Made by a program: the position numbers and the translations under genes. Source: Nitrosopumilus sp. (GTDB lineage Archaea > Thermoproteota > Nitrososphaeria > Nitrososphaerales > Nitrosopumilaceae). From it: a DNA stretch of 64,000 nt. The notes beneath the pieces are model-generated. The model had not been told where the DNA came from, did not search any database, and saw nothing but the letters and a program-made list of their open reading frames with translations. The stretch is from the NCBI GenBank assembly GCA_965204345.1, contig OZ241981.1, forward strand, positions 1,088,001 through 1,152,000, read 5' to 3'. Of the stretch, positions 1 to 64,000 are shown piece by piece (position 1 is the stretch's first letter; each line of letters begins with the position of its first letter).

Positions 1-111
1 TTCAATGTTCAATGGGAAAAATTCCTGAAAACTTCTGGGGACGATTCAATTATAGCATATCAAGAAGCCATCAAAAAGTTCAACCAGGCATGGCAATCAG
101 GGCAAATGTGA
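1..111 (+). CDS. 3' end of an amphipathic helical protein, probable paralog of 3338..3751 (partial, runs off window start)
   Basis: Frame 1 reads FNVQWEKFLKTSGDDSIIAYQEAIKKFNQAWQSGQM* (TGA 109-111) and aligns by eye with the C-terminus of the 3338..3751 product. Confidence 0.65.
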   Translation, partial: FNVQWEKFLKTSGDDSIIAYQEAIKKFNQAWQSGQM

Positions 112-138
112 TTCTGTTGGTGTTATATTAGAAAGATT

Positions 139-2076
139 TTATTTTTTCATTTTTCCAATTCTAAAAACTTTACATTCACATACGGAACAAGTTCCTCTTA
201 TAGCTGGTCTTCCATTTTTCATGAGAGTTTCTTGTGGATTTTCAATAATTCTTTTTGTTTTGCATCTAACACAGTATGCTTCTTGTGAAATAGATTTTGA
301 AGATTTGGTTGAAGAAATATCTGAATGATCAAGTTGATTTTCAGTATTATCAAGTTTTTTGTTTTGTTTTTGTAATGTTTGTATAACTTCATATTCTATA
401 TAAGCAGATTCAAGTTTCTTGATCTCTTTTTCTAGTTTTTTAACTTTAGAAAATTGCTCATGGGTAGCTTCTTCTTCTTCCTCTTCTTCCTTTGGTTCTG
501 AATCAGGGAAATTATGAGATAACATAATATTTTCTAGATCATCAATTTGTTGTTGTAGAGTGTTTACCTGTTTCAATTGTTCAGGTGTAGCTTCCTCTTC
601 TTCTTCTTCCTTTGGTTCTGCAACAGGTTCTGGTGCAAGGTCTAGTTCTTGAGGAAGTTCTTCTGTGGATTCCTTTGGTAGTGAACCTCTAGGACTAGAA
701 GGTGGTTCTGGTTCTGCAACAGGTTCTGGTGCAAGGTCTAGTTCTTGAGGAAGTTCTTCTGTGGATTCCTTTGGTAGTGAACCTCTAGGACTAGAAGGTG
801 GTTCTGGTTCTGCAACAGGTTCTGGTGCAAGGTCTAGTTCTTGAGGAAGTTCTTCTGTGGATTCCTTTGGTAGTGAACCTCTAGGACTAGAAGGTGGTTC
901 TGGTTCTGCAACAGGTTCTGGTGCAAGGTCTAGTTCTTGAGGAAGTTCTTCTGTGGATTCCTTTGGTAGTGAACCTCTAGGACTAGAAGGTGGTTCTGGT
1001 TCTGCAACAGGTTCTGGTGCAAGGTCTAGTTCTTGAGGAAGTTCTTCTGTGGATTCCTTTGGTAGTGAACCTCTAGGACTAGAAGGTGGTTCTGGTTCTG
1101 CAACAGGTTCTGGTGCAAGGTCTAGTTCTTGAGGAAGTTCTTCTGTGGATTCCTTTGGTAGTGAACCTCTAGGACTAGAAGGTGGTTCTGGTTCTGCAAC
1201 AGGTTCTGGTGCAAGGTCTAGTTCTTGAGGAAGTTCTTCTGTGGATTCCTTTGGTAGTGAACCTCTAGGACTAGAAGGTGGTTCTGGTTCTGCAACAGGT
1301 TCTGGTTCTGCAACAGGTTCTGGTTCTGCAACAGGTTCTGGTGCAAGGTCTAGTTCTTGAGGAAGTTCTTCTGTGGATTCCTTTGGTAGTGAACCTCTAG
1401 GACTAGAAGGTGGTTCTGGTTCTGCAACAGGTTCTGGTGCAAGGTCTAGTTCTTGAGGAAGTTCTTCTGTGGATTCCTTTGGTAGTGAACCTCTAGGACT
1501 AGAAGGTGGTTCTGGTTCTGCAACAGGTTCTGGTTCTGCAACAGGTTCTGGTTCTGCAACAGGTTCTGGTGCAAGGTCTAGTTCTTGAGGAAGTTCTTCT
1601 GTGGATTCCTTTGGTAGTGAACCTCTAGGACTAGAAGGTGGTTCTGGTTCTGCAACAGGTTCTGGTTCTGCAACAGGTTCTGGTTCTGCAACAGGTTCTG
1701 GTTCTGCAACAGGTTCTGGTTCTGCAACAGGTTCTGGTTGTGATTCTAATCCTGGAATTGGGAAATTTTTTTCAAATGAAGAACTAGGTAAATCTCCCAA
1801 ATAATCTAATTTTACTTTATTTCCATCAATACGGAGATAAGGATTACCGTCAATTGAGAAGGTTTGAATTTTATGCCCTTTTTTCCATGAATTTTTTCCA
1901 CTGTAGACTGTAATGTACAATAATCCATTTTTGATATCAGATGCAATTGTTAAGCGATCTATAGGTTGACCCTTAGTAAGTCCTTCATCAATATCTTGAT
2001 GTCTAGTAGCTACTGAGATCAAATGCTCAGAATCATAACTTGTTTCAGAAATTATGTAGTCGGCCCATTTTTTCAT
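139..2076 (-). CDS. DUF3892-like N-terminal domain + Pro/Glu tandem-repeat linker + coiled coil + C-terminal DUF5679-like Zn ribbon
   Basis: N-terminal WADYIIS...[18 protein letters not shown] resembles DUF3892; C-terminal AYCVRCK...[23 protein letters not shown] resembles DUF5679. Confidence 0.75.
613..1738 (-). repeat. Coding tandem repeat: 10 copies of a 96-bp unit (32 aa) with variable numbers of an 18-bp EPEPVA subunit
   Basis: gtgaacctctagg recurs at about 681, 777, 873, 969, 1065, 1161, 1257, 1389, 1485 and 1617 (spacing 96 or 132 bp); copies look nucleotide-identical. Confidence 0.97.
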
Positions 2077-2243
2077 TATAAAAAATATTGGTTATTTTCT
2101 ACTAATTAATCAATGATTCTGAATTAGCATATTGTCAAAAAAACAAAATTATAGCTTCTTCAAGTATGTTAAAAAATAAGAATTTTGAAGAAATAGGCTC
2201 AAAAAAAATAGGATTATTACTAGTATAATTTTACCATAAATAG

Positions 2244-2627
2244 ATGGAAATTTCTGTTGAGCCTTGGAAAAAATTAGTTATTCATGAAGTAATTGAGTAC
2301 AAATTTGAAGATTGGGTCAAGCAAATAGCATTCAGTACGCGATCATCAGGAGGTGGAATTCCTACCATGCAGTGGACAAACGGTATTGTTTTTTCTCCAG
2401 CAAAGTTTCCAACGACTAATTCTACAGTTGATGAGCAATTGAAAGGTACTTTACATTGGTCTTCAGTATCATTTGCAATTAAAGAGAAGTTTGAAAAACA
2501 AATTGTGAAAGAAAATGCTACAATTAATTTAGTTGATGTTAGTGTAAATCAAATTTTTAAGGAATTGGCAACTAGACTAAAAGCACAATCAAAATATTCT
2601 TCCTTAGAATCTGACAAAACCCAATGA
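2244..2627 (+). CDS. Conserved archaeal hypothetical protein
   Basis: 127-aa ORF with normal composition; 4-bp overlap with the next ORF. Confidence 0.75.
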   Translation: MEISVEPWKKLVIHEVIEYKFEDWVKQIAFSTRSSGGGIPTMQWTNGIVFSPAKFPTTNSTVDEQLKGTLHWSSVSFAIKEKFEKQIVKENATINLVDVSVNQIFKELATRLKAQSKYSSLESDKTQ

Positions 2628-3310
2628 ACATGGACGAAGCAATTAATGAATGTGAGATTCTCTTAAAACAGATTAAACAATATGAGCCAGATCCATTTTA
2701 CGTAAATTATTTTTTTGATCAATTTATTGATAAAACTGATTATATTATTTCAGGTATTTTTGAAGAGGCAAATAATGATTTTGGATTATTTCTAACAGAG
2801 CAGTTTTCTGAAAAAAGCTTTTATGAAAAAGCAAAGGTAAAAAATGATAAAAATGCGATAAAATTTTCTGAATGGTTTGCAATGAAATACAGCGAAGAAC
2901 ATGAAAATTTATATCCAAATTTTATAAGTAAAATATTTGATTTTAAGAAAAAATTTGGAAAACTACCACAAATTAAAATTATGATCAGGGCAAAAGATAG
3001 ATACAAAGATGATGTAAATCAACAAATCAAAATCAATTTGAGTAATGAGAAGTTGCGATCAAAAAAGGAATTACAAATTGAAATTAAGAGACAAATGCCA
3101 ATATTTCTAGAAATTATTAACAGCAAGAGACAAATCAAAAATGAGCCCAAAGTAAAAGAAAATCAAATTGTTGCATCGACTTTTTTAGGTATTGAAAATC
3201 AGGGTGAGATTGAAATTGTGTATGCAACACAAATTTACATTCCAGTATTAAGAAGGTTGGTTGGAGAATCTAGAAAAAAAATTAGAGAGTTAACCAGTAA
3301 GACTTGTTAG
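2624..3310 (+). CDS. Hypothetical protein
   Basis: 228-aa ORF, ATGA overlap with upstream gene. Confidence 0.7.
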   Translation: MNMDEAINECEILLKQIKQYEPDPFYVNYFFDQFIDKTDYIISGIFEEANNDFGLFLTEQFSEKSFYEKAKVKNDKNAIKFSEWFAMKYSEEHENLYPNFISKIFDFKKKFGKLPQIKIMIRAKDRYKDDVNQQIKINLSNEKLRSKKELQIEIKRQMPIFLEIINSKRQIKNEPKVKENQIVASTFLGIENQGEIEIVYATQIYIPVLRRLVGESRKKIRELTSKTC

Positions 3311-3337
3311 CCAAATGGAAGAGCTTGGCCTAAAACA

Positions 3338-3751
3338 TTATTGGGGTTTTGGCCACATCGATGCCCATGTTTCAGAAAATTTTTTCATCATTTCACCATA
3401 AGCATTCATCTGTTCTAGGCCAGATGAACTAAGAGACTTTTGCCAATTTTCAGCAAATTGTTTGAATGATGCTACATTAGTGTCGTTGGGAGGCATTTGC
3501 CAATTTTCAGCAAGTTCCTTAAGAGAATTCACGCCTGCATTGCTGAGAGCTTTTTGCCAATTTTCAGTAAATAATTTTATGATTTCAGTACTTGACTCTA
3601 CAGTTGCTTTATCCCAAACATCGTTGAATTTTGATTGCATGTCTTTACTTGCATTTTGAATTTGTTCAAAAAGCGTTTTCCAATTTTCAAGTGACTTTGT
3701 ATATTCCTGCCACAGCGAGTCCCATTCCACGTTCTTTTGGTCTTCAGACAT
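3338..3751 (-). CDS. Amphipathic helical protein with repeated (F/L)xENWQ motifs (phasin/PhaE/apolipoprotein-like)
   Basis: Trp-rich helical repeats LENWK, FTENWQK, LAENWQ, FAENWQK; no catalytic motif. Confidence 0.65.
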   Translation of the reverse strand: MSEDQKNVEWDSLWQEYTKSLENWKTLFEQIQNASKDMQSKFNDVWDKATVESSTEIIKLFTENWQKALSNAGVNSLKELAENWQMPPNDTNVASFKQFAENWQKSLSSSGLEQMNAYGEMMKKFSETWASMWPKPQ

Positions 3752-3817
3752 AACATGACATGAATTCCCTGACTCTTAAATGGATCCCCTGATGTTAGGC
3801 GTTGCATTGCACAAAAA

Positions 3818-4231
3818 TTAGTCTGCCCATTCAAGTTTGGACATTGAGAAAGTGTATAATTCTATGTTAGGATATCTTTCAGTTAAAGCATCTTTAACAT
3901 TAGATAATTCCTCATAATATACTTCATCATTAATTTCTACCCATAATCCATCCTGATCTGGATCATTTGGCATGGATGGTATACCCATCAAATTGATTGG
4001 AGCTCGATCAAAAACATTTACCAAGTCATCATCTGAAGTCAGAGTACCACTCATAATTTCACGTAATGTTGACTCGGCTAGTTCTAATTCATTAGTTATG
4101 CTAGCTGGTTCTAGTTCATCAGGAAAATTTTCTTGTCCTGGTACCGTTTGTGTCATTGCCACTGCTGGTATCAGCATAAGCATAGCTATTGAAGTCATTA
4201 TTATCGTTTTTCTAATCACTGAAGGATTCAT
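3818..4231 (-). CDS. Hypothetical secreted acidic protein (ORF open to 4288; likely start 4231)
   Basis: Signal-peptide-like MNPSVIRKTIIMTSIAMLMLIPAVA followed by an acidic domain. Confidence 0.5.
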   Translation of the reverse strand: MNPSVIRKTIIMTSIAMLMLIPAVAMTQTVPGQENFPDELEPASITNELELAESTLREIMSGTLTSDDDLVNVFDRAPINLMGIPSMPNDPDQDGLWVEINDEVYYEELSNVKDALTERYPNIELYTFSMSKLEWAD

Positions 4232-4572
4232 TATAATTATAGGCCGTATATCTGCATGTAAATCAGCGTAACGGTTTAGGTTAGGCATGAGTCCTAGATT
4301 GGTTCAAGCATAGATTTTGATCTCTGAGAATGGTGAACCTAACCTCATACAAATTGGCAGTATTTGTCTTATCCAAAGACTAGTTTGCTAATTCATGGGA
4401 CATCTTTATCCATTTTGGGTTGTTTTTTTTTGGGTTGCAGAAGAGGATCTCTTTGTTCCTAAATGCCTTGATGATTTCCAGTCAAATCTTGGACTTGAAA
4501 TAATCCCCAGCCCAACCCTGAACTTGTCAATCTTTAGTGTGGCAGAATTTCTGCATATTGGCATGCTGCACG

Positions 4573-5052
4573 CTACTTTGCACGGTTCTTTATCCGCCTT
4601 TCCATTCTGACTTTGCCCTCCTCGAACTTTGCCCTGTCCTCGTCTGTCTTGAGGGACATCTTGGGGACATGAAGCGGCTTTCCCTCTCCGTCTAGCGCTA
4701 CAAAGGTCACAAACGCTGTGCCGGTCTTGGTTTTTATTCCAGTTACAATGTCTTCTGCCTCTGCCCCTACCTCGATCTCCATTGACGAGTTGTGGACATA
4801 GTTTATCCTGGCATCAAGTCTCAGGACGTTGCCGACAAATACCGGCTTGAGAAAGTTCACACTGTCCATGCAAACGGTGACAGCGTTTGACTGCGAGTGT
4901 CGCTGGGCGACAATCCCGGCAACCATGTCTATATGCTTGAGTATTTCGCCTCCAAACACGTTTCCAGCAGGGTTTGCATCGGAGGGAAACATTCTTACAA
5001 TTACCTCGGCATGCGATTCTGAGGGACTCTTTTCAAGGCTATTCGTAACCAT
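4573..5052 (-). CDS. Acyl-CoA thioesterase (hotdog fold, YciA-like)
   Basis: DANPAGNVFGGEILKHID motif; FLKPVFVG; FVTFVALD. Confidence 0.92.
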   Translation of the reverse strand: MVTNSLEKSPSESHAEVIVRMFPSDANPAGNVFGGEILKHIDMVAGIVAQRHSQSNAVTVCMDSVNFLKPVFVGNVLRLDARINYVHNSSMEIEVGAEAEDIVTGIKTKTGTAFVTFVALDGEGKPLHVPKMSLKTDEDRAKFEEGKVRMERRIKNRAK

Positions 5053-5098
5053 GATACACCCAAATGTATCCCATCCAATTTAATCTAAACATTTGCCG

Positions 5099-6439
5099 CT
5101 ATTTCCCGATGTACTTGTTCAAGTCAATCCTGTCCATTTTAGGAATCCTTGCGAGCTCAAACCCCTCGGGTCTCTTTGAGAGAGGCCGCGTCGCATCAAT
5201 GCCCATCTTTGCAGTTTGTAATTTCTGCTGGTTGCTAGAAGGATCCAGACTAGAACCGCGAACGTTTTTGATAATAACAAGATCCTTATCAGCTTGAAAT
5301 CGTGTAGCCATAGCATATTCTACAGATTCTGCATTATTGGGATCTATATCTTCATCAACTACAGTTACCTGTTTTAGTGAACGGTGTGATTCAAAGGTTT
5401 TTTTAATAATTTTTTTAGGATCAGAATTGTTTTTCTTTTTGATTTGTACAACAGCATGTAGCCAATTACACCCACCATTAGTCATTGAAACCTGTATTGT
5501 TTGCGAAAACGATTTTTTTAATTCCCCATTTAGTTTGGATTCAATTGGCATTCCCATTAGTAGTCGATGTTCTGAGAATCCTGAGAGAACATCATGGAAA
5601 ATTGGATCATTTCTAAAATATAGATTATCAAGTTCAAAGACAGGTTGAGACCTTTTGTGATCATATGTTTGAAGCATTTCTACCATCCATTCAGGATGAG
5701 TTTTATCCTGGAGTATTCTGCCCTCCATTACAATCTCAGAACCAGATGGAACATTTAATCCTGTAAATGGTAATTTTGCTAAAGTTAATTTTCCACCCAA
5801 AAGGGAATTTGCTATATCGATTTCATCCTTTCCCCAATCAGCTTGATATGCACCAGCAATGGATATGGCTGGATGTACACCAACAGTAATAGCAATTTTT
5901 AGATCTTGACCATGTTCTTTGGCATCAGTAAAACATCTGTGCAAATGACGACCTTCAACCATTCTTATGGAAAAATGAGTTTTGTCAATTGGCATCATTC
6001 TATGAAAGGATGAATTTTGTTTTCCTGTTTCTGGGTTTTTTGCATATGCAATAGATGATGTGATGAATGGACCAGATTCTTTTTCAAAATGAGTTACTAT
6101 AGGCATGGAAAATATGTCTTTTGACTGATTTTCCATAAATTTTCCTGATGATATGATCTTGGGTTTTTTGGCCTGTTTAATTGCAGAAATGACTTTTTTG
6201 TGAATATTGAATTCTGAGCCTCCAACTGCAATACCAAATCGCTTTCTAGTTCCAACAAGATTGGCAATTAATTTAAAATTACTTTCTTTGATATTTTCAA
6301 ATAATACAGCATTAGAGCCGTCAACTTTTGCAGTGATCCCGGCAATTTCATATTTGGTTGAAACCCTAGTTCTTACAGTTTTAAGTTCGTGAATTTTTTT
6401 AATTTGGGAAATGTAGCTCCTTAAATCACTCATTCTCAA
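5099..6439 (-). CDS. ubiD: UbiD-family prFMN-dependent decarboxylase (in archaea often anhydromevalonate phosphate decarboxylase)
   Basis: SFHRM, VPSGSEIVMEG, VTVVDEDID, GSSLDPS and KMGIDAT motifs. Confidence 0.9.
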   Translation of the reverse strand: MRMSDLRSYISQIKKIHELKTVRTRVSTKYEIAGITAKVDGSNAVLFENIKESNFKLIANLVGTRKRFGIAVGGSEFNIHKKVISAIKQAKKPKIISSGKFMENQSKDIFSMPIVTHFEKESGPFITSSIAYAKNPETGKQNSSFHRMMPIDKTHFSIRMVEGRHLHRCFTDAKEHGQDLKIAITVGVHPAISIAGAYQADWGKDEIDIANSLLGGKLTLAKLPFTGLNVPSGSEIVMEGRILQDKTHPEWMVEMLQTYDHKRSQPVFELDNLYFRNDPIFHDVLSGFSEHRLLMGMPIESKLNGELKKSFSQTIQVSMTNGGCNWLHAVVQIKKKNNSDPKKIIKKTFESHRSLKQVTVVDEDIDPNNAESVEYAMATRFQADKDLVIIKNVRGSSLDPSSNQQKLQTAKMGIDATRPLSKRPEGFELARIPKMDRIDLNKYIGK

Positions 6440-6770
6440 TCATCTCCATAATCTCAGACATTAAGGCTTTTGCAGTATTAGGCTCTAAAGGCTTTTGAAT
6501 AAAAGTGGAAACTAATGAAATGCCTTTCATTCTGGTACTAATTCGTTCAGCTGTAAGTTTTAAAAAAAGGGCTTCGGATCTAGAGGGAATAATGGTAGTA
6601 GTAATAGGTGTAGGTCCAGTAGCTAAAGATACAACCATGGATCCTAACTTGTTAGAACCTTCAGTAACAGAAACAAAATATCCATTTTCAAATTTTTGAA
6701 TTTGTAAAGAAAAACTGCGACTCTCCAAACTTACCATTTTCTGGAAAAATCCATTTGGAGAGGTCAACAA
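6426..6770 (-). CDS. Conserved hypothetical protein, possibly proteasome assembly chaperone (PAC4)-like
   Basis: 114-aa beta/alpha protein with KLGSMVVSL motif; family assignment tentative. Confidence 0.55.
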   Translation of the reverse strand: MLTSPNGFFQKMVSLESRSFSLQIQKFENGYFVSVTEGSNKLGSMVVSLATGPTPITTTIIPSRSEALFLKLTAERISTRMKGISLVSTFIQKPLEPNTAKALMSEIMEMIENE

Positions 6771-6784
6771 GCTATGAACAAATC

Positions 6785-7255
6785 TTATGCTTTTATTGCT
6801 ATTGATTCACTAGTCTGGGAAGATACAACTTCAGTATTCTTCTTGCAATTCTTTGCATGTTTATCTGGATAAACAAAGAGTTTTTCACAATATTTGCATG
6901 GAGATTTTTCTTTAGTTTTTGCTTTGGATTTTATTGTTTTAGATTTAGCAGTTTTAGCTTTGGATTTAGCTTTGGATTTAGCTTTTGATCTGACTGCTAT
7001 TTCTTCAACTTTTGATTCAATTCCAGTAGCTGCTGCAGCTTCCATAGAATCAGCTTCAACTCTAGCGCGTAATTTTGCTTTGTATTTCAAATTACGTGGT
7101 TTTGTTCTTAATCTATACCCACAACATGGACACCAAAGTCCTTCCCATTTGATGAATATTTCACAAATTTGGCATCGACGTTGTCCAGAAGCGTATCTTC
7201 CAGTGCCAACAGGCTTTTGAGCCTTATATCTAACACAAATTCCTTTACAAGTCAT
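6785..7255 (-). CDS. Cys-rich Zn-finger protein with Lys/Ala-rich tail and second CxxC/HxxxC finger
   Basis: CKGIC, CQIC, CPCC; KAKSKAKSKAKTAK; CKYC...HAKNC. Confidence 0.8.
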   Translation of the reverse strand: MTCKGICVRYKAQKPVGTGRYASGQRRCQICEIFIKWEGLWCPCCGYRLRTKPRNLKYKAKLRARVEADSMEAAAATGIESKVEEIAVRSKAKSKAKSKAKTAKSKTIKSKAKTKEKSPCKYCEKLFVYPDKHAKNCKKNTEVVSSQTSESIAIKA

Positions 7256-7605
7256 CTTGGTACCATATTATAGAATTCATAACTATATAAGCATGGATCG
7301 ATAAAATCTATATAAAATTGTAAGAAAAGTTGAAAAAAATAGATCATATATGCCGATTAAAATTATTATTTTCAAATAAAACCATAAAATCATCAATAAA
7401 TATGTATAGCTTATTTCAAAACAATATTTTATGAAAAATTAACAGGTAGTAATATAGTTGTTTGATAAATTATTTCATTTTTTTAAAAGAAAATAATGAA
7501 AAATTAGAATATTCTCATACTTTTACTATTATTAGCCGAATACAAAATTAGAAAGTTTCTAAAATAGACTTAGGTTTAATCATTTTTTGTCATAATAAAC
7601 AAAAT

Positions 7606-8259
7606 TCATCCCGTAATTGACAAAGGAAGAATTGAATGTCTGTATCCATCCCGCTGAGAAATATATTTTGCAGAGAGCATATCACGTTTGCCTCCTTGAT
7701 TAAAATTTTTAATCTTTAAACTAGTTTTTCTTTCATCTACAAATTCTAGTTGAAATGATGAACAAAATTTTAGATTAAGCATTGTTACAATTTGTTTTGC
7801 AATAGCCATATTTCCATTTCCAATTTTTAGAATTCTTCTTTTAGCTCTGAGTCCGCCTAAAATTTGGATTATATGTAAAACTAATTTTTCAATTGAGGTG
7901 TGAACTGAGCTTTCAATTTCTGCTCCATAGTAAAATATTGATAAACCCATTCTTTGCCCAGGATCAATGCCCAAAATCAAATCTTCTTCTTCAAAATCTA
8001 GACCAATTTTTTGCAATATTATTCCTCTAATTACAGTGGGATGATATTGAAGAATATCATCATGAAATAAAATTTTCTTACATTTTTGAGGTGATTCTTT
8101 TTTGGTAGTAAATACTAGATGTCCGGAATAATCATGAATTTCTTCAGGTAGAATAGTATCAAAAGATAGATTAAGAGACTTGAGATATGTTGAAAATTTA
8201 TAGTATGGCTTACCATAAGCTGTAGCAAGTCCAATACGGAAATTTTGTAGGGGATCCAT
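7606..8259 (-). CDS. Hypothetical protein with C-terminal RNase H-like (YqgF/RuvC-like) domain
   Basis: LILGIDPG, IGNG, FVDERKTS and DMLSAKYI motifs. Confidence 0.65.
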   Translation of the reverse strand: MDPLQNFRIGLATAYGKPYYKFSTYLKSLNLSFDTILPEEIHDYSGHLVFTTKKESPQKCKKILFHDDILQYHPTVIRGIILQKIGLDFEEEDLILGIDPGQRMGLSIFYYGAEIESSVHTSIEKLVLHIIQILGGLRAKRRILKIGNGNMAIAKQIVTMLNLKFCSSFQLEFVDERKTSLKIKNFNQGGKRDMLSAKYISQRDGYRHSILPLSITG

Positions 8260-8289
8260 AACTAATAAAATGAAATATGGGATTTAGGT

Positions 8290-8625
8290 TTATGCTTTCA
8301 AAACAATTGACACCACATGTTTGACTGCCTCATCAAAATTAGTATCAATTCTAGATTGGATTTCAGATAGTTTTGCATCGCCTTCTTGAGCTATTTTTGC
8401 AGATTCAGCAGTTGCTTTATCTTTTGATGCATTGATAGCCACTTCAGCTTCTCTAGTAGCCATTTCTCTGGTTTTCTCCAACAAAATATCAATTTCTGAT
8501 TGAGTCTTTACAGATAGTTGTTTTTTTATATCCCCAACTTTACTGTTTAGGGAATCTAGATCATCCTCCAAAGCATTCAAGGATTTGATGATTCCCGTAA
8601 CTTTGGATTCGGCAACACTGCTCAT
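8290..8625 (-). CDS. Probable A/V-type ATP synthase peripheral-stalk subunit H (G)
   Basis: 111-aa coiled coil ending AESAKIAQEG...NFDEAVKHVVSIVLKA, as in archaeal subunit H. Confidence 0.6.
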   Translation of the reverse strand: MSSVAESKVTGIIKSLNALEDDLDSLNSKVGDIKKQLSVKTQSEIDILLEKTREMATREAEVAINASKDKATAESAKIAQEGDAKLSEIQSRIDTNFDEAVKHVVSIVLKA

Positions 8626-8698
8626 TATACTCCAAATCTAATAATCCCATTACTTAAATCATTCATTTTTAGGCACAAAAATGAGATATTTGTGGATT

Positions 8699-9043
8699 TT
8701 ATCCTGAGGTTAAGAGCAAAATGGCTCTTGCCAGATCGCCTTTAGTTTCTTCTAAAGCACCTTTTGCCTTTTCTTCATCAACACCTGCCTGTTGACTGAC
8801 TAGCTGAATATCTTCTTCTGAGAAGATTGGAACTTCTAGCTCTTTTTCTTCATAACCATCTGCTGTTACTGTAAAAATGGAATTGTCTTTTGCCTTCATC
8901 TCAGTCACAGAAGGCTTGGAGATAATAATTTCTTTTTTGTCGGTTTTAATTATTACTTCTTGAACATTGGATAATTCATTCATATCCAGACCCATCTTAT
9001 CCATCATTCTTCGCATTTCGCGATTGCCTCCTCCCCGCATCAT
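8699..9043 (-). CDS. nac: Nascent polypeptide-associated complex protein
   Basis: REMRRMMDKMGL NAC domain; C-terminal UBA EEDIQLVSQQAGV...GDLARAIL. Confidence 0.95.
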   Translation of the reverse strand: MMRGGGNREMRRMMDKMGLDMNELSNVQEVIIKTDKKEIIISKPSVTEMKAKDNSIFTVTADGYEEKELEVPIFSEEDIQLVSQQAGVDEEKAKGALEETKGDLARAILLLTSG

Positions 9044-9519
9044 GATTTTATTTCCTCATTACGACTTTTTAAACTATCCCTGACTTTGATGGCCACGCCT
9101 CTATTAAGATCAGATATCATTGCCGAGGATAAGATTGCCCTGCCAACAGCGATGACTTGATTTTTAAATAAAACGGGAGTATCTGCGGCAACCTGAATGT
9201 TTTTTCCACAGGATACCACATGTTTACAAAATACTGATCTGCCTTGCTCAACAAAAGGGGCAGCATCTGCATTGATTTCCACGCAATTTTCTTTGAATTT
9301 CTTATTTTTCAGTAACATCTGAGCAAAATGAGTACTAATGGCCAAACTTCCATCAATGCGTAAAGTGCATAGTAATTTTTCTTCATGTGAAACTGTTCGT
9401 ATTCTACCAGTCTTTCGTGAAAACGTCATTTCAATATCTTTTGGCAATAGTTTTGATGTGCCATTTCCAAACAATGCATCAAGGGAACACCGAAGTTTTA
9501 GAACATGATCCATAGGCAT
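9040..9519 (-). CDS. PUA-domain protein (archaeosine TGT C-terminal-like)
   Basis: SRKTGRIR, GRSVFCKHV, AVGRA and GVAIKVR motifs. Confidence 0.85.
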   Translation of the reverse strand: MPMDHVLKLRCSLDALFGNGTSKLLPKDIEMTFSRKTGRIRTVSHEEKLLCTLRIDGSLAISTHFAQMLLKNKKFKENCVEINADAAPFVEQGRSVFCKHVVSCGKNIQVAADTPVLFKNQVIAVGRAILSSAMISDLNRGVAIKVRDSLKSRNEEIKS

Positions 9520-9604
9520 AGTAAAATTTTATCTAAATATTAGTTGAATGTTAAACCATATTAGAAGAGCTAAACTATATAGAATAATAAATATCATTTA
9601 GATT

Positions 9605-10651
9605 ATGGAGGATGGAGAGGAAACACGAAAAATCCAATTTACTGGAAAATCATCATACATAGTATCATTGCCAAAACAATGGGTTATGGAGTTGGGTCTT
9701 AAACAGGGAGATCAGGTTAGAATGGTTAGAAAAGACTCATCAACATTAGAATTGTATCCGCCAAAATTTGAATCTAGAATACAGAAGAAAGAAGATGCGG
9801 TAATAGAAATCAAAGATGGTGAAGAAGCATCCTCAATTGTTAGAAAATTGATTTCGTTGTATTTTTTAGGATTTAAGACAATTAACGTAAAGCCAAAAAA
9901 TGGTAGATTAAGTGCATCCCAAAGAAATACAGTGAAAGGAGCTGTAAAGCGAATGCTAATGGGCTCTGAAATCATCGCAGATTCAAGCGGAGGAATCACA
10001 GTCCAGGTTCTCGTTAATCTATTAGAACTATCAGTAGATGGGGCATTCAAAAGAATGATTCATTTGGCAAAATCAATGTCAAGTGATGCAATTCTAGCAG
10101 TTAAGGAAAATAATGAGGAACTAGCACAAGAAGTAATCAATACGGATGATGAAGTAGACAGGTTTGGATTTTATATTATTCGTCAATTAAAGATAGCAAT
10201 ACAAAACGAGCACATGTTAAAAGAGATGGGATTTAGAAATGCCAGAAATTGTCTTGGATACAGGCTTGTCGTGAAAAATATTGAAAGAACAGGTGATCAT
10301 GCCGCATTTATTGCAAAAGATCTTTTAGAATTTAAAAAGCCTGTAAAAAAAGAAATTTTGCAAAAATTACAAGATATGAATGAATTTTGCCTGTCTGTTT
10401 TAGATGAATCATGTTTGGCATTATTCAAAGAGGATTATAATCAGGCTGAGAAAAATATTGCAAAAATTAATGAAGTTAGCAAGTATGAGAAAAAAGTAAC
10501 AGATGCGGCAAAATCACTAAAAGATGACGAAGAGATTTACAGAGTCAGAAGAATGACTGAAAACATTAGAAGAATTTCTGAATATGCCAGTGATATAGCA
10601 GAAATAGTTTTGAATATGAATATTGAAAAAACACTCAAAAAAACAGAATAA
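9605..10651 (+). CDS. phoU: AbrB/SpoVT-PhoU phosphate uptake regulator
   Basis: RKIQFTGKSSYIVSLPKQW AbrB domain; DDEVDRF and ERTGDHA PhoU repeats. Confidence 0.92.
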   Translation: MEDGEETRKIQFTGKSSYIVSLPKQWVMELGLKQGDQVRMVRKDSSTLELYPPKFESRIQKKEDAVIEIKDGEEASSIVRKLISLYFLGFKTINVKPKNGRLSASQRNTVKGAVKRMLMGSEIIADSSGGITVQVLVNLLELSVDGAFKRMIHLAKSMSSDAILAVKENNEELAQEVINTDDEVDRFGFYIIRQLKIAIQNEHMLKEMGFRNARNCLGYRLVVKNIERTGDHAAFIAKDLLEFKKPVKKEILQKLQDMNEFCLSVLDESCLALFKEDYNQAEKNIAKINEVSKYEKKVTDAAKSLKDDEEIYRVRRMTENIRRISEYASDIAEIVLNMNIEKTLKKTE

Positions 10652-10704
10652 TTGGGCAAAAACAGGTGCAATGAAATTTATTCATATTCCAGGAATGAAA
10701 TTAA

Positions 10705-11823
10705 ATGAATTCTGCAATTTTAATCACATATGATAAAAAAGACTCAGTAAATGAGGCTAAAGGATTGTGCGATGCGGCTGGATACGAAATTATGCATGTT
10801 ATCAGAGAGAATTTTTTACAGAAGCCAAAATACGGAATTAGCGGGGGGGTATTAGAGAAATTAGAGGAAATATCAGAGAGATTAAGACCGGATGTAATCA
10901 TATATGATGAAATTCTAAAACCTAGTCAAAATTATAATCTTGCAACAGTCCTTCACAGAGAGGTCTTAGATAGGGAAGCATTAATTCTGGAAATCTTTGA
11001 GAGTAGGGCATCAAGTGCAGAATCAAAATTACAGGTAAAATTGGCACAGTTAAGATATGAGATGGCTAGGGCAAAAGAGAAGGTCCGACTTGCAAATATG
11101 GGCGAACAGCCAGGATTTATGGGAATAGGAAAATTTGAGGTTGATGTGTACTATAATGACATCAAGCATCGAATGCAAACAATAAGAGCTAAACTTGACA
11201 AAGCTGGAAAACAAAGAGAATTGCATAGACAGGGAAGAAAGAGAATGGGATTTAAGACAATATCACTTGCAGGATATACCTCTGCAGGGAAAACCACATT
11301 GTTTAACAAAACAACTGGAGAAACAAGAACACAAAGTAAAAAATTGTTTACAACTCTTACTACAACTACTAGAAGAGTAATGATTAATCAGGAGCCATTT
11401 TTAATTGCAGATACAGTTGGATTTATCAGCAAATTGCCTGCATATATGATTGATGCATTCAAATCAACATTGGAAGAGTTAGTACATACGGATCTAATCA
11501 TTGTAGTAATTGATATTAATGATTCAATTTCGGAATTAAAAAAGAAATTTTCAAGTTGTATGAGAACATTAAGTGAGTTGGGAGTTAAAAAGGACAAAAT
11601 CTTTTACGCTCTAAATAAATCGGATTTATTAGAAAAAGGGCAAATTGAGGAGAAAATTGATATCTTAAACCTGACTGAAAATAAGAAATTAATTTCAGTT
11701 TCTGCAAAAACAGGAAAAAATGTACAAGAGTTAAAACAGCTAGTCAAAGAAATAATAGACAGTCAGAGTTTTCATAGGCCTAAAAGTTCGTGGGAAGAGG
11801 TTGAGGAGAAATTTGGTAATTGA
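10705..11823 (+). CDS. hflX: GTPase HflX
   Basis: [37 protein letters not shown]. Confidence 0.95.
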
Positions 11824-12346
11824 GGTAGTTAGAATTGGACAGCGTGTAGTAAGGGATGATAGGGTAACAACACATGTTGCGCTTGTCTCAAGGGGGTTTG
11901 GTGCAGAGAGAATTTACATGACAGAAGTTAATCCAGAAATCAAAGATACCATTGGAAAGATCAATAAAACATGGGGAGGAGATTTTAAAGTGGAATTTAT
12001 CGATAGTTGGAAAAGTACCGTAAAAAAGAAGAGGGAGGAAAAATTTAAGATTGTTCATCTCTCAATGTATGGTGAAAATATCAATACAATGCAAAAGGAA
12101 CTGCAAGGGGAGGAAAATTTGCTAGTTGTTGTAGGCGCAGAAAAAGTTCCACGTGAAATTTATGAGTTGGCCGACTATAACATAGGGGTCGGAAGTCAGC
12201 CACATTCAGAAATTAGTGCCTTGGCAGTTATTTTAGACCGTATACAAGGCGGTCAACAGTTTGAAAAAGAATTTCCAAACGCAAAAAGGAAGATCATTCC
12301 TACCAAAAATGGTAAAAACGTGCAGGTAAAAGAAACAAGGGATTAA
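11801..12346 (+). CDS. trm56: tRNA (cytidine(56)-2'-O)-methyltransferase (start may be a few codons downstream)
   Basis: [42 protein letters not shown] motifs. Confidence 0.93.
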
Positions 12347-12372
12347 TAGTAGAAAATCAGGAGTGATTAGAG

Positions 12373-12888
12373 TTGGTAGATAAATACGAAGATCCTTTTG
12401 TCAGGATTGCTTCAATGATTGGCGGGGATGAATATCTCAAGGTAGCAAGATCCCTGCTAAAAGCTGAGGATGCTACAGATGAAGAAATTGCAAGCTCAAC
12501 AGGTCTCAGAATTAACATGGTGAGAAAAGTATTGTATGATCTATTTGGAAAATCACTCATTACCGGAATCAGAGTCAAAGATGAAAGAAAAGGTTGGTTT
12601 GTCTACAGATGGAGGACCAGAAGGGAAGAAGTTGAACATTTTATTGAAAGTCAAAAGAAGAAGATTGATGAAAGGTTACAGCAACGATTGGATTATGAAA
12701 ACGCTTCAGATTTTTATCATTGTGGAAATGAGGATTGCCCAAGAGTGACATTTGAAAATGCCCTTGATGGCATGTTCAAATGCCCATCATGTCAAAATGT
12801 ACTTAATCTGAAAAAGAATGACAAATCAAAAAAGGCATATCAGAAGAAGATTGATGAAATCAAAAAAGATATGCAGCAAACATTTTAG
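12373..12888 (+). CDS. tfe: Transcription factor E (TFE alpha)
   Basis: ATDEEIA...VRKVLYDL winged helix; GWFVYRW; Zn ribbon FKCPSC. Confidence 0.93.
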   Translation: MVDKYEDPFVRIASMIGGDEYLKVARSLLKAEDATDEEIASSTGLRINMVRKVLYDLFGKSLITGIRVKDERKGWFVYRWRTRREEVEHFIESQKKKIDERLQQRLDYENASDFYHCGNEDCPRVTFENALDGMFKCPSCQNVLNLKKNDKSKKAYQKKIDEIKKDMQQTF

Positions 12889-12941
12889 GCAGATTCAAAA
12901 CATGTTACTAAAATAAATAGACCGAATTTATAGAAATATTC

Positions 12942-14333
12942 TTGAATCAAATATCCACTGTAAATCCATCTACAGGCGAAGAAATTAAAACATTTTCAGC
13001 TATGGATAAAAATCAAGTATTTGACTTGGTGAGAAAAGCAAAAAGAGCATATCCGGAATGGAAGAAAGATTATGAAAAACGAAGAAGCTATATCTACAAT
13101 TTAGTAGAGTATCTAAAGAAGAATAAGACAGAGCTTGCAAAAGTTGCTACAACTGAAATGGGTAAACCACTCAAGGAATCAATCGGAGAGGTTGAAAAAT
13201 GTGCGTGGGCATTAGAATTTTATGCAGATCATGGGGATAGTTTTCTGTCTGATGAAGTATTAAACACAGATGCAAGGAAAAGTTTTCTAACTTTTGAGCC
13301 ACTTGGGGTTATTGGCTCTATCATGCCATGGAATTTTCCATACTGGCAGGCACTAAGATTTGCAGCTCCCTGCCTAATGGCAGGAAACGTAATTGTCATG
13401 AAACCCTCAAGAGTCACGATGCAGTCAGGCATTGAAATAGAAAAAGCGTTTACTGAATCAGGAATGCCAGATGGGATTTTTCAGACCGTAGTAGGAAGTG
13501 TTGATTCAGCCAATCACTTGATTGATTCAGACGTTAACGCTGTGACATTTACCGGCAGTACCAATGCAGGGGCAAAAGTAGGACAAAGAGCTGCCAGCAA
13601 TTTAAAAAAATGTGTTTTAGAATTAGGCGGAAGTGATCCTTTCATAGTATTAGATGATGCAATTATAGAAAAAGCAGCAGAAGGAGCTGCCAAAGGAAGA
13701 TTCATCAATTGTGGTCAAAGCTGTGTAGCATCAAAAAGATTTTTTGTTGGTAAAAATATTGCAGAAGAGTTTATTGAGGTATTTATTAAAAAAACATCAG
13801 AACTCAAGGTAGGAGATCCTTTGTCTATGGATACAGACATAGGACCAATTTCAAGTGAGGATGGATTAGAAACAATATCGGATATCGTCGAAGATGCAAA
13901 ACAAAAAGGTGCTGAAATTCTTTTGGGCGGTTCTAAAATAGATGGAAAAGGATTTTTCTACAAGCCTACAATTCTTACAAACATCAAGCCAGACATGAGA
14001 ATTGCAAAAGAAGAGACATTTGGTCCGGTGGCACCAATTACAATAGTTGAAAATGAAAGTGAGGCAGTAAAGTTAGCTAATCAAAGTGAATTTGGTTTGG
14101 GTGCCAGTATCTGGACAAAAGATCTTGCCAAAGCAGATAAAATGTCAAGAAGAATTGAATCGGGAATAGTCAGCGTAAATAATGTCGTAATTTCTGATCC
14201 AAGAATTCCGTTTGGTGGAATCAAACACAGCGGGTTTGGAAGAGAATTGTCAAGATATGGAATGTTGGAATTTGTGAATCTAAAATCAGTTAGATTTTAT
14301 GATAATTTGATACATCACCACTATGTAGAATAA
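12942..14333 (+). CDS. NAD(P)-dependent aldehyde dehydrogenase, succinate-semialdehyde dehydrogenase type
   Basis: MPWNFP, FTGST, LELGGSDP, NCGQSC (catalytic Cys), EETFGP, PFGGIKHSGFGRE. Confidence 0.92.
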   Translation: MNQISTVNPSTGEEIKTFSAMDKNQVFDLVRKAKRAYPEWKKDYEKRRSYIYNLVEYLKKNKTELAKVATTEMGKPLKESIGEVEKCAWALEFYADHGDSFLSDEVLNTDARKSFLTFEPLGVIGSIMPWNFPYWQALRFAAPCLMAGNVIVMKPSRVTMQSGIEIEKAFTESGMPDGIFQTVVGSVDSANHLIDSDVNAVTFTGSTNAGAKVGQRAASNLKKCVLELGGSDPFIVLDDAIIEKAAEGAAKGRFINCGQSCVASKRFFVGKNIAEEFIEVFIKKTSELKVGDPLSMDTDIGPISSEDGLETISDIVEDAKQKGAEILLGGSKIDGKGFFYKPTILTNIKPDMRIAKEETFGPVAPITIVENESEAVKLANQSEFGLGASIWTKDLAKADKMSRRIESGIVSVNNVVISDPRIPFGGIKHSGFGRELSRYGMLEFVNLKSVRFYDNLIHHHYVE

Positions 14334-14348
14334 GAAAATTTGAAAATA

Positions 14349-14630
14349 TCATTCTTCTAATTCATCTTCTTCTAGTTCGTCATCATCGCATTCCTCTAGC
14401 TCAACATGGGTCGGATTACCATCATCTCCAAAGAAAATTTCAATACAAATGCCAGTAGCTAAAGTTGAGACCAGAATATCGATTAGTTCCTTGGGAAAAC
14501 CGCCCAGTCTGCTTGGATTAGAAGAATATCGATATGTGGTTAATTCCTCATCATGATAAAAATCAACTTCAATGTCTCCGGTAGTAAATTTTCTTACAGT
14601 TTCTACCTGACCAAACGTGCTGTGTGACAA
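14349..14630 (-). CDS. Hypothetical acidic protein
   Basis: 93-aa ORF 2 bp downstream of the hemerythrin gene. Confidence 0.65.
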   Translation of the reverse strand: MSHSTFGQVETVRKFTTGDIEVDFYHDEELTTYRYSSNPSRLGGFPKELIDILVSTLATGICIEIFFGDDGNPTHVELEECDDDELEEDELEE

Positions 14631-14632
14631 AG

Positions 14633-15190
14633 TTAATTTCCCTGCTCAGAAACATCCTTGATGAGATTTTCAGCTAGTTGTTCATAATATCCTCGGGTTT
14701 TTCCAAGCTCTCCAAGTTTAGATTTTTCAATTTCTCCAAGTTCTTTGTCAACTTTTCCTGAAACATGTTGTAACCTCGCCTCGGCCATCATAAACAGTCT
14801 GTTATTCTCTTTCCACAAATGTTCAGTAATGTGTTCAACATATTGCTGCATATCACTGATCAGTTTTGCTGAATCTCCAGATGAAAGATATTCCTTTGCA
14901 GAGGCCTCCATTGCAGTGCCAATTTCTCGCGAACGTTGATGATCAATTAACATCATTGCAATAGGACCCATGTTGGGAGGCAAACCGGCTTGTTCTAAGG
15001 CAGGAAATAATGATTTTTCTTCTTTGCTATGATGACATACATCAGTAAAGTTTTTTGAAAAATCAATTACAGGCAGCAGTATGGATTCGGGAATTTGTTT
15101 GCCATCACTTAACAATTCAATAGTAGACTGCATGGCTTTGATTACTTTTTCTATTAATTCATGATCACGTCTTAATGATATAGTGGACAT
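14633..15190 (-). CDS. Hemerythrin (HHE cation-binding) domain protein
   Basis: LRRDH, CHHSKEEKSLFP, MLIDH, EHLWKENNRLF. Confidence 0.92.
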   Translation of the reverse strand: MSTISLRRDHELIEKVIKAMQSTIELLSDGKQIPESILLPVIDFSKNFTDVCHHSKEEKSLFPALEQAGLPPNMGPIAMMLIDHQRSREIGTAMEASAKEYLSSGDSAKLISDMQQYVEHITEHLWKENNRLFMMAEARLQHVSGKVDKELGEIEKSKLGELGKTRGYYEQLAENLIKDVSEQGN

Positions 15191-15288
15191 GTAAATTTTA
15201 CAGTAAATCCAATATCTATATCTTGTTCATTCTAAGAAAAATAATTAAAAGATAGAAATTAGTTAACGATATTTCGTTAACAATGGAT

Positions 15289-15510
15289 CTAACGATTGGA
15301 AAGGCTTTTTGATTTTACAAATGCCCAAATCTTTTTAGTCATTTCACTTGGTGGAATAGGTTTCTTGCCAAATACCTGTTCGACAGTTTCAGTACGCCCT
15401 GCAAAACTAATTGCATATCCGCCAAATGCTGGTTTTTTAGATTTTGATTTGGTTGCCTTCTTTTTTGGTGCAGATTTACTTTTTGGTGCAGCTTTCTTTT
15501 TTATTGCCAA
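15289..15510 (-). CDS. Small basic protein: Lys/Ala-rich tail + truncated SWIB/MDM2-like domain
   Basis: KKKAAPKSKSAPKKKATK; VFGKKPIPPSEMTKKIWAFVKSKSL resembles the SWIB core. Confidence 0.75.
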   Translation of the reverse strand: MAIKKKAAPKSKSAPKKKATKSKSKKPAFGGYAISFAGRTETVEQVFGKKPIPPSEMTKKIWAFVKSKSLSNR

Positions 15511-15546
15511 TTTCTTGTAATTTTATTTCAAAGAAAGTATAATAAC

Positions 15547-16203
15547 TTACACCTTGAGATAATTCAAAACCAGATGATTTTTGAGCCTCTTGATTGATTT
15601 GAGTCGCAGATTGGGGGATTCTGAAATTTTATCAAATCCTGCACCCTGAATAAAGGATATTGCATCATTTCCACCAATAAGAAACGGTGAAAGAGTGACA
15701 ATCATTTCATCAAAAAGGTCTTGTCTTACAAATTCCCAATTTACGGTTCCTCCGCCTTCAACAATGACGGATTTAAAATTTTTCTTTGATAATTTTTTTA
15801 AAAGGGACTTGATGTTTACGGTATTTTTTCCAACAGTAATTATCTCAACAGGGAACCGGTTTAATGTTTGAAGATTTTTTTTAGTAATGGCTTGGGATAC
15901 AGCTATAATTGTAGGAACTTTATTTGAAGTTTGTAACAATTTTGAATTTATGGAAATTTCACCTTTGGAATCCAGTATTATCCTAACAGGGTTTTTTCCT
16001 TTGGTATGACGTACAGTCAACAAAGGATTATCCTTGATTACAGTATTTTTTCCAACAATAATTCCGTCTGCCTTACTTCGTAGTTTGTGCAACCTAGCAA
16101 GATCTTTAGCAGAAGATAGTTTTGAATTTCCTATTCTGGTAGCAATCTTGCCATCAATAGATATTGCTGCACTCAGAATTACATAAGGCCTAGAGTTTTC
16201 CAT
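15547..16203 (-). CDS. arfC: 2,5-diamino-6-(ribosylamino)-4(3H)-pyrimidinone 5'-phosphate reductase (RibD C-terminal/Rib7 type)
   Basis: AISIDGKIA, DNPLLTVR, PVRIILDS, VIVEGGG. Confidence 0.92.
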   Translation of the reverse strand: MENSRPYVILSAAISIDGKIATRIGNSKLSSAKDLARLHKLRSKADGIIVGKNTVIKDNPLLTVRHTKGKNPVRIILDSKGEISINSKLLQTSNKVPTIIAVSQAITKKNLQTLNRFPVEIITVGKNTVNIKSLLKKLSKKNFKSVIVEGGGTVNWEFVRQDLFDEMIVTLSPFLIGGNDAISFIQGAGFDKISESPNLRLKSIKRLKNHLVLNYLKV

Positions 16204-17380
16204 AAACTAACTTTCCTCCAATCATTACGGCTTTAATTGCAGATTCAGATGCTCTATGGACAATTGATGCGTGTGGATTATGCATGGGTTCTAAATCTAA
16301 TGCATGTTTATCTAGAAAAATACAATCTGCAAGCTTGCCGGACTGAATTAGTCCAATTTTTTTATTCAAAATCTTCCCGCCATTTACAGTAGCCATCTTA
16401 AGAATTTCTTTTGCATCGATTCGTTTTCTATGAATGCCCATTGTAACTTTCCAAATAAAATCCATTTCTCTAAACATGTCAGGGGAGTTAATCATCACGT
16501 TATCTGTGCCTAGAGCTAGGGTACAGCCGGATTTCTGCATTAGTTCAATATCAGGAATGCCTTCAGCAAGTGACGAATTAGCTCTAGGACAGACCACCAG
16601 TCCCCTGGTTTTTTTGGATGCCATTTGCAGATCAGATTTGGAGGCATAAGTCATGTGAACCAAAAAGTCGGGTCTTAGGGATAACGCTCTTGCAGTTTCA
16701 GATTTTCCTGTAATTTTTTTGGATTTTGTAGTGCTCTGTTTGGTTTCAGCTGAATGTATCGCTTTTAATTTTGATATTTTTGAATAGTGATTTAGTACTG
16801 AAATGCTGTTTTCGTTTGCACCGCTAACGCCAATTCCATCACATTTTTTTAATAATGACAAGAATTCGCTAGATTTTGTTCTTGGAAAAGACGAATTTTT
16901 TTGGATTTCTTTGGTATTTTGATAGAATTCCATACGTCCTAAAATAATACAGCGTATTGGAATGTCAGATAATGCTTTTTTTAGTAGAATCACGCCATCT
17001 AATCCACCCTCCCGAAAATCAACAAAAGTAGTGATGCCTTTTCTAATCATTGAATAACACGTATTTTTCATAAAATTTCCTAGGTTTTCTTCAGAAGTAT
17101 GTTTGAGAATTTTTGATTTAACGCCAAAAACCGGGTGAATTTTTTCATCAACCGTATTGTTTAAAGAAATATCTTTTCCAATTGAATCTCCCACATGTGT
17201 ATGAGCATTGATAAAACCGGGAATCATCAATAGTCCTTCACAGTCTAAGGAATCCTCTTTTGGAGTTGATTTGATTTTGGAATTAATTTTCTGAAATTTG
17301 TTTTTATGAATTCTTACATCAGTACTTGAAACAAAATCTAAATCCTGTCCCAATAACGCACTGATGTTTTTGATTAGCAT
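16190..17380 (-). CDS. Metal-dependent amidohydrolase/deaminase within the riboflavin operon
   Basis: PGFINAHTH, IHSAE, LVHM, CPRAN, LGTDN, MATVNG. Confidence 0.9.
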   Translation of the reverse strand: MLIKNISALLGQDLDFVSSTDVRIHKNKFQKINSKIKSTPKEDSLDCEGLLMIPGFINAHTHVGDSIGKDISLNNTVDEKIHPVFGVKSKILKHTSEENLGNFMKNTCYSMIRKGITTFVDFREGGLDGVILLKKALSDIPIRCIILGRMEFYQNTKEIQKNSSFPRTKSSEFLSLLKKCDGIGVSGANENSISVLNHYSKISKLKAIHSAETKQSTTKSKKITGKSETARALSLRPDFLVHMTYASKSDLQMASKKTRGLVVCPRANSSLAEGIPDIELMQKSGCTLALGTDNVMINSPDMFREMDFIWKVTMGIHRKRIDAKEILKMATVNGGKILNKKIGLIQSGKLADCIFLDKHALDLEPMHNPHASIVHRASESAIKAVMIGGKLVYGKL

Positions 17381-18126
17381 GATAATTCATAAATTTCAGG
17401 TTTTGCTTTTCCCGAATCCCGAATTTCCCTAATTGTATCAAGTGATTTTGTGGCCAATTTTACAGCCTCTCTGCCGGTATTAGCATTACCAATTCCACAA
17501 TTCAGAGAAATTTTGTTGTCATTCCTTACAACATTAATAAAATCTTGTACGGATTTTTTTGCCTCTTCGTTTGCAACAACCATAAAATTATCGCCTCCCA
17601 TAAAAAATGTGAGAGAGTTTTTTTCTAGAAAATATTTAGACATTTGGGAATACAATTCAAAAATAATTGATGAAATTTCATAAGGAGAGTCAGTTGCTCT
17701 TCTTGAGGTTAGATCATCAACATCCAAATGCATTATTGTAACATTTGAATCAGAATTTTTGTCAACAAAACCAAAAATATTGTGCTCTTTGTTCAAAATA
17801 ATTTTATTTTTTTTGCCTTCATATGCCTTTAAATTTGCTTCAAATGGAGAGACGCCATATCCAATGGATATTGTTAGTCCAACATCAAATGACTGTTCAA
17901 GTATCTTTTGAATTTGGATATGATCATCTAGTACCAAGCCATTAGAAATTACAAAGAATTCATCTGCCCGGTTAAGAAAAACGGTACAATTTTTTTCAGA
18001 AAATAATTTCTGTATTTTTTTGTATAATGAGGCTTGAAGCATTTGGAGTTCATGTTCTCTGTCACTGCCTAAAGTTAATGTCCAAGGACCGTATTCTGTT
18101 ATTTTTAGGATGCTTAGTTGAATCAT
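17374..18126 (-). CDS. gch3: GTP cyclohydrolase III (IIa)
   Basis: YGPWTLTLGSDREHELQMLQA, HLDVDD, FFMGGDNF. Confidence 0.93.
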   Translation of the reverse strand: MIQLSILKITEYGPWTLTLGSDREHELQMLQASLYKKIQKLFSEKNCTVFLNRADEFFVISNGLVLDDHIQIQKILEQSFDVGLTISIGYGVSPFEANLKAYEGKKNKIILNKEHNIFGFVDKNSDSNVTIMHLDVDDLTSRRATDSPYEISSIIFELYSQMSKYFLEKNSLTFFMGGDNFMVVANEEAKKSVQDFINVVRNDNKISLNCGIGNANTGREAVKLATKSLDTIREIRDSGKAKPEIYELSC

Positions 18127-18539
18127 GTTTGAATCCTTTTTAGTTCAGCAGATATCTTCACAACAGCCTCTACTGCACGCTCAGCAACAGGCCTGATTCT
18201 AGCATAGGCATGCCTTTCTTGCATTCCAGGGCCGGAGATCCCTAAGGAAACCGGTTTTTTGTGTTTCAGTGATAAATCAGTCAAAGATTGTGCTGCAGCA
18301 TGAGAAATTACTTCATCATGTTTTGTCTGTCCCTTTATGATAGCACCCAAGGTCACTACGGCATCCACATCTTTTTTGTTCAATAATGAATCCACAATTA
18401 TAGGCATATCATAGGCTCCTGGAACCATGCAGATATGAGATACCTTTAATTTCATAAGATCTGCCTTTTCTTTAGCAATAGCAAGCATCCTAGATGTCAC
18501 TTCCTCATTGAATTCCGAAACTACTATTGCAATATTCAA
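18123..18539 (-). CDS. ribH: 6,7-dimethyl-8-ribityllumazine synthase
   Basis: IAIVVSEFN, VPGAYDMP, LGAIIKGQTKHD. Confidence 0.96.
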   Translation of the reverse strand: MNIAIVVSEFNEEVTSRMLAIAKEKADLMKLKVSHICMVPGAYDMPIIVDSLLNKKDVDAVVTLGAIIKGQTKHDEVISHAAAQSLTDLSLKHKKPVSLGISGPGMQERHAYARIRPVAERAVEAVVKISAELKRIQT

Positions 18540-18541
18540 AA

Positions 18542-19207
18542 CTAGTTCACCTTGGCGTATTCTAAAAGATCTTTTCCATCAACTAATGGAATGCCATTTT
18601 GTTTTGCAAATTTTTCAGCTTTTTCGATAGATAATGCAGCATAAGTCTCTGCATCCATCATTTCACATATTGCAGTTATAGGGGTCAGTCCTGCAGCTTG
18701 TGCTAAATAAACAGACATTTCTGTATGTCCTTGCCGTGCAGCTAACAAGCCTTTAGAGGCAATTAACAGCGGAACATGTCCCGGAGTTTTAAAAGAGGAT
18801 ACAAATTTTTTCTGTTTGTGTTCAACATTATAGATTTTGGCCATTTCATTGATTGTAAGTGCCCTATCTTTATCAGTAATTCCAGTATATGTTTGATAGT
18901 GATTAACAGATAGTGAAAATGTTGGATAGTCACCATAAGGAGCTAATCCCATTATCATTTCCTTATTTGAAATTGATGATTCAGAAAGAATTTCATGCAT
19001 ATATTGTAAATCTAGAGATGTTGCAAAATTATTGTCAATTGCCATACATAGCAATCCGCCGGCATTTTGACGCATTCTTGCAATATGTTCAGGAGTAACA
19101 AATTCGGCTGCAACTACCATATCAATTTCATTTTCTCGTCCAGCAGAATCAAAGAGTAGAACAAATTCGCCACGTTTTAGAGATTGTAGCGCAGATTCTA
19201 GCAGCAT
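18542..19207 (-). CDS. ribB: 3,4-dihydroxy-2-butanone 4-phosphate synthase
   Basis: RENEIDM, TGITDKDRA, PGHV, RQGHTE, CEMMD. Confidence 0.95.
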   Translation of the reverse strand: MLLESALQSLKRGEFVLLFDSAGRENEIDMVVAAEFVTPEHIARMRQNAGGLLCMAIDNNFATSLDLQYMHEILSESSISNKEMIMGLAPYGDYPTFSLSVNHYQTYTGITDKDRALTINEMAKIYNVEHKQKKFVSSFKTPGHVPLLIASKGLLAARQGHTEMSVYLAQAAGLTPITAICEMMDAETYAALSIEKAEKFAKQNGIPLVDGKDLLEYAKVN

Positions 19208-19241
19208 TTAAGGAAAAACTTCAAAAATCTAATTATAAAGT

Positions 19242-19277
19242 TTACTAAAAAATTGGTAATTACCACTAAATTTGTAC
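19242..19277. promoter_or_regulatory. Tandem 18-bp imperfect palindromes upstream of the ribB promoter (candidate RbkR-type operator)
   Basis: TTACTAAAAAATTGGTAA (19242-59) abuts TTACCACTAAATTTGTAC (19260-77), just upstream of TATA-like CTTTATAA on the minus strand (about 19233-40). Confidence 0.5.
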
Positions 19278-19287
19278 ATATTTGCCT

Positions 19288-19872
19288 TTATCTTAAAATG
19301 TATTTTCCAAGAATGTCAGTTTCAATATTAACTTTATCGCCTACTTTCTTGGTATGAAAATTTGTAACATCAATAGTATGAGGAATTAATGACACAGATG
19401 CAAGCGAATTTTTTATGTCAACAACAGTCAAGCTGATTCCATCTAATGCGATGGAACCTTTTTTCACGACAAATTTTGATAGTTTTTTGGGAATCTCAAA
19501 CCAGATCTGAACCTCCTTGGGTTTTTTTAGAATTTTTTTGATTGTTGCTATTCCATCAACATGTCCTAGAACAAAATGGCCTTCTAGACGATCGCCTACC
19601 CTTAAACTACGTTCAATGTTTACAACTCCGCCGGTTTTTAGGTTGCCAAGATCTGTTTTCTTTGTAGTCTCTTCAATCATTTCAAAAATACAACTAGATT
19701 TTGAGAGTTTGGTGGCCGTAAGACATACGCCATTTAGAGCAACACTTTGGCCAATTTTTAATCCCTTTGCATGTTTTCCTAAGTTTATGGTGATCTGGAT
19801 GGCACTCCTGTTTTTTGTGTTCTTTGAAATTTTTTCTACTTTTCCAATCCCTTCGACAATTCCAGTAAACAC
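19288..19872 (-). CDS. ribE: Riboflavin synthase, bacterial/eukaryotic homotrimeric type
   Basis: MFTGIVE N-terminus, GVCLT, NIERSL, GHFVLGHVDG, KGSIALDGISLT, VNIETD. Confidence 0.95.
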   Translation of the reverse strand: MFTGIVEGIGKVEKISKNTKNRSAIQITINLGKHAKGLKIGQSVALNGVCLTATKLSKSSCIFEMIEETTKKTDLGNLKTGGVVNIERSLRVGDRLEGHFVLGHVDGIATIKKILKKPKEVQIWFEIPKKLSKFVVKKGSIALDGISLTVVDIKNSLASVSLIPHTIDVTNFHTKKVGDKVNIETDILGKYILR

Positions 19873-19944
19873 AACATTTCAACATTGTTTATGTATAAAA
19901 TTCATTGTATAATGTAGTAGTCATACTGGTTATCAGATAAAATG

Positions 19945-20646
19945 TTATTTCTTTGATTTTGTAAATTCATCGTCACAGAATTGATGAAAGACGGAGCATT
20001 TATTTTCATTGGCATCATATTTTATCTTCGCCATATCCTTATTGAGAACTCCCTGTGCTGCCAGGAAAGCATCATCAGACATTCCTAACTTTTCAAACAA
20101 GCGTGATTTAGCAAGAGGTATTTCTTTTAATTCCGAATCAATTATTTGCGCTCTATCATAGAAATCTATGGCATCCTGATAGTTCCCAATGTGGCTAAGT
20201 GAAATAGCTTTATTCATTAAAGCAGTGACATCGTCGGGGTCTATTAGTAAAGAGGCATCATAGCATTCTAAAGCTTCATGATGGCGGTTTAGCTCATTTA
20301 GAGATATCCCCATGCTATTCAAAGCCCAGATATCTTTGGAGTTAGATGAAAGAATTTTTTTGCATAATTTTAAAACTTCTTCATATTGCTTGAGGTTTTC
20401 CAGCGCATAGATTTTATTTTTTAGGGCATAAGTATCAAAAGCTCTTATTTCTAGAACCTTGTTGCAATAAACTATAGCCTCATCATATTTTTTCAAATAA
20501 ATCAGTGATAATGAGATATTTTGTAATGCAACCATGTCGTTGGGGATTTTTTCTAATAGTTCTTTACAATATGCATACATTTGATCATATTTTTTTGCAT
20601 TAAACATCCTGGTGATTACATTTGAAGGATCAAGCAGATCAACCAT
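19945..20646 (-). CDS. Tetratricopeptide repeat protein
   Basis: Several 34-aa TPR units (ALNSMGISL...EALECYD...IDPDD). Confidence 0.88.
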   Translation of the reverse strand: MVDLLDPSNVITRMFNAKKYDQMYAYCKELLEKIPNDMVALQNISLSLIYLKKYDEAIVYCNKVLEIRAFDTYALKNKIYALENLKQYEEVLKLCKKILSSNSKDIWALNSMGISLNELNRHHEALECYDASLLIDPDDVTALMNKAISLSHIGNYQDAIDFYDRAQIIDSELKEIPLAKSRLFEKLGMSDDAFLAAQGVLNKDMAKIKYDANENKCSVFHQFCDDEFTKSKK

Positions 20647-20713
20647 CTTTACCAGATTTGACTAAAAATCCATTATCTTTAACCTATTCTAATAAAGTTA
20701 GAAATGGGAACAA

Positions 20714-20857
20714 TTATTTTAAAATTTTACGAAGTGTTTCGTTTAAAACCCTAGAATAACTATAAGACGATTGTTCTTGTTGAATTAATTTCGCTTGACG
20801 TAATCTAAGCTTTTTATCAATATCTTCGTCAATCATAATTGTAACACGTTTACTCAT
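20714..20857 (-). CDS. Small ribbon-helix-helix-like protein (47 aa, absent from ORF track)
   Basis: Manual translation MSKRVTIMIDEDIDKKLRLRQAKLIQQEQSSYSYSRVLNETLRKILK*. Confidence 0.75.
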   Translation of the reverse strand: MSKRVTIMIDEDIDKKLRLRQAKLIQQEQSSYSYSRVLNETLRKILK

Positions 20858-21214
20858 CATTATTATCATCTAGATAACGCAGTTTCTTCAATATAACACT
20901 ATATGAAAAATTCCAAAAATGAGAATGCAGTAATTTTGTATAATAGAAATGACTTGACTCATTTTGGATGGTTTTTGAATAGGATATGGAAAAATAAAAA
21001 AAATTGGTTCTTAATGGATTGCTAATTGAATCAGGCAAACATTAGGCAAAAGTAAAAAAAAATATCCAAATTACAATGTGTTTTTCAAGAAATAAAATCA
21101 GATATCAAAAAGGATAAAATTACAATAGCATGCATGCTAATAATAAGATGTTTGAAAAAAGTACCAGTATGAAATCAATTATAGAAATACACGAATAGCC
21201 GAATTAAAAAATAA

Positions 21215-22069
21215 TCATTTTACAAGATTTAGAAGGGCTTTTGCCTGCTTGAAATGTACTTCGTCTATCATTTTTCCGTCTACGGTAGTAGCTCCCTTGC
21301 CTTTTTTAGTTGATTTAAGATATATTTTGCATACTTTTTCAGCCCAGGATATTTCACTTTCATTTGGATAAAATAATTTATGGACTGTTGGAATTTGATC
21401 CGGATGTATGATGCTTTTTCCCGTATAGCCCAAACTTTTTCCTAGCTTGCAGTCTTTTTCCAAGCCCTTGGGATCTTTTAGGTCCTGCCAAATAGAATCA
21501 ATCACTGCTATTCCGGCTGCATGGGCATCTACAGGTATTTTTCTTCTAGAGTATCTCTCTCCCTCGGAATATTTTGTATATTCAATGCCCAAGTCATTTA
21601 ACAGGTCAAATACGCCAAAAACTATGGCAGAAACCCTTTTGCTAAAAGATGCAATATCAAATGTGTTTACGACTCCCTCTGCAGATTCAATTGAAGGAAT
21701 GATTTGGAGCGGTCTTAATTTTCGGGTTTTTTCTAGACTAGACAGGATTTTCTCGATTTTTTTTAGATCCCTGATATTGTTTACTTTGGGAATCACAATT
21801 CCATCAATGCCTTTTTGAAGTATTTCTTTAAGATCAGATGAAATCCTGCCTGAACTGGGGGAATTTGTTCTCACAAAAATTGAAGATTTGTACGACTTTC
21901 TAGATTTCAGCGCAGACTTGATTAATTTCCTTGCTTTAGTTTTCTCATTGTCAGGAACAGAGTCTTCTAAATCAAAACAGACAATGTCAGCCTGGATGCT
22001 CTTTGCCTTTTCAAGAAACCTAGAATTGTTTCCAGGGACAAAAATGAGGCTGCGGAAGAGCTGGGTCAT
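21215..22069 (-). CDS. CitE-like CoA-ester lyase (HpcH/HpaI aldolase/citrate lyase family)
   Basis: RSLIFVPG, DLEDSV, VRTN, IESAEG, GKSIIHPDQI, GKMID. Confidence 0.92.
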   Translation of the reverse strand: MTQLFRSLIFVPGNNSRFLEKAKSIQADIVCFDLEDSVPDNEKTKARKLIKSALKSRKSYKSSIFVRTNSPSSGRISSDLKEILQKGIDGIVIPKVNNIRDLKKIEKILSSLEKTRKLRPLQIIPSIESAEGVVNTFDIASFSKRVSAIVFGVFDLLNDLGIEYTKYSEGERYSRRKIPVDAHAAGIAVIDSIWQDLKDPKGLEKDCKLGKSLGYTGKSIIHPDQIPTVHKLFYPNESEISWAEKVCKIYLKSTKKGKGATTVDGKMIDEVHFKQAKALLNLVK

Positions 22070-22076
22070 TAAATGA

Positions 22077-23156
22077 TTAAGCGTTCTCTGGCTTCATTAA
22101 GATTTTGCCAAAGAGACCCTTGCCAGTTAACATCTTTGTATGAGCCTCAGCTGCCTGCTCAAATGTGTATGTTGAGTCAATAGCCGCCTTAATTTTTCCT
22201 TGACCCATCCAATACAACCCCTGATCAAGTTCAGCTTTAGTTCCTTGTGTTGAACCCAAGATGTTAGTTCCCTTAAAGAAGATGTGTCTTAGATCTATCT
22301 GTGCATCATATCCGGTGGTTGCACCACATGAGACCAGTGTTGCACCATACTTGAGTAGAGTGAGCTGTTTGTTGAAATGGGTTTGGCCAATATGATCAAA
22401 TGTTAGATCAATTCCCGGAGCTTCGCCTTTTGTTTTTGCAATCTCTTTTGAGATCTTAAAGACTTCTTTTTGCCAATCGTCTTTTCTATGGTCAACTGCA
22501 TAATCGGCACCGAGTGCCCTGCATTTGTCTAGTTTGTCTGGACTTGCAGTTGCGATAACATCGCAATTGTATAATTTTGCAATTTGAATCCCAAAGCTTC
22601 CAACTCCAGAGCCGCCTCCCATAATGAGTACTGTTTGACCCGGAGTAATTTTTGCTCTTCCTACCAACATGTGCCAGGAAGTAAGAAGTGTCATGGATGC
22701 AGCAGCAGCTTCATCATATGAAACTCCCTCGGGAATTTTTGATACGTTGACTTCGGGTAAATGGATTTGTTCAGAATAGGCTCCCCATAGGGGTCCTGTT
22801 TGAAAGCCCCAAACTTGTCTTTTGGTACAGTCAAATTCCCTTCCATCAGTGCATGCTTTACAAACTCTGCATGCAAGGTTAGAATGAGAGACTACTTTGT
22901 CTCCAACTTTGAAATTTGTTACATCCTCACCTACTGCTATCACATCTCCAGCTACATCAGAGCCAGAAACATGTGGAAGAGGGACAGCGACTGGAACTCC
23001 TCTCATTCCCCAAATATCATTATAGTTTAGGGCAGATGCTTTATTGGTAAAAATAACCTCATCTGGTTTTGGTTTTGGCTCATCTATATCCTGGACTTTA
23101 AGGATCTTAGAATAATTATCATCTGGTGCGTATTCGTTGTATACTACAGCTTTCAT
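22077..23156 (-). CDS. Zinc-binding medium-chain dehydrogenase/reductase (enoyl/acryloyl-CoA reductase-like)
   Basis: ALNYND, PHVSGSD, structural Zn CRVCKAC...C, GGGSGVG. Confidence 0.88.
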   Translation of the reverse strand: MKAVVYNEYAPDDNYSKILKVQDIDEPKPKPDEVIFTNKASALNYNDIWGMRGVPVAVPLPHVSGSDVAGDVIAVGEDVTNFKVGDKVVSHSNLACRVCKACTDGREFDCTKRQVWGFQTGPLWGAYSEQIHLPEVNVSKIPEGVSYDEAAAASMTLLTSWHMLVGRAKITPGQTVLIMGGGSGVGSFGIQIAKLYNCDVIATASPDKLDKCRALGADYAVDHRKDDWQKEVFKISKEIAKTKGEAPGIDLTFDHIGQTHFNKQLTLLKYGATLVSCGATTGYDAQIDLRHIFFKGTNILGSTQGTKAELDQGLYWMGQGKIKAAIDSTYTFEQAAEAHTKMLTGKGLFGKILMKPENA

Positions 23157-23197
23157 AGTTTATTGAAAATTTTTCCCATAATTATATTTTGTTGGGA

Positions 23198-23482
23198 TTA
23201 GACCCGATTTATCTTAAAATCACGTTTAGGCTGTTGCGTAGAGAGCAAAATTTGCTTTAACTGATCGTCATTAATTTGGCCAGGGATCTTGCCTTGTGTT
23301 GCCATGCCGATCAAATACTGCTCTACCATATCAGATAGTTCAGGTTTGACCATTTTGATGTTGTTGAGTCTGCTCCTAGCTTCAGGGGTCAGAACTTGTT
23401 TTAGAATTTGTTCTTTTTGTGCAGCTAATTCATTACTGGTATTATCAGCAACAGGAGGCTCGTTAGAATCTGGAAAATCCAT
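23198..23482 (-). CDS. PDCD5-like DNA-binding protein
   Basis: LTPEARSRLNNIKMVKPE...VEQYLI...INDDQLKQIL. Confidence 0.92.
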   Translation of the reverse strand: MDFPDSNEPPVADNTSNELAAQKEQILKQVLTPEARSRLNNIKMVKPELSDMVEQYLIGMATQGKIPGQINDDQLKQILLSTQQPKRDFKINRV

Positions 23483-23489
23483 TTTAAAT

Positions 23490-23942
23490 CTATGAATATA
23501 CTTTTAATTGTGGATTTTCAACGATTAGTTCCTTAAGAATTTCTGTTGATAGCCTATCAAGTTTTCGCATTCCGTGTTTAGAGACTATACGACCTTTCTT
23601 TTCGACTTTTTCTAGATAGCCAAGTTTTTCTAGGCCTTGAATTGCATTTCTAATAATTGCACCACTAGCATCCTTGTGATGGGCAGCACCATATCCAGAA
23701 GGTTTGCCACCGCCATAATCGTTTCTTAAAGCATTAATTCCAATTGGACCATTAAGGTAAATTTTTCTCATAATTGAAGCACATCTTGTATGCCACCATT
23801 CTCTATTTTGTGGAGGTTTATCTGCATGAGCTCCAGTTTTAACAAATGGAGCCCAAGAAGGTGCAGGAATATCTTCATTTTTTAGAGCTGTAGACAATCT
23901 TTCTATCAATACATCAGCAGGTACGTCATACACTTTTGCCAT
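23490..23942 (-). CDS. rps19e: 30S ribosomal protein S19e
   Basis: VYDVPA, WAPFVKTG, WWHTRCASIMRKIY, SGAIIR. Confidence 0.96.
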   Translation of the reverse strand: MAKVYDVPADVLIERLSTALKNEDIPAPSWAPFVKTGAHADKPPQNREWWHTRCASIMRKIYLNGPIGINALRNDYGGGKPSGYGAAHHKDASGAIIRNAIQGLEKLGYLEKVEKKGRIVSKHGMRKLDRLSTEILKELIVENPQLKVYS

Positions 23943-23973
23943 AAAGTCAAAAACTTGATAATCGTCTTATAAA

Positions 23974-24276
23974 TCATTGAGATATAATTTTACGATAAGT
24001 ATGCCCACACAGGTTACAAGAAATTCTGATCGACTTGGCAGATGTCCGTCCTAAACGAATCCTAGAATTAATTCCAGGCGCAATAAAGGATTTGCATTTT
24101 TTACAAAAAACCATTCTTAGATTATAGGGCATTCTAATTTTATGTCTAGTACTAATTCTTCTAGCAAGGAATGCCTGTCTTTGAGAAAGACTGGGATTTA
24201 TTTTGGCGTTTTTAATTGCATTTTCAATAAGAATTTGCATTCTCTCCATTGCAATTTGTCTTGCAGCAGGTTTCAC
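23974..24276 (-). CDS. rnp4: Ribonuclease P protein component 4 (Rpp21)
   Basis: IAMERMQIL, FCKKC...PG...RIR...CNLCG. Confidence 0.92.
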   Translation of the reverse strand: MKPAARQIAMERMQILIENAIKNAKINPSLSQRQAFLARRISTRHKIRMPYNLRMVFCKKCKSFIAPGINSRIRLGRTSAKSIRISCNLCGHTYRKIISQ

Positions 24277-24325
24277 AATTATCTCTAAAACTAGATCTAA
24301 AAATTAGTTCTGATAATAATTAGAA

Positions 24326-24399
24326 TGCAGTCAGCGGGATTCGAACCCGCGTCACAGGGTTGGAAACCCCGAATACTAACCAGGCTATACTATGACTGC
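24326..24399 (-). tRNA. tRNA-Gly (anticodon TCC), no intron, CCA not encoded
   Basis: Minus strand GCAGTCA-TAGTATAGCCTGGTTAGTATT-CGGGG-TTTCCAA-CCCTG-TGAC-GCGGG-TTCGAAT-CCCGC-TGACTGC-A folds as a cloverleaf. Confidence 0.96.
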
Positions 24400-24421
24400 A
24401 ACAAAATGCAGATTTTATTTC

Positions 24422-25090
24422 CTACATAAAAATGGTTTTTTCATATTCATATAGAATTCTAGCAACTACAACATGCCCCTCAAGTGACTCATCACCAACC
24501 GAATAATGATCTGTAAACCTGTTTTGAATTGAAGCTGAAAAATGTCCCTTTTGAAATCCTCCCAATACAAGACATGCATTATCTGTAATCTCTGTTGCAA
24601 TTTTTTCAAAAGTATTTTTACTGCCTTTGGTAGAAAAACCGATTACTTTGGAAGGCTTGATCTCACCAAGTATCTCTGAAAAAGTTTTCTTTCCAATCCT
24701 TAATAAAATATCACCATTTGACACAATCTGTTTTTCCTGATATAATTTTTCTATTAGGCCTGCAAATCTATGATATGATTTAGGAATGTGAACGTTACTG
24801 CCAAAAGATATCACATGATCATCAAGAGTATGAACAAACAGTCTCATTTTGTTTTGAAGGTACAATGGAATAGTTGTGGCTTCAAGAATTGAAAAATGGA
24901 CTAAATCTGGCCGTCCTCTTTTCAGTTCATTTTCAATTCCCTTCATAGCTGCAAAGTGCCAAGAATTATCCAGTAAAATTTTTGATGTATGTTTTCCAAG
25001 CTTTCTTGCATGTGAAACAACAGATGGATGACGTTGTAATTTAGGTGGAACAAGCTCTAATGAAGATTCAGATAAAATTAAAGAAATCAT
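24422..25090 (-). CDS. nep1: rRNA small subunit pseudouridine methyltransferase Nep1/Emg1
   Basis: ESSLELVP, LLDNSWH, RGRPDLVH, IPKSYHRFAGL, GGFQKG. Confidence 0.93.
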   Translation of the reverse strand: MISLILSESSLELVPPKLQRHPSVVSHARKLGKHTSKILLDNSWHFAAMKGIENELKRGRPDLVHFSILEATTIPLYLQNKMRLFVHTLDDHVISFGSNVHIPKSYHRFAGLIEKLYQEKQIVSNGDILLRIGKKTFSEILGEIKPSKVIGFSTKGSKNTFEKIATEITDNACLVLGGFQKGHFSASIQNRFTDHYSVGDESLEGHVVVARILYEYEKTIFM

Positions 25091-25091
25091 T

Positions 25092-26210
25092 TTAATTTAC
25101 CATCTCAATTTGATTTTTAAATTCACTCCAACCAGATTTTGGATTACCGTTATTATTGATTAGACCAGCATTACAAATGTAGTTGCTTACTCTTTCAATT
25201 ACATGCTCACTGCTTCCAAAACCAGAGCCCCCCACCGTAAGAGTATCCTCGCCAATTTTGGGCGCTTCAACCATACAGGTTCCCTCAGGTCGATCGTACT
25301 GTCTATACCAAGTGAAAAATTCTATTTCAGACTCATTTTCGGCATAAAATTCAAAGGAATTTTCTAAAAACTCTGTTTGTTGAGATTCGCTTCCTTGAAC
25401 AAAATCAGACGTGCTCCAACTAATCTCAAAAAGTCCAATTTTTTTATCGCCTGCTAAAGCAAACATCTGTTGTAGATCCTCTTTTGCCTGTTCTGGAGTT
25501 TTGACAATTTCATTAAGACTGTCAACTGGAGAATAAGAAAATGCTATAAAATCACCCACAGATAACTCAGCAACAATATCTTGAAGATTTTTATTTAAAA
25601 CTTGATCCAATGCAAAAGCATTTCCTATTTTTACAGCAGGATGTTTTTCTTTTATTTTATCATAGACTCTATTGAAAAGTTCCTTGTATACAGGAATATT
25701 TTGCTCATAAAATCTGAATTGTGATTCTGTTTGACCTGCAAGAATTACAGTATCAACAATGTCATACCTTGATAATATCTCATCAAGTACAGTAACAATT
25801 CTATCCTCACCTATAGAATTAAGAGAAGGCTTGCCAATCCAATTGGGAAAGGGACCAAGTGTTTCACCGTTAATTATAGAAAAGTACAAAGTGACTTTGA
25901 GGTTATTTTTTTTATTAAAGCTCATTAATGCGTCTGATTGCTGCCAATCATATTCTCCGCGTACTGGTTCAACCAAATTCCAAAAGAGATAGACGTTGCT
26001 TCTTCCAATTCCCGCATCTGATGCTTGAGAATAAACTTGATCTAATTCTTGCAATGTAATAGATTGATTTGGAGAATTGATTACAAGGCCAATTTTTTCA
26101 TTAGGATATGAATTTGTAATAATGCCAGGATCAGATGGAATCATGACCAAATAAGATATTCCAATAATGACTGCTACGCATAAAATTATGCCTATTAGTT
26201 TTTTGTTCAT
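25092..26210 (-). CDS. Membrane-anchored glycoside hydrolase-like TIM-barrel protein
   Basis: N-terminal TM helix; FWNLVEPVRGEYDW, AFSY, LFEISWS, GLINNNGNPK typical of clan GH-A. Confidence 0.75.
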   Translation of the reverse strand: MNKKLIGIILCVAVIIGISYLVMIPSDPGIITNSYPNEKIGLVINSPNQSITLQELDQVYSQASDAGIGRSNVYLFWNLVEPVRGEYDWQQSDALMSFNKKNNLKVTLYFSIINGETLGPFPNWIGKPSLNSIGEDRIVTVLDEILSRYDIVDTVILAGQTESQFRFYEQNIPVYKELFNRVYDKIKEKHPAVKIGNAFALDQVLNKNLQDIVAELSVGDFIAFSYSPVDSLNEIVKTPEQAKEDLQQMFALAGDKKIGLFEISWSTSDFVQGSESQQTEFLENSFEFYAENESEIEFFTWYRQYDRPEGTCMVEAPKIGEDTLTVGGSGFGSSEHVIERVSNYICNAGLINNNGNPKSGWSEFKNQIEMVN

Positions 26211-26258
26211 ATATGAATTGGAAAAAAAAAGAAAGTAAAAAAGTTGTGATTCTGTTAT

Positions 26259-28910
26259 TTAACCAGAGGTACAACCGCTGTATCCACATTCAATGCACAT
26301 GCTGCAGCCCTCAACAAAGACAAGATTGTTTTTGCATGTCGGGCATAGACGATCTTCGGAAACCTCTTCAATTTTTGGAGGTTCTAATTGAATTTCTTCA
26401 TCGTGTACTTTTAATGCTAATGCAGCATCAACTTGAGATTTGATGTATGGATTTGTAATGTTTTTAGTTACAAATTCAGTCATATAGTCGCTTGGAGATA
26501 CTTCAAATGTTTTTGTTGCACTCTCGCTGGTCATGTGAAGAACTTGCTTGTGTCTTGAACCGTCACGATAAACAGTCATTCCCTTTAGACCGATTTCATG
26601 TGCAAGCAGATATGCAGACTTTACGTCTTCTACTGTTACATCATATGGCATATTGATTGTTTTTGCAATTGCATTTCCAATCCAGTCTTGCCACACACCC
26701 TGAGCCATTAAATGGTCAGCCCAGTGAATATCCATTGCCGTAACAAAGACATCTTGCATTTCTTGTGGAATTTCATCAATTCCTTTCAAGGAACCATAAT
26801 TATCTGCAATCTTTTCAAGAATTTCATCTGTGTAAAGATCTTTTTCTTTTAATGCTTCCTCAAGAATCTTGTTTGTGTAGAAGAATCTTCCAACAGTAAC
26901 TCTCTTTTCAAATACCAGAGCAAAGGCAGGTTCCATTCCGTTTGAACAGTCTGCAATCATAGAAAGTGTTCCAGTTGGAGCTACAGTAGTGGTTAGGACA
27001 TTTCTAATTCCATGTTTTTGGATTTTGTCAATGAGCGGATCCCATTCATAAGAATGAGAGTCTTTTGATTTCTCATAATATCCAGATACGGGAATCTTGC
27101 CTTCAGGATACTCTGTCTTTGAGCAAAGTGGGAATTCCCCACGGGCACTGGCTAGTGCAACACTTTCTTCCATTGAATAGTATGTCAAGGCTTCAGATAG
27201 TTTTGATTGGAGTTCATAGCCTTCCTTGGAATTGTATGGAATTTTTAGTCTATACAATAGATCAGCTACTCCCATGACGCCAAGCCCAATTCGTCTAGAT
27301 TCTTTTGAGGCCATATTGATTTCTTGTACCGGATAATTATTTACGTCAATGATATTATCCAAGAATCTGGTGGTTTTTCTAATAATTTCTTCATACCCTT
27401 GCCAATCAAATTCATAAGATCCATCTGCCTGTCTCTTTGCAAGATTTACCAGGTTGATAGAACCCAAATTGCAGGATTCGTATGGGTAAAGGCTTTGTTC
27501 GCCGCATGGATTGGTAGCTCTAAGCGGGGCTTGTCTTGCTTTGGCAAACACATTGTATTTGTTAATCTGATCAAAGAAGATCAACCCGGGTTCTGCACTC
27601 TTCCATGCAGACAATGCAATTAGATCAATTAGCTGGTGTGCGTTGATCTCTTTTACCGGTTTTTTATCACGTGGACTGCGTAAAATATAGTTGCCATCAG
27701 TTGTGTTGACAAGTGCATGCCAAAAATCCTCCCAAATGCCGACACTTATGTTGAAATTTTCTAAAACTCCAGCTTCTGTTTTGTTGGTGATGAATTTTTC
27801 CACATCGGGATGCCAAGCTTCTATAATTCCCATATTTGCACCACGTCTTTTACCGCCCTGTTTGACAACTTCAGTAACAGTATTGATGATGTTCATGAAA
27901 GATACAGGTCCGGATGCAACACCGGATGTAGATGCTACAATGTCGCCTTCTTCACGAAGATCAGAATAGTTAATTCCAACCCCGCCGCCGGATTTGAAGA
28001 TTAGCGCTGCATCAGAAGTAGATTTCATGATTTCTTCCATGCCATCGTTCATGCCAAGTACAAAGCATGCTGAAAGCTGTCCTAATCTTCCGCCTGCATT
28101 CATCATTGTTGGTGAGTTTGGTAGAAAGTCCTGGGCTGTCATCATTTCAAAGTATTCGGTTATTTTATCTGAGTAACTTTCTAATTTCTTTGCGGCCAGT
28201 AATGTCAAGAGACCTTTGAAACTTACTTTCATCTGACCTTTATTTGCAAGAGCTGCATAGTGGTTGATCAAAGCTCTAAAATGCCATTTGTTGAAGAAGT
28301 AATCTCCTACTTTGAATTTATAATCAAAGGCATCAAGTTTTTCAAGATAAGAATTTGCCTCATCTACATCTTGCTTGTTGTTCCCAGACTTGTCAAAAAT
28401 TTGAGAGTCATATAACATATCGCCGATTCCAACTAGGATTGCAACCCTTTCAAACATTTGAGTTGGAGACTCTGTAATCTCACTTTTGCTATTTCTGAAA
28501 AGATATCGTGATGCTAGAACTCTCAAACAGTTCAAATCAAATTTTTTAGAGACTGGATCAAGGACCTTGAGATTCAAGACCCTCATTTTTTCGTCTCTTA
28601 ATTTTCTTCTTTCATGCCTGTAAACGATGTATGCCTTTGCAATATCACTATTGCCGCTATCGATTAAAGTTGACTCTACAATGTCTTGAATATCTTCTAC
28701 CGTAGGTGATCTAGAGCTTGTAAATCCTTGCTCCACCAACTTGTTAACTACATCGTCTGCTAGTTTGTCGGCAACGCCACGATCGGCTTTGGAGGTGGCT
28801 GCCAGTGCCTGATAAATGGCATTTGAAATCTTATCTTTATTGAAAGCCGCTACTGCGCCACTGCGCTTGCGGATCTCATTGATCGTATTCTCTATTTGTG
28901 AATTGTCCAT
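26259..28910 (-). CDS. nrdJ: Adenosylcobalamin-dependent (class II) ribonucleotide reductase with N-terminal ATP cone
   Basis: PNSPT, QLSACF, QGGKRRGA, TNPCGEQ, SCNLGS, APTGT, KGMTVYRDGS, C-terminal Cys cluster; start 28910 has GGAG upstream (ORF open to 28997). Confidence 0.96.
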   Translation of the reverse strand: MDNSQIENTINEIRKRSGAVAAFNKDKISNAIYQALAATSKADRGVADKLADDVVNKLVEQGFTSSRSPTVEDIQDIVESTLIDSGNSDIAKAYIVYRHERRKLRDEKMRVLNLKVLDPVSKKFDLNCLRVLASRYLFRNSKSEITESPTQMFERVAILVGIGDMLYDSQIFDKSGNNKQDVDEANSYLEKLDAFDYKFKVGDYFFNKWHFRALINHYAALANKGQMKVSFKGLLTLLAAKKLESYSDKITEYFEMMTAQDFLPNSPTMMNAGGRLGQLSACFVLGMNDGMEEIMKSTSDAALIFKSGGGVGINYSDLREEGDIVASTSGVASGPVSFMNIINTVTEVVKQGGKRRGANMGIIEAWHPDVEKFITNKTEAGVLENFNISVGIWEDFWHALVNTTDGNYILRSPRDKKPVKEINAHQLIDLIALSAWKSAEPGLIFFDQINKYNVFAKARQAPLRATNPCGEQSLYPYESCNLGSINLVNLAKRQADGSYEFDWQGYEEIIRKTTRFLDNIIDVNNYPVQEINMASKESRRIGLGVMGVADLLYRLKIPYNSKEGYELQSKLSEALTYYSMEESVALASARGEFPLCSKTEYPEGKIPVSGYYEKSKDSHSYEWDPLIDKIQKHGIRNVLTTTVAPTGTLSMIADCSNGMEPAFALVFEKRVTVGRFFYTNKILEEALKEKDLYTDEILEKIADNYGSLKGIDEIPQEMQDVFVTAMDIHWADHLMAQGVWQDWIGNAIAKTINMPYDVTVEDVKSAYLLAHEIGLKGMTVYRDGSRHKQVLHMTSESATKTFEVSPSDYMTEFVTKNITNPYIKSQVDAALALKVHDEEIQLEPPKIEEVSEDRLCPTCKNNLVFVEGCSMCIECGYSGCTSG

Positions 28911-29112
28911 AATAATCTCCCCGCAAGGGTTAGAATCAATGATGATAAAAACTATTTGCCCGTTTTTCACAAAACTTCGGTAGAAAAAAATTGACAACGC
29001 TACTATGAAGTTAATATTGCAATAACATTAATCGTATTGGAATGATCGCAGTGTTCGAAACAGATCAGAAATAATTGAAAAATGATCGTAACTAGTTTTT
29101 CATTTATGAATT

Positions 29113-31278
29113 TCAGACAATGTAAGGTGACTTACATTTTGGGCACTTGTCTTCAAACGGTTCATCCTTAAAACCACATTCGCCACAAATTGTGGTATTT
29201 CTCATAGGCTTGAAGGAAGGCGTAAGTTCTGATGCTTTTTCGATAGATTTTTTGATTTCCTCTACCTTTGCTGCTTTATCAATCTCCAAAGTTACTAGTA
29301 ATCCACCATTAAGCAGTTTTGATAGTTTGTTACATTCAGAGATAGGCTCGGTTTTGTTGGTATAATTGGAGATTTCAGATGCATTTACAGATATGCCTTG
29401 AGAATAAAAATCAGCATCCATTGAATTTAGGGTGGAATTTTTGCCATATTTCTCTCCATCAAGGGTTGCAAAACGAGTAGAGCCTTCAGTTTCAGTCATA
29501 GAAATAGCCACCGTCTCGGATAATTCTTTACCTTTTTTGGCACCTACATCAACTGCTGTCTCAATGACTTTGTGTAAAATATCACGTCCCTCTTTGTTAT
29601 CTTGAAATCCAAGTATGTTAAACACTGCCTCTTTTAGTCCAACCAGATTAACAACGAGAGAGACTGAACTTTTTTGCATGTATTGAGTATTTTTTGCAAG
29701 AATTGGATTTAGTCCTCTTCTGGTTAGATCCGAAATCTCTTTTTTTCTTAATGCCATTGAAGCTAAAGCCGGTTTCATTAACAATGCAAGTCTTGCTCTA
29801 AAATAAGTCTCATCCTTATTGGATTCAAAAGCCAATCTTGGAAGATTGATCGAAACAGATTGTAATGCAATTGAGAGTGGGCCCGATGCTTTAGTAGTGC
29901 CATTAGTAATACCATGGCTAGAAGTCTGTCCTTTAGCAAACATGACTTTTCCACCAAGGGAAATTATTTCAGATACTGCCTGGGATACATCAGTTATTTT
30001 TCCTTTAGAAGTATCAATTATCAAACCAATCTTTGGTATTGGCGTAATCTTTGTATAATTTTTGTATGCAGCAATAATCGAATTAATAATTTTTGTATCA
30101 GTTCCTAATTGCAAGTGAATTGAAATATTCGTACTAGTTTTGTTATATTTAGAAGTGGTTGATGCAGTTGCAAAAGCATTGGTTAATTTTTGTTCAAGAT
30201 CCAGAAGAGATTTTGAATGTTTTGTAAATAATGAGACTAGTCCATTAAGTACAACTTCTTGTGAGGCTTCTTTTGAAAGAAGTGAGATAACCACAGATAG
30301 TGAACTTGTAATCTCGTCTAGTTGTTTTGATGCGGGAATTCTTGATACATCAAGGTATTTTCCACCAAGATCAATTCCATTATCAATTAATTCTTTAATG
30401 TTAACAAATATTGTATCAGGAATCATGGACCAAATTCCAGGATTGGTAATATGTAGATCTCCAGAAAGATGAGAGTCTGCTACGTCTTTAGGTAAAATAT
30501 TTGTAAGAAGATGCTCAGCGAATACTTTTTGTCCTGTATTAAACAAAAGACCTTCAGCACCATTATCCACATTGTCTAAATTAGAAATCATCTCCTGAAC
30601 ATCATACACAGGCAGGCCTAGGCGTGCAAGTTTATTCCTATATTCTTCATGACCGTGTTCTAGCAGTACAGAATTGACCATTTCGCGGATTAATGCGCCT
30701 GTAAGGTATGTAGTCTGGTATTTGTAAATTCTGTTTTCTACTTCTTCAGTAATTTTTTGTGCCAATTCTAGAGGGAGGCTTCCTTCTCTTACTAGAGATT
30801 GAATAATTTTATGTGAATTAAACTCCTCAATTGATTCAGAAGATGTTCTAACATACATTTTTCCACTTTCAATAATTGATCGTTCTTCAATTTGTCTTGC
30901 TAAACTTAGGACGAGTTTTCCAAGATTTGTAATTGTGTATCGTCTTTCAGATTTATTGAGTGCAACAAGCGATTGTCTAAGTAGTTTCCTCAAGTGATAT
31001 GCAAATTTGCCACTTTCTTTTTTTGATTTAAAGCCAGCCAGAGACTTTAGTTCAGAATAAGTCAATGGGCCTTTGGAATTTAAAATTCTCAAAATATCAA
31101 TTCTGTTGGGGCTTGCCATAACAGAAAAGATCATTCTAACACGTTTTGATGTAGATTGTAAAATGCCACCTCTTTGAGATTCTGAATCAGAATCCAAATC
31201 CTCGTCTATATCTTCATCCAAGTCAGAGTCTATATCTGCATCCATATCTAGTTCTAACTCCTCTTTACTTAGTTTCAT
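29113..31278 (-). CDS. ArsR-type wHTH + ATP cone + degenerate class III RNR (NrdD)-like fusion
   Basis: SPNRIDIL...FAYHLRKL HTH; VRTS...EEFNSHKIIQSL ATP cone; SHLSGDLHI, SINLPRLA and C-terminal CGEC..CPKC, with no glycyl-radical RxxGY. Confidence 0.85.
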   Translation of the reverse strand: MKLSKEELELDMDADIDSDLDEDIDEDLDSDSESQRGGILQSTSKRVRMIFSVMASPNRIDILRILNSKGPLTYSELKSLAGFKSKKESGKFAYHLRKLLRQSLVALNKSERRYTITNLGKLVLSLARQIEERSIIESGKMYVRTSSESIEEFNSHKIIQSLVREGSLPLELAQKITEEVENRIYKYQTTYLTGALIREMVNSVLLEHGHEEYRNKLARLGLPVYDVQEMISNLDNVDNGAEGLLFNTGQKVFAEHLLTNILPKDVADSHLSGDLHITNPGIWSMIPDTIFVNIKELIDNGIDLGGKYLDVSRIPASKQLDEITSSLSVVISLLSKEASQEVVLNGLVSLFTKHSKSLLDLEQKLTNAFATASTTSKYNKTSTNISIHLQLGTDTKIINSIIAAYKNYTKITPIPKIGLIIDTSKGKITDVSQAVSEIISLGGKVMFAKGQTSSHGITNGTTKASGPLSIALQSVSINLPRLAFESNKDETYFRARLALLMKPALASMALRKKEISDLTRRGLNPILAKNTQYMQKSSVSLVVNLVGLKEAVFNILGFQDNKEGRDILHKVIETAVDVGAKKGKELSETVAISMTETEGSTRFATLDGEKYGKNSTLNSMDADFYSQGISVNASEISNYTNKTEPISECNKLSKLLNGGLLVTLEIDKAAKVEEIKKSIEKASELTPSFKPMRNTTICGECGFKDEPFEDKCPKCKSPYIV

Positions 31279-31396
31279 TGTTGTCTCTAAAATTAAGGAG
31301 TAAATAAGACTTATGACTAGATCAAATTTGATAGTTTTCAATCAAAATATTCTTGAAAATGTAAAAATGATCTTTGAACATGATCATTTTCTTAGA

Positions 31397-31558
31397 TTAG
31401 TTTTCTTGGACATCTAATGAAAACTCTGATGTTGAAAGTTTTTGTCCACATGATGGACATTTTCCATTTGATGGATTAAGAACATCCTTTAGAGATTTTA
31501 ACATTTTCATGTTTGTGATCTTTTCTCCACATTTACCACATGTAATTTCTACTGACAT
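31397..31558 (-). CDS. Small CPxCG-type Zn-ribbon protein (53 aa, absent from ORF track)
   Basis: Manual translation MSVEITCGKCGEKITNMKMLKSLKDVLNPSNGKCPSCGQKLSTSEFSLDVQEN*. Confidence 0.8.
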   Translation of the reverse strand: MSVEITCGKCGEKITNMKMLKSLKDVLNPSNGKCPSCGQKLSTSEFSLDVQEN

Positions 31559-31628
31559 AAAGATGATCAGGCATACAAAATAATTAAGAAGGGATTTTGA
31601 ATTTATTTAATAATTCAAACAAATTATT

Positions 31629-31994
31629 TTACTGTTTTTCAATGATTATGCCACGTTCATCAAAATCAGTAATTTTTGCTCGGGTTCCAATAGGCAAGTC
31701 TGCAGGAGTGGCAATTTCTCCCATGAATCCAGAAATTCTCAAATCAGTATTATCTAGTTGAAGCACAACAAAGGCATATGGAGTGTATTTTTCAAAACCG
31801 GCAGGAGCAACAGTAATTATGGTATAAGTAGCAATTGAGCCTACACCGTCTAAAATAGCATCCTCAAACTCCTTGCTGCCACATTTTTGACAGTAATACA
31901 CAGTCGACAGATGCAGTAAGCCGCAACTAGAGCACTTGTGAGCAAAAACCTTGCCGTTTTTTGCATTCTCTATAAGTTGTTCTTCGATCGTCAT
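31629..31994 (-). CDS. DUF35 Zn-ribbon/OB-fold protein (thiolase partner)
   Basis: KCSSCG...CQKCGS, YTII..AP.GF...PY; ATG 1 bp after the thiolase stop. Confidence 0.9.
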   Translation of the reverse strand: MTIEEQLIENAKNGKVFAHKCSSCGLLHLSTVYYCQKCGSKEFEDAILDGVGSIATYTIITVAPAGFEKYTPYAFVVLQLDNTDLRISGFMGEIATPADLPIGTRAKITDFDERGIIIEKQ

Positions 31995-31995
31995 T

Positions 31996-33159
31996 TTACA
32001 CACTTTGGAATACATGAACAGCGCAACTTGCACCTGTTGCACCAAAGTTATGAGTTAAACCAATTTTTGCATCTTTAACGGCTCTATCACCGGCATTTCC
32101 AGTCAATTGATCAAATACTTCTACCACTTGCCCAACTCCTGTTGCTCCAATTGGATGTCCTTTTGATTTAAGACCACCTGATGGATTAATTGAAATGTCA
32201 GAATTTAATTTTGTTCTACCTTCACGAACAGCCTGGATACCTTGTCCCTTATCAAAGAATCCTAAATCTTCAGTGTCAACTATTTCCGCAATTGTGAAAC
32301 AATCATGGACTTCTGCAAAATCAATATCTTTTGCAGTAACTCCGGCCATTTTGTAGGCGTCTGCTGCAGCAAGTTTTGTACTAGGAATTGTTGTCATGTG
32401 TTCACGTCCCTGTAATGCAGCTGGCGAACCACCCCTTCCTGATCCAATTACGTCAATGTAATCACCGCCATGTTCTTTGGCAAACTTTTCAGAACAAAGA
32501 ATAACAGAACTTGCACCATCAGAGAACGGGCAGCAATCATAAAGTTTTAGCGGACTTGCAACAACTGGGGAATTCATCACATCATCAACTGTAATTTTCT
32601 TTTGCATGTGCGCTTTAGGATTAAGATATCCATTGTCATGGTTTTTTACCGCAACACTTGCAAAATCTTCTTCGGTTGCATCAAACTCTGTCAAATATGC
32701 CCTTGCCATCGATGCAAACAAACCGGGAAATGATGCTCCTGCTTGGCCTTCATAGAAAAAGTCAGAACAGTATGCAAAGTAGGTTGTCGTCCATTCAGTT
32801 CCGGTATGAGTTACTTTTTCAACACCGGTTACAACCAGACAGTCATAGAATCCTGCCGCAACATTTGCATATGCTTCCCTAAAAGATACAGAACCGCTAC
32901 CGCATGCGGATTCTATTGTCAATGATGGCTTGTCAGGAATTCCCAATCTGCTCATTAAAACAGGGCCGATATGGACCTGTTTGTCAGCTACTCCAAAAAC
33001 ATTTGAAATGTAAGATGCCTTGATCTCTTTTGGATCAATTCCTGCACTTTCTATGGCTGAAACTGACGCCTGAGTGGTAATATCAGCAATACTTTCGTTT
33101 AATTTTCCATATTTGGTGCTACCAGCACCAAGAACACAAACCTTTTCCACAAATGTCAC
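31996..33159 (-). CDS. Archaeal acetyl-CoA acetyltransferase / beta-ketothiolase
   Basis: ESACGSG, CCPFSDGA, EVHDCF, NPSGGLKSKGHPIGATG. Confidence 0.93.
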   Translation of the reverse strand: MTFVEKVCVLGAGSTKYGKLNESIADITTQASVSAIESAGIDPKEIKASYISNVFGVADKQVHIGPVLMSRLGIPDKPSLTIESACGSGSVSFREAYANVAAGFYDCLVVTGVEKVTHTGTEWTTTYFAYCSDFFYEGQAGASFPGLFASMARAYLTEFDATEEDFASVAVKNHDNGYLNPKAHMQKKITVDDVMNSPVVASPLKLYDCCPFSDGASSVILCSEKFAKEHGGDYIDVIGSGRGGSPAALQGREHMTTIPSTKLAAADAYKMAGVTAKDIDFAEVHDCFTIAEIVDTEDLGFFDKGQGIQAVREGRTKLNSDISINPSGGLKSKGHPIGATGVGQVVEVFDQLTGNAGDRAVKDAKIGLTHNFGATGASCAVHVFQSV

Positions 33160-33207
33160 TGACCAATTTCCCTATAAAAATTGTTTTAGTAAATTCATCA
33201 CAGAAAG

Positions 33208-33678
33208 ATGCCAAGACGAAAATCAAGTGTAAAAACAATTCAGATTAAAAAACCGACAATGAGACATGTGGTTAAGACTACAAAATCAAGAACCAATATT
33301 TTCAAAAAGGAAATAATTCAGTATTTTGACAGTAATGGATTTCTCTCCTGGTCATCAAAAGATAAAAAATACATTATTCTTGGAACAAATTCTCCTAAAA
33401 ATGGCCTGGTTCCATGTCCTGAATGTAAATTAGGAGAATTGATGGTTATTAGGTCTAAAGTTACGAGAAAAAGATTCATGGGTTGTTCAAACTTTTATGG
33501 TGGATGTAAAGCATCATCTCCATTATTACAAAAAGCACGGATGAGGGCAACGAAAACGCCATGTGATGTATGCAAATGGCCAATGATAATTTTTCGTTAT
33601 TCACGAAATCAAAAATGGACTAAACAATGTGGGAATTTTAATTGTAAAAGTAGGAAGGCTAAAAAATCTTCAAAGTAG
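33208..33678 (+). CDS. Stand-alone topoisomerase I C4 zinc-finger domain protein
   Basis: CPECKLGELMVIRS...RFMGCSNF..C; CDVC...CGNFNC. Confidence 0.85.
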   Translation: MPRRKSSVKTIQIKKPTMRHVVKTTKSRTNIFKKEIIQYFDSNGFLSWSSKDKKYIILGTNSPKNGLVPCPECKLGELMVIRSKVTRKRFMGCSNFYGGCKASSPLLQKARMRATKTPCDVCKWPMIIFRYSRNQKWTKQCGNFNCKSRKAKKSSK

Positions 33679-34468
33679 GATAAATATCAGTCCTTCTGCT
33701 TTTTAATAATGGCAAAATTTTACGTGTTTGCTTTACTTTGTTCAAATCAATGCTGACAAAGCTTATTCCTTGTTTCTTTTTCATGTCAAGTAAAATTTTT
33801 CCATACGGATCAATTACTAAACTTCTTCCACAATAAATATTCCCGACTTGATCTGGTGCAATAACATAACATCCATTTTCAATTGCACGTGTCTTGTTAA
33901 TTGCAATCCAATGTTCTTCCTTCATTTTTCCTTTGACCCAAGCAGAGGGAGCAACCAGAATTTCTGAGCCAGCAGCTGCAAGTGATCTTGACATTTCAGG
34001 AAATCTCAAATCATAGCAAATCATCATGCCGATTTTTCCAATAGATGTTTTTACAGGCTTGGAAATTTTTGATCCGGATATCATCTTATCAGACTCTCGA
34101 AATCCAAGTGCATCATAAAGATGGATTTTTCTATAGGTAGAAATTACTTTGCCAGATTTGTCAATTACAAAAGCAGTGTCATAAACACGATTATTTTTTC
34201 TGCTTTTCTCATAAAATGAGCCTATAACTTGGATTTTATTTTCTTTGGCAGTCTTTGCTATGGTACTAACAAAATTTCCATGGATTGTTTCGGCTAGACT
34301 TGCTAGTTGCTTTGGAGTTTGAGATGAATTTGTGTAAAACATCATAAATTCAGGAAAGGCACACAAGGTTGCGTTTTTAGAAGACGATTTTGAAATCAAT
34401 GAGATAATTTTTTTTAAATTGATCTCTTTCTTAGTTGATGCCTTGAATTGAATTACTGCAACTTTCAT
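33659..34468 (-). CDS. Carbon-nitrogen hydrolase (Nit1/Nit2-like amidase)
   Basis: FPE, YRKIHLYD and ICYDLRFPE catalytic triad; RAIENG. Confidence 0.92.
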   Translation of the reverse strand: MKVAVIQFKASTKKEINLKKIISLISKSSSKNATLCAFPEFMMFYTNSSQTPKQLASLAETIHGNFVSTIAKTAKENKIQVIGSFYEKSRKNNRVYDTAFVIDKSGKVISTYRKIHLYDALGFRESDKMISGSKISKPVKTSIGKIGMMICYDLRFPEMSRSLAAAGSEILVAPSAWVKGKMKEEHWIAINKTRAIENGCYVIAPDQVGNIYCGRSLVIDPYGKILLDMKKKQGISFVSIDLNKVKQTRKILPLLKSRRTDIYPTLKIF

Positions 34469-34507
34469 AAAATCAATTGATCAGATGACAATAAAAGGAT
34501 AAACTAT

Positions 34508-34530
34508 TGGTACATCTGACAAATGTACCA
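34508..34530. promoter_or_regulatory. Inverted repeat TGGTACAT-N7-ATGTACCA upstream of the C-N hydrolase gene
   Basis: Perfect 8-bp arms, 40 bp upstream of ATG 34468. Confidence 0.4.
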
Positions 34531-34594
34531 TTCTTCTTATTATGTAAATTCACTAAAAGAAATGTAAATCGATTCATAGTGTGTATGTTATTCC

Positions 34595-34620
34595 TTGACT
34601 GGAAGATATCTTCCAGTCAA
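34595..34620. repeat. Perfect 26-bp palindrome (hairpin, terminator or operator)
   Basis: TTGACTGGAAGATATCTTCCAGTCAA is its own reverse complement. Confidence 0.8.
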
Positions 34621-34636
34621 ATATTTTTAAAAATAA

Positions 34637-34813
34637 TTAAAGATGGTTTCCTGCTAGAAACCAATTTTCTTTAGGATTGTCTTCAAAAACAACAATAACA
34701 TGACTTTCTTTTGTTTTTAGAATTTTGACTGCTGATTTTGTGATTGCTTTTGCATACTCATCTTTTTGTTCCTGAGTCCTACCAGGATACATTGATACTG
34801 TAATCAAAGGCAT
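34637..34813 (-). CDS. 4-oxalocrotonate tautomerase family protein (58 aa, absent from ORF track)
   Basis: MPLITVSMYPGRTQEQKDEYAKAITKSAVKILKTKESHVIVVFEDNPKENWFLAGNHL*, with Pro1 and GRT.EQK. Confidence 0.9.
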   Translation of the reverse strand: MPLITVSMYPGRTQEQKDEYAKAITKSAVKILKTKESHVIVVFEDNPKENWFLAGNHL

Positions 34814-34846
34814 GTAAATTTCAAATAAAATCAGTGATTTATGTTT

Positions 34847-35614
34847 TCAATAATCGGATCTGTAGCCATACCTTGTTCCATATGTAAAATCAGAACTATG
34901 CATTTTTTTATAGATATACCCTGTTCCCAAGCCAACTACAAATCCGCCAATGTGTGCCAAATATGCTACGCCGCCTCCTGCAATACCAAATCCCCCAATA
35001 AAAAACGGAAGTAAATTTTGAAAAATCAGCCAGAATGGCAAGAACCAGCGTGCTTGAATATGCATCATTCTCCAAAAGAATCCCATCATTAGAAATGTCT
35101 GAATCCGTGCTCGCGGGAAGATTACAAGATATGCACCCAAGATGCCAGAAATTGCACCGGATGCTCCAACTGCAGGAGTTATACTGTTAATGTCACCAAG
35201 TATGTGAATTAATCCTGCGGCTATTCCCCACATTAAATAAATGCCAAGATATTTAATTTTTCCAAATTTTTGTTCGATATTATCACCAAATATCCACAAA
35301 AACAAAAGATTGCCACCAAGATGAACCAATCCACCATGCATGAAAGTTGATGTCAATAATGTAATTTCCGAAAATGCAGGGCATTGTTGAATGCCATTGC
35401 CAGTATCAATTCCACTAAATTCCCCAGTAATGCAGATAGGTACTGCACCCCAGTTGTAAAACATTACAAATGCGTTTTGATTTGAAAAATCAAAAAATTG
35501 TCCTGTATATGCAACTTCCATAAAAAATACAATTACATTTACAATGATTAACGCATAAGTCACCTTTGGTTTGAATCCTGGTGGATGTGGGTTTTCATCT
35601 CTTAATGGAAACAT
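34847..35614 (-). CDS. Rhomboid family intramembrane serine protease
   Basis: FMHGG..HL.GN, GASGAISG, AYLAHIGGF. Confidence 0.95.
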   Translation of the reverse strand: MFPLRDENPHPPGFKPKVTYALIIVNVIVFFMEVAYTGQFFDFSNQNAFVMFYNWGAVPICITGEFSGIDTGNGIQQCPAFSEITLLTSTFMHGGLVHLGGNLLFLWIFGDNIEQKFGKIKYLGIYLMWGIAAGLIHILGDINSITPAVGASGAISGILGAYLVIFPRARIQTFLMMGFFWRMMHIQARWFLPFWLIFQNLLPFFIGGFGIAGGGVAYLAHIGGFVVGLGTGYIYKKMHSSDFTYGTRYGYRSDY

Positions 35615-35660
35615 CAGATATTTACATTCAGAAAAAATCGTATAATAAGATTATTCAATT

Positions 35661-36866
35661 TTAAATTCTAATTATTCCTTTAGATACCATCCATTCAATT
35701 CCCTGCAGAAAATCATCATCGGTAATTTTTTCATCATACCATAACTGTGAATAAATTTTTACCCAAGAAGGAATAAACTGTTCTGATTCGGCAATTTTAT
35801 CTCTATTAGAAACAGATGCAATTTGTTTTTCAAATAAAAAATCTATTCCTTTAAGAAATTCAGAATCAGAAATTTGGTTTGAATTCCACCATTCTACGTT
35901 AGTTTTGAACCATTGTGGAATTTTGGGCAAATCTGGAGGTAATCCCTTATCAAATCCAGAAATCTTCAAGACATTTTGAGATACTGGATCAACTTTAAAC
36001 GCAACGTGCCAAAAACCCATTTCATCTATGCTTTGAATAAATTCTATGGGCTCATCATCAAGGGTAACTGTAAATTTTTCATTTCCTGAAATTGGAGGAA
36101 ATTCAAAATTTGCATATGTCTCTAATGGATAACTGTTGTATCCTTTTACACTTAGAGTAGTTCCTTGCTCATTAAACTGTGCATCAGAATACCAGGCTCC
36201 TGAATCATATCTAAAATCAAAAGTACCTCCATTTTTCTTTACAGTGATTGGAATTACTGTTGTGTCTACTGGTGCAAAACAGCTATAGTAAAAAACTTCA
36301 TCTGTGATTGAGGGATCCGGATACATTGTAAAGTCTAGAATTTCGTTTGGTTCAATTTTTTCAATAAATTCCATGTTTTGACCAATATCTAAAACTTGCT
36401 CATATCCATGTATCACGGCAAATATTTTTGGATTATAGATTGTTTTTTCTCCTACATTTTGAATTCTCCCTGAAAGGTGGCCATCATCGTATTGTATCAG
36501 AGTTTCATCATAAAGGACTACGATTGGAATTACATTCTGATGGGTTTTTTTAAATGACAATTCTACAGGAGTTAAAATAGGAAATTGGCTTGACACGTCA
36601 GGAAACTTGATTTTAAAAGGAATTTCAGCCTCAGAAGCTAATGGCACATGAATAAATGTTTTAGAAGTTATTTTAGAATCATGTAATACTGAAACTGAGA
36701 TAGTGGGTATTACTGCATAGTCAAGATCATTTTTTACATTTCCTACTACCGTGTAAATTCCATTTGAGTCAAAATATCCAACATATTCATCAGTTGGAAC
36801 AAAAACTTCTGCAAAAGAACTTTGAGATGTTAATATAAATAAAATTAAAAATCCTAATAATAACAA
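35661..36866 (-). CDS. Secreted/surface protein with C-terminal thaumarchaeal IPxW..W repeats (start uncertain; ORF open to 36953)
   Basis: Signal peptide ending SSFA; IPQWFKTNVEWW...ISDSEFLKGI and IPSWVK...ITDDDFLQGIEW. Confidence 0.8.
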   Translation of the reverse strand: MLLLGFLILFILTSQSSFAEVFVPTDEYVGYFDSNGIYTVVGNVKNDLDYAVIPTISVSVLHDSKITSKTFIHVPLASEAEIPFKIKFPDVSSQFPILTPVELSFKKTHQNVIPIVVLYDETLIQYDDGHLSGRIQNVGEKTIYNPKIFAVIHGYEQVLDIGQNMEFIEKIEPNEILDFTMYPDPSITDEVFYYSCFAPVDTTVIPITVKKNGGTFDFRYDSGAWYSDAQFNEQGTTLSVKGYNSYPLETYANFEFPPISGNEKFTVTLDDEPIEFIQSIDEMGFWHVAFKVDPVSQNVLKISGFDKGLPPDLPKIPQWFKTNVEWWNSNQISDSEFLKGIDFLFEKQIASVSNRDKIAESEQFIPSWVKIYSQLWYDEKITDDDFLQGIEWMVSKGIIRI

Positions 36867-36882
36867 TAAATGATAGGAATTT

Positions 36883-37383
36883 TTAGATGGAATTGAAAAT
36901 ATCCTCGAATCCTGATATTGGTTTTTCAAGTAAGCTTGGCCTATAGTCTTCAATCAATCTATCTACAAGATCACGCACTTTAATATGATATCTTTTTTTG
37001 AGTTCGTTAAATCTTACTTCAACCAATCCGTCTTCCACGATTTGTGACATATAAAATGAAACAGTAGAAGGTGATTTTTTAACCTCTTTTACTAGTTGGG
37101 AGAATTCTAAACCGTCTTCTTTGATTAATGCAAGTAACAGGTCTCTGGGAGTTTGTTTACGCAAGGCTTTGATAACTATAGACTCCTTTTCAGTTATCTG
37201 TGGAGAATAAAACCTTACTTGACGCGGACCACGAATTACTTTAATGATTCCATTTTTTTCTAATTTTCCTAAATAATGGCTTAGAACTCCGTTTTTTAAT
37301 CCAGATGAACGCATTATTTCTCGAAATTGAATTCCAGGATTTTGTTCGATGATTTGTTGTAATTGTGAGTCCCTATCAGTCAT
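36883..37383 (-). CDS. Double winged-helix (ArsR/MarR-like) transcriptional regulator
   Basis: NPGIQFREI...GVLSHYLGKLE; second HTH SPSTVSFYM. Confidence 0.88.
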   Translation of the reverse strand: MTDRDSQLQQIIEQNPGIQFREIMRSSGLKNGVLSHYLGKLEKNGIIKVIRGPRQVRFYSPQITEKESIVIKALRKQTPRDLLLALIKEDGLEFSQLVKEVKKSPSTVSFYMSQIVEDGLVEVRFNELKKRYHIKVRDLVDRLIEDYRPSLLEKPISGFEDIFNSI

Positions 37384-37768
37384 TTCTAAACACTCCTAAT
37401 GCCAATAATCCCAATGTAATAAATGTCAACAGATGACCCACTTCAGGAAGAGTCATCTCACCCAGGTCATAGATAGAAGGCCATGTTGCATCAACAAGTA
37501 ACACAATTTCAGCCACGATAAAAGTTGTAAATGCAATTGCACTAAGTAAAAGTCGCTTTGTTCTTAACCTGAAATATGCAAAACTTGCAAGTACTGATAT
37601 GAAAACTGCAAGTGTAATTCCTCCTACATGTAAGAAGATATGTACTAAATGATATCCATGTAGCAAATGTGGAATAATTATCGGTAATGCCAAAATTGCA
37701 ACAACACCGGTTACCACAACTGAAAATAAAGCTGATTTTCGCTCAACTATTCTTTCTGGTCTAAACAA
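37376..37768 (-). CDS. Four-helix membrane protein with His residues
   Basis: PHLLHGYHLVHIFLH; four hydrophobic segments; overlaps regulator start. Confidence 0.8.
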   Translation of the reverse strand: MFRPERIVERKSALFSVVVTGVVAILALPIIIPHLLHGYHLVHIFLHVGGITLAVFISVLASFAYFRLRTKRLLLSAIAFTTFIVAEIVLLVDATWPSIYDLGEMTLPEVGHLLTFITLGLLALGVFRND

Positions 37769-37831
37769 AGTATTGAAACTGAGTAAATTTCCAATTTAAA
37801 GCGACTGGTTCATTGATCGAACAAATGCCGA

Positions 37832-39391
37832 TCAGAGATGTAAAATTCCATTTTTAATTAAAAATTCCAAAGCCTGAACAAATGTCTTATCATCTATTTG
37901 TCCTGCTGCCCACCATTGTGCATTATTTCTAATCCACTCAGGAATTTCTTTAGATTCTGAAGTCTCTTGTTGAGTTTGAGTAATCACGATTATGTTATTT
38001 TTAATTAAATATTCAATACCTTGAACAAACGTATTATCATCTATTTGTTCTTGAGACCACCACAATGCATTATTTCTAATCCATTCAGGAATTACAATGT
38101 CTTCATTTTCAACTGAGGCTCTATCTATTACAATAGGAAGTGTGGATGTTGCAAGATTATTGTTATCCAAGTTTTTAAAATTTAGCTCAACAATGCCTGA
38201 AATATTTTCAGGTATTAGAAATTCTACAACATTGTGTTCGTCTTTTAAATCAGTGCTAATGCCATTTTGTTCAAAAATAATTTTCTCATTTTGAGTCATT
38301 GAAAATTCATAATATGTTGCAACAGGCTTATTTTTTAAAAAAATATCAGTAATATCAAACAGTATTTTTGCATTTGCATTGGATTGTAAATTTTCAGGCT
38401 CCCAGGAAGCTAAAATTTGAAATTGCCCATTATCAGTTACAGAACTCAAATGAGTGTAATCACGATCTGGTTTAATAACAAAATTCATGCCTTTTTGGTT
38501 TGAATTATTATCAAAAATATTTTGTAACTCTTTTTGATATATTATAAAATGAACAACTCTCTCATCGGCAAAAAAATCATCAATATTTACAATGTCTTCA
38601 GATAATTTTATTCCATTGACATACATTGTAAAACCAGATACGAGTAAGTCGCCAAATTTCTTTGGAATTACAAGCTCTTCATGAACGACTGAAGTTTGAT
38701 CTATGTTTGATTGAGTCCAATCAAAAGGCATGAAAAAACTAATCTCTTTTGAATTGGAATCATACTTAAAATTTGAAATTTCATCATAGTAGGTTATAAC
38801 ATGAATATTTTGTTTGCCAAAGTTTGGATCAATAAAATCATGCTTGGATGTTTGAGCAATAGAAATACCAGCGTTGAAAACCAAAGGAATGTCCAATGTT
38901 TTAGAATACCCATCAGCTGCTAACACGCTAACATCTAACTTGTATAACCCGCCTTCACTAAGTTTAGGCCCTTTAACATGAACCATTCTGCTCTCAAATC
39001 CCAATAAAGAACTGAAAATATCAGTACTATTTTCTTCTTCTACAATTATAGAATCAGTCTCTTCAGATACAAAATTAAAAACTATGAATCCATTATCAGC
39101 CTTAAACTCTTGTTTGAATAGAAATTGTTCGCCTCTTTCTGATTTGATTAAAAATATAACATCACGTAAAGTAATTTGGGAATCAAAATCAATTAATGAA
39201 ATTGAGATTTGTTGATCATCGCTGGTATCAGGATCGCTTTTAGATGATGAAACTTCTAATGTTACAAGTTTTCCATCAAAAGTTACAGGAGGAAAGGTCT
39301 CACTCCCTACACCGTGACCATATGCATTATCAAATCCAACTAGTAACATACAAGAAAATATTAAAAGTGAATATAATGATAAATTTTTCAA
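37832..39391 (-). CDS. Secreted HGxG-family surface protein with C-terminal IPEW repeats (likely TTG start 39391; ORF open to 39484)
   Basis: Signal peptide AYG|HGVG; YYDEISNF, FDW, VVHEE, IPEWIRNNA twice. Confidence 0.82.
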   Translation of the reverse strand: MKNLSLYSLLIFSCMLLVGFDNAYGHGVGSETFPPVTFDGKLVTLEVSSSKSDPDTSDDQQISISLIDFDSQITLRDVIFLIKSERGEQFLFKQEFKADNGFIVFNFVSEETDSIIVEEENSTDIFSSLLGFESRMVHVKGPKLSEGGLYKLDVSVLAADGYSKTLDIPLVFNAGISIAQTSKHDFIDPNFGKQNIHVITYYDEISNFKYDSNSKEISFFMPFDWTQSNIDQTSVVHEELVIPKKFGDLLVSGFTMYVNGIKLSEDIVNIDDFFADERVVHFIIYQKELQNIFDNNSNQKGMNFVIKPDRDYTHLSSVTDNGQFQILASWEPENLQSNANAKILFDITDIFLKNKPVATYYEFSMTQNEKIIFEQNGISTDLKDEHNVVEFLIPENISGIVELNFKNLDNNNLATSTLPIVIDRASVENEDIVIPEWIRNNALWWSQEQIDDNTFVQGIEYLIKNNIIVITQTQQETSESKEIPEWIRNNAQWWAAGQIDDKTFVQALEFLIKNGILHL

Positions 39392-39392
39392 T

Positions 39393-39599
39393 CTATGTCC
39401 ACTTGCGAGGATCTTTTTTTTGAATTTCTTTTCCATCAATTGTAATGTGATCTTTTTCTTCAAAAACTGTATGCCATTTACCATTACTAGGAAAAATCTT
39501 GTTCATTTTTTCAACTTGATCATTAGTTGGTGCTTTATTCATTAAAGCTCCCCATCTCATATTTGGTATCTTTGGCATTATGTCATTGATGTCTTTCAT
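39393..39599 (-). CDS. Small conserved hypothetical protein
   Basis: 68-aa ORF filling the gap between two paralogous surface genes. Confidence 0.7.
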   Translation of the reverse strand: MKDINDIMPKIPNMRWGALMNKAPTNDQVEKMNKIFPSNGKWHTVFEEKDHITIDGKEIQKKDPRKWT

Positions 39600-39632
39600 T
39601 ATGATATCACTTTACAGAATTTGTTTAAAAAC

Positions 39633-41342
39633 CTATGATTGTACTCTCAGAATTCCTTTTTGAATCAAATATTGGATTCCCTGGACAAAAGAATCATCAT
39701 CAATTTGTCCTGCTGCCCACCATTCTGCGTTATTTTTAATCCAAGATGGAATATCATTTGAACCAGAACTAGTACCTGGAGTAGTTGAAGGAATCTTTAG
39801 AATATCGTTTTGAATCAAATATTGGATTCCCTGGACAAAAGAATCATCATCAATTTGTCCTGCTGCCCACCATTCTGCGTTATTTTTAATCCAAGATGGA
39901 ATGGCTGTTTTTTCAGGCACTAAAGGTGTTGTAGTTGTAGAACCGGGGCCAATTTCAATGATGGTAGAGCCAATTCCAGAATAGGTTGGATCATAGTCTA
40001 ATCCAGTGCCATAAACTAGAACATCTATACGAATTTGGCCTGCAGATGGAATATAGATTTCTTGAATATCCAATCCTTCAATTGACGCAATTCCTGGATT
40101 TGCAGAATCAACATCATCATTACGTGCTAGCTCATTATGAAATTCATCAAAAACAATATAAGCATATTTTATATCCTTGATTAGTTCCATATCATCATTA
40201 AAGAAAGCAAACTCAAATGGAATTTCTTGATTGGCACCATATTTTCCATCCCATGAAATGTTTACAGTTGTTGGAACTTGTTTTTCAAAGTTTGTAGTGT
40301 CTACTAGATAAAATTCAGTAGAACTTTTTGTTACTTCATCTAAGGGTACTAATTTTAAATTCATATTTTTATTATCATAATTATCAGGACCTAAAGTTTC
40401 ATTGATTTTTTCCAAGTCGCTTTTAGATACAAGAAAATGAATGACATTAGTATCGTCATAAGAATATGGATCATTTAACAAAGCCTTTTGACCAACTTCT
40501 ACACCATTGACATAACCTTTGAATTGTTTTCCTTCAGCATATGGTACAAAGGATTTTGGAACCCTCACTTCTTCGTGAACAACTTGAACCAGACTTACAT
40601 AATCAGGACTCCAATCAAAAGCCATATCAAAATTGATTGAGTTATCAGATGTGTCAAATTCAAAGTTTTCAACATCGTCATAATATGTTTTGACAACTAT
40701 GGGAACCTCTGCATTTGCTGTCTGAATGAAAAAGTCTTGTTCTTGAGCAACGCTAACAAAGGTATCATATGTTAATCTATCAGCAAGAACAGTTTTTGGA
40801 CTGGTTGCCGCTTCAATATCGATTTTAATGTTATACAATCCACCTTTATCAAAAATTGGGCCTGTGATTGTCGGTCTTGCACAAATATCCAAATTTTCAT
40901 CAGTACATGATTGACCCTGAACAAATAATGCACCAGGTGCACTCACATGCTCAGAACCGCCATAAGTTGTACATTTCCAAAGTTCAGACTCATCACAATC
41001 AAGTTCTGGACGAATTTCTACATCTAAACGTCCATCTAGATCATAAAAGAGATTTCTTGCAAGCAGATCTCCACTTCGCCAAACCTCAACTCTGTATGTG
41101 ACTTTTTCTAAACTAATATCAGTCAAAGTATCAAAAAATCTAATTTTCATATTAATATCATCAATGTCTCCAATGGTAATATCAGATGGATCTAAATCGG
41201 TACGAACTGTTACCTCCATATCACCAAAACTAATGGGTTCGGCTTGGTCTCCTCCAAGTCCATGTGCAAATGCATTTGGAAGAATTGCAGGAATGGTAAA
41301 AATACCAGCAATTACAATTAGCAATGCAAACTTGTTATTCAA
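39633..41342 (-). CDS. Secreted HGxG-family surface protein with duplicated IPSW repeat
   Basis: Signal peptide AFA|HGLGGD; [16 protein letters not shown]; [12 protein letters not shown] twice. Confidence 0.85.
39658..39902. repeat. Identical 95-bp direct repeat (39658-39752 and 39808-39902)
   Basis: Nucleotide-identical copies 150 bp apart encoding [31 protein letters not shown]. Confidence 0.92.
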
Positions 41343-41453
41343 TACAAAAGTTGTATTAATTCCATATTTAAAGATGGTATTGTATTTCTATGCGTGATAA
41401 TTTTTTTAGGAATAGAGAGTACAATTTTTATTTATGAATTTTAGAATTGGAAT

Positions 41454-42269
41454 ATGAAAATGTTATTGGCGGTATTATTAATTCCACTGTTAATTATTCC
41501 AGCATTTGCTGAATCTCAGACTTTATCTACAGATAAGGGAACGCTCGATGTTAAACTCACATATGATGCAATTGAGCCAAACACTCAAACTAAAATAAAT
41601 ATTGATTTTATCAATCCTCAAACACAAAAAATTCAAGAGCATATTGATTATACAATATCTGTTTCAAAAGAGAATGAAAGGGTTTTTGGTCCCATACCAT
41701 TAACCCATACATCTGTGGGTTCTGTTAAAATTCCAATTGAATTTAATCTTGGAGAAGGGATTTATACAATGGACTTTGAGATTGAAGGAATTTTATTTCA
41801 ACCACTTCCAACTGAAACGGTTTCATTTGATATTACAGTAGGAGATGCCTTTGCCCAACTGCCAGCTAATCAAAATCCAACAGATAATGATAATGGAGGA
41901 TGTTTGATTGCAACGGCTGCATATGGTTCTGAAATGGCACCACAGGTTCAGCAATTAAGAGAAATTAGAGACAATACAATTCTAAAAACAAATTCAGGAA
42001 CAGCATTTATGACGTCATTTAATCAGTTTTATTATTCATTTTCTCCAGTGATTGCGGATTTTCAGAGAGAGCAGCCAATTTTTAAAGAATTTATGAAAAT
42101 AATATTAATTCCAATGTTATCATCACTGTCTTTGTTAAACTATGTAGATATTGATTCAGAAAGGGAAATGCTTGGATATGGTATTTCTATCGTTTTGCTC
42201 AATATAGGAATGTATATTGGAATTCCAGTATTTGGCATTCTAAAATTGCACCAACACAGAAGAAACTGA
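41454..42269 (+). CDS. Secreted protein with CFI-box-CTERM-like domain
   Basis: Signal peptide; QEHIDY, THT; GGCLIATAAYGSEMAPQVQQLREIRD...FNQFYYSFSP; C-terminal TM. Confidence 0.85.
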   Translation: MKMLLAVLLIPLLIIPAFAESQTLSTDKGTLDVKLTYDAIEPNTQTKINIDFINPQTQKIQEHIDYTISVSKENERVFGPIPLTHTSVGSVKIPIEFNLGEGIYTMDFEIEGILFQPLPTETVSFDITVGDAFAQLPANQNPTDNDNGGCLIATAAYGSEMAPQVQQLREIRDNTILKTNSGTAFMTSFNQFYYSFSPVIADFQREQPIFKEFMKIILIPMLSSLSLLNYVDIDSEREMLGYGISIVLLNIGMYIGIPVFGILKLHQHRRN

Positions 42270-42326
42270 TTCTGTCTCTAGAAACCACAGTGGGGTTTTT
42301 ATGTATCTTAACAGGTAATTTCTCTA

Positions 42327-43259
42327 ATGAAGACTAAAGCACTTAGCTCTTTCTTCGTACTATTTGCTATTGCAGCAGGTATTGTCACAATGACAGCACC
42401 AACTGCTGTTTTTGCAGATCACTCAGAGGTAACAGTTGAAGCCGCAGCAGGTTCTGGCTTTTCTGGTTGTCAAGACACCCCAGAAGGATGTTACATACCA
42501 AGTACAGCAACAGTTGATGTAGGTGGTGTTGTGATATTTTCAAACACTGATAGCGCAGCACATACATTCACATCAGGTGTTGCAGAAGATGCTGATTCAG
42601 TAGGTGCCATATTTGACTCTGGTCTAGTAATAACTGGAAATTCATTTGAATGGAATCCAACTGAAGTAGGTGAAGTACCTTATTTTTGCATAGTTCATCC
42701 TTGGATGGAAGCTATGATTATAGTACAAGAAGTAGGAGATGGAGACAAAGCAGCAGACGATCATGGTGACGATCATGGTGACGATCATGGTGACGATCAT
42801 GGTGACGATAACGGTAAAATGATGCAGGGCATGGAAAAAGATGATGCAGCTGCAACCGGAATGTTATCTGATGGTACAGTGGTTTCAATATGGACTTCTA
42901 CACCAACAGCAGATGAAATGATGGAAATCTCCATCGAATTTGCCGATGCAGAGCATGTGAATTATGATATTAGGGCAACCCAAGATGGTCAGGAACTATT
43001 GACTGATATTGGAGCACATAATCATAATGGCGTAGCTAAACATACAACAGATCGAATGTTGAGTTCTGATCCAGTAGACATCACTGTTACCTTCCAAGGT
43101 TATGGTGTTGATGATCCTAAAATAGGACCAATCGGTGAAGAAGTTGTATTCTCAAACGTTGTTCCAGAATTTGGTACAATCGCAATGATGATACTAGCTG
43201 TTGCAATCATAAGCATCGTAGCAGTAACTGCAAAATCTAGAGTCGTTCCAAGATTTTAG
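42327..43259 (+). CDS. Plastocyanin/azurin-family blue copper protein with His-rich linker and PEFG-CTERM anchor
   Basis: AAHTFTSG and YFCIVHPWM type-1 Cu ligands; (DDHG)4; VVPEFG + TM + basic tail. Confidence 0.92.
   Translation: MKTKALSSFFVLFAIAAGIVTMTAPTAVFADHSEVTVEAAAGSGFSGCQDTPEGCYIPSTATVDVGGVVIFSNTDSAAHTFTSGVAEDADSVGAIFDSGLVITGNSFEWNPTEVGEVPYFCIVHPWMEAMIIVQEVGDGDKAADDHGDDHGDDHGDDHGDDNGKMMQGMEKDDAAATGMLSDGTVVSIWTSTPTADEMMEISIEFADAEHVNYDIRATQDGQELLTDIGAHNHNGVAKHTTDRMLSSDPVDITVTFQGYGVDDPKIGPIGEEVVFSNVVPEFGTIAMMILAVAIISIVAVTAKSRVVPRF
42756..42809 (+). repeat. 12-bp coding tandem repeat GACGATCATGGT x4.5 (DDHG)
   Basis: Read directly from the sequence. Confidence 0.9.
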
Positions 43260-43273
43260 GAATTCCTCTTTTT

Positions 43274-43909
43274 CTATTTTCTTTTTACTAGAGATATTAT
43301 TGCTAGAATAATAGCTGCTGCTGCAATGGACAGTCCAAGTATTGCAAAGTCATAAGATGCGCCATCATTAGAGGTAACTTTGGTTTCTCCAGATTCTAAG
43401 CTGGATACATCTTGTTGTAAGGAAGCGATTGCATTTTTTAGTGCTCCAATATCAGCATTACCACTACCCGTGGTTGGTGGAAAGTCTAAAACTGCTGTAG
43501 GCTCTACATCCTCAACGGGTATTTTTACATCAATAGAGACATCATCGAGTTCGCCCTTGAGTTCTACAGTATAACTTCCGGTTCTTGTTGGAATTATTGA
43601 CGAAAAATAATATCCAGGTCTAGGATCAGAATTGACATCAATTTTTTTAGCGGCGCCGCCAAACATCACAGTGGCATCTACATTTTTAAAAACGCTAGTA
43701 ACTCCTTTATGAGTTCCTTCGGTTGGTCCAGGCTCTATAATTTTGAAAACAAGATCATTTCGTATTCCTACTACAGGAGGCTCAATTGCCCATCCTACTT
43801 CAATTTCATACTGCTCAACATGTACAGTGGTATGCGCAAATGATGGAGCAATCATGCCAACTGAAAACAATAAAACAACAAGGCCCAAAAATGCTATCTT
43901 CACGACCAT
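43274..43909 (-). CDS. Membrane-anchored secreted protein with mature N-terminal His (YcnI/CopC-neighbour type)
   Basis: MVVKIAF...PSFA|HTTVH...VGWAIEPP; C-terminal TM + KRK; ORF open to 44041 but overlaps the divergent gene. Confidence 0.78.
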   Translation of the reverse strand: MVVKIAFLGLVVLLFSVGMIAPSFAHTTVHVEQYEIEVGWAIEPPVVGIRNDLVFKIIEPGPTEGTHKGVTSVFKNVDATVMFGGAAKKIDVNSDPRPGYYFSSIIPTRTGSYTVELKGELDDVSIDVKIPVEDVEPTAVLDFPPTTGSGNADIGALKNAIASLQQDVSSLESGETKVTSNDGASYDFAILGLSIAAAAIILAIISLVKRK

Positions 43910-44004
43910 GATTGGAGAATTGCAGGTTATTATCTTTATGTAAATTGGTACAAATTTAGAAAAATGTAAACTGTTTAAATTGTCATAAATGATCTTATCA
44001 ACAA

Positions 44005-46779
44005 ATGAGAAAATTTCTAATGATTGTACTAGTTTTATCATTTATTTCAATTCCAGTTGCAGCAGCACATCCATTTACAGAAGAAACAATTCCAAATTCA
44101 TCATCTAATGCACCAATAGGCACATCAGAAATAATGGTATATTTTTCAGAACCGGTGGATATCAACTTCAGTGAAATCAAAGTTTTTGATAATAATGGCA
44201 ATCAGATAGATAACAAAGATACAAACTATCATGAAGGAGAATTATCATTAATAGTTACTACGGCTCCATTAGATGAAGGAGTTTATACTGTAGCTGTAAA
44301 AGTTCTCTCAAAAGTTGATGGTCATCTAGTCCCAAGTGCATTCGTGTTTGGGGTAGGCGATGTTATCGTTAAGAATATTGAATCGCCAAAAATTGAGCAA
44401 GAAATTATATTCTTGCCAGAAGCAGGTGCAAGATTTCCGGGAATTTTAGGTCAAACTATTGTTTTAGGGGCAGTAATTGCATCATTAATTATTTGGGGAA
44501 CACAAAACAAGCATCTGATCAGAGAGGAACTAGATAAAGTGGAGAATTTCCATCATGGGAAGTTCATGTCAATTACCGGTGTTGGATTAATGCTTGTATT
44601 TATTTCAGATATTCTAATGATTGTAGTTCAAACAGTAAGATTGGAAGCATTTCCGCTTGAGATAATTCAGACGTACTTTGGAACAGTTTGGCTTGCTAGG
44701 ATGATTATTACAATAATTCTACTTGGAATTTGGTTTGGTATGGATAGGAAAAAAATTCTATCAAAGAGAAACCAAATTCCAATGCTTGTTGTGTCTCTAG
44801 TGTTAATTGCAACTTCTACTTTGATAGGTCACGGGGCAGCAAGCGAACAGATTGGTGCAGTAATACTAGACTATATTCATAATTTGGTTGCGGCAGTTTG
44901 GATTGGTGGAATCATATACTTTGTTTTCACATTACTTCCAACATTTTCACAGCTAAAAGATGCAGATAAAGAAAAAATGAGTTTGGTAATGATTCCAAGA
45001 TTTTCCATTGCGTTTATTATCTCAGTTGGTATTGTAATTATTACAGGACCAACATTAATGTGGTTCTTAGAGACAGATATACGGTTGATCACCGAGTCTG
45101 TATTTGGTCAGTTAATTATTCTGAAAATTGCAATTGCGACAATCATGGTAGGTTTGGGGGGATATTTTCAGCTCAAAGTGCAGAAAAATGCAGAAAAAAG
45201 CTTTTCATCAGGTAAAATTTCAATTCACAAAAAACTACGCAAATCTCTCAAGGCGGATGCAATATTGGGAATTATTCTTCTAGGGGTTGTGGCATTGCTA
45301 ACTAATGGTACATTGCCTGCAGGAGAAATCCAAAAAGTCGATGCGCAAGAAATAGTATATGGATTCAAGACTATTGAATTCTCAGAAAATGCAAAATTCG
45401 ATATTGACATATCTCCATTTTCTAGTGGAACAAATACAATTCTAGTTAAAGTGAGGGATTTTGAAGGAAATCAGCTTTATGATTCAGAACAGATTCAAGT
45501 AAAGATATCTAATCCATCAAAGAATATCTCTCCGATTGAAATTCCAGTGTCAATAAAGAATCCCTCAGATCCTATTGAATTCCAAGGTGAATTAACATTT
45601 GGGTTTTCAGGAGAGTGGTTAGTAGAAATCGAAGCTCAGAGGACTGAGAATGCTAATGAATCAATAGTTTTGAATTTATTTGTAAAACCTAGATTAAATG
45701 ATATAAAAACTCAAATTATTGAATACGAATTGCCCGAAGATGCAAAGCCATTATTCTCCGTATATGATGGAAGTGATTCCTTGTGGATTAGTGATGCGTC
45801 TGCACCACGCATTTGGCAATTCTCTCTTCAAACAAATGAATTTTCTTCATATTCATTTGATGGATTAGCAACTACATTTTTGACACAAGATAGTAATGGA
45901 AGAATTTGGTTTACTGACACACCAAGAAATCAAATTGGATTTATAGACATTAAAACAAAAGAAGTTACAACTAAGACTATTCCAAAACTAGATCCAGTAA
46001 TTTCAGAGAATTCGCCTCTATTTATCAAGGCAGACTTTGAGAACAACATATGGATTACAATTGTCAATAAAGACAGAATTGTAAAATATGTGCCAGAACA
46101 AGATACGTTTGAAGAGATAATTCTTCCAGATAAGCAGTCATTGCCATTTGCATTAGCCCTTGATGAAGATGGTAAGGTCTGGTATTCAGCAACAGGAGTT
46201 GGCAAGATTGGATATATTGATCCTAAAAATAATCATCTGACACAAATTTCTACTGAGACAGTATTGGAGGCACCAGAGGCTCTCCTATTTGATGATGATG
46301 GAAACCTATGGATTGCCGAACATTCGGGCTTGGCAATCACTAGATTTAATCCAGTTTTAGAGACGTTTGAAAAAGTATCGGTACCTGATAGTGAGGCATT
46401 ACCATTTGGTATGACATTTGACAGATATGGAAATGTTTGGTTTGCACAACATACGGTAGATAGTTTAGGAGTTTATGATCCAGATAACAATGATTTATTA
46501 GAAATTCCAATTCCAACTGAAACATCATTTGTTCAATTTATGACATCTGATGGAAACAACAACGTATGGTTTGTTGAACAGCAATCAAATAAAATTGGAA
46601 CAGTAAAGATGACCGAAATTCCAGTAAGTATTTCACAAATAGAGACGTCAAGTAAGGTAAAGATCAAATATACCGAACTTGCATCACCACTAATTGCGTT
46701 AGGGATTATTGCAACATCTCTATTTTATGTGAAAAGTATTCAGGATAAAAGAAGATTGAATTCACTGATTAATTCTTAG
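44005..46779 (+). CDS. CopC-CopD-Ig-like-Vgb-type beta-propeller fusion (copper uptake/resistance)
   Basis: AAA|HPF...FSEPV...SKVDGH (CopC); GHGAA, HNLVAAVWIGG (CopD); repeated GRIWFT/GNLWIAE/GNVWFA blades; C-terminal TM. Confidence 0.9.
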   Translation: MRKFLMIVLVLSFISIPVAAAHPFTEETIPNSSSNAPIGTSEIMVYFSEPVDINFSEIKVFDNNGNQIDNKDTNYHEGELSLIVTTAPLDEGVYTVAVKVLSKVDGHLVPSAFVFGVGDVIVKNIESPKIEQEIIFLPEAGARFPGILGQTIVLGAVIASLIIWGTQNKHLIREELDKVENFHHGKFMSITGVGLMLVFISDILMIVVQTVRLEAFPLEIIQTYFGTVWLARMIITIILLGIWFGMDRKKILSKRNQIPMLVVSLVLIATSTLIGHGAASEQIGAVILDYIHNLVAAVWIGGIIYFVFTLLPTFSQLKDADKEKMSLVMIPRFSIAFIISVGIVIITGPTLMWFLETDIRLITESVFGQLIILKIAIATIMVGLGGYFQLKVQKNAEKSFSSGKISIHKKLRKSLKADAILGIILLGVVALLTNGTLPAGEIQKVDAQEIVYGFKTIEFSENAKFDIDISPFSSGTNTILVKVRDFEGNQLYDSEQIQVKISNPSKNISPIEIPVSIKNPSDPIEFQGELTFGFSGEWLVEIEAQRTENANESIVLNLFVKPRLNDIKTQIIEYELPEDAKPLFSVYDGSDSLWISDASAPRIWQFSLQTNEFSSYSFDGLATTFLTQDSNGRIWFTDTPRNQIGFIDIKTKEVTTKTIPKLDPVISENSPLFIKADFENNIWITIVNKDRIVKYVPEQDTFEEIILPDKQSLPFALALDEDGKVWYSATGVGKIGYIDPKNNHLTQISTETVLEAPEALLFDDDGNLWIAEHSGLAITRFNPVLETFEKVSVPDSEALPFGMTFDRYGNVWFAQHTVDSLGVYDPDNNDLLEIPIPTETSFVQFMTSDGNNNVWFVEQQSNKIGTVKMTEIPVSISQIETSSKVKIKYTELASPLIALGIIATSLFYVKSIQDKRRLNSLINS

Positions 46780-47587
46780 ATAGCAATCCTGCCGACTTTA
46801 TTCCCATAGTTCCTGCAAGTAAAGCAATTGATAATAAAACAATAGTTCCTGCAGGAGTAATATCAAATATGTAAGAAATCAAAATTCCCACTATGACTGA
46901 AAATATTGAAAAACTCATTGAAATTATTGCAGTTTGCTTGAATCCTTTACCATACATTATTGCAGTAACATTAGGAATTACAAACAGGGCTGAAATTAAT
47001 AATACGCCTACAAGTTGAATTGAGGTTACTACGGTAAGTCCTGCCATAAACACTAACAAATAATTTATTTTTTCTACTGGGATCCCACTAACCTTAGCTT
47101 GCTCTTCATTAAACGTAGAGTAAAGAATTTGCCTGTACAGAATCAAGATTATAATTAGAATAGATCCAGTTAATGCTAAAATTAAGACAGTATCATTTAC
47201 ACTAACAAGTAGAATACTCCCAAAAAGAAAACTGAAAATATCAATAGTGAAACCACCTGACAAACCAATGATTACGAGCCCGATTGCTATGCCTGAAGAC
47301 AGTAACACTGCAATGGAAGCATCTCCGGATATGTTGTATCTATCCTTGACTTTTGTGATAATTAAGGCACTGGCTATTGAAACTCCATATGCTGTCCATA
47401 ATGGATAAACGCCAGCTAGTAATCCCAATGCAATTCCACCAAAAGATGAATGGGCAATTGCATCACCAAATAACGAATAACGCCTTAATACCAAAAATAA
47501 TCCAACAACAGAGCATAAAATTGCAATTGTAATTCCAGAAATTAGTGCCCTATGCATAAAACCAAATGATAGAATTTCAAGAGACAT
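46769..47587 (-). CDS. znuB: Zn/Mn ABC transporter permease
   Basis: GDAIAHSSFGG, FLFGSIL, VGVLLISALFVIP. Confidence 0.9.
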   Translation of the reverse strand: MSLEILSFGFMHRALISGITIAILCSVVGLFLVLRRYSLFGDAIAHSSFGGIALGLLAGVYPLWTAYGVSIASALIITKVKDRYNISGDASIAVLLSSGIAIGLVIIGLSGGFTIDIFSFLFGSILLVSVNDTVLILALTGSILIIILILYRQILYSTFNEEQAKVSGIPVEKINYLLVFMAGLTVVTSIQLVGVLLISALFVIPNVTAIMYGKGFKQTAIISMSFSIFSVIVGILISYIFDITPAGTIVLLSIALLAGTMGIKSAGLLSKN

Positions 47588-47589
47588 GA

Positions 47590-48312
47590 TTAATGATGGT
47601 GCATGTGTTCCTGCATGGATGCTTCAGAATATTGTTTTACTAATTCATCATCAGAAAAGAATTTTTCAGATTCGCCATGAAAAAATAAAGTTCTGTTTAA
47701 ACATGCGACATGGTTTGCTAGTTGCTTGACTGCATCTAAATCATGAGAAGACCAAATGATGGTAATTTTTTGTTTAGAATTTAGTTCACGTAAGATACTA
47801 TAAAATAATTCTATACTTTGTTGATCAATACCGGTAACGGGTTCATCTAAAATCAAAATTTTTGGATTATTTACTAAAGCTTTTGCAATAAAGACACGTT
47901 GCTGTTGTCCTCCGGAAAGTTCGCCTATTCGTCTATTACGAAGTTCGTGAATCCATAATTGCTGTAAAATTTCATCAATTTTGTTTTCATCAGATTCTTT
48001 TCTTAATCCCATTCTCACAACATCGCTAACTGTCACCGGAAAATTTTTCTCAAAGATTGGTTTTTGTGGCACATATCCAAGATCCTTAAGGTAGCTTTTT
48101 GAATTTTTTATATCCTCATCAAAAAATTTGATAGTACCTTTGTATTTTGTATATAGTCCAAGCATAGAAGCAAAAAGTGTGGATTTTCCTGCACCGTTAG
48201 GACCAATTATGCCTAAAAAATCACCTAGATTAACTGTCAAGTTGACATTATCTAGAGCCTTAACATCAGGATATTGTACTGTCAAGTTGGTAATTTCAAG
48301 AGCATTCAACAC
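47590..48312 (-). CDS. znuC: Zn/Mn ABC transporter ATPase
   Basis: GPNGAGKST, YVPQ, LSGGQQQR, LDEP, SHD, His-rich C-terminus. Confidence 0.9.
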   Translation of the reverse strand: MLNALEITNLTVQYPDVKALDNVNLTVNLGDFLGIIGPNGAGKSTLFASMLGLYTKYKGTIKFFDEDIKNSKSYLKDLGYVPQKPIFEKNFPVTVSDVVRMGLRKESDENKIDEILQQLWIHELRNRRIGELSGGQQQRVFIAKALVNNPKILILDEPVTGIDQQSIELFYSILRELNSKQKITIIWSSHDLDAVKQLANHVACLNRTLFFHGESEKFFSDDELVKQYSEASMQEHMHHH

Positions 48313-49295
48313 AAAGCCTCTTTAAGATGTTCAAGATTTTGACTCATCTTTGAAATGTAATCATCTTTGGAAACAATTTCAAGTGGGGATAAAACTAGAA
48401 CTTTTCCACCAATCTCATCAGCAATAACTTGTGAGATTTTTGTATTCACAGTTTCTTCACTAAAAATCACCTTGAGATTTAATTCTCTAGCTTTTGAAAT
48501 AATATTTTCTAATGTTTTTGCAGTAACTTCGCCATGAGGATCATTTGATGAAACAATAGTATGTTGTGTCAAGTCGTATTCATCAGCAAAATATGAAAAT
48601 GCGTCATGAAATGCAATAAAATCACTATTGCAATTTGATAATTGGTTTTGAATCTTTAAATCTAGCAAATCTAATTTTTTATTATATTCTTCTGCATTTG
48701 ATTGATAAAAATCATTGTTTTTAGGATCAGAATTTGAAAAAGCATTTGCAATATTTTGTACTTGTATTTTTGCATATACAGGATTTAGCCAAATATGTGG
48801 ATCTCCTGCAAGATGTTCATGTTCATCGTGTTGTTCCTCATTGTGTTGTTCCTCATTGTGTTGTTCCTCATCGTGTTGTTCCTCATCGTGTTGTTCCTCA
48901 TCGTGTTGTTCCTCAGTTTGATTTGTTTTAATTCCATCGCTTGTATCAACTATTTTTCCGGGATAATTATTTTCTACTAAATCATCAATCCAGTTTTCGA
49001 AACCTATGCCATTTATAACAATTAAATCAGATTTTTGCATTTGTTGTACATCCTTAATTGTTGGTTCCCAGCCATGAGGTTCAACTCCAACTGGAATTAG
49101 TAAAGTAGCATCAACTTTTTCTCCTCCAACTACCTGTGAGAATTCATGAAGTGGGTTAAAAGAGGAAATAACATGAAGTTTTGAATTATCAATAGAAGCA
49201 ATCTTTTGAGTCTGATTTGTTCCATAGATTGCAATTGATGTTAATGGAATCACTATTGCAATTGCAATTATTGCAAATTTTATCTGAATATTCAC
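48306..49295 (-). CDS. znuA: Zn/Mn ABC transporter substrate-binding protein with His/Glu-rich loop
   Basis: EPHGWEP, DPHIWLNP, FHDAFSYF; (EEQH[D/N])6 loop. Confidence 0.92.
   Translation of the reverse strand: MNIQIKFAIIAIAIVIPLTSIAIYGTNQTQKIASIDNSKLHVISSFNPLHEFSQVVGGEKVDATLLIPVGVEPHGWEPTIKDVQQMQKSDLIVINGIGFENWIDDLVENNYPGKIVDTSDGIKTNQTEEQHDEEQHDEEQHDEEQHNEEQHNEEQHDEHEHLAGDPHIWLNPVYAKIQVQNIANAFSNSDPKNNDFYQSNAEEYNKKLDLLDLKIQNQLSNCNSDFIAFHDAFSYFADEYDLTQHTIVSSNDPHGEVTAKTLENIISKARELNLKVIFSEETVNTKISQVIADEIGGKVLVLSPLEIVSKDDYISKMSQNLEHLKEALC
48825..48914 (-). repeat. 15-bp coding tandem repeat x6 (EEQHD/N)
   Basis: at(c/t)gtgttgttcctc repeated six times. Confidence 0.92.
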
Positions 49296-49386
49296 GCAAG
49301 CAGCTCAATTCAGATTATTAATAAATGTATAAAATCTTAATAAGATTAATTGCTAAACTTATAAGATAATTAATAACATTAATCAT

Positions 49387-49770
49387 ATGCCAATAGTCTC
49401 AATCTCATTAAATGATGAAATATTATCTGAATTAGACAAGCTACAGACGTCAATGGGTTTTTCAGGAAGATCTGAGGCCATCAGAGCAGGAATTAGATCA
49501 TTTGTTTCTGAAGAAAAACAAAAAGCCGATTTAGCAGGAAATATTCACGCGATTTTGTTGGTTGTGCACAATGATGAGTTTGATCATGTGGTATCAGGAA
49601 TTACACATAATTTTGAAGATCTGATTACAACACATCTTCACAGTAAGATTGAAAAAGAAAAATGTATGGAACTTTTTGTAATTGATGGAGATGCTGAAAA
49701 AGTCTCTACAATGACAAAAGACTTTCAAACAAACAAAAACATGGATACTGTAAAATTAGTAGCACTTTAA
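49387..49770 (+). CDS. nikR: NikR-family metal-responsive ribbon-helix-helix regulator
   Basis: IVSISL...GFSGRSEAIR RHH; H...HLH.....C ligand set with CMELF. Confidence 0.85.
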   Translation: MPIVSISLNDEILSELDKLQTSMGFSGRSEAIRAGIRSFVSEEKQKADLAGNIHAILLVVHNDEFDHVVSGITHNFEDLITTHLHSKIEKEKCMELFVIDGDAEKVSTMTKDFQTNKNMDTVKLVAL

Positions 49771-51137
49771 ATGTAAAGTAAGTTCTTTCTTGTTACAAAA
49801 ATGATACCTGTAATGGAAATTATCAATACAAGTATTGCAATACTGCCAAATTCTGGAACAACAACCAATGCAAATTCGGTTTCTTGTCCTGTATTTCTAA
49901 TATTTTCAAATTTGATTATTGTTGGACCGGTTTGATCTTCTGAGAATGTAAATTTTTCAAACTCCCCGCCAATTTGAGTACTTCCAGATACACGATGAAT
50001 TTCCTGTCCATTTTGAAGTATTACAAATGTATAATCAGAATTTCTTAGAGGATCATTTGTTAATCCATCTCTTATAGTAAAAACAAAATTTGTATCAACT
50101 CCTGGTTCAATTTCTAAAGGATCCCATGAAAGATTTATTTTGAAATCCTCACTTTTTGTATATGCTTCCAAAGGAAATACAATAGTTTCACTTGTAGATA
50201 ATCTAAATTTCATATTATCGGGTAATGGGTCACCAGATTTTTTCATTTCATTTTTCATGAATCGTAAGTGATCTTGTAATAAAACAAAATGAATTATTCT
50301 CTCATCATCATCAGTATAGTCATCAACGGATATTGAAGATTTGAATAGTTCTATATCATTTGCAAAAGCAGAATAACTAGGAGATAAAAATTCTGTAAAA
50401 TCTTTTGGAAAGTGAGTTTCTATATGAACAACAGAGACGTGAGACATTTGTTTTTCACTCCAGTCAAAAGGCATCTCAAATGTAACTTCTTTAGCCTCAG
50501 GATTATACTCAAAATTTGAAATTGTATCAAAATAAGATTTTGAGCGAAATTCAACATCATGATTTTCTGCATCTTGTTCAATAAAGGATACAGTCTCAAT
50601 CAGGCTCAAATCCGCATTGTATACTCCAGAATCCTCTATGATGTTTGTAGGTTCATCAATTGTTCTAATTTCAATCTCAAAATTATACAAGCCACTCGAA
50701 GTAAAAAGAGGCCCAACTATTTCAATCGGATTAGATTCTGTTCCATACCAAGCACCTAGTAGAGAATCTTGTTCTCCATTAATTACAAGATTATCGACTC
50801 CAGGCTGTGGTGATATTTTAATAGGCAATACGCCATTTTCTGCAAAGAAATAATTTCTAAAAATCATTTCATCTTTATGAAATAAACCAATAAGAAAGGT
50901 TACATTTTTTGCATTTTCTTTTGTATCATCTTCAGTGGCAGTAATTATGATTTGATCGGACTGGTTTTCAAAATACATTGGCATTTCTACTGAAATGGAC
51001 AATTCCTTTCCTTGAACATCTACAGATGAAATTGTGTCAATACCAAACCCATGGCCATAAACACTGCTTGCAGGAAACAGTAAAGAGATCATTATTGTAC
51101 AAATTCCAAACTTGTTTAAAATCTTCATATTTTTCAT
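49767..51137 (-). CDS. Secreted HGxG-family protein with PEFG-CTERM anchor
   Basis: VYG|HGFG; YFDTISNF, FDW, VVHIE, IIHF; VVPEFG + TM. Confidence 0.85.
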   Translation of the reverse strand: MKNMKILNKFGICTIMISLLFPASSVYGHGFGIDTISSVDVQGKELSISVEMPMYFENQSDQIIITATEDDTKENAKNVTFLIGLFHKDEMIFRNYFFAENGVLPIKISPQPGVDNLVINGEQDSLLGAWYGTESNPIEIVGPLFTSSGLYNFEIEIRTIDEPTNIIEDSGVYNADLSLIETVSFIEQDAENHDVEFRSKSYFDTISNFEYNPEAKEVTFEMPFDWSEKQMSHVSVVHIETHFPKDFTEFLSPSYSAFANDIELFKSSISVDDYTDDDERIIHFVLLQDHLRFMKNEMKKSGDPLPDNMKFRLSTSETIVFPLEAYTKSEDFKINLSWDPLEIEPGVDTNFVFTIRDGLTNDPLRNSDYTFVILQNGQEIHRVSGSTQIGGEFEKFTFSEDQTGPTIIKFENIRNTGQETEFALVVVPEFGSIAILVLIISITGIIFVTRKNLLYI

Positions 51138-51147
51138 TAAATCACCA

Positions 51148-51858
51148 TTATTTTACTGTCAATAATTCTGTTACTTGCTGTATTAATTCATCCATAGTTG
51201 TCGCCTCTAAAATTGGCTGAAGCTCACTTGGAGCCTTAACGCCAATTGCAGATAAAGAGTATATGTAATCAATAGTTGGCGTCTCAGTATTCAGATAGTA
51301 TTGCTCTAAAACATGATCCAAGGAATGTGAATCAACAATTTGCGGTAAAGCTTGTTTGATGATTTTCTTTTTCCATAACTCAACTAACATTTTCCATTTC
51401 TCAAGTGAAATGCTTTCATCAATTTCAGGAATCATTTCAACTTCAGCTTGAATATACATTTTTTCCTCTGTTCCGATTTTTTCATGCATTTTAGAAATTT
51501 CTTGATGTCCTTCGACTGAAAGTGGATCATAATTTTCAGGCTGAGTAATGGATGGAGGAATAATCCGTTTTATGTTGAATGAATTTCTTCCAAGGGTTTC
51601 AATATGGAGCTGTAATCCATCAAGTTCAACATCTTCACATTTTGAAATTTTGGTAATGGTACCTACAAGTTTAGGAGAATTCCAACCGTTAATCAAATTA
51701 GTTTCATCAATAAGACATACACCAAATTGACCATCTCCAATCATGCAATCATCAACTAACTGCTTGTAGCGAGGCTCAAAAATTCGAAGTGGAAGTTCTT
51801 GTCTTGGAAATAAAACCAAGTCTAGTGGAAAAATTGGTATGATTTTTGTTTCAGTCAA
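51148..51858 (-). CDS. LON peptidase substrate-binding domain protein (stand-alone)
   Basis: IPIFPL..VLFP...LPLRIFEPRYKQLV. Confidence 0.9.
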   Translation of the reverse strand: MTETKIIPIFPLDLVLFPRQELPLRIFEPRYKQLVDDCMIGDGQFGVCLIDETNLINGWNSPKLVGTITKISKCEDVELDGLQLHIETLGRNSFNIKRIIPPSITQPENYDPLSVEGHQEISKMHEKIGTEEKMYIQAEVEMIPEIDESISLEKWKMLVELWKKKIIKQALPQIVDSHSLDHVLEQYYLNTETPTIDYIYSLSAIGVKAPSELQPILEATTMDELIQQVTELLTVK

Positions 51859-51900
51859 CTACTCATATTGAAATGCCTCTAGATATATGGAATACGGATT

Positions 51901-52830
51901 CTAAAACCCATTTTCATTTAGAGTCATACCTAGTAAAGCAGCACGTGTGTATTTTCCATATTCTGCTTGCTGAAAATATTTGGCATTCTTAGTATTGTCA
52001 ACATCAGCAGAGATTTCATCTATTCTTGGTAACGGATGTAAAATTATCGAATCGTCTTTCATTCTTTGTAACATATCTAATCCAACAACATAGCTTCCTT
52101 TCACTTTGAGATATTCTTCCTCATCAGGGAATCTTTCTTTTTGAATTCGTGTCACATAAAGAACATCAAGATCATCTAGATGTTCTTCGATATCAGTAGT
52201 TTCTGTAAAATCTAATCTTTTTTTAATTTCATAAGTTGAGTCAGATCTGATTCGTAATGATTCAGGAGAAATTAGTTTAACATCGACATCATAGTTACCA
52301 AGTCCATAAAGCAGAGAATATACTGTTCGTCCATACTTTATATCACCGACTATGCCAATTTTAAGGCCATCAATCTTTTTCTTTTCTTTTTTAATTGTAA
52401 ACAAATCTTGAATCGCCTGAGTTGGATGTTCTTCGGTTCCACTTCCTGCATTGATGACAGGTTTATCAGAAATTTCTGCTGCAAATCTGCTTGAACCATC
52501 CAAGGTATGACGTAATACTAGCACATCAGAATAAATTGACATTATTCTAACAGTGTCTGCAAGACTCTCACCCTTTTGAGTAGAAGAAGACGAGATATCA
52601 GAAATTCCTAGAGAATTACCACCAATAGAGGCCATGGCAGAATCAAAACTTAGGCGAGTCCTAGTACTTGGCTCATAAAACAGATATCCCAAAGTCTTTC
52701 CTTTGCAGATATCTCTTCTATCAGCAGAGTTTAGCTGCATAATTTTGTCAGTAGAGCTGAAGATTGTTTCTAACTGGTCTTTGGTATAGTCTTTAATTGA
52801 TATGATATCCTTTTGGTAAAACTCGTTCAT
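51901..52830 (-). CDS. pyrB: Aspartate carbamoyltransferase catalytic subunit
   Basis: FYEPSTRTRLSF, KGESLADT, EHPTQ, HPLPR. Confidence 0.97.
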   Translation of the reverse strand: MNEFYQKDIISIKDYTKDQLETIFSSTDKIMQLNSADRRDICKGKTLGYLFYEPSTRTRLSFDSAMASIGGNSLGISDISSSSTQKGESLADTVRIMSIYSDVLVLRHTLDGSSRFAAEISDKPVINAGSGTEEHPTQAIQDLFTIKKEKKKIDGLKIGIVGDIKYGRTVYSLLYGLGNYDVDVKLISPESLRIRSDSTYEIKKRLDFTETTDIEEHLDDLDVLYVTRIQKERFPDEEEYLKVKGSYVVGLDMLQRMKDDSIILHPLPRIDEISADVDNTKNAKYFQQAEYGKYTRAALLGMTLNENGF

Positions 52831-52870
52831 TCTTTCAATAATATATACAGGTGCTATACAAAGTATTCTG

Positions 52871-53332
52871 ATGGAGCAGTCCGACCTTATGGTTCGACGA
52901 ATTAAGGAAGGTACTGTAATTGACCATATTGATGAAGGAAAAGGTCTTCAGGTACTTGGTGCATTAAGAATCAATGGTGATGACGGAAGTTTAATCACAA
53001 TAGCCTTGAATGTTCCAAGTGGAAAATTTAAGAAAAAAGACATTATCAAAGTGGAAAACAAGTTTCTAAAAGATGATGATACAAACAAGCTTGCAGTCAT
53101 TGCGCCAAAGGCAACAATCAACATGATTAAAGAATACAAGTTAGTAGAAAAGAGGAGAGTTTCATTACCTAATGAAATTGATAGAATTTTTAGATGTTCA
53201 AATCCAGACTGCATTACAAACAGTACAGAACACATTGAATCAGTAATGGATGTTATTGATAAGGAAGGACGGGTGTTAAAATGCAGATATTGTGGAAGGG
53301 TTTTAGATGTAAACCAACTAAAATATAATTAA
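52871..53332 (+). CDS. pyrI: Aspartate carbamoyltransferase regulatory subunit
   Basis: IKEGTVIDHI, KKDIIKVE, CSNPDCITN, CRYC. Confidence 0.96.
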   Translation: MEQSDLMVRRIKEGTVIDHIDEGKGLQVLGALRINGDDGSLITIALNVPSGKFKKKDIIKVENKFLKDDDTNKLAVIAPKATINMIKEYKLVEKRRVSLPNEIDRIFRCSNPDCITNSTEHIESVMDVIDKEGRVLKCRYCGRVLDVNQLKYN

Positions 53333-53370
53333 ATAAAAAATCTAAAAATTTGAAAAATTTGTAGTTTGGA

Positions 53371-53676
53371 CTATTGTCCTAAGATGATAAACATCATAAC
53401 TATGCCGTAGATTGCGATTGATTCAACCATACCTACGAAGATGAATACCTTTGACTGTAAAGCTGGGTTCTCACTAATGACTGCAAGACCTGCTGCACCG
53501 ACTTGACCAAGACCTATTCCTGCTCCACCGGCTGCAATACCAAATGCTAAACCAGCACCTAAGAGTTTCATAGAGTCGCCATTAGATACACCATCTTCTG
53601 CTGCAAATGCAACTCCAGTCGAACCTAGAATTGAAATTGCTGATGCTGCCAAAAGTAACATGACGATAGATTTCAT
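53371..53676 (-). CDS. atpK: A-type ATP synthase proteolipid subunit K (c)
   Basis: GAGIGLG...GMVESIAIYG with conserved Glu; N-terminal leader. Confidence 0.95.
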   Translation of the reverse strand: MKSIVMLLLAASAISILGSTGVAFAAEDGVSNGDSMKLLGAGLAFGIAAGGAGIGLGQVGAAGLAVISENPALQSKVFIFVGMVESIAIYGIVMMFIILGQ

Positions 53677-53728
53677 TTACGATCAGGCTCCATGATATCC
53701 ATATTTAAATCATGATGAGATGAAAAGT

Positions 53729-53860
53729 TTAGATTCGATCTAAAGTTTTCTTTTTGAATGATGATAGATCGTCTTTTATGGAATTTATGAAATTGTCATA
53801 ATCTCCATCTAATTCCTTCTTTGAACTATCAAGTAATTTTTTTATTTCTTCTTTTGGCAT
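53729..53860 (-). CDS. Small 43-aa helical protein translationally coupled to atpD (absent from ORF track)
   Basis: TAATG overlap with the atpD stop; MPKEEIKKLLDSSKKELDGDYDNFINSIKDDLSSFKKKTLDRI*. Confidence 0.72.
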   Translation of the reverse strand: MPKEEIKKLLDSSKKELDGDYDNFINSIKDDLSSFKKKTLDRI

Positions 53861-54492
53861 TATTTTCCACTTTCCATCTTTTCTTTCACTTTTTTTAACT
53901 TTGCGAATTCTTCTCTTTCCCTCTCTTCAAGAGTAGAGAGAATAAATCGAATATTGTCTTTGTATTGTGGAATAATTACATTTTCTAGTGCATTTAGCAA
54001 TTTTTGTGTTTTTTCTAATGCTTTTGCAAGACTAAAAATAGAATTTTCATATTCTGCTGCTTTACAAATTTTTGGCATTAATTCCTTGATTTGTTTTGCT
54101 GCCCTATCAATGGAAGAGTTTGTGTCTGCAAATCCATAAGGCATTGATTTTGTATCTTTTTCAGTTACAGCTAGTGCCGGGATTTTGACATCAACTACTC
54201 TTCTAACGTGAACGTCTACTTCCATTACAGGCGGGGTAGATTCGGCTACTGAATCAACTGTGTTGGTTCCTAGTGCCAGATAAGACTCGTTAATTGATTT
54301 GTAAATATCTTGTAAGGGATCCCAAACTCCACCTCTTGCTTTGGATGCCTCTTGAATCATCTCTTCAATATTTTTTAGGAGAACTTTGCGTTTATCATCT
54401 AAAATTTGCTGCACCATTACGGCTATTTGGCTTGATTTTTTATATTTAAAAAGTTCAATTTTTGTTGCTGCAACGTTTTGTCCAAATGACAT
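53860..54492 (-). CDS. atpD: A-type ATP synthase subunit D
   Basis: TKIEL, LDDKR, NALENVIIP, LEEREREEFAKLK. Confidence 0.95.
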   Translation of the reverse strand: MSFGQNVAATKIELFKYKKSSQIAVMVQQILDDKRKVLLKNIEEMIQEASKARGGVWDPLQDIYKSINESYLALGTNTVDSVAESTPPVMEVDVHVRRVVDVKIPALAVTEKDTKSMPYGFADTNSSIDRAAKQIKELMPKICKAAEYENSIFSLAKALEKTQKLLNALENVIIPQYKDNIRFILSTLEEREREEFAKLKKVKEKMESGK

Positions 54493-54496
54493 TTAG

Positions 54497-55882
54497 TTAC
54501 TCTTCCTTGTAATACTGCTCAACGTACTTGTCTTTGATTTTGGTAATCTCACTCTTTGGTAATTTTGACACGATCTTCCACATCAAGGCAAGTGTTTCTT
54601 CAATAGTTCTGTTCTCATCAATTGCCTGTGTAAGGAATTCTTTTTCAAAGGTATCACCTAGCTCCAGATATTTGAGATCAATTTCAGTAAGCCCTGCTTT
54701 GCCTACAATACCTGCCAGTGCTCTTACTTCTTGTGATCTAGAATACGCATCATAAACCTGATTGGAAATCTCGCTGTGATCATCTCTGGTACTTCCTTCA
54801 CCAATTCCATCTTTCATCAATCTGCTAAGACTCATCAAAATATTGATTGGTGGATAAACGCCTTGTCTGAACAAATCTCTGCCAACCACTATCTGTCCCT
54901 CAGTAATGTAACCAGTAAGATCAGGTATTGGGTGAGTGATATCATCAGATGGCATTGATAGAATTGGAACTTGTGTAACACTTCCTTTTCTTCCATTAAG
55001 TTTTCCTGCTCTTTCATAAAGTGTTGAGAGGTCAGTGTATAGATAACCTGGATATCCTTTTCTTCCAGGAACTTCTTCTCTTGCTGCACTAATCTCTCTT
55101 AATGCCTCTGCATAGTTTGTCATATCAGTAATTACAACTAGAACATGCATTCCTAGTTCAAATGCCAAATATTCTGCTACAGTTAGTGCGACACGGGGAG
55201 TAATGATTCTTTCAATCGCAGGATCATCTGCAGTGTTAAGGAACAAAACACTTCTTTTGAATGCGCCGGATTCCTCAAGACTTCGTCTGAAATATTCTGC
55301 TTCACTGTATTGCACGCCAATTGCTGCAAAGACTACGGCAAAGTCATCTTGGGTTCCAACAACACTTGCCTGTCTTGCAATTTGTGCTGCTAAAAGATTG
55401 TGAGACATGCCAGAACCTGAAAAGATTGGGAGTTTTTGTCCTCTAACTAGGGTCATTAATCCATCGATTACAGATACTCCGGTTTGAATGAAATCCTTTG
55501 GATATTCACGTTGTTCTGGATTCATTGGTTCTCCGTTAATGTCTACAAATTTATCAGCAATTGGATCTGGGAGTCCATCTTTTGGGCGTCCTAGCCCATC
55601 AAATACCCTACCAAGTACTTCTTTGGATACTGGCATTTCCATGACTTTGCCTACAAATTTTGCGTTGGTTCCAGAGATTGATAATCCGATTGTGCCTTCA
55701 AAGACTTGGACAATTGCTTTTCCATTTCCTACTTCGAGAACTTTGCCTAATCTTCTTTCGCCTTCTGTGGTTTCAATTTCAACAAGTTCATCAAATGCTG
55801 CATTTTCAACATCGTCTATAATAACTAGAGGGCCTTTGATTTCTGCAATCTTACTGTATTGAACTCCACCTTCTACTGTCAA
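54497..55882 (-). CDS. atpB: A-type ATP synthase subunit B
   Basis: [41 protein letters not shown]. Confidence 0.97.
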
Positions 55883-57657
55883 TTTGATACACTTACTCCT
55901 GAAATTGATTTGAATTGTTCTTGCATATCTTTATCTAACTGATCAAGTTTTGGCATCTCATCATCTTTGACATCCATTCTTGCCTTAAGTAAGCTGCTCA
56001 CTACCTCTAATTCACGAATGTCAGATAGTGTCGCGCCTTCTTTGAGTGCTTGTTGCCCGTTTTTGTAAAAATCAACACATAATTTCATTAGTTTGAATTG
56101 TTTTTCTGGACTGCAATAGGTATCAACATCATCAAATGAGTTTTGTTGTAACAAAGCAATCTTTACCATTCGTGCAACTTCAAGAATTAGTTTTTCTTCA
56201 TCAGGCAATGCTTCTGGACCTAAGAGTCTGACAATTTCTTTTAGCGTATCTTCTCTTTGTAGGACGCCATAAGTTTCACTTCTGATGTTAAACCAGTCTT
56301 CGCTAATGTTTTCACTCCACCATTTTGCAATATCTGCAAGATAACCAGAATAGCTATTCATCCAATTAATTGATGGGTAATGTCTAGAATATGCAAGTTT
56401 TGCATCCAAGGCCCAGAACGTTTTGATGAATCTCATTGTGTGAGTTGTAACTGGTTCTGTAAAGTCGCCACCAGATGGAGATACAGCGCCAATTAGGGTA
56501 ACTGAGCCGTCACGGTCTGGACTTCCTTCTGCTTTAACACGGCCTGCTCTTTCATAAAATTCTGCCAATCTTGATGCAAGATATGATGGATATCCTTCTT
56601 CTGCAGGCATCTCTTCTAATCTGCCACTCATTTCTCTTAGTGATTCAGCCCATCTGCTTGTTGAATCTGCTACAAGTACAACATCCTTGCCCATATCCCT
56701 GTAATATTCTGCAATTGTGACACCAGTGTAGATACTTGCCTCTCTTGCTGCCACTGGCATGTTACTAGTATTTGCTACAAGAACAGTTCTATCCATTAAC
56801 GGTTTTCCACTACGCGGATCTTTAAGATGTGGGAATTCAACTAATACTTCGGTCATTTCATTTCCTCTTTCACCACAACCAATGTAGACAACAACCTGAG
56901 AATCAGCCCATTTTGCAATTTGGTGCAATGTTACAGTCTTTCCTGTTCCAAACGCTCCAGGAATTGAACCGGTTCCTCCTTTTGCAATTGGGAAGAATGT
57001 GTCAATAATACGTTGTCCAGTTAGGAGTGGAACAGTTGGATCATATCTTTTATTGTAAGGACGTGGTTTTCGTACAGGCCATTTGTGATACATTTTGATA
57101 TCAACGGATTGTCCATCTTTCTCAGTAGTAGCTATTACAGTTTCTAAATCATAATCCCCTTCAGACACAAGGTTTGAAAGTTTTCCACCCACATGATCTG
57201 GTGGTAACATAATAGAGTGTTCGATAAGATCAGTTTCTTGAACGGTTCCGATAATATTTCCTGCAGCGACATCATCTCCGTTACTTGCAGTTGGAACAAA
57301 ATGATATTTTTTTGCCATATCTACAGCAGATGTTGTGATGCCTCTTCCGATGAAGGAACCAGATGCTTTGGATAATTCCCTTAGTGGTCTTTGAATTCCA
57401 TCATAAAGTTGTCCAATAATTCCTGGACCTAATAATACACTAAGTGGATTTCCAGTGCCAATTACAGGCTCGCCAGGTTTTAATCCACTTGTTGATTCGT
57501 ATACCTGAATAAATGCTACATCTCCAGTAAGTCGAATAACTTCGCCTACTAATTTTGAATTTCCTACAGTTACAGTTTCATACATTTTTGCATCAGACAT
57601 ACCATCTGCTCTTACAGCTGGGCCACTTACCCAGACAATTCTACCTTGAGCTACCAT
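55879..57657 (-). CDS. atpA: A-type ATP synthase subunit A (no intein)
   Basis: [34 protein letters not shown]. Confidence 0.97.
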
Positions 57658-57660
57658 TTT

Positions 57661-58278
57661 CTAATTTCCCACTCCGAATTTTGCTGCAATTTCTTTCCTT
57701 ATTAAAGGCTTCAGACGTTCAATTCTCGCATCGATCGTATTATCAAATGTCATTGCGCCATCTTTAGATTTTACTTTAATTCCTCCAATACAATCAATTG
57801 TCTCAGAAGATAATTCTGCTCCTGAAAATTGGGATAATGCAGACTGGACTACGTCTTTATCTTTTGCATTTGTAGAAATACTAATCTCTGGGGTATCCAG
57901 AATTTTGATTGCTTCTTCAATCAGAGTTTTAATAAGATTTGAATAATCGCCACTGCGATCAGCATTTGCAATTTGCTCCAATGCAGTTGAAAATACCTTG
58001 TCAACTGCTTCTTCTAATGCCATAAGTTGTTTATTTCTGGCCTCCGTATCTGCACTTCCTGTGATCTGTTTTTCGATCTTGTCAGCCTCTTTCTTTCCAT
58101 CTGAAATAATTTTATCATATTCGTTCTCTAATTTTGGAAGAGAATCATCCAGATTTTGTTGGGAGGCATCCAACCCGGATCTTAGATTGGCCAAAATATC
58201 TTCCTCAGAGTTTTTTAGAATTTTGTCAATTGTGCTTTCTAATGCAGAATTAGATGTCAATGGGTGCCGTTTATCCAT
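57661..58278 (-). CDS. atpE: A-type ATP synthase subunit E
   Basis: Coiled-coil N-terminus; CIGGIKV...DNTIDAR. Confidence 0.92.
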   Translation of the reverse strand: MDKRHPLTSNSALESTIDKILKNSEEDILANLRSGLDASQQNLDDSLPKLENEYDKIISDGKKEADKIEKQITGSADTEARNKQLMALEEAVDKVFSTALEQIANADRSGDYSNLIKTLIEEAIKILDTPEISISTNAKDKDVVQSALSQFSGAELSSETIDCIGGIKVKSKDGAMTFDNTIDARIERLKPLIRKEIAAKFGVGN

Positions 58279-58347
58279 AATGGATTTTAATGTTTGGGAT
58301 GTTAATCAGAAAGATATTAAACTAAATGAAAATACCCAAAATTTGTC

Positions 58348-60447
58348 TTGGGAACAGCCGATCTAAAACTAGGAACCATAATTTTACCAAGAAGTGAGTC
58401 TCCTAAAGCAATTTCACGATTGACAGAGTTTGAATGGTATCACAAAATTGATTCTGCTGGCGACTTGGTGACGCCTGAAATCGATGATTTGTTACTAAGA
58501 GCGCAGCAGACTTTCCAATCAATTGATGATGTCATCAAAGGGATGGGAATTCCTCTAGAAGTGGGAATTATGGAAATTTTGTTCAAAGGAACTGTAATCA
58601 AGAAAAAAGATTATGAAATTAATGAAATTGAAGATATGGTTGAACAGCTAGACAAAGAGGCCCCATCAATTATTGACAAACCAGCACAATTGCTAGAAGA
58701 TGCAGCAGCTGCTAGGACATCCATTGAAGAATACAAGTCGCTCAAAGATACCTTAGAAGTAATCAAAAAATTGAAAATAAATATCTCAGGATTTGGATTA
58801 ATGAGGCACTTTTTTACGAATCTCTTTGTAATTAATTCTGCAGATTTTGATGAGATAAGCCGCTCTCTTGAGGATATTACAATTTACAAATACGATTTAG
58901 AGAACAAAGAAAAATCAGCAATATTAGTAATTTCTGATACAGCAGATTCTGAAAAAGTTCTCAAAGTTCTAAGAAGTTTCAATTCTAACACATTTAAAAT
59001 TCCAGAGGGCTTTCCTCAGATTCCTAGTGAGGCTTATGCACTAGCAGAATCGAAAATCAAAGAACTAGTTGCAAAACAAGCCTCAATTAAAAAAGAGTTG
59101 AGAGCAATAACAAAGAAAATTAGACGCGATATTTTATCATTGCATGAAAAAGCACAAGTTGCAAAAGATGTCCTTGAGACCTTGAGAAAGCCTGGAGGAA
59201 CCAAACACTTTGCAGTGATTCAGGGTTTTATTCCAAAGAAAATGGAAGCAAAGTTTGCCGATTCAACAAAACAATGGATGTCAGTTGTAGAAGATATTAC
59301 TGATCCTAAAATAAAAGAAGAGATTCCAACTTTATTTGACAACAAGCGATTTGTTAGAACTTTTGAAGTGATTACAAAGAGTCAAGGAATTCCAAAGACG
59401 GGAGAACCGGATCCAACTCCCATGATTGCTCTAATGTGGCCAATTTTCTATGGATTGATGTTTGCAGATATGGGTCATGGATTGTTACTCATGGGATTAG
59501 GTTTACTCTTCAAGTTTAAGGGACAGGGAGAACTGTCCAGATGGGGAATGCTCATTGCAATCTCTGGTGCATCAGCAGCTATAGCGGGCGTAGCAGCAGG
59601 TGAAGCGTTTGGTTTCCACCTTGATCATATGGGTCCATTTGAGGGACTGCTAAAGGAAGGCGGGGCACTACATTCAGTGAGTTGGATAGTCGGTATTCTC
59701 AGTGTTGCCGAATTGACGTTTGAACAGGTAATCAACATCCTCAAAGTTTCATTATTCATTGGAATTGTTCACTTGGTTTGGGCAATGTCTCTACGCGTAA
59801 TTAGGTTACTAAAGGAAGGACACAAAATGGTAGTCTTTACTGAGGCAATTCCAAATATTACACTCTATGGCGGAATTGTTGTAATCATGATGTGTGCAAT
59901 TGGCTCACAATATGACGTGATGAACATGTATTCCAAGGTTCACACAGAATCTGTTCCTTGGGTTACAATGTTCCTTGGAGACTGGGCAGAGGTTTGGATA
60001 ATCACAAGAATTTCAGTTGTTATCATAATTGCATCAATGATCATTATGATGATTGGCGGTGTTATGCATGCAAAGAAACATCCCGAAGATGGAGCAGATC
60101 CTGCCAGTGTAATTATGGAGGTTCTCCTGGGTAAAACAGTTGAGAGTTTGGCTCACACAATTAGTTATGCCCGACTTGGAATTATGTTACTTGTGCATGC
60201 GGCTTTGTTATTGACGGTAAATAATGCGTTTACATCTCTAGGTGGTGTTGAATCAGGTGCTGCAATGGCTATGATTATTGGAGGAAACTTGGGAATCATG
60301 ATGATCGAGGGACTAATTGTGTATATTCAGTCTCTCAGGTTGCATTTGTACGAATTCTTTACAAAATGGTATGTAGGCGGTTCACAGCCATTTAGACAGA
60401 TTAGGCCAGAATTGATTTACAATCAATTCATTTGGAAGAAGAAATAA
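58348..60447 (+). CDS. atpI: A-type ATP synthase subunit I (a), divergent from atpEABD
   Basis: DPTP..., FYGLMFADMGHG, SYARL, QSLRLHLYEFFTK. Confidence 0.95.
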   Translation: MGTADLKLGTIILPRSESPKAISRLTEFEWYHKIDSAGDLVTPEIDDLLLRAQQTFQSIDDVIKGMGIPLEVGIMEILFKGTVIKKKDYEINEIEDMVEQLDKEAPSIIDKPAQLLEDAAAARTSIEEYKSLKDTLEVIKKLKINISGFGLMRHFFTNLFVINSADFDEISRSLEDITIYKYDLENKEKSAILVISDTADSEKVLKVLRSFNSNTFKIPEGFPQIPSEAYALAESKIKELVAKQASIKKELRAITKKIRRDILSLHEKAQVAKDVLETLRKPGGTKHFAVIQGFIPKKMEAKFADSTKQWMSVVEDITDPKIKEEIPTLFDNKRFVRTFEVITKSQGIPKTGEPDPTPMIALMWPIFYGLMFADMGHGLLLMGLGLLFKFKGQGELSRWGMLIAISGASAAIAGVAAGEAFGFHLDHMGPFEGLLKEGGALHSVSWIVGILSVAELTFEQVINILKVSLFIGIVHLVWAMSLRVIRLLKEGHKMVVFTEAIPNITLYGGIVVIMMCAIGSQYDVMNMYSKVHTESVPWVTMFLGDWAEVWIITRISVVIIIASMIIMMIGGVMHAKKHPEDGADPASVIMEVLLGKTVESLAHTISYARLGIMLLVHAALLLTVNNAFTSLGGVESGAAMAMIIGGNLGIMMIEGLIVYIQSLRLHLYEFFTKWYVGGSQPFRQIRPELIYNQFIWKKK

Positions 60448-60484
60448 TTCCAAACTAATTTTTGTTGTGATAAAATTTCAGATT

Positions 60485-60682
60485 TTATTCCAATCCTTTT
60501 TCTAGTCTGATTTTTTTGATAACATCTCTAACTAATTCCTCATCTTTTGTGACTAGTTCTTGCAGTTTTTTCTTGTATTGGTCATCACCCCATTTTTCTA
60601 GAGCAAACATTTCTTTTACTAGTTTTACAATTTCAGACTTGTTTCTTTGATGGTCACGTTTAGCTATTTCTGAGCCATCCAT
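60485..60682 (-). CDS. Small hypothetical protein
   Basis: 65-aa helical ORF with ATG, fills the intergenic space. Confidence 0.6.
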   Translation of the reverse strand: MDGSEIAKRDHQRNKSEIVKLVKEMFALEKWGDDQYKKKLQELVTKDEELVRDVIKKIRLEKGLE

Positions 60683-60728
60683 AGTTTCTCTGAAAAAATA
60701 ACGAACTTAAGCATATTGGCATCTAAAA

Positions 60729-61523
60729 TTAGCTATTTTCATAAAGATTTACTGTAACTTTTGTAGTCAGTGGTTTTAGATTATCAGGAAACACAAGTAA
60801 TAAACCGCCATCCTTTTTGATATTGCTACAGGTACCACTATAGCTTAGTTTGTTTTGGGCATAACATCCTGATTCTTTGTAATAATCAAATTCAGGACTT
60901 GTAAATTGTTCTCGCTGCACGTGAGATGAAACAAAGTAAACATCAAAACCCAGATCTTTGTTATCTGTTTTTACGCTATAATCATATGATGTGATGTCTT
61001 GGGATGTACATATAGGAAAAAATTGGACATAGCCATTTTTGATTTTTGATTGTTGCTCTGAATTATCATAATTTTTATTTTCAATGTCAGGATATACAGA
61101 AACGTTTGGATCTGTACTGAGTTGTTGTCCTTGTACATATTCAATTTCATGCCTTACAGCATCCACTGCTTTTCTGTACAGCATTGGCGTCCATTCCTCT
61201 TGGCAATCACTAAATTCATGCTTTAATTCAACATAGGATTTGCCATTAATTTCGTGAATTTGATTAGTATTGTATTCTTTAGACTTTGCATCAAATACAT
61301 GATTTACGTTGTTAGTTTTATCTGATTTATGCCAAGTGTTAGTTACATCAAAAATAATATTTTTTGAGTCACTTTGCCACTCAGGTAGCAAGTGAACATA
61401 TACGGAATATTTGTTTATCACTTGCTGAGTTTCAGAAACAAAAATCAAATGACCATAAAATGCATTTACAAAAATTATTGAAAAGGCAATAATTGGAATT
61501 ATCGCATAGAGAATTTTGTTCAT
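60729..61523 (-). CDS. Secreted/membrane-anchored hypothetical protein
   Basis: N-terminal hydrophobic helix; four Cys (likely disulfides). Confidence 0.75.
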   Translation of the reverse strand: MNKILYAIIPIIAFSIIFVNAFYGHLIFVSETQQVINKYSVYVHLLPEWQSDSKNIIFDVTNTWHKSDKTNNVNHVFDAKSKEYNTNQIHEINGKSYVELKHEFSDCQEEWTPMLYRKAVDAVRHEIEYVQGQQLSTDPNVSVYPDIENKNYDNSEQQSKIKNGYVQFFPICTSQDITSYDYSVKTDNKDLGFDVYFVSSHVQREQFTSPEFDYYKESGCYAQNKLSYSGTCSNIKKDGGLLLVFPDNLKPLTTKVTVNLYENS

Positions 61524-61609
61524 TTCTTATCTACAAAACCACTAAAAGATAAACATCGTCATTTTGGGGATTAAGAAGATCATTTTATGCCTAAACATGC
61601 CTAAGAGAG

Positions 61610-62386
61610 TCATTTTTCCACAGGCAGATCTAGCTTATTTCCCCATTCACCCCAAGAACCCAGATAGACACGGACATTTTCAAATCCCAATTTTTTCAAA
61701 ACCAGAAAGGAATTGGCAGCCCTATAGGCCCCCTGACAGTATGTTACAATTTCAGAGACTTTTGGATAATCATACATCTGAGACAGTTCGTCATCATTTT
61801 TGAGAGTGCCATCCTCATTGAGATTTTGATTCCAATCAATATTGATAGAATTTGGTATATGACCGGATTGCGCTGCACGAACTATACTTCCATCATATTC
61901 TCCAGCAGAACGGGCATCAAAGATTTTCAAATTATCTAGATTGTCTCTAATATTCTCAAATCCTGAAATAATATCAGGATTAACTTTTCCTAAAAATTTA
62001 GATGGTTTGAACCCATTTGGTTTTGTTTCAGTGGGAAGGTTTTCTTTTTTCCATTTTGTAATTCCACCATCTAACATGAAGACATTTTGATGTGAAAAAT
62101 ACATCAGCATCCAAACACCTCTAGCTGCCAGCATTCCTGAAATCGAATCATAGAAAATAACTTTCTTCTCTGAGGTTACCCCAAGAAACGAAAGTAAATT
62201 TTGGGATTGATTATTGAAATTTTTGATTCCTTCTTGAGTTGTGTCAATCCAATGAAATGCAAACAGATCCAAATGAACAGCACCCGGAATATGACCATCA
62301 GAATATTCTTTGAAAGAACGGGTATCAGCTATTATCACATTAGGATCATTTAGAATAAGATTTAGTTCATTTGTAGATATTATCAT
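61610..62386 (-). CDS. Tandem-domain rhodanese sulfurtransferase
   Basis: YSDGHIPGA, AARGVW, LDGG, GHIP, YCQGAYRA, YLGSWGEW. Confidence 0.93.
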   Translation of the reverse strand: MIISTNELNLILNDPNVIIADTRSFKEYSDGHIPGAVHLDLFAFHWIDTTQEGIKNFNNQSQNLLSFLGVTSEKKVIFYDSISGMLAARGVWMLMYFSHQNVFMLDGGITKWKKENLPTETKPNGFKPSKFLGKVNPDIISGFENIRDNLDNLKIFDARSAGEYDGSIVRAAQSGHIPNSINIDWNQNLNEDGTLKNDDELSQMYDYPKVSEIVTYCQGAYRAANSFLVLKKLGFENVRVYLGSWGEWGNKLDLPVEK

Positions 62387-62454
62387 AGTTTACACAAGAT
62401 GATCAACTCTAAATTGATTTGGATTAAATAAAAAGAAGAAAAGAAGGGGTTTTT

Positions 62455-64000
62455 CTATTCGTTAACGTATGCTCTTTCGCCATGCTGTGCCAAATCAAGA
62501 CCAATCTCCTCTTCTTTAGGAGTGACCCTGATTCCACCAGGCCATACGGCATCCATTACTTTGAGGATTACAATTGTAACACCAAAGGCATAGCCTACTG
62601 CCATTGCGGCAGCAATGATGCTGATTGCTTGCTGTTCCATTCCTTCTGCTGTACCAGTCCATGCTCCGATACCGTCTCCAGTATCCCAAACGTGTGGGCT
62701 AGCTAATGTACCAGTCAAAATTGCACCTGTAAGACCACCCATTCCGTGTACTCCCCATACATCTAATGCGTCATCCCATTTGCGTGCACTCTTGAAAGCG
62801 ATACTTGCATAACAAATTGTACCAGCTGCAATACCGATTATAATCGCAGCCATTGGACCTACCCAACCAGAGGCTGGTGTGATTGCTACCAATCCTGCTA
62901 CTGCTCCTGTTGCAGCTCCTACGACACTTGGTTTTCCTGTATGTGCCCAAGACATGAGCACCCAAGTGACTGCAGCCATACCAGTTGCTGTATTTGTAAC
63001 AGTCCATGCGCTGACGGTAATGCCGTCTACCATAACTTCACTTCCTGCATTGAAACCAAACCATCCAAACCAGAGTAATCCTGCTCCGAGAACTACCATT
63101 GGGATATTATGTGGTTCCATTGGCACTTTGCCGTATCCAAGACGTCTGCCAAGGACCAAGGCTCCAGCCAATGCTGCAAATCCTGAAGATATGTGTACTA
63201 CAGTACCACCTGCAAAGTCCAATGCATAAGATGGCGACAAGTCTGGATCGAGGTCAAGTGCACCTCCTCCTATGTAGCCTCCTCCCCAGACCCAGTGTGC
63301 GATTGGATCATAAACGAAGGTTCCCCACAAGAGTACGAATATGATGATTGCGCTGAATTTGATTCTGTCAATCAAACCACCAATAATTAGAACTGGTGTA
63401 ATGATTGCGAAGGTTGCTTGGAACATAGCAAAGAGTTGGTGAGGTACTGTACCTGGCCAATCTTGACTACACATATCGCCTTCCTTAAATTCATTCATCT
63501 GATAAGCTGCAGACCATGTATCGTGACACGGACCAACTTCACCTAACGGTGCCCAAGCTGATACCATGTTAAATCCAACATAATCCAGGTTACCCATGAA
63601 TAAGTTTGCATCAGAATCCACTCCACCAAATGCTAGTGAGTATCCCCATAGAACCCATTGTACTGACATTAGACCCATTACAATAAGGGTCATACCAAGT
63701 ACGTTGACGATGTTCTTTGATCTGGCTAATCCGCCATAAAAGAAACCGACACCGGGGGACATGAGTAGTACCATTGATGTTGCTGTAAGCATCCATGCTG
63801 TATCACCTGTGTCTATAAGACAAGGGAGCATGCCGCCATCGCCATCATCATACCAACATTCGCTAGGATTACCAGTGTAAATTCCACTGGTTCCTTTTAC
63901 ATATCCGTCCATACCGTCATCAACACTTTGTGCATATGCCTGAGACATAGCGCCAGTTGCTGTGATAGATACTGCGGCTACAAGTAATAGAGCATACTTG
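62455..64000 (-). CDS. amt: Ammonium transporter (5' end lies beyond the window)
   Basis: DTGDTAW, FYGGL, DFAGGTVVH, WFGWFGFNAGS, DDALDVWGVHG; frame stays open to 64000 (KYALLLVAAVSITATGA|MSQAYA). Confidence 0.97.
   Translation of the reverse strand, partial: KYALLLVAAVSITATGAMSQAYAQSVDDGMDGYVKGTSGIYTGNPSECWYDDGDGGMLPCLIDTGDTAWMLTATSMVLLMSPGVGFFYGGLARSKNIVNVLGMTLIVMGLMSVQWVLWGYSLAFGGVDSDANLFMGNLDYVGFNMVSAWAPLGEVGPCHDTWSAAYQMNEFKEGDMCSQDWPGTVPHQLFAMFQATFAIITPVLIIGGLIDRIKFSAIIIFVLLWGTFVYDPIAHWVWGGGYIGGGALDLDPDLSPSYALDFAGGTVVHISSGFAALAGALVLGRRLGYGKVPMEPHNIPMVVLGAGLLWFGWFGFNAGSEVMVDGITVSAWTVTNTATGMAAVTWVLMSWAHTGKPSVVGAATGAVAGLVAITPASGWVGPMAAIIIGIAAGTICYASIAFKSARKWDDALDVWGVHGMGGLTGAILTGTLASPHVWDTGDGIGAWTGTAEGMEQQAISIIAAAMAVGYAFGVTIVILKVMDAVWPGGIRVTPKEEEIGLDLAQHGERAYVNE

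Follow-up and report, generated by a model that had tools for sequence, protein, structure and literature searches.

A winged-helix protein built on a catalytically dead class III ribonucleotide reductase, a candidate nucleotide-sensing regulator encoded beside nrdJ in Nitrosopumilus

Transcriptional control of dNTP supply is largely uncharted in archaea. One described regulator of this kind is the bacterial repressor NrdR, a protein of ~150 residues that consists of a Zn ribbon and an ATP-cone, through which the ATP/dATP state governs transcription of ribonucleotide reductase (RNR) genes, and which is described as rare in archaea (PMC9110341). The class III reductase NrdD combines an ATP-cone, a 10-stranded barrel and a Zn ribbon with a glycyl-radical loop, a finger-loop cysteine, a β-A cysteine and an activase, and it is without a winged helix; the P. 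copri enzyme requires Gly711, Cys416 and Cys171 (PMC11226230). RbkR, an archaeal protein described as bifunctional (PMC5397151), joins a winged helix to riboflavin kinase. Finally, the ArsR/SmtB repressors are stand-alone proteins of ~100-120 residues with metal-sensing sites.

We describe here a gene of Nitrosopumilus sp., in a window of 64,000 nucleotides (the whole stretch of DNA analysed), whose product resembles each of these systems in part. It shares with NrdD the homologous ATP-cone, barrel and Zn ribbon, as well as an HxSGxxH motif and the asparagine of 'NLPR', but it is without all four of the elements of radical chemistry listed above, and it has a winged helix added at its N-terminus. 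Like NrdR, it joins a DNA-binding module to an ATP-cone, is encoded beside RNR genes and is proposed to follow a similar logic; however, homology to NrdR is restricted to the cone; the HTH-fused protein is ~5 times larger, contains a whole dead RNR body, carries a winged helix in place of the N-terminal Zn ribbon, and has its own, NrdD-derived Zn ribbon at the C-terminus. RbkR and the HTH-fused protein are alike in placing a winged helix on a metabolic enzyme domain, in lying near the pathway presumably controlled and in occurring in the same archaeal groups, but RbkR is still an enzyme, whereas the ~490-residue radical-enzyme part of the HTH-fused protein is catalytically dead. In contrast to ArsR/SmtB repressors, its winged helix is joined to a cone and an RNR body and has no evident metal-sensing site: inspection by eye of residues 40-135 revealed no Cys or His cluster that could form a metal or metalloid site. 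The features of the locus are as follows.

29113..31278, minus strand: whole gene for the HTH-fused, catalytically dead NrdD paralogue, 721 residues plus stop (ORF, Pfam, NCBIfam, AF2 model with class III RNR fold)
31162..31278, minus strand: acidic, disordered, lineage-variable N-terminal tail, residues 1-39 (pLDDT <50; 26% mean identity within the family)
30874..31161, minus strand: ArsR/SmtB-like winged helix-turn-helix, residues 40-135 (HTH_20, DUF7347; weak matches to SmtB/ArsR structures in the PDB; 99% mean identity within the family)
30583..30867, minus strand: ATP-cone of a divergent 'VRTS' type, residues 138-232 (PF03477, 35.4 bits versus a cut-off of 25.8)
29209..30582, minus strand: NrdD-like 10-stranded barrel core without the radical residues, residues 233-690 (alignment with genuine NrdDs and profile alignment to P. 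copri NrdD)
29116..29208, minus strand: C-terminal Zn ribbon, C698, C701, C712 and C715, with no glycyl-radical loop after it
31299..31317, minus strand: promoter-like block (BRE/TATA-like) of the HTH-fused gene, conserved across aligned family loci
28911..29112, minus strand: intergenic region; it contains T-runs past the stop codon of the HTH-fused gene as well as the nrdJ promoter (TATA-like TTTTTATC), with GGGGAG preceding the nrdJ ATG
28975..29009, minus strand: phylogenetic footprint 5' of the nrdJ TATA box, TAGTAgCGkTGTCAA-N5-7-TTGAnC, a candidate binding site
26259..28910, minus strand: nrdJ, the presumed target, encoding a B12-dependent class II RNR that begins with an ATP-cone and has a CxxC..CxxC tail at its C-terminus

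The mechanical ORF of the HTH-fused gene extends 5' to a TTG at 31341. Translation probably begins at the ATG at 31278, which is aligned with the start codon in 26 family loci and has the conserved promoter-like block (GTCAyAAGTCTTAtTTAC in the alignment of family loci) ~20-40 nt upstream of it. The downstream gene encodes an 884-residue protein identified as NrdJ by TIGR02504 (711.6 bits) and Ribonuc_red_lgC (483.9 bits).

The architecture proposed in the initial annotation, namely an acidic tail, an ArsR-like winged helix, an ATP-cone, an NrdD barrel and a Zn ribbon, was recovered by Pfam, motif searches and structure prediction. Residues 50-124 matched Pfam DUF7347 (40.7 bits) and HTH_20 (PF12840; 32.6 bits versus a cut-off of 27, which identifies an ArsR-type winged helix), while the score for the ArsR-type model NF033788 fell below its cut-off (24.3 versus 55 bits) and alignments to SmtB and ArsR structures in the PDB were weak (E 0.4-0.7). 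The tail, with its acidic stretch at residues 10-34, is predicted to be disordered and is missing from many orthologues. The Pfam match to the ATP-cone spans residues 141-213. Its hairpin is atypical, reading VRTS instead of K-R-D/N-G, and of the two basic residues described in the P. copri hairpin (Lys7 and Arg8), only 1 has a counterpart; VRTS-type cones also occur in genuine NrdDs of the phylum. The remainder of the protein matched PF13597 NRDD (98.5 bits), the best stretch being residues 466-717 (profile positions 275-529 of 562), and contains the motifs SHLSGDLHI (269-277), SSHGI (453-457), SINLPR (476-481) and CxxC-x10-CxxC (698-715).

The AF2 model of the protein was confident (pLDDT 89.9, pTM 0.83), and in a Foldseek search of the PDB the top 34 matches were class III RNRs, with E values of 1e-20 to 1e-12 and TM-scores of 0.5-0.65. 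Although a family profile matched the NrdDs of the PDB with E values of 1e-48 to 1e-39, phmmer aligned the single sequence to T. maritima NrdD with an E of 0.06, indicating that the barrel is far diverged from that of real NrdD. Mapping of the specificity site (s-site) and loop 2 onto the protein was set aside, as the alignment was unreliable in those stretches. A homodimer model of residues 233-721 scored 0.80, compared to 0.00 for the best of 3 controls, thereby passing a mark that was attained by 20 of 30 proteins whose structures are one-chain pairs and by 1 of 23 whose structures are single chains; NrdD dimers have already been solved, so this pass may reflect likeness only. Contacts agreed between runs by at least 93%, with partner pLDDT of at least 83, and the predicted contact is formed by the N-terminal helices of the core.

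We compared the radical-chemistry residues with those of P. copri NrdD. The glycyl-radical loop (RxxGY) is absent: the protein stops at V721, 6 residues past the last Zn cysteine, C715, as the initial annotation had claimed. The catalytic cysteines, likewise predicted to be missing, are replaced in the alignment with NrdDs. The position of the radical initiator in the finger loop (Cys416) is occupied by Ile457, with Gly456-Ile457-Thr458 in place of G/C-C-R, and that of the β-A Cys on the first strand (Cys171) by Thr289; C649 is the only cysteine outside the Zn ribbon. By contrast with these losses, Asn478 of 'NLPR' is retained, and the structural Zn site is present. The reported lack of nrdG was extended from the window to the genome, which is 99.74% complete: no ORF reached the cut-off for an activase (best NrdG2 48.8 versus 131 bits, best NrdG 36.4 versus 126 bits), and the best radical-SAM ORF was QueE-like. 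We found no Gly_radical match in the genome. A search for a split glycyl-radical peptide, which the initial annotation would have been overturned by had it restored reductase activity together with an nrdG, yielded noise (E at least 0.16) plus two motif matches in stop-broken frames, and no second NRDD match was found in the genome besides the HTH-fused gene itself.

Because all three elements of radical chemistry and the activase are missing, the protein is, by its sequence, a pseudoenzyme that is dead as an RNR, in agreement with the original proposal. It could be argued that it still acts as a reductase or another radical enzyme, supplied with its radical by a glycyl-radical peptide encoded elsewhere and an activase that escaped recognition, since it retains the barrel, the Zn ribbon and Asn478 and its database name is 'anaerobic ribonucleoside-triphosphate reductase'. 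However, it scores 94.5 bits against the NCBIfam equivalog TIGR02487, compared to a cut-off of 326 (326.35), with a match that ends at model position 548 of 581. In addition, the genome encodes NrdJ, and the source records assign it to Nitrosopumilus, an aerobe. Together with the loss of both catalytic cysteines, with the absence of the β-A Cys from all 69 relatives (see below) and with the empty genome searches, these findings make continued radical catalysis very improbable.

We next considered the spread of the HTH-fused gene. It is present with an intact frame in 26/26 other genomes of its own family, at 62-88% identity, and of the 201 genomes sampled across the phylum, 153 carry HTH-fused NrdD paralogues, those of Bathyarchaeia among them. 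The β-A Cys was found in 0/69 HTH-fused representatives, which include ~750-residue forms of the kind that fills the mostly Bathyarchaeia-titled loci, and in 6/6 non-HTH NrdD-like sequences, among them a degenerate one at locus L063. The finger-loop Cys was found in 1/69 HTH forms, the conserved Asn in 69/69 and all four Zn cysteines in 63/69. In a FastTree phylogeny, the 69 HTH forms were all separated from the 6 non-HTH NrdDs with an SH-like support of 100, and 30 short forms of the Nitrososphaeria type were nested within the long forms. The latter score 220-325 bits against TIGR02487, below its cut-off, and often occur in the same genomes as a genuine NrdD; sequences above the cut-off were present in 102/201 genomes. 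Taken together, alignment and tree define one old, widespread clade of HTH-fused, cysteine-less NrdD paralogues, of which the Nitrososphaeria branch lost the C-terminal tail as well, at a later stage. By this distribution, catalytic loss is not an adaptation of aerobic ammonia oxidizers, given that long and short HTH forms alike are without the β-A Cys and commonly coexist with genuine NrdD.

The same data bear on whether the gene is a functionless, decaying relic of the nrdD of an anaerobic ancestor. Its strongly diverged barrel and the loss of the Zn ribbon in some orthologues would fit such decay. The intact frames throughout the family, the age and wide spread of the clade, and the confident predicted fold do not, and neither does the pattern of conservation, in which family members share on average 99% identity in the HTH and 93% in the cone, compared to 65-86% in the barrel and 26% in the acidic tail. 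Moreover, metatranscriptome contigs from 4 runs of 2 studies cover 29043-31235 at ≥99% identity with breaks at the gene borders, although DNA carry-over is possible. We therefore find the relic hypothesis scarcely credible. Full-text literature searches returned no description of an HTH-fused dead NrdD family; the supplements of PMC9531940 and PMC3019208 may list such sequences as excluded or as 'NrdD-like'.

The scarcity of NrdR assumed in the initial annotation was evident here as well: TIGR00244 detected it in 0/27 family genomes, that of the window included, and in 8/201 genomes of the phylum, all of them belonging to one family (f12). The proposed link to nrdJ stood in part. Within the family, nrdJ lies directly 3' of the HTH-fused gene in 26/27 loci, although gene order shared by related genomes does not count as independent evidence. 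Other lineages have nrdD or pyrB, pyrI and pyrH nearby instead. Of 38 distant loci, 5 have a genuine NrdD gene immediately 3', accompanied at 3 of them by Grx or Trx; a sixth, L063, has a non-HTH NrdD-like gene downstream that is degenerate as well. Thus, different classes of RNR share the position beside the HTH-fused gene. One or more of nrdD, pyrB, pyrI and pyrH lie within 3 genes in 17/38 distant loci, representing 13 family-level lineages, and among 80 mostly Bathyarchaeia-titled MAG loci, collected with a 12-row alignment as query, 51 have pyrB and 35 have pyrI within 6 kb. In family f12, NrdR adjoins nrdD and the HTH form adjoins pyrB, indicating that control of RNR is not a universal role of the HTH form. 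Since its neighbours in other lineages are nrdD or pyrB/pyrI/pyrH, the regulon is likely to be nucleotide metabolism in general, rather than nrdJ alone.

The neighbourhood is not exclusively nucleotide-related. Upstream, on the same strand, 26/27 family loci carry the thiolase/DUF35 genes of the mevalonate pathway, a linkage as consistent as that to nrdJ; thiolase/DUF35 or HMG-CoA reductase is within 3 genes in 8/38 distant loci from several families, and 21/38 distant loci lack any nucleotide gene at that distance. The protein might thus be a DNA-binding regulator in which the NrdD-like body is a dimerisation scaffold or a sensor of something other than nucleotides, with a regulon elsewhere, such as the upstream mevalonate/lipid genes (those for thiolase, DUF35 and HMG-CoA synthase or reductase) or a wide range of genes; the atypical cone hairpin, which makes ligand binding less certain, is compatible with this. 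The cone is nevertheless the best conserved domain clade-wide, with 51% identity to distant HTH forms versus 13-25% for the barrel, which is unexpected of a mere scaffold, and every neighbour that differs between lineages belongs to nucleotide metabolism (nrdJ, nrdD, pyrBI, pyrH). RNA contigs never joined the gene to the thiolase operon, which argues weakly in the same direction. We regard a regulator of this other kind as rather unlikely.

A further possibility is action at the level of proteins, whereby a nucleotide-binding pseudo-subunit binds or titrates NrdJ or other enzymes of replication or nucleotide metabolism, or buffers dNTPs, and the winged helix serves for protein contacts or non-specific tethering to DNA. 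Pseudoenzymes are often regulators of active paralogues, anaerobic relatives have a real NrdD alongside with the same type of cone, and the acidic tail, which varies between lineages, might act as a DNA mimic. Against this, the genome encodes no NrdD partner, NrdJ is of a different class, and the most conserved part of the protein is an HTH of the DNA-binding ArsR/SmtB type. We accordingly give this explanation little weight.

The reading that we favour, with moderate confidence, is that of a homodimer that senses nucleotides and controls transcription of RNR and pyrimidine genes, similar to NrdR in function and unrelated to it in architecture. The protein would be a one-component transcription factor made from a dead class III RNR, in which contact with DNA is made by the ArsR-like winged helix at the N-terminus and the NrdD-like core, as the model predicts, forms a symmetric homodimer like that of real NrdD, thereby presenting two winged helices to a two-part operator. 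The ATP-cone would report the ATP/dATP state of the cell, possibly with a contribution to sensing from remnants of the specificity or substrate sites of RNR. Binding of the nucleotide would change the conformation or oligomeric state, and with it the binding to DNA, so as to tune transcription of nrdJ, whether up or down; further targets would probably include pyrBI/pyrH and the gene itself. More tentatively, the ancient clade as a whole (Nitrososphaeria, Bathyarchaeia and much of the phylum) may serve as a master nucleotide-pool sensor and transcription factor that reads ATP/dATP at the cone and dNTPs/NTPs at surviving sites and coordinates RNR (nrdJ/nrdD) with pyrBI and pyrH. The job of NrdR would then have been invented independently, with the allostery of an enzyme recycled as a sensor.

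Ammonia-oxidizing archaea and Bathyarchaeia are among the most abundant archaeal groups, and the family offers a concrete candidate for control of their dNTP supply. If the favoured reading is correct, an entire radical enzyme, allosteric sites included, has been turned into the ligand-sensing module of a transcription factor. Irrespective of mechanism, the 'anaerobic RNR' label can mislead metabolic reconstruction, in that aerobic nitrifiers are credited with an anaerobic pathway to dNTPs.

As regards cis-acting sequences, we found no operator common to the regions upstream of nrdJ and of the HTH-fused gene. GATCATTTTT is present in both but has 36 copies genome-wide; GATC words (3 per ~120-200 bp) place both regions in roughly the top 3.5% of windows, a mild enrichment; and the palindrome ACGA-N4-TCGT, conserved in several relatives, is absent in the window. 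None of the three was retained as an operator. A k-mer search of 54 upstream regions of mostly Bathyarchaeia-titled loci returned only the promoter GTTTAAAAAA...TTGTAG, and no shared motif was seen in the pyrB-pyrI intergenic region in the window. When the genome was scanned with the nrdJ-upstream element, 22 and 26 loose matches were obtained, most of them within coding sequence; those in intergenic regions precede genes for RDD, Zn-ribbon, plastocyanin-like and unknown proteins, one of them lying 80 nt before a thioredoxin gene, and were too few to be taken as a regulon.

In the metatranscriptomes, no contig from the 4 runs joined 28909-29042, and 31236-31578 was likewise uncovered, so that separate transcripts are at most weakly hinted at. 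Contig depth was 34-43 for nrdJ and 12-24 for the HTH-fused gene, values unfit for ranking expression. The footprint upstream of nrdJ was visible by eye in ~20/26 family loci and was placed by a loose regular expression in ~16/26, its right half being degenerate in the window itself.

The HTH gene, its product (P0001) and its neighbour comprise the following features.

29113-31278, minus strand: HTH gene, an intact open reading frame encoding the 721 residues of P0001
31299-31317, minus strand: promoter-like block of the HTH gene, conserved in family loci
26259-28910, minus strand: nrdJ, directly downstream of the HTH gene (TIGR02504, 711.6 bits)
P0001 residues 50-124: DUF7347/HTH_20 (Pfam)
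P0001 residues 141-213: ATP-cone (Pfam, 35.4 bits against a cut-off of 25.8)
P0001: NRDD (Pfam, 98.5 bits)

The mechanical reading frame of the HTH gene extends to a TTG at 31341. Since the ATG at 31278 coincides in alignment with orthologue start codons and follows the promoter-like block by ~20-40 nt, the coordinates in the initial annotation were right. P0001 scored only 94.5 bits on the NrdD equivalog (NCBIfam; cut-off 326), the match stopping at model position 548 of 581, and its cone is of an unusual 'VRTS' type common to the genuine NrdDs of the phylum. Database names vary ('anaerobic ribonucleoside-triphosphate reductase', 'ArsR family transcriptional regulator', 'helix-turn-helix domain-containing protein'), and the current annotation of the family is misleading. 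The DUF35 and HTH genes are separated by a 53-aa Zn-ribbon ORF (31397-31558, minus strand; CxxC...CxxC; weak DUF7837 and Zn_ribbon matches) with a coding sequence conserved across most of 26 family loci.

The study of P. copri NrdD (PMC11226230) assigns the radical to Gly711, part of a C-terminal domain past the Zn site, and its initiation to Cys416, carried by a loop running through the barrel; Asn435 sits on the sixth strand. Residues of that enzyme were mapped by alignment to five genuine NrdDs of the same phylum, checked by aligning the profile with the P. copri chain. Cys171 corresponds to Thr289 of P0001, the finger loop G/C-C-R (Cys416) to Gly456-Ile457-Thr458, and Asn435 to a retained Asn478; Gly711 has no counterpart, the chain ending 6 residues past the fourth Zn cysteine. 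C649 is the sole cysteine outside the ribbon. The mapping thus bears out the earlier description of a protein that lacks the glycyl-radical loop, has lost the finger-loop cysteine and a second one (Ile457 and Thr289 fill these sites), and keeps a single non-ribbon cysteine away from the catalytic sites. The possibility of an nrdG and a split Gly-radical domain encoded elsewhere, also raised there, found no counterpart across the genome, which is 99.74% complete: the HTH gene was its only NRDD match, NrdG matches stayed below cut-off (48.8 bits against 131 and 36.4 against 126) with the best NrdG-model ORF resembling QueE, the Gly_radical domain was not found, and the search for a separate glycyl-radical peptide returned noise only. 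Judged from its sequence, P0001 cannot function as a ribonucleotide reductase through the known mechanism, and a still-active enzyme, for which the retained Asn478 might be cited, appears extremely improbable.

Protein search gave a match in 153 of 201 sampled genomes of the phylum, and all 26 other genomes of the window's family had one (62-88% identity). An exhaustive HMMER search of cluster representatives returned 1261 proteins at E <=1e-3, 190 of them at <=1e-30, and 571 of 600 candidate stretches from a pattern scan of GTDB genomes were confirmed; among the best 80 confirmed loci, 69 are titled Bathyarchaeia or Bathyarchaeota. Short forms (~615-720 aa; source names include Nitrosopumilus, Nitrososphaeraceae, Thaumarchaeota/Nitrososphaerota and Conexivisphaerales) resemble P0001, and long forms (~740-800 aa), which score 220-325 bits on the NrdD equivalog, slightly below cut-off, keep a C-terminal extension past the Zn ribbon. 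Across the 69 HTH forms in a 75-row alignment (A1) that also holds 6 non-HTH NrdDs, the beta-A cysteine was present in none, the finger-loop cysteine in one, the conserved Asn in all, all four Zn cysteines in 63, and a Gly at the radical column in 13 (Gly-Tyr in one only). In a FastTree phylogeny from cone to Zn ribbon, with few outgroup rows and no bootstrap, the 69 HTH forms made up one clade apart from the 6 non-HTH NrdDs (support 100), with 30 short forms as a single long-stemmed clade nested within the long forms. This topology, together with the near-complete absence of the cysteines from the clade, argues that HTH fusion and radical-cysteine loss occurred once, before the aerobic nitrifiers. 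Genuine NrdD scored above cut-off in 102 of the 201 genomes, none of them in the window's family, and in many anaerobes the dead paralogue coexists with a real NrdD.

Constraint was measured as mean identity to P0001 within the family and to distant HTH forms, respectively. It was 99% and 32% for the winged helix, 93% and 51% for the ATP-cone, 78% and 23% for the first part of the core, 65-86% and 13-25% for barrel segments, 63% and 27% for the Zn ribbon, and 26% and 2% for the acidic tail. This profile indicates that selection is strongest on the DNA-binding and cone modules; a relic is scarcely credible beside such constraint. Some orthologues in or near the window's family (L033, L034, L035; P0129-P0131, P0146, P0150; 615-698 aa) end before the first CxxC, so the ribbon is dispensable for the protein's role.

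The AlphaFold2 model of P0001, computed with A1, reached pLDDT 89.9 and pTM 0.83, with disorder only in residues 1-37. Foldseek against the PDB placed class III RNRs on top (S. thermophilus 9dca at 1.4e-20, then P. copri, T. maritima and T4; TM-scores 0.5-0.65), with class I RNRs only at ~1e-6. By single-sequence search P0001 is very distant from solved NrdDs (E 0.06); the family profile matches these with E-values between 1e-48 and 1e-39. Two copies of residues 233-721 folded as a symmetric homodimer via helices 237-253, 305-337, 363-378 and 408-416, scoring 0.80 against 0.00 for the best of 3 controls, with >=93% contact agreement between runs and partner pLDDT >=83. Of 30 proteins solved as one-chain pairs, 20 reached the mark, as did 1 of 23 solved as single chains. 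The model supports a predicted homodimer, as likeness to NrdD and not as binding, because NrdD dimers have already been solved. A protein-level pseudo-subunit seems unlikely next to the conservation of the winged helix.

The gene order thiolase - DUF35 - (small Zn-ribbon ORF) - HTH gene - nrdJ was found in 26 of 27 family loci, in line with the nrdJ linkage that the initial annotation had noted in the window. Forty distant loci were fetched, 38 with an HTH form. A genuine NrdD was immediately downstream on the same strand in 5 of the 38, accompanied in 3 by a gene for glutaredoxin or thioredoxin; a sixth locus, L063, has in the downstream position an NrdD-like gene that lacks the HTH and is degenerate in its turn. 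This tandem (G004:C5, 4176-6083 and 6112-8427, both minus strand; HTH form, then a 635-aa NrdD-like gene) keeps the beta-A Cys in the second gene and has lost its finger-loop Cys and radical Gly (GLR, AF); the same genome carries a genuine NrdD (573 bits) on another contig. Altogether, nrdD, pyrB, pyrI or pyrH was <=3 genes away in 17 of the 38 loci, from 13 family-level lineages; pyrH and pyrB identities were checked, and three carbamoyltransferase neighbours proved to be argF and were not counted. Among the best 80 named loci, 51 had pyrB and 35 had pyrI at a distance of at most 6 kb. The window's own pyrB and pyrI (51955-53308) lie 21 kb from the HTH gene; these usual HTH-form neighbours in Bathyarchaeia are divergent here (pyrB minus, pyrI plus, 46-bp spacer). 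NrdJ carries its own N-terminal ATP-cone (76 bits) and a CxxC-x11-CxxC tail resembling the Zn ribbon of NrdD-type proteins.

Some lineages thus have a class III RNR in the slot beside the HTH gene and nitrifiers a class II RNR, a pattern that fits a regulator-target pair outliving replacement of its target. The most economical reading, which we favour by a modest degree, is a homodimeric, one-component, nucleotide-sensing transcription factor with adjacent RNR and pyrimidine genes as targets. Its sensor would be the ATP-cone, perhaps aided by what is left of allosteric or substrate sites in the RNR body; it would act on the RNR gene next to it and, in the clade as a whole, on pyrimidine genes, working like NrdR from outside the NrdR family. 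The initial annotation had proposed an NrdD pseudoenzyme repurposed as a nucleotide-sensing regulator; the pseudoenzyme stands (radical residues and NrdG are absent), and the regulator we infer. However, related loci are non-independent samples, 21 of the 38 distant loci have no nearby nucleotide gene, mevalonate-pathway genes are equally steady neighbours upstream, and in family f12 a bacterial-type NrdR adjoins nrdD while the HTH form adjoins pyrB. A regulator with another regulon or signal, to which the mevalonate-pathway neighbours and the loci lacking a nucleotide gene lend weight, is conceivable though doubtful beside the recurrent RNR and pyrimidine neighbours. In f12, NrdR was above cut-off in 8/8 sampled genomes and within ~1 kb of genuine NrdD in at least 6 (G148:C2, G061:C3, G190:C96, G155:C48, G169:C172, G077:C46); these genomes also keep the HTH-fused dead NrdD, beside pyrB in three examined loci (L047, L071, L078), and two RNR-related regulators seem to coexist.

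For these archaea, neither a search of the open full-text literature nor a term search of RNR phylogeny papers turned up any account of an NrdD that is fused to an HTH or lacks the glycyl radical. On the favoured reading the HTH form would belong to a kind already known, regulators that derive from an enzyme and sense a ligand, and would be a functional counterpart of NrdR; the family is very widespread, and the hypothesis is open to direct test.

Metatranscriptome contigs from four runs in two studies matched nrdJ (26208-28908) and the HTH gene (29043-31235) at >=99% identity as separate pieces, and none in these runs spanned 28909-29042 or 31236-31578. These contigs, which cannot prove either point, are consistent with transcription of both genes and hint weakly at separate mRNAs. 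Upstream of nrdJ are a TATA-like box, a GGGGAG directly before the ATG and, ~35-45 nt further upstream, a block TAGTAgCGkTGTCAA-N5-7-TTGAnC that is recognisable in ~20/26 family loci amid variable flanking DNA and has a degenerate right half in the window. We found no tie between this block and P0001, and no motif common to the regions upstream of nrdJ and of the HTH gene. Class II RNR is usually reduced by thioredoxin. Beyond the window, a loose match to the element (GTTGTAAAATTAATTTTGA, G000:C1:1458977) lies 80 nt before a thioredoxin gene, a single instance compatible with chance.

In families f6, f9 and others, genuine NrdD is often matched in pieces within very long open frames (1100-2800 aa; e.g. 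G039:C7, G006:C11, G071:C56, G041:C35), above cut-off together with in-frame neighbours, which suggests large in-frame insertions such as inteins. Long HTH forms in MAGs titled Acidiferrales, Methylomirabilota, 'bacterium' and Dormiibacterota (L104, L112, L124, L149) share 58-59% identity with Bathyarchaeia forms and may be mis-binned archaeal contigs. A same-genus genome carries, ~6 kb from its intact gene, a second fragment with 92% identity to the winged helix (G012:C1:1091142-1091393; residues 40-123); because TGA and TAG stops interrupt it, it appears to be a pseudogene left over from a local duplication.

What the first reader, a model, noticed from the sequence alone, without database searches (positions are those of the whole stretch)
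37832..51137. Family of secreted proteins with a mature N-terminal His clustered with CopCD, cupredoxin, ZnuABC and NikR: candidate surface metal-scavenging system
Seen: three paralogs (37832, 39633, 49767) start right after an AxA/AxG/VxG signal-peptidase site with HG(V/L/F)G. They share GGLY/SGLY, (Y/F)D.(I/V).NF, M.FDW, VVH(E/I)E, PK.F and (I/V)HF motifs but carry different anchors (IPxW repeats twice, PEFG-CTERM once). Two more neighbours also begin with His after cleavage (43274 SFA|HTT; CopC AAA|HPF), and the cupredoxin begins A|DH. Known: a free N-terminal His forms the Cu-binding histidine brace in CopC, LPMOs, YcnI and AmoB/PmoB, and ammonia-oxidising archaea depend heavily on Cu. No protease motif such as HExxH is visible. 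Inference: an uncharacterised His-brace metal-binding family relaying Cu (or Zn/Ni) from the S-layer to CopD/ABC importers.
Basis: partly seen in the sequence, partly recalled or inferred. Interest (0 to 1): 0.75.

Follow-up and report, generated by a model that had tools for sequence, protein, structure and literature searches.

The report
Archaeal histidine-first surface proteins by CopCD
Three copies of an undescribed cell-surface protein family, found in every ammonia-oxidising archaeon sampled and usually starting with a histidine once secreted, sit beside the copper importer CopCD and probably hold a metal, most likely copper, though this is not shown.

Summary
The three ORFs are true paralogs (BLASTP E 7e-59 to 1e-29). 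Each has a signal-peptide-like leader ending in small residues at -3/-1, followed by HG. They have no Pfam, NCBIfam or PDB sequence relative.

The family has 623 clusters at 50% identity. In an order-level sample it occurs in 66 of 66 amoA-positive genomes and 2 of 85 amoA-negative ones.

Residue 1 is His in 91 of 113 representatives, Asp in 20, and Asn or Gln in 2. G2, D176, W198, H210, E212, N232, D244 and H255 are near-invariant.

AlphaFold gives a confident (pLDDT 95) three-domain all-beta protein. The outer domains resemble macroglobulin domains and the copper proteins CrdA and PmoD equally well. The middle domain, which carries the invariant residues, has no clear match.

A family member lies next to CopC-CopD-propeller and a second His-first membrane protein in all four AOA families. 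ZnuABC/NikR linkage is confined to one family.

So a copper-handling role is the best reading (about 0.45), but a histidine brace is unproven because no model coordinates were available.

This scan flagged the same island in two other genomes before.

The parts
37832..39484 (-). Paralog A (550-aa ORF). Probable start is M17 at 39436. Predicted mature His is encoded at 39314-39316. Two C-terminal IPxW repeats lie at about 37835-38092.
39633..41342 (-). Paralog B (569 aa, TTG start). Predicted mature His is encoded at 41262-41264. Two IPxW repeats lie at about 39636-39911. Only 5 His in the mature protein, 3 of them at the conserved positions.
   Evidence: covered by metatranscriptome contigs in 4 of 4 runs laid
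49767..51137 (-). Paralog C (456 aa). Predicted mature His is encoded at 51051-51053. PEFG-CTERM anchor. This is the copy that was folded.
44005..46779 (+). CopC-CopD-beta-propeller fusion (924 aa). The CopC domain has mature His1 plus D84-x-H86, invariant in 14 of 14 orthologs.
43274..43909 (-). 'protG': membrane-anchored His-first protein (SFA|HTT) with a beta-rich ectodomain, a coiled-coil stalk and a C-terminal TM helix, divergent from CopCD. H26, W40, P44 and N51 are invariant in 16 of 16 orthologs.
43945..43954 (-). TTGGTACAAA element between the protG and CopCD promoters. It is the only exact copy in the window. It matches the core of the Cu-limitation motif reported for N. viennensis.
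   Evidence: PMC7785015 passages
42327..43259 (+). PEFG-CTERM protein with a cupredoxin-like N-domain (VFA|DH...; H, C-x2-H-x2-M) and a (DDHG)n linker.
41454..42269 (+). CFI-box-CTERM protein, a syntenic member of the island.
36883..37768 (-). ArsR-type double-wHTH regulator (36883-37383) and a His-rich small membrane protein (37376-37768), downstream of paralog A.
35661..36953 (-). Unrelated secreted protein carrying the same two IPxW repeats.
46769..49295 (-). ZnuB, ZnuC and ZnuA-type metal ABC importer.
49387..49770 (+). NikR-type regulator, divergent from znuA and convergent with paralog C.

Best explanation
The three genes encode members of an undescribed family of cell-surface proteins of ammonia-oxidising archaea.

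Shown:
- Each has a leader peptide.
- A confident three-domain all-beta ectodomain follows.
- A swappable C-terminal anchor comes last: IPxW repeats, PEFG-CTERM or, in relatives, CFI-box-CTERM.

Inferred:
- After signal-peptide cleavage, the free amino group and side chain of residue 1 (His; Asp in a minority) form a mononuclear metal site together with the invariant H210-x-E212 strand and H255 of the middle domain.
- The metal is most likely Cu(II).
- The proteins capture, buffer or hand over copper in the space under the S-layer, within the network formed by CopC-CopD, the His-first membrane protein protG and the blue-copper-like protein.

This would work in the way YcnI and YcnJ exchange Cu(II) in Bacillus subtilis.
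For: - Constrained mature N-terminus. H 91 of 113, G2 112 of 113, E/D6 115 of 118. All come directly after a small-x-small site, where signal peptidases impose no such constraint.
- Near-invariant ligand-type residues: H210 141/148, E212 144/148, H255 139/145, D176 139/145, D244 137/145, N232 136/145, W198 142/148. All 22 non-His variants keep them. In paralog B, 3 of only 5 His sit at these positions.
- When residue 1 is not His it is Asp, Asn or Gln, which are ligand-capable residues.
- Old synteny. CopC-CopD-propeller plus protG lie within the fetched stretch in 13 of 20 loci chosen by family hit alone, and in all four AOA families. Coordinates add G320, G351, G387, G407, G412, G416 and G422, each 2-12 kb from a long CopD ORF.
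- The CopC neighbour has the canonical H1/D-x-H brace residues in 14 of 14 orthologs.
- Domain 1's top structural match is the copper protein CrdA (Z 8.5, rmsd 3.2, 102 aligned, model 2..151), tied with macroglobulin domains. Domain 3 matches CrdA (Z 10.8) and PmoD (Z 9.8), just under macroglobulin domains at 11.5.
- In N. viennensis the CopC/D neighbourhood of 25 genes has 15 induced by Cu limitation (PMC7785015, passages read).
- A His brace needs an N-terminal His plus a second His, often with Glu/Asp oxygen ligands. YcnI uses His+Glu beside a Trp (PMC8424229, section 7 read).
Against: - Residue 1 is Asp in 20 and Asn or Gln in 2 of 113 representatives. Asp arose at least twice, so a canonical brace cannot be universal.
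- The domain that bears the invariant residues has no clear solved relative (best Z about 7, glycosidase accessory domains).
- No His-brace family (LPMO, CopC, YcnI, PCuAC) appeared in the lists.
- The spatial meeting of His1 with H210/E212/H255 was not testable.
- 7 of 20 sampled family loci had no CopCD in the stretch fetched.
- The TTGGTACAA element of the CopCD/protG promoter is not found upstream of any of the three genes.
- Eight or more invariant polar residues are more than a simple binding site needs and would also fit an enzyme.
- Reyes et al. state that the CopC/D fusion is downregulated under Cu limitation in N. maritimus (PMC7785015, section 15).
Confidence: 0.45

Rival explanations
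1. An extracellular enzyme. The invariant H/E/H/D/N/Y/W constellation of the middle domain would be an active site, either of a metal-dependent hydrolase (some sources name these proteins 'peptidase' or 'Zn-dependent protease') or of a copper oxidoreductase acting in the pseudo-periplasm. The N-terminal His would be part of it.
For: - More invariant polar residues than a carrier needs.
- An H-x-E strand plus a His on a later strand is a common mononuclear metalloenzyme layout (general knowledge, not tested).
- Source names include 'peptidase' and 'Secreted periplasmic Zn-dependent protease family protein'.
- The distribution tracks amoA: 66 of 66 amoA-positive against 2 of 85 amoA-negative genomes.
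Against: - No HExxH or HxxEH in the three proteins, and HExxH anywhere in only 15 of 150 representatives.
- No peptidase or other enzyme family in Pfam or NCBIfam.
- No enzyme fold in the structure searches.
- 1 to 10 matches per genome and swappable anchors look more like binding or surface proteins.
- The amoA co-occurrence rests on four related families, that is, perhaps one gain.
Confidence: 0.2
2. A structural cell-envelope protein (spacer, adhesin or S-layer-associated scaffold). The conserved N-terminus would be a structural plug, and the acidic residues would bind Ca2+ or nothing. The nearness to CopCD would reflect a general surface-protein island.
For: - It is a string of Ig/macroglobulin-like beta-sandwiches (Foldseek hits to C3 and alpha-2-macroglobulin, TM about 0.2; VIA Z 11.5 to CD109 and C3 MG domains).
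- The anchors are shared with many other surface proteins: the IPxW repeat occurs at about 16 places in the genome.
- It is multicopy.
- Neighbours include other anchored proteins of no known function.
Against: - Two invariant His and an invariant H-x-E are unusual for Ca2+ or purely structural sites.
- The N-terminal HG-x-G-x-E is conserved across more than 600 clusters.
- The specific gene order with CopCD and protG is kept in four families.
Confidence: 0.2
3. A zinc or nickel scavenger that feeds the adjacent ZnuABC importer under NikR control.
For: Paralog C lies next to NikR and ZnuABC in the window and in L033, L039 and L042.
Against: - ZnuABC/NikR were found beside family members only in the window's own family (3 of 10 loci there, 0 of 10 in the other three families).
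- Paralog C is convergent with NikR, not co-oriented with the transporter.
- ZnuA brings its own substrate-binding protein with a His-rich loop.
Confidence: 0.05

Closest known systems
Histidine-brace copper proteins without catalysis: CopC (C0-1 type), fungal X325/LPMO-like proteins, PmoF PCuAC domains (as summarised in PMC8424229, section 7)
   Same: - Secreted and beta-sandwich.
- The predicted mature protein starts with His (HG..., as I recall for many AA10 LPMOs; this is recalled, not tested).
- Further invariant His and carboxylates.
- Encoded beside a CopD importer.
- Surface-anchored, as I recall for the X325 protein Bim1 (recalled).
   Different: - No sequence or profile match to any of them.
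- Three domains and about 400 residues, against about 100-250.
- The candidate second ligands lie more than 200 residues away in another domain.
- Residue 1 is Asp/Asn/Gln in 22 of 113 representatives.
- Metal binding is untested.
Bacillus subtilis ycnKJI system: YcnJ (CopC-CopD fusion) and YcnI (DUF1775, monohistidine brace)
   Same: - An importer with a fused extracellular CopC His-brace domain.
- A separate membrane-anchored His-first protein encoded beside it (protG here).
- Cu(II) exchange between extracellular domains is the proposed mechanism (abstract of 10.1101/2025.05.23.655588; abstract and section 7 of PMC8424229).
   Different: - protG gives no DUF1775 hit in Pfam at E up to 10 and no YcnI hit with a 16-sequence profile against PDB sequences.
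- The archaeal importer carries a beta-propeller.
- The three-paralog family has no counterpart in the Bacillus operon.
CrdA (H. pylori), PmoD, P19/FtrA/HftA/Tp34 periplasmic copper-binding beta-sandwiches
   Same: - Domain 1 aligns with CrdA at Z 8.5, HftA 7.6, PmoD 7.4, P19 7.2 and Tp34 7.1.
- Domain 3 aligns with CrdA at Z 10.8 and PmoD at 9.8.
   Different: - Scores are tied with macroglobulin domains (Z 8.2 and 11.5), so only the general fold is shared.
- Sequence identity is 5-14%.
- The family's invariant residues sit mainly in domain 2, which none of these match.
Macroglobulin (MG) domain strings of complement C3 / alpha-2-macroglobulin / CD109
   Same: The overall build is a chain of beta-sandwich domains (Foldseek E 2e-6; VIA Z 11.5).
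   Different: - TM-scores are only about 0.2 over the whole model.
- No thioester or bait region.
- 8-17% identity.

Membership tests
Histidine-brace copper proteins (general) | Mature protein begins with His, whose amino group and imidazole bind Cu | tested here: inconclusive
   All three paralogs and 91 of 113 representatives have His right after a small-x-small leader end. Cleavage is predicted, not measured. 22 of 113 have Asp/Asn/Gln instead.
Histidine-brace copper proteins (general) | A second His (or Glu in the mono-His form) placed beside His1 in the fold | not testable with these tools
   Candidates H210, E212 and H255 are near-invariant, but structure prediction returns no coordinates.
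Histidine-brace copper proteins (general) | Binds one Cu(II) with high affinity | not testable with these tools
   Needs ICP-MS, EPR or ITC.
CopC (PF04234) | Match to the family model | tested here: not met
   No Pfam hit for A, B or C at E up to 0.01, nor for the C core at E up to 10. The neighbouring 924-aa protein does match (PF04234, 3e-10).
YcnI / DUF1775 (for the neighbour protG) | Match to the family model or to YcnI sequences | tested here: not met
   No Pfam hit at E up to 10. The profile of 16 orthologs against PDB sequences found only coiled-coil/stalk matches. N-terminal His, W40 and E43 are conserved, so a likeness in working is possible.
LPMO (AA9-AA17) | LPMO beta-sandwich fold with His1 on the flat face | tested here: inconclusive
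   No LPMO appears among the rows listed. The lists are dominated by one domain each, so absence proves nothing.
Zincin metallopeptidases | HExxH (or inverted HxxEH) motif | tested here: not met
   Absent from A, B and C. HExxH occurs anywhere in only 15 of 150 representatives. No peptidase family in Pfam or NCBIfam.
PEFG-CTERM / archaeosortase-type sorted proteins | C-terminal PEFG motif plus TM helix matching TIGR04296 | tested here: met
   Paralog C: E 1.6e-9, 37.2 bits against a cut-off of 25. A and B use IPxW repeats instead. Of 92 representatives, 5 have PEFG-CTERM, 4 CFI-box-CTERM and 1 WING-49.
Alpha-2-macroglobulin / complement MG-domain proteins | Homology beyond the shared sandwich fold (thioester, bait region, more than 6 MG domains) | tested here: inconclusive
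   Fold likeness of single domains only. No sequence match to PDB chains at E up to 10.

The most novel reading that the evidence does not exclude
The family is a new class of N-terminal-His (in some lineages N-terminal-Asp) copper centre, invented once in the ancestor of ammonia-oxidising archaea and kept in every lineage. It would act not as a mere carrier but as a working part of archaeal ammonia oxidation in the pseudo-periplasm. It might metallate AMO, NirK or multicopper oxidases, or itself turn over a nitrogen intermediate or reactive oxygen species.
Probability: 0.08. Interest if true: 0.9.

Novelty: new variant of a known kind. Interest (0 to 1): 0.6.

Why it matters
Ammonia-oxidising archaea run their energy metabolism on copper enzymes, and they dominate nitrification in the oceans and many soils. 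How they obtain and distribute copper outside the membrane is not known.

This family is present in all 66 amoA-bearing genomes sampled and nearly absent from their non-nitrifying relatives. It is multicopy and surface-anchored, and it is genetically tied to the CopCD importer. That makes it a concrete, testable candidate for this missing step.

If the predicted site is real, it would also add a structurally new scaffold to the small set of histidine-brace copper centres. The natural His-to-Asp variants would be useful for understanding what the brace is for.

Tried and rejected
- **Complex prediction.** Complex prediction of the CopC domain (alignment A6) with domains 1-2 of paralog C (A4) returned 'no answer' (ipSAE 0.00 in both runs; controls not run). 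This says nothing either way.
- **Related loci.** I used the genome search and the fetch from genomes instead.
- **Domain 2 lead.** The ESM Atlas search of residues 150-295 among named clusters gave no usable hit. The whole-core search found only unnamed or automatically named archaeal clusters.
- **Foldseek on domains 1-2.** It gave only generic two-Ig-domain hits (T-cell receptor chains) with E above 1e-3.
- **Compensating His.** I asked whether a second His makes up for Asp1. Position 126 is His in 17 of the non-His sequences, but the tree shows His126 is also present in neighbouring His1 clades, so it is not a compensation.
- **Reyes motif.** TTCSGSMTTTGWACYANT gave 6 matches in the window at up to 3 mismatches, against 3.4 expected. 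14 of 100 shuffles reached 6, so it is not enriched overall. Only the copy at the CopCD/protG promoter is meaningful.
- **Metatranscriptome contigs.** I laid four runs from two studies on 35500-52000.
  - Paralog B, the CFI-box gene, the cupredoxin-like gene, protG and the ArsR/TM pair are covered.
  - Paralogs A and C and most of CopCD and ZnuABC have little or no cover. For contigs that is no evidence of silence.
  - Depths cannot rank genes.
- **Published expression data.** I could not map the family onto published tables. The Reyes 2020 supplement and the Bayer 2019 supplement give locus tags or orthogroup numbers without sequences. No source name tied a family member to an NVIE_ or Nmar_ tag.
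- **Literature searches.** No paper came up for:
  - 'histidine brace' with 'ammonia-oxidizing archaea'
  - 'histidine brace' with 'Nitrosopumilus'
  - 'Zn-dependent protease' with 'Nitrosopumilus' and 'secreted'

  The searches found no description of the family.


Full report
**What is there.** The window comes from a Nitrosopumilus-like ammonia-oxidising archaeon. The closest named relatives of its proteins are Nitrosopumilus species, and the genome holds an archaeal amoA.

The genome holds exactly these three copies, all in this window.

Each starts with a positively charged, then hydrophobic leader that ends in small residues at -3 and -1 (AYG, AFA, VYG), followed by HG. For paralog A the listed ORF is probably too long, and M17 at 39436 gives a normal leader.

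Paralogs A and B end in two IPxW repeats. C ends in a PEFG-CTERM signal.

The IPxW repeat is a general anchor module. It occurs at about 16 places in the genome, including the unrelated neighbour at 35661-36953.

**The neighbourhood.** Pfam and NCBIfam confirm these neighbours:
- a 924-residue CopC-CopD-beta-propeller fusion
- a ZnuA/ZnuC/ZnuB-type importer
- a NikR-type regulator
- a CFI-box-CTERM protein
- an ArsR-type regulator

The 'cupredoxin' scores only weakly (amicyanin 0.0052; Cupredoxin_1 0.21), but it shows the H...C-x2-H-x2-M pattern and a PEFG-CTERM anchor.

The two further His-first proteins are real. The 43274 gene ('protG', true start probably at 43909) keeps A|H in 16 of 16 orthologs, with invariant W40, P44 and N51. 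The CopC domain keeps H1 and D84-x-H86, the canonical brace residues, in 14 of 14.

A crude genome-wide scan found 448 leader-like ORFs. 16 had a candidate site followed by His, about 8 of them convincing. Four of these, plus paralog B (missed because of its TTG start), lie in the 13-kb island. The clustering is real, although three of the five are paralogs.

**The family.** It has no Pfam or NCBIfam model apart from the anchors. A profile search finds no PDB sequence relative at E up to 10.

A profile of the three mature cores finds 623 clusters at 50% identity (192 at E ≤ 1e-30). Sources call members 'PEFG-CTERM sorting domain-containing protein', 'CFI-box-CTERM domain-containing protein', 'hypothetical', 'peptidase', 'Zn-dependent protease' or 'peptide/nickel transport system substrate-binding protein'. 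None of the functional names is backed by a model hit.

Among the 150 best representatives, 113 have profile position 2 aligned. The residue before it is His in 91, Asp in 20, Gln in 1 and Asn in 1, always after a small-x-small leader end.

Near-invariant positions (paralog C mature numbering):

| Position | Count |
|---|---|
| G2 | 112/113 |
| E/D6 | 115/118 |
| G121 | 140/141 |
| Y123 | 137/141 |
| D176 | 139/145 |
| P195 | 143/149 |
| W198 | 142/148 |
| H210 | 141/148 |
| E212 | 144/148 |
| N232 | 136/145 |
| D244 | 137/145 |
| H255 | 139/145 |

The 22 non-His members keep H210, E212 and H255 without exception.

On a tree of the full-length representatives, Asp1 appears in one large clade and again in a separate pair. 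One reversion to His occurs inside the Asp clade.

**Distribution.** In a phylum-wide sample, the family was found in 44 of 301 genomes, all in the window's own family (43 of 43 there, besides the window's genome).

In an order-level sample of 151 genomes it was found in 68: four families at 23/23, 9/9, 11/11 and 23/23, one further genome (1/15) in a fifth family, and none in the other 15 families.

The archaeal AmoA model hits 66 of the same 151 genomes, in the same four families. Every amoA-positive genome has the family. Only 2 of 85 amoA-negative ones do (G414, 96% complete; G390, 75% complete).

CopD is wider: 88 of 151, including non-nitrifier families, mostly as short ORFs of about 170 residues. 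The family therefore tracks ammonia oxidisers more tightly than it tracks CopD in general.

These are related genomes. The pattern may reflect a single gain.

**Structure.** AlphaFold2, with a 110-row alignment, gives a very confident model of the 397-residue mature core of paralog C (pLDDT 95.4, pTM 0.87). Residues 1-295 alone give pLDDT 95.1.

The model is all-beta, with three domains at about 1-153, 155-290 and 300-397.
- **Whole model.** Foldseek sees strings of macroglobulin domains (complement C3, E 2e-6, but TM about 0.2).
- **Domain 3.** The exhaustive aligner matches CD109/C3 MG domains (Z 11.5), CrdA (10.8) and PmoD (9.8).
- **Domain 1.** It matches CrdA (8.5), MG domains (8.2), HftA (7.6), PmoD (7.4), P19 (7.2) and Tp34 (7.1). 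Copper-binding sandwiches and generic MG domains are therefore tied.
- **Domain 2.** This domain carries most invariant residues. It gets only Z of about 7 to glycosidase accessory domains and nothing from Foldseek below E 1e-3.

The first ten residues have a mean pLDDT of 84-86, so the model places them. But no coordinates are returned. The key question, whether His1 touches H210, E212 and H255, remains open.

**Synteny.** I fetched 12-20 kb around 20 family hits in other genera. I chose them by family score and by nearness of family hits to each other, without knowing the neighbours. I then searched them with the window's island proteins.

CopC+CopD+propeller lies in the stretch in 13 of 20:
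- 9 of 10 in the window's family
- 1 of 4, 2 of 3 and 1 of 3 in the other three AOA families

protG lies beside it in all 13, and is also present in L035 without CopCD. Two of the negative stretches are cut short by contig ends.

Coordinates add seven more genomes with a family member 2-12 kb from a long CopD ORF.

The CFI-box and cupredoxin-like genes travel with the cluster in the window's family. The ArsR/His-rich-membrane pair sits beside CopCD in L038, L039 and L050.

ZnuABC/NikR occur next to family members only in the window's family (L033, L039, L042; NikR alone in L036).

The old, conserved partner is therefore the copper importer, not the zinc/nickel genes.

**Regulation and expression.** Reyes et al. 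(PMC7785015; abstract, passages, section 15 and some supplement rows read) report the following.
- In N. viennensis the two CopC/D genes lie in a 25-gene cluster, of which 15 genes are induced by copper limitation.
- The induced genes include an ArsR regulator and its neighbour.
- A motif, TTCSGSMTTTGWACYANT, lies upstream of several of these genes.
- The CopC/D fusion is downregulated under copper limitation in N. maritimus.

In the window, the only exact TTGGTACAAA (the motif's core, reverse strand) lies at 43945-43954, between the divergent protG and CopCD promoters. The same TTGGTACAA sits about 20-25 bases before the TTTAAAT box of CopCD in L034, L036 and L040, with variants in L041, L033 and L042. 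TTTGTACCACAA occurs in L038 and L050.

No copy lies upstream of the three family genes, so they are not obviously in that regulon.

Metatranscriptome contigs from four runs of two studies cover paralog B, the CFI-box gene, the cupredoxin-like gene, protG and the ArsR/membrane pair. Contig data cannot rank genes or show silence.

**Reading.** The most economical explanation has three parts.
- It is a surface-anchored metalloprotein.
- Its site is built from the new N-terminus and the H-x-E / H residues of domain 2.
- It works with copper in the CopCD/protG network.

The nearest worked-out analogue is the B. subtilis YcnJ/YcnI pair. There a CopC-CopD fusion and a membrane-anchored His-first protein each bind Cu(II) and exchange it (abstract of 10.1101/2025.05.23.655588; abstract and section 7 of PMC8424229). 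In the archaeal island that pair is represented by CopCD and protG, although protG is not a detectable DUF1775 member. The three-paralog family is an addition without counterpart.

I put this reading at about 0.45. The Asp1 variants, the many invariant polar residues, the lack of a shared operator and the untested geometry keep it from being higher.

The rivals are:
- an enzyme (0.2)
- a structural surface protein (0.2)
- a Zn/Ni role (0.05)

**Prior knowledge and novelty.** I found no paper describing the family. Supplements of bioRxiv preprints were not available. The expression tables I could see carry no sequences, so published data may already hold relevant expression values that I could not map.

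This scan noted the same island in two other genomes (e1-4322299, e1-2523883), with the same closest analogue. My results agree and add:
- the amoA co-occurrence count
- the four-family synteny test
- the His/Asp tally and tree
- the fold searches by domain
- the promoter element

Noticed in passing
window 43945-43954 (and L034, L036, L040, L041, L033, L042, L038, L050 intergenic regions): A conserved TTGGTACAA element lies between the divergent protG and CopCD promoters, about 20-25 bases before the CopCD TTTAAAT box. It matches the core of the copper-limitation motif reported for N. viennensis. The motif may therefore be shared by marine and soil lineages at this one promoter.
   Followed up: partly
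window 36883-37768: An ArsR-type regulator with two winged-helix domains overlaps a small membrane protein with several His in its helices (PHLLHGYHLVHIFLH). The pair lies beside CopCD in L038, L039 and L050. Its N. viennensis counterparts (NVIE_014280/014290 by position) are reported induced by copper limitation. It may be a membrane metal sensor plus regulator.
   Followed up: partly
window 42327-43259, around 42756: The cupredoxin-like PEFG-CTERM protein has a (DDHG)n His/Asp-rich linker. Metatranscriptome contigs of two runs lack 24 bases there, a repeat-number variant. Contigs over this gene and protG carry depths of hundreds to more than a thousand, against about 5-15 elsewhere. Contig depth is a poor measure.
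   Followed up: no
L050 10598-12694: In a larger-genome AOA family, further small secreted proteins with predicted His-first N-termini lie between the family member and the ArsR/CopCD genes: AFA|HEFSG (326 aa), AYG|HFFGD (168 aa), and one AFA|DPLQ.
   Followed up: no
genome C1:1209522 (outside the window): A second protG-like gene (IAYG|HTVDAVGEYRVE, 217 aa) lies elsewhere in the genome. L041 also has two protG-like genes.
   Followed up: no
window 48306-49295: ZnuA carries a long (EEQHD/N)x6 His/Glu-rich loop, as is typical for zinc-specific ZnuA proteins (recalled).
   Followed up: no
window 51148-51858 and L040 4596-5282: Paralog C starts 10 bases after a Lon-N-domain-like gene on the same strand. 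The adjacency recurs in L040, so C may be co-transcribed with housekeeping genes rather than with the metal genes.
   Followed up: no
G390 and G414: Two genomes have the family but no amoA hit. G390 is 75% complete and belongs to a family otherwise without either. G414 is 96% complete. These may be incomplete assemblies, mis-binning, or real exceptions.
   Followed up: no
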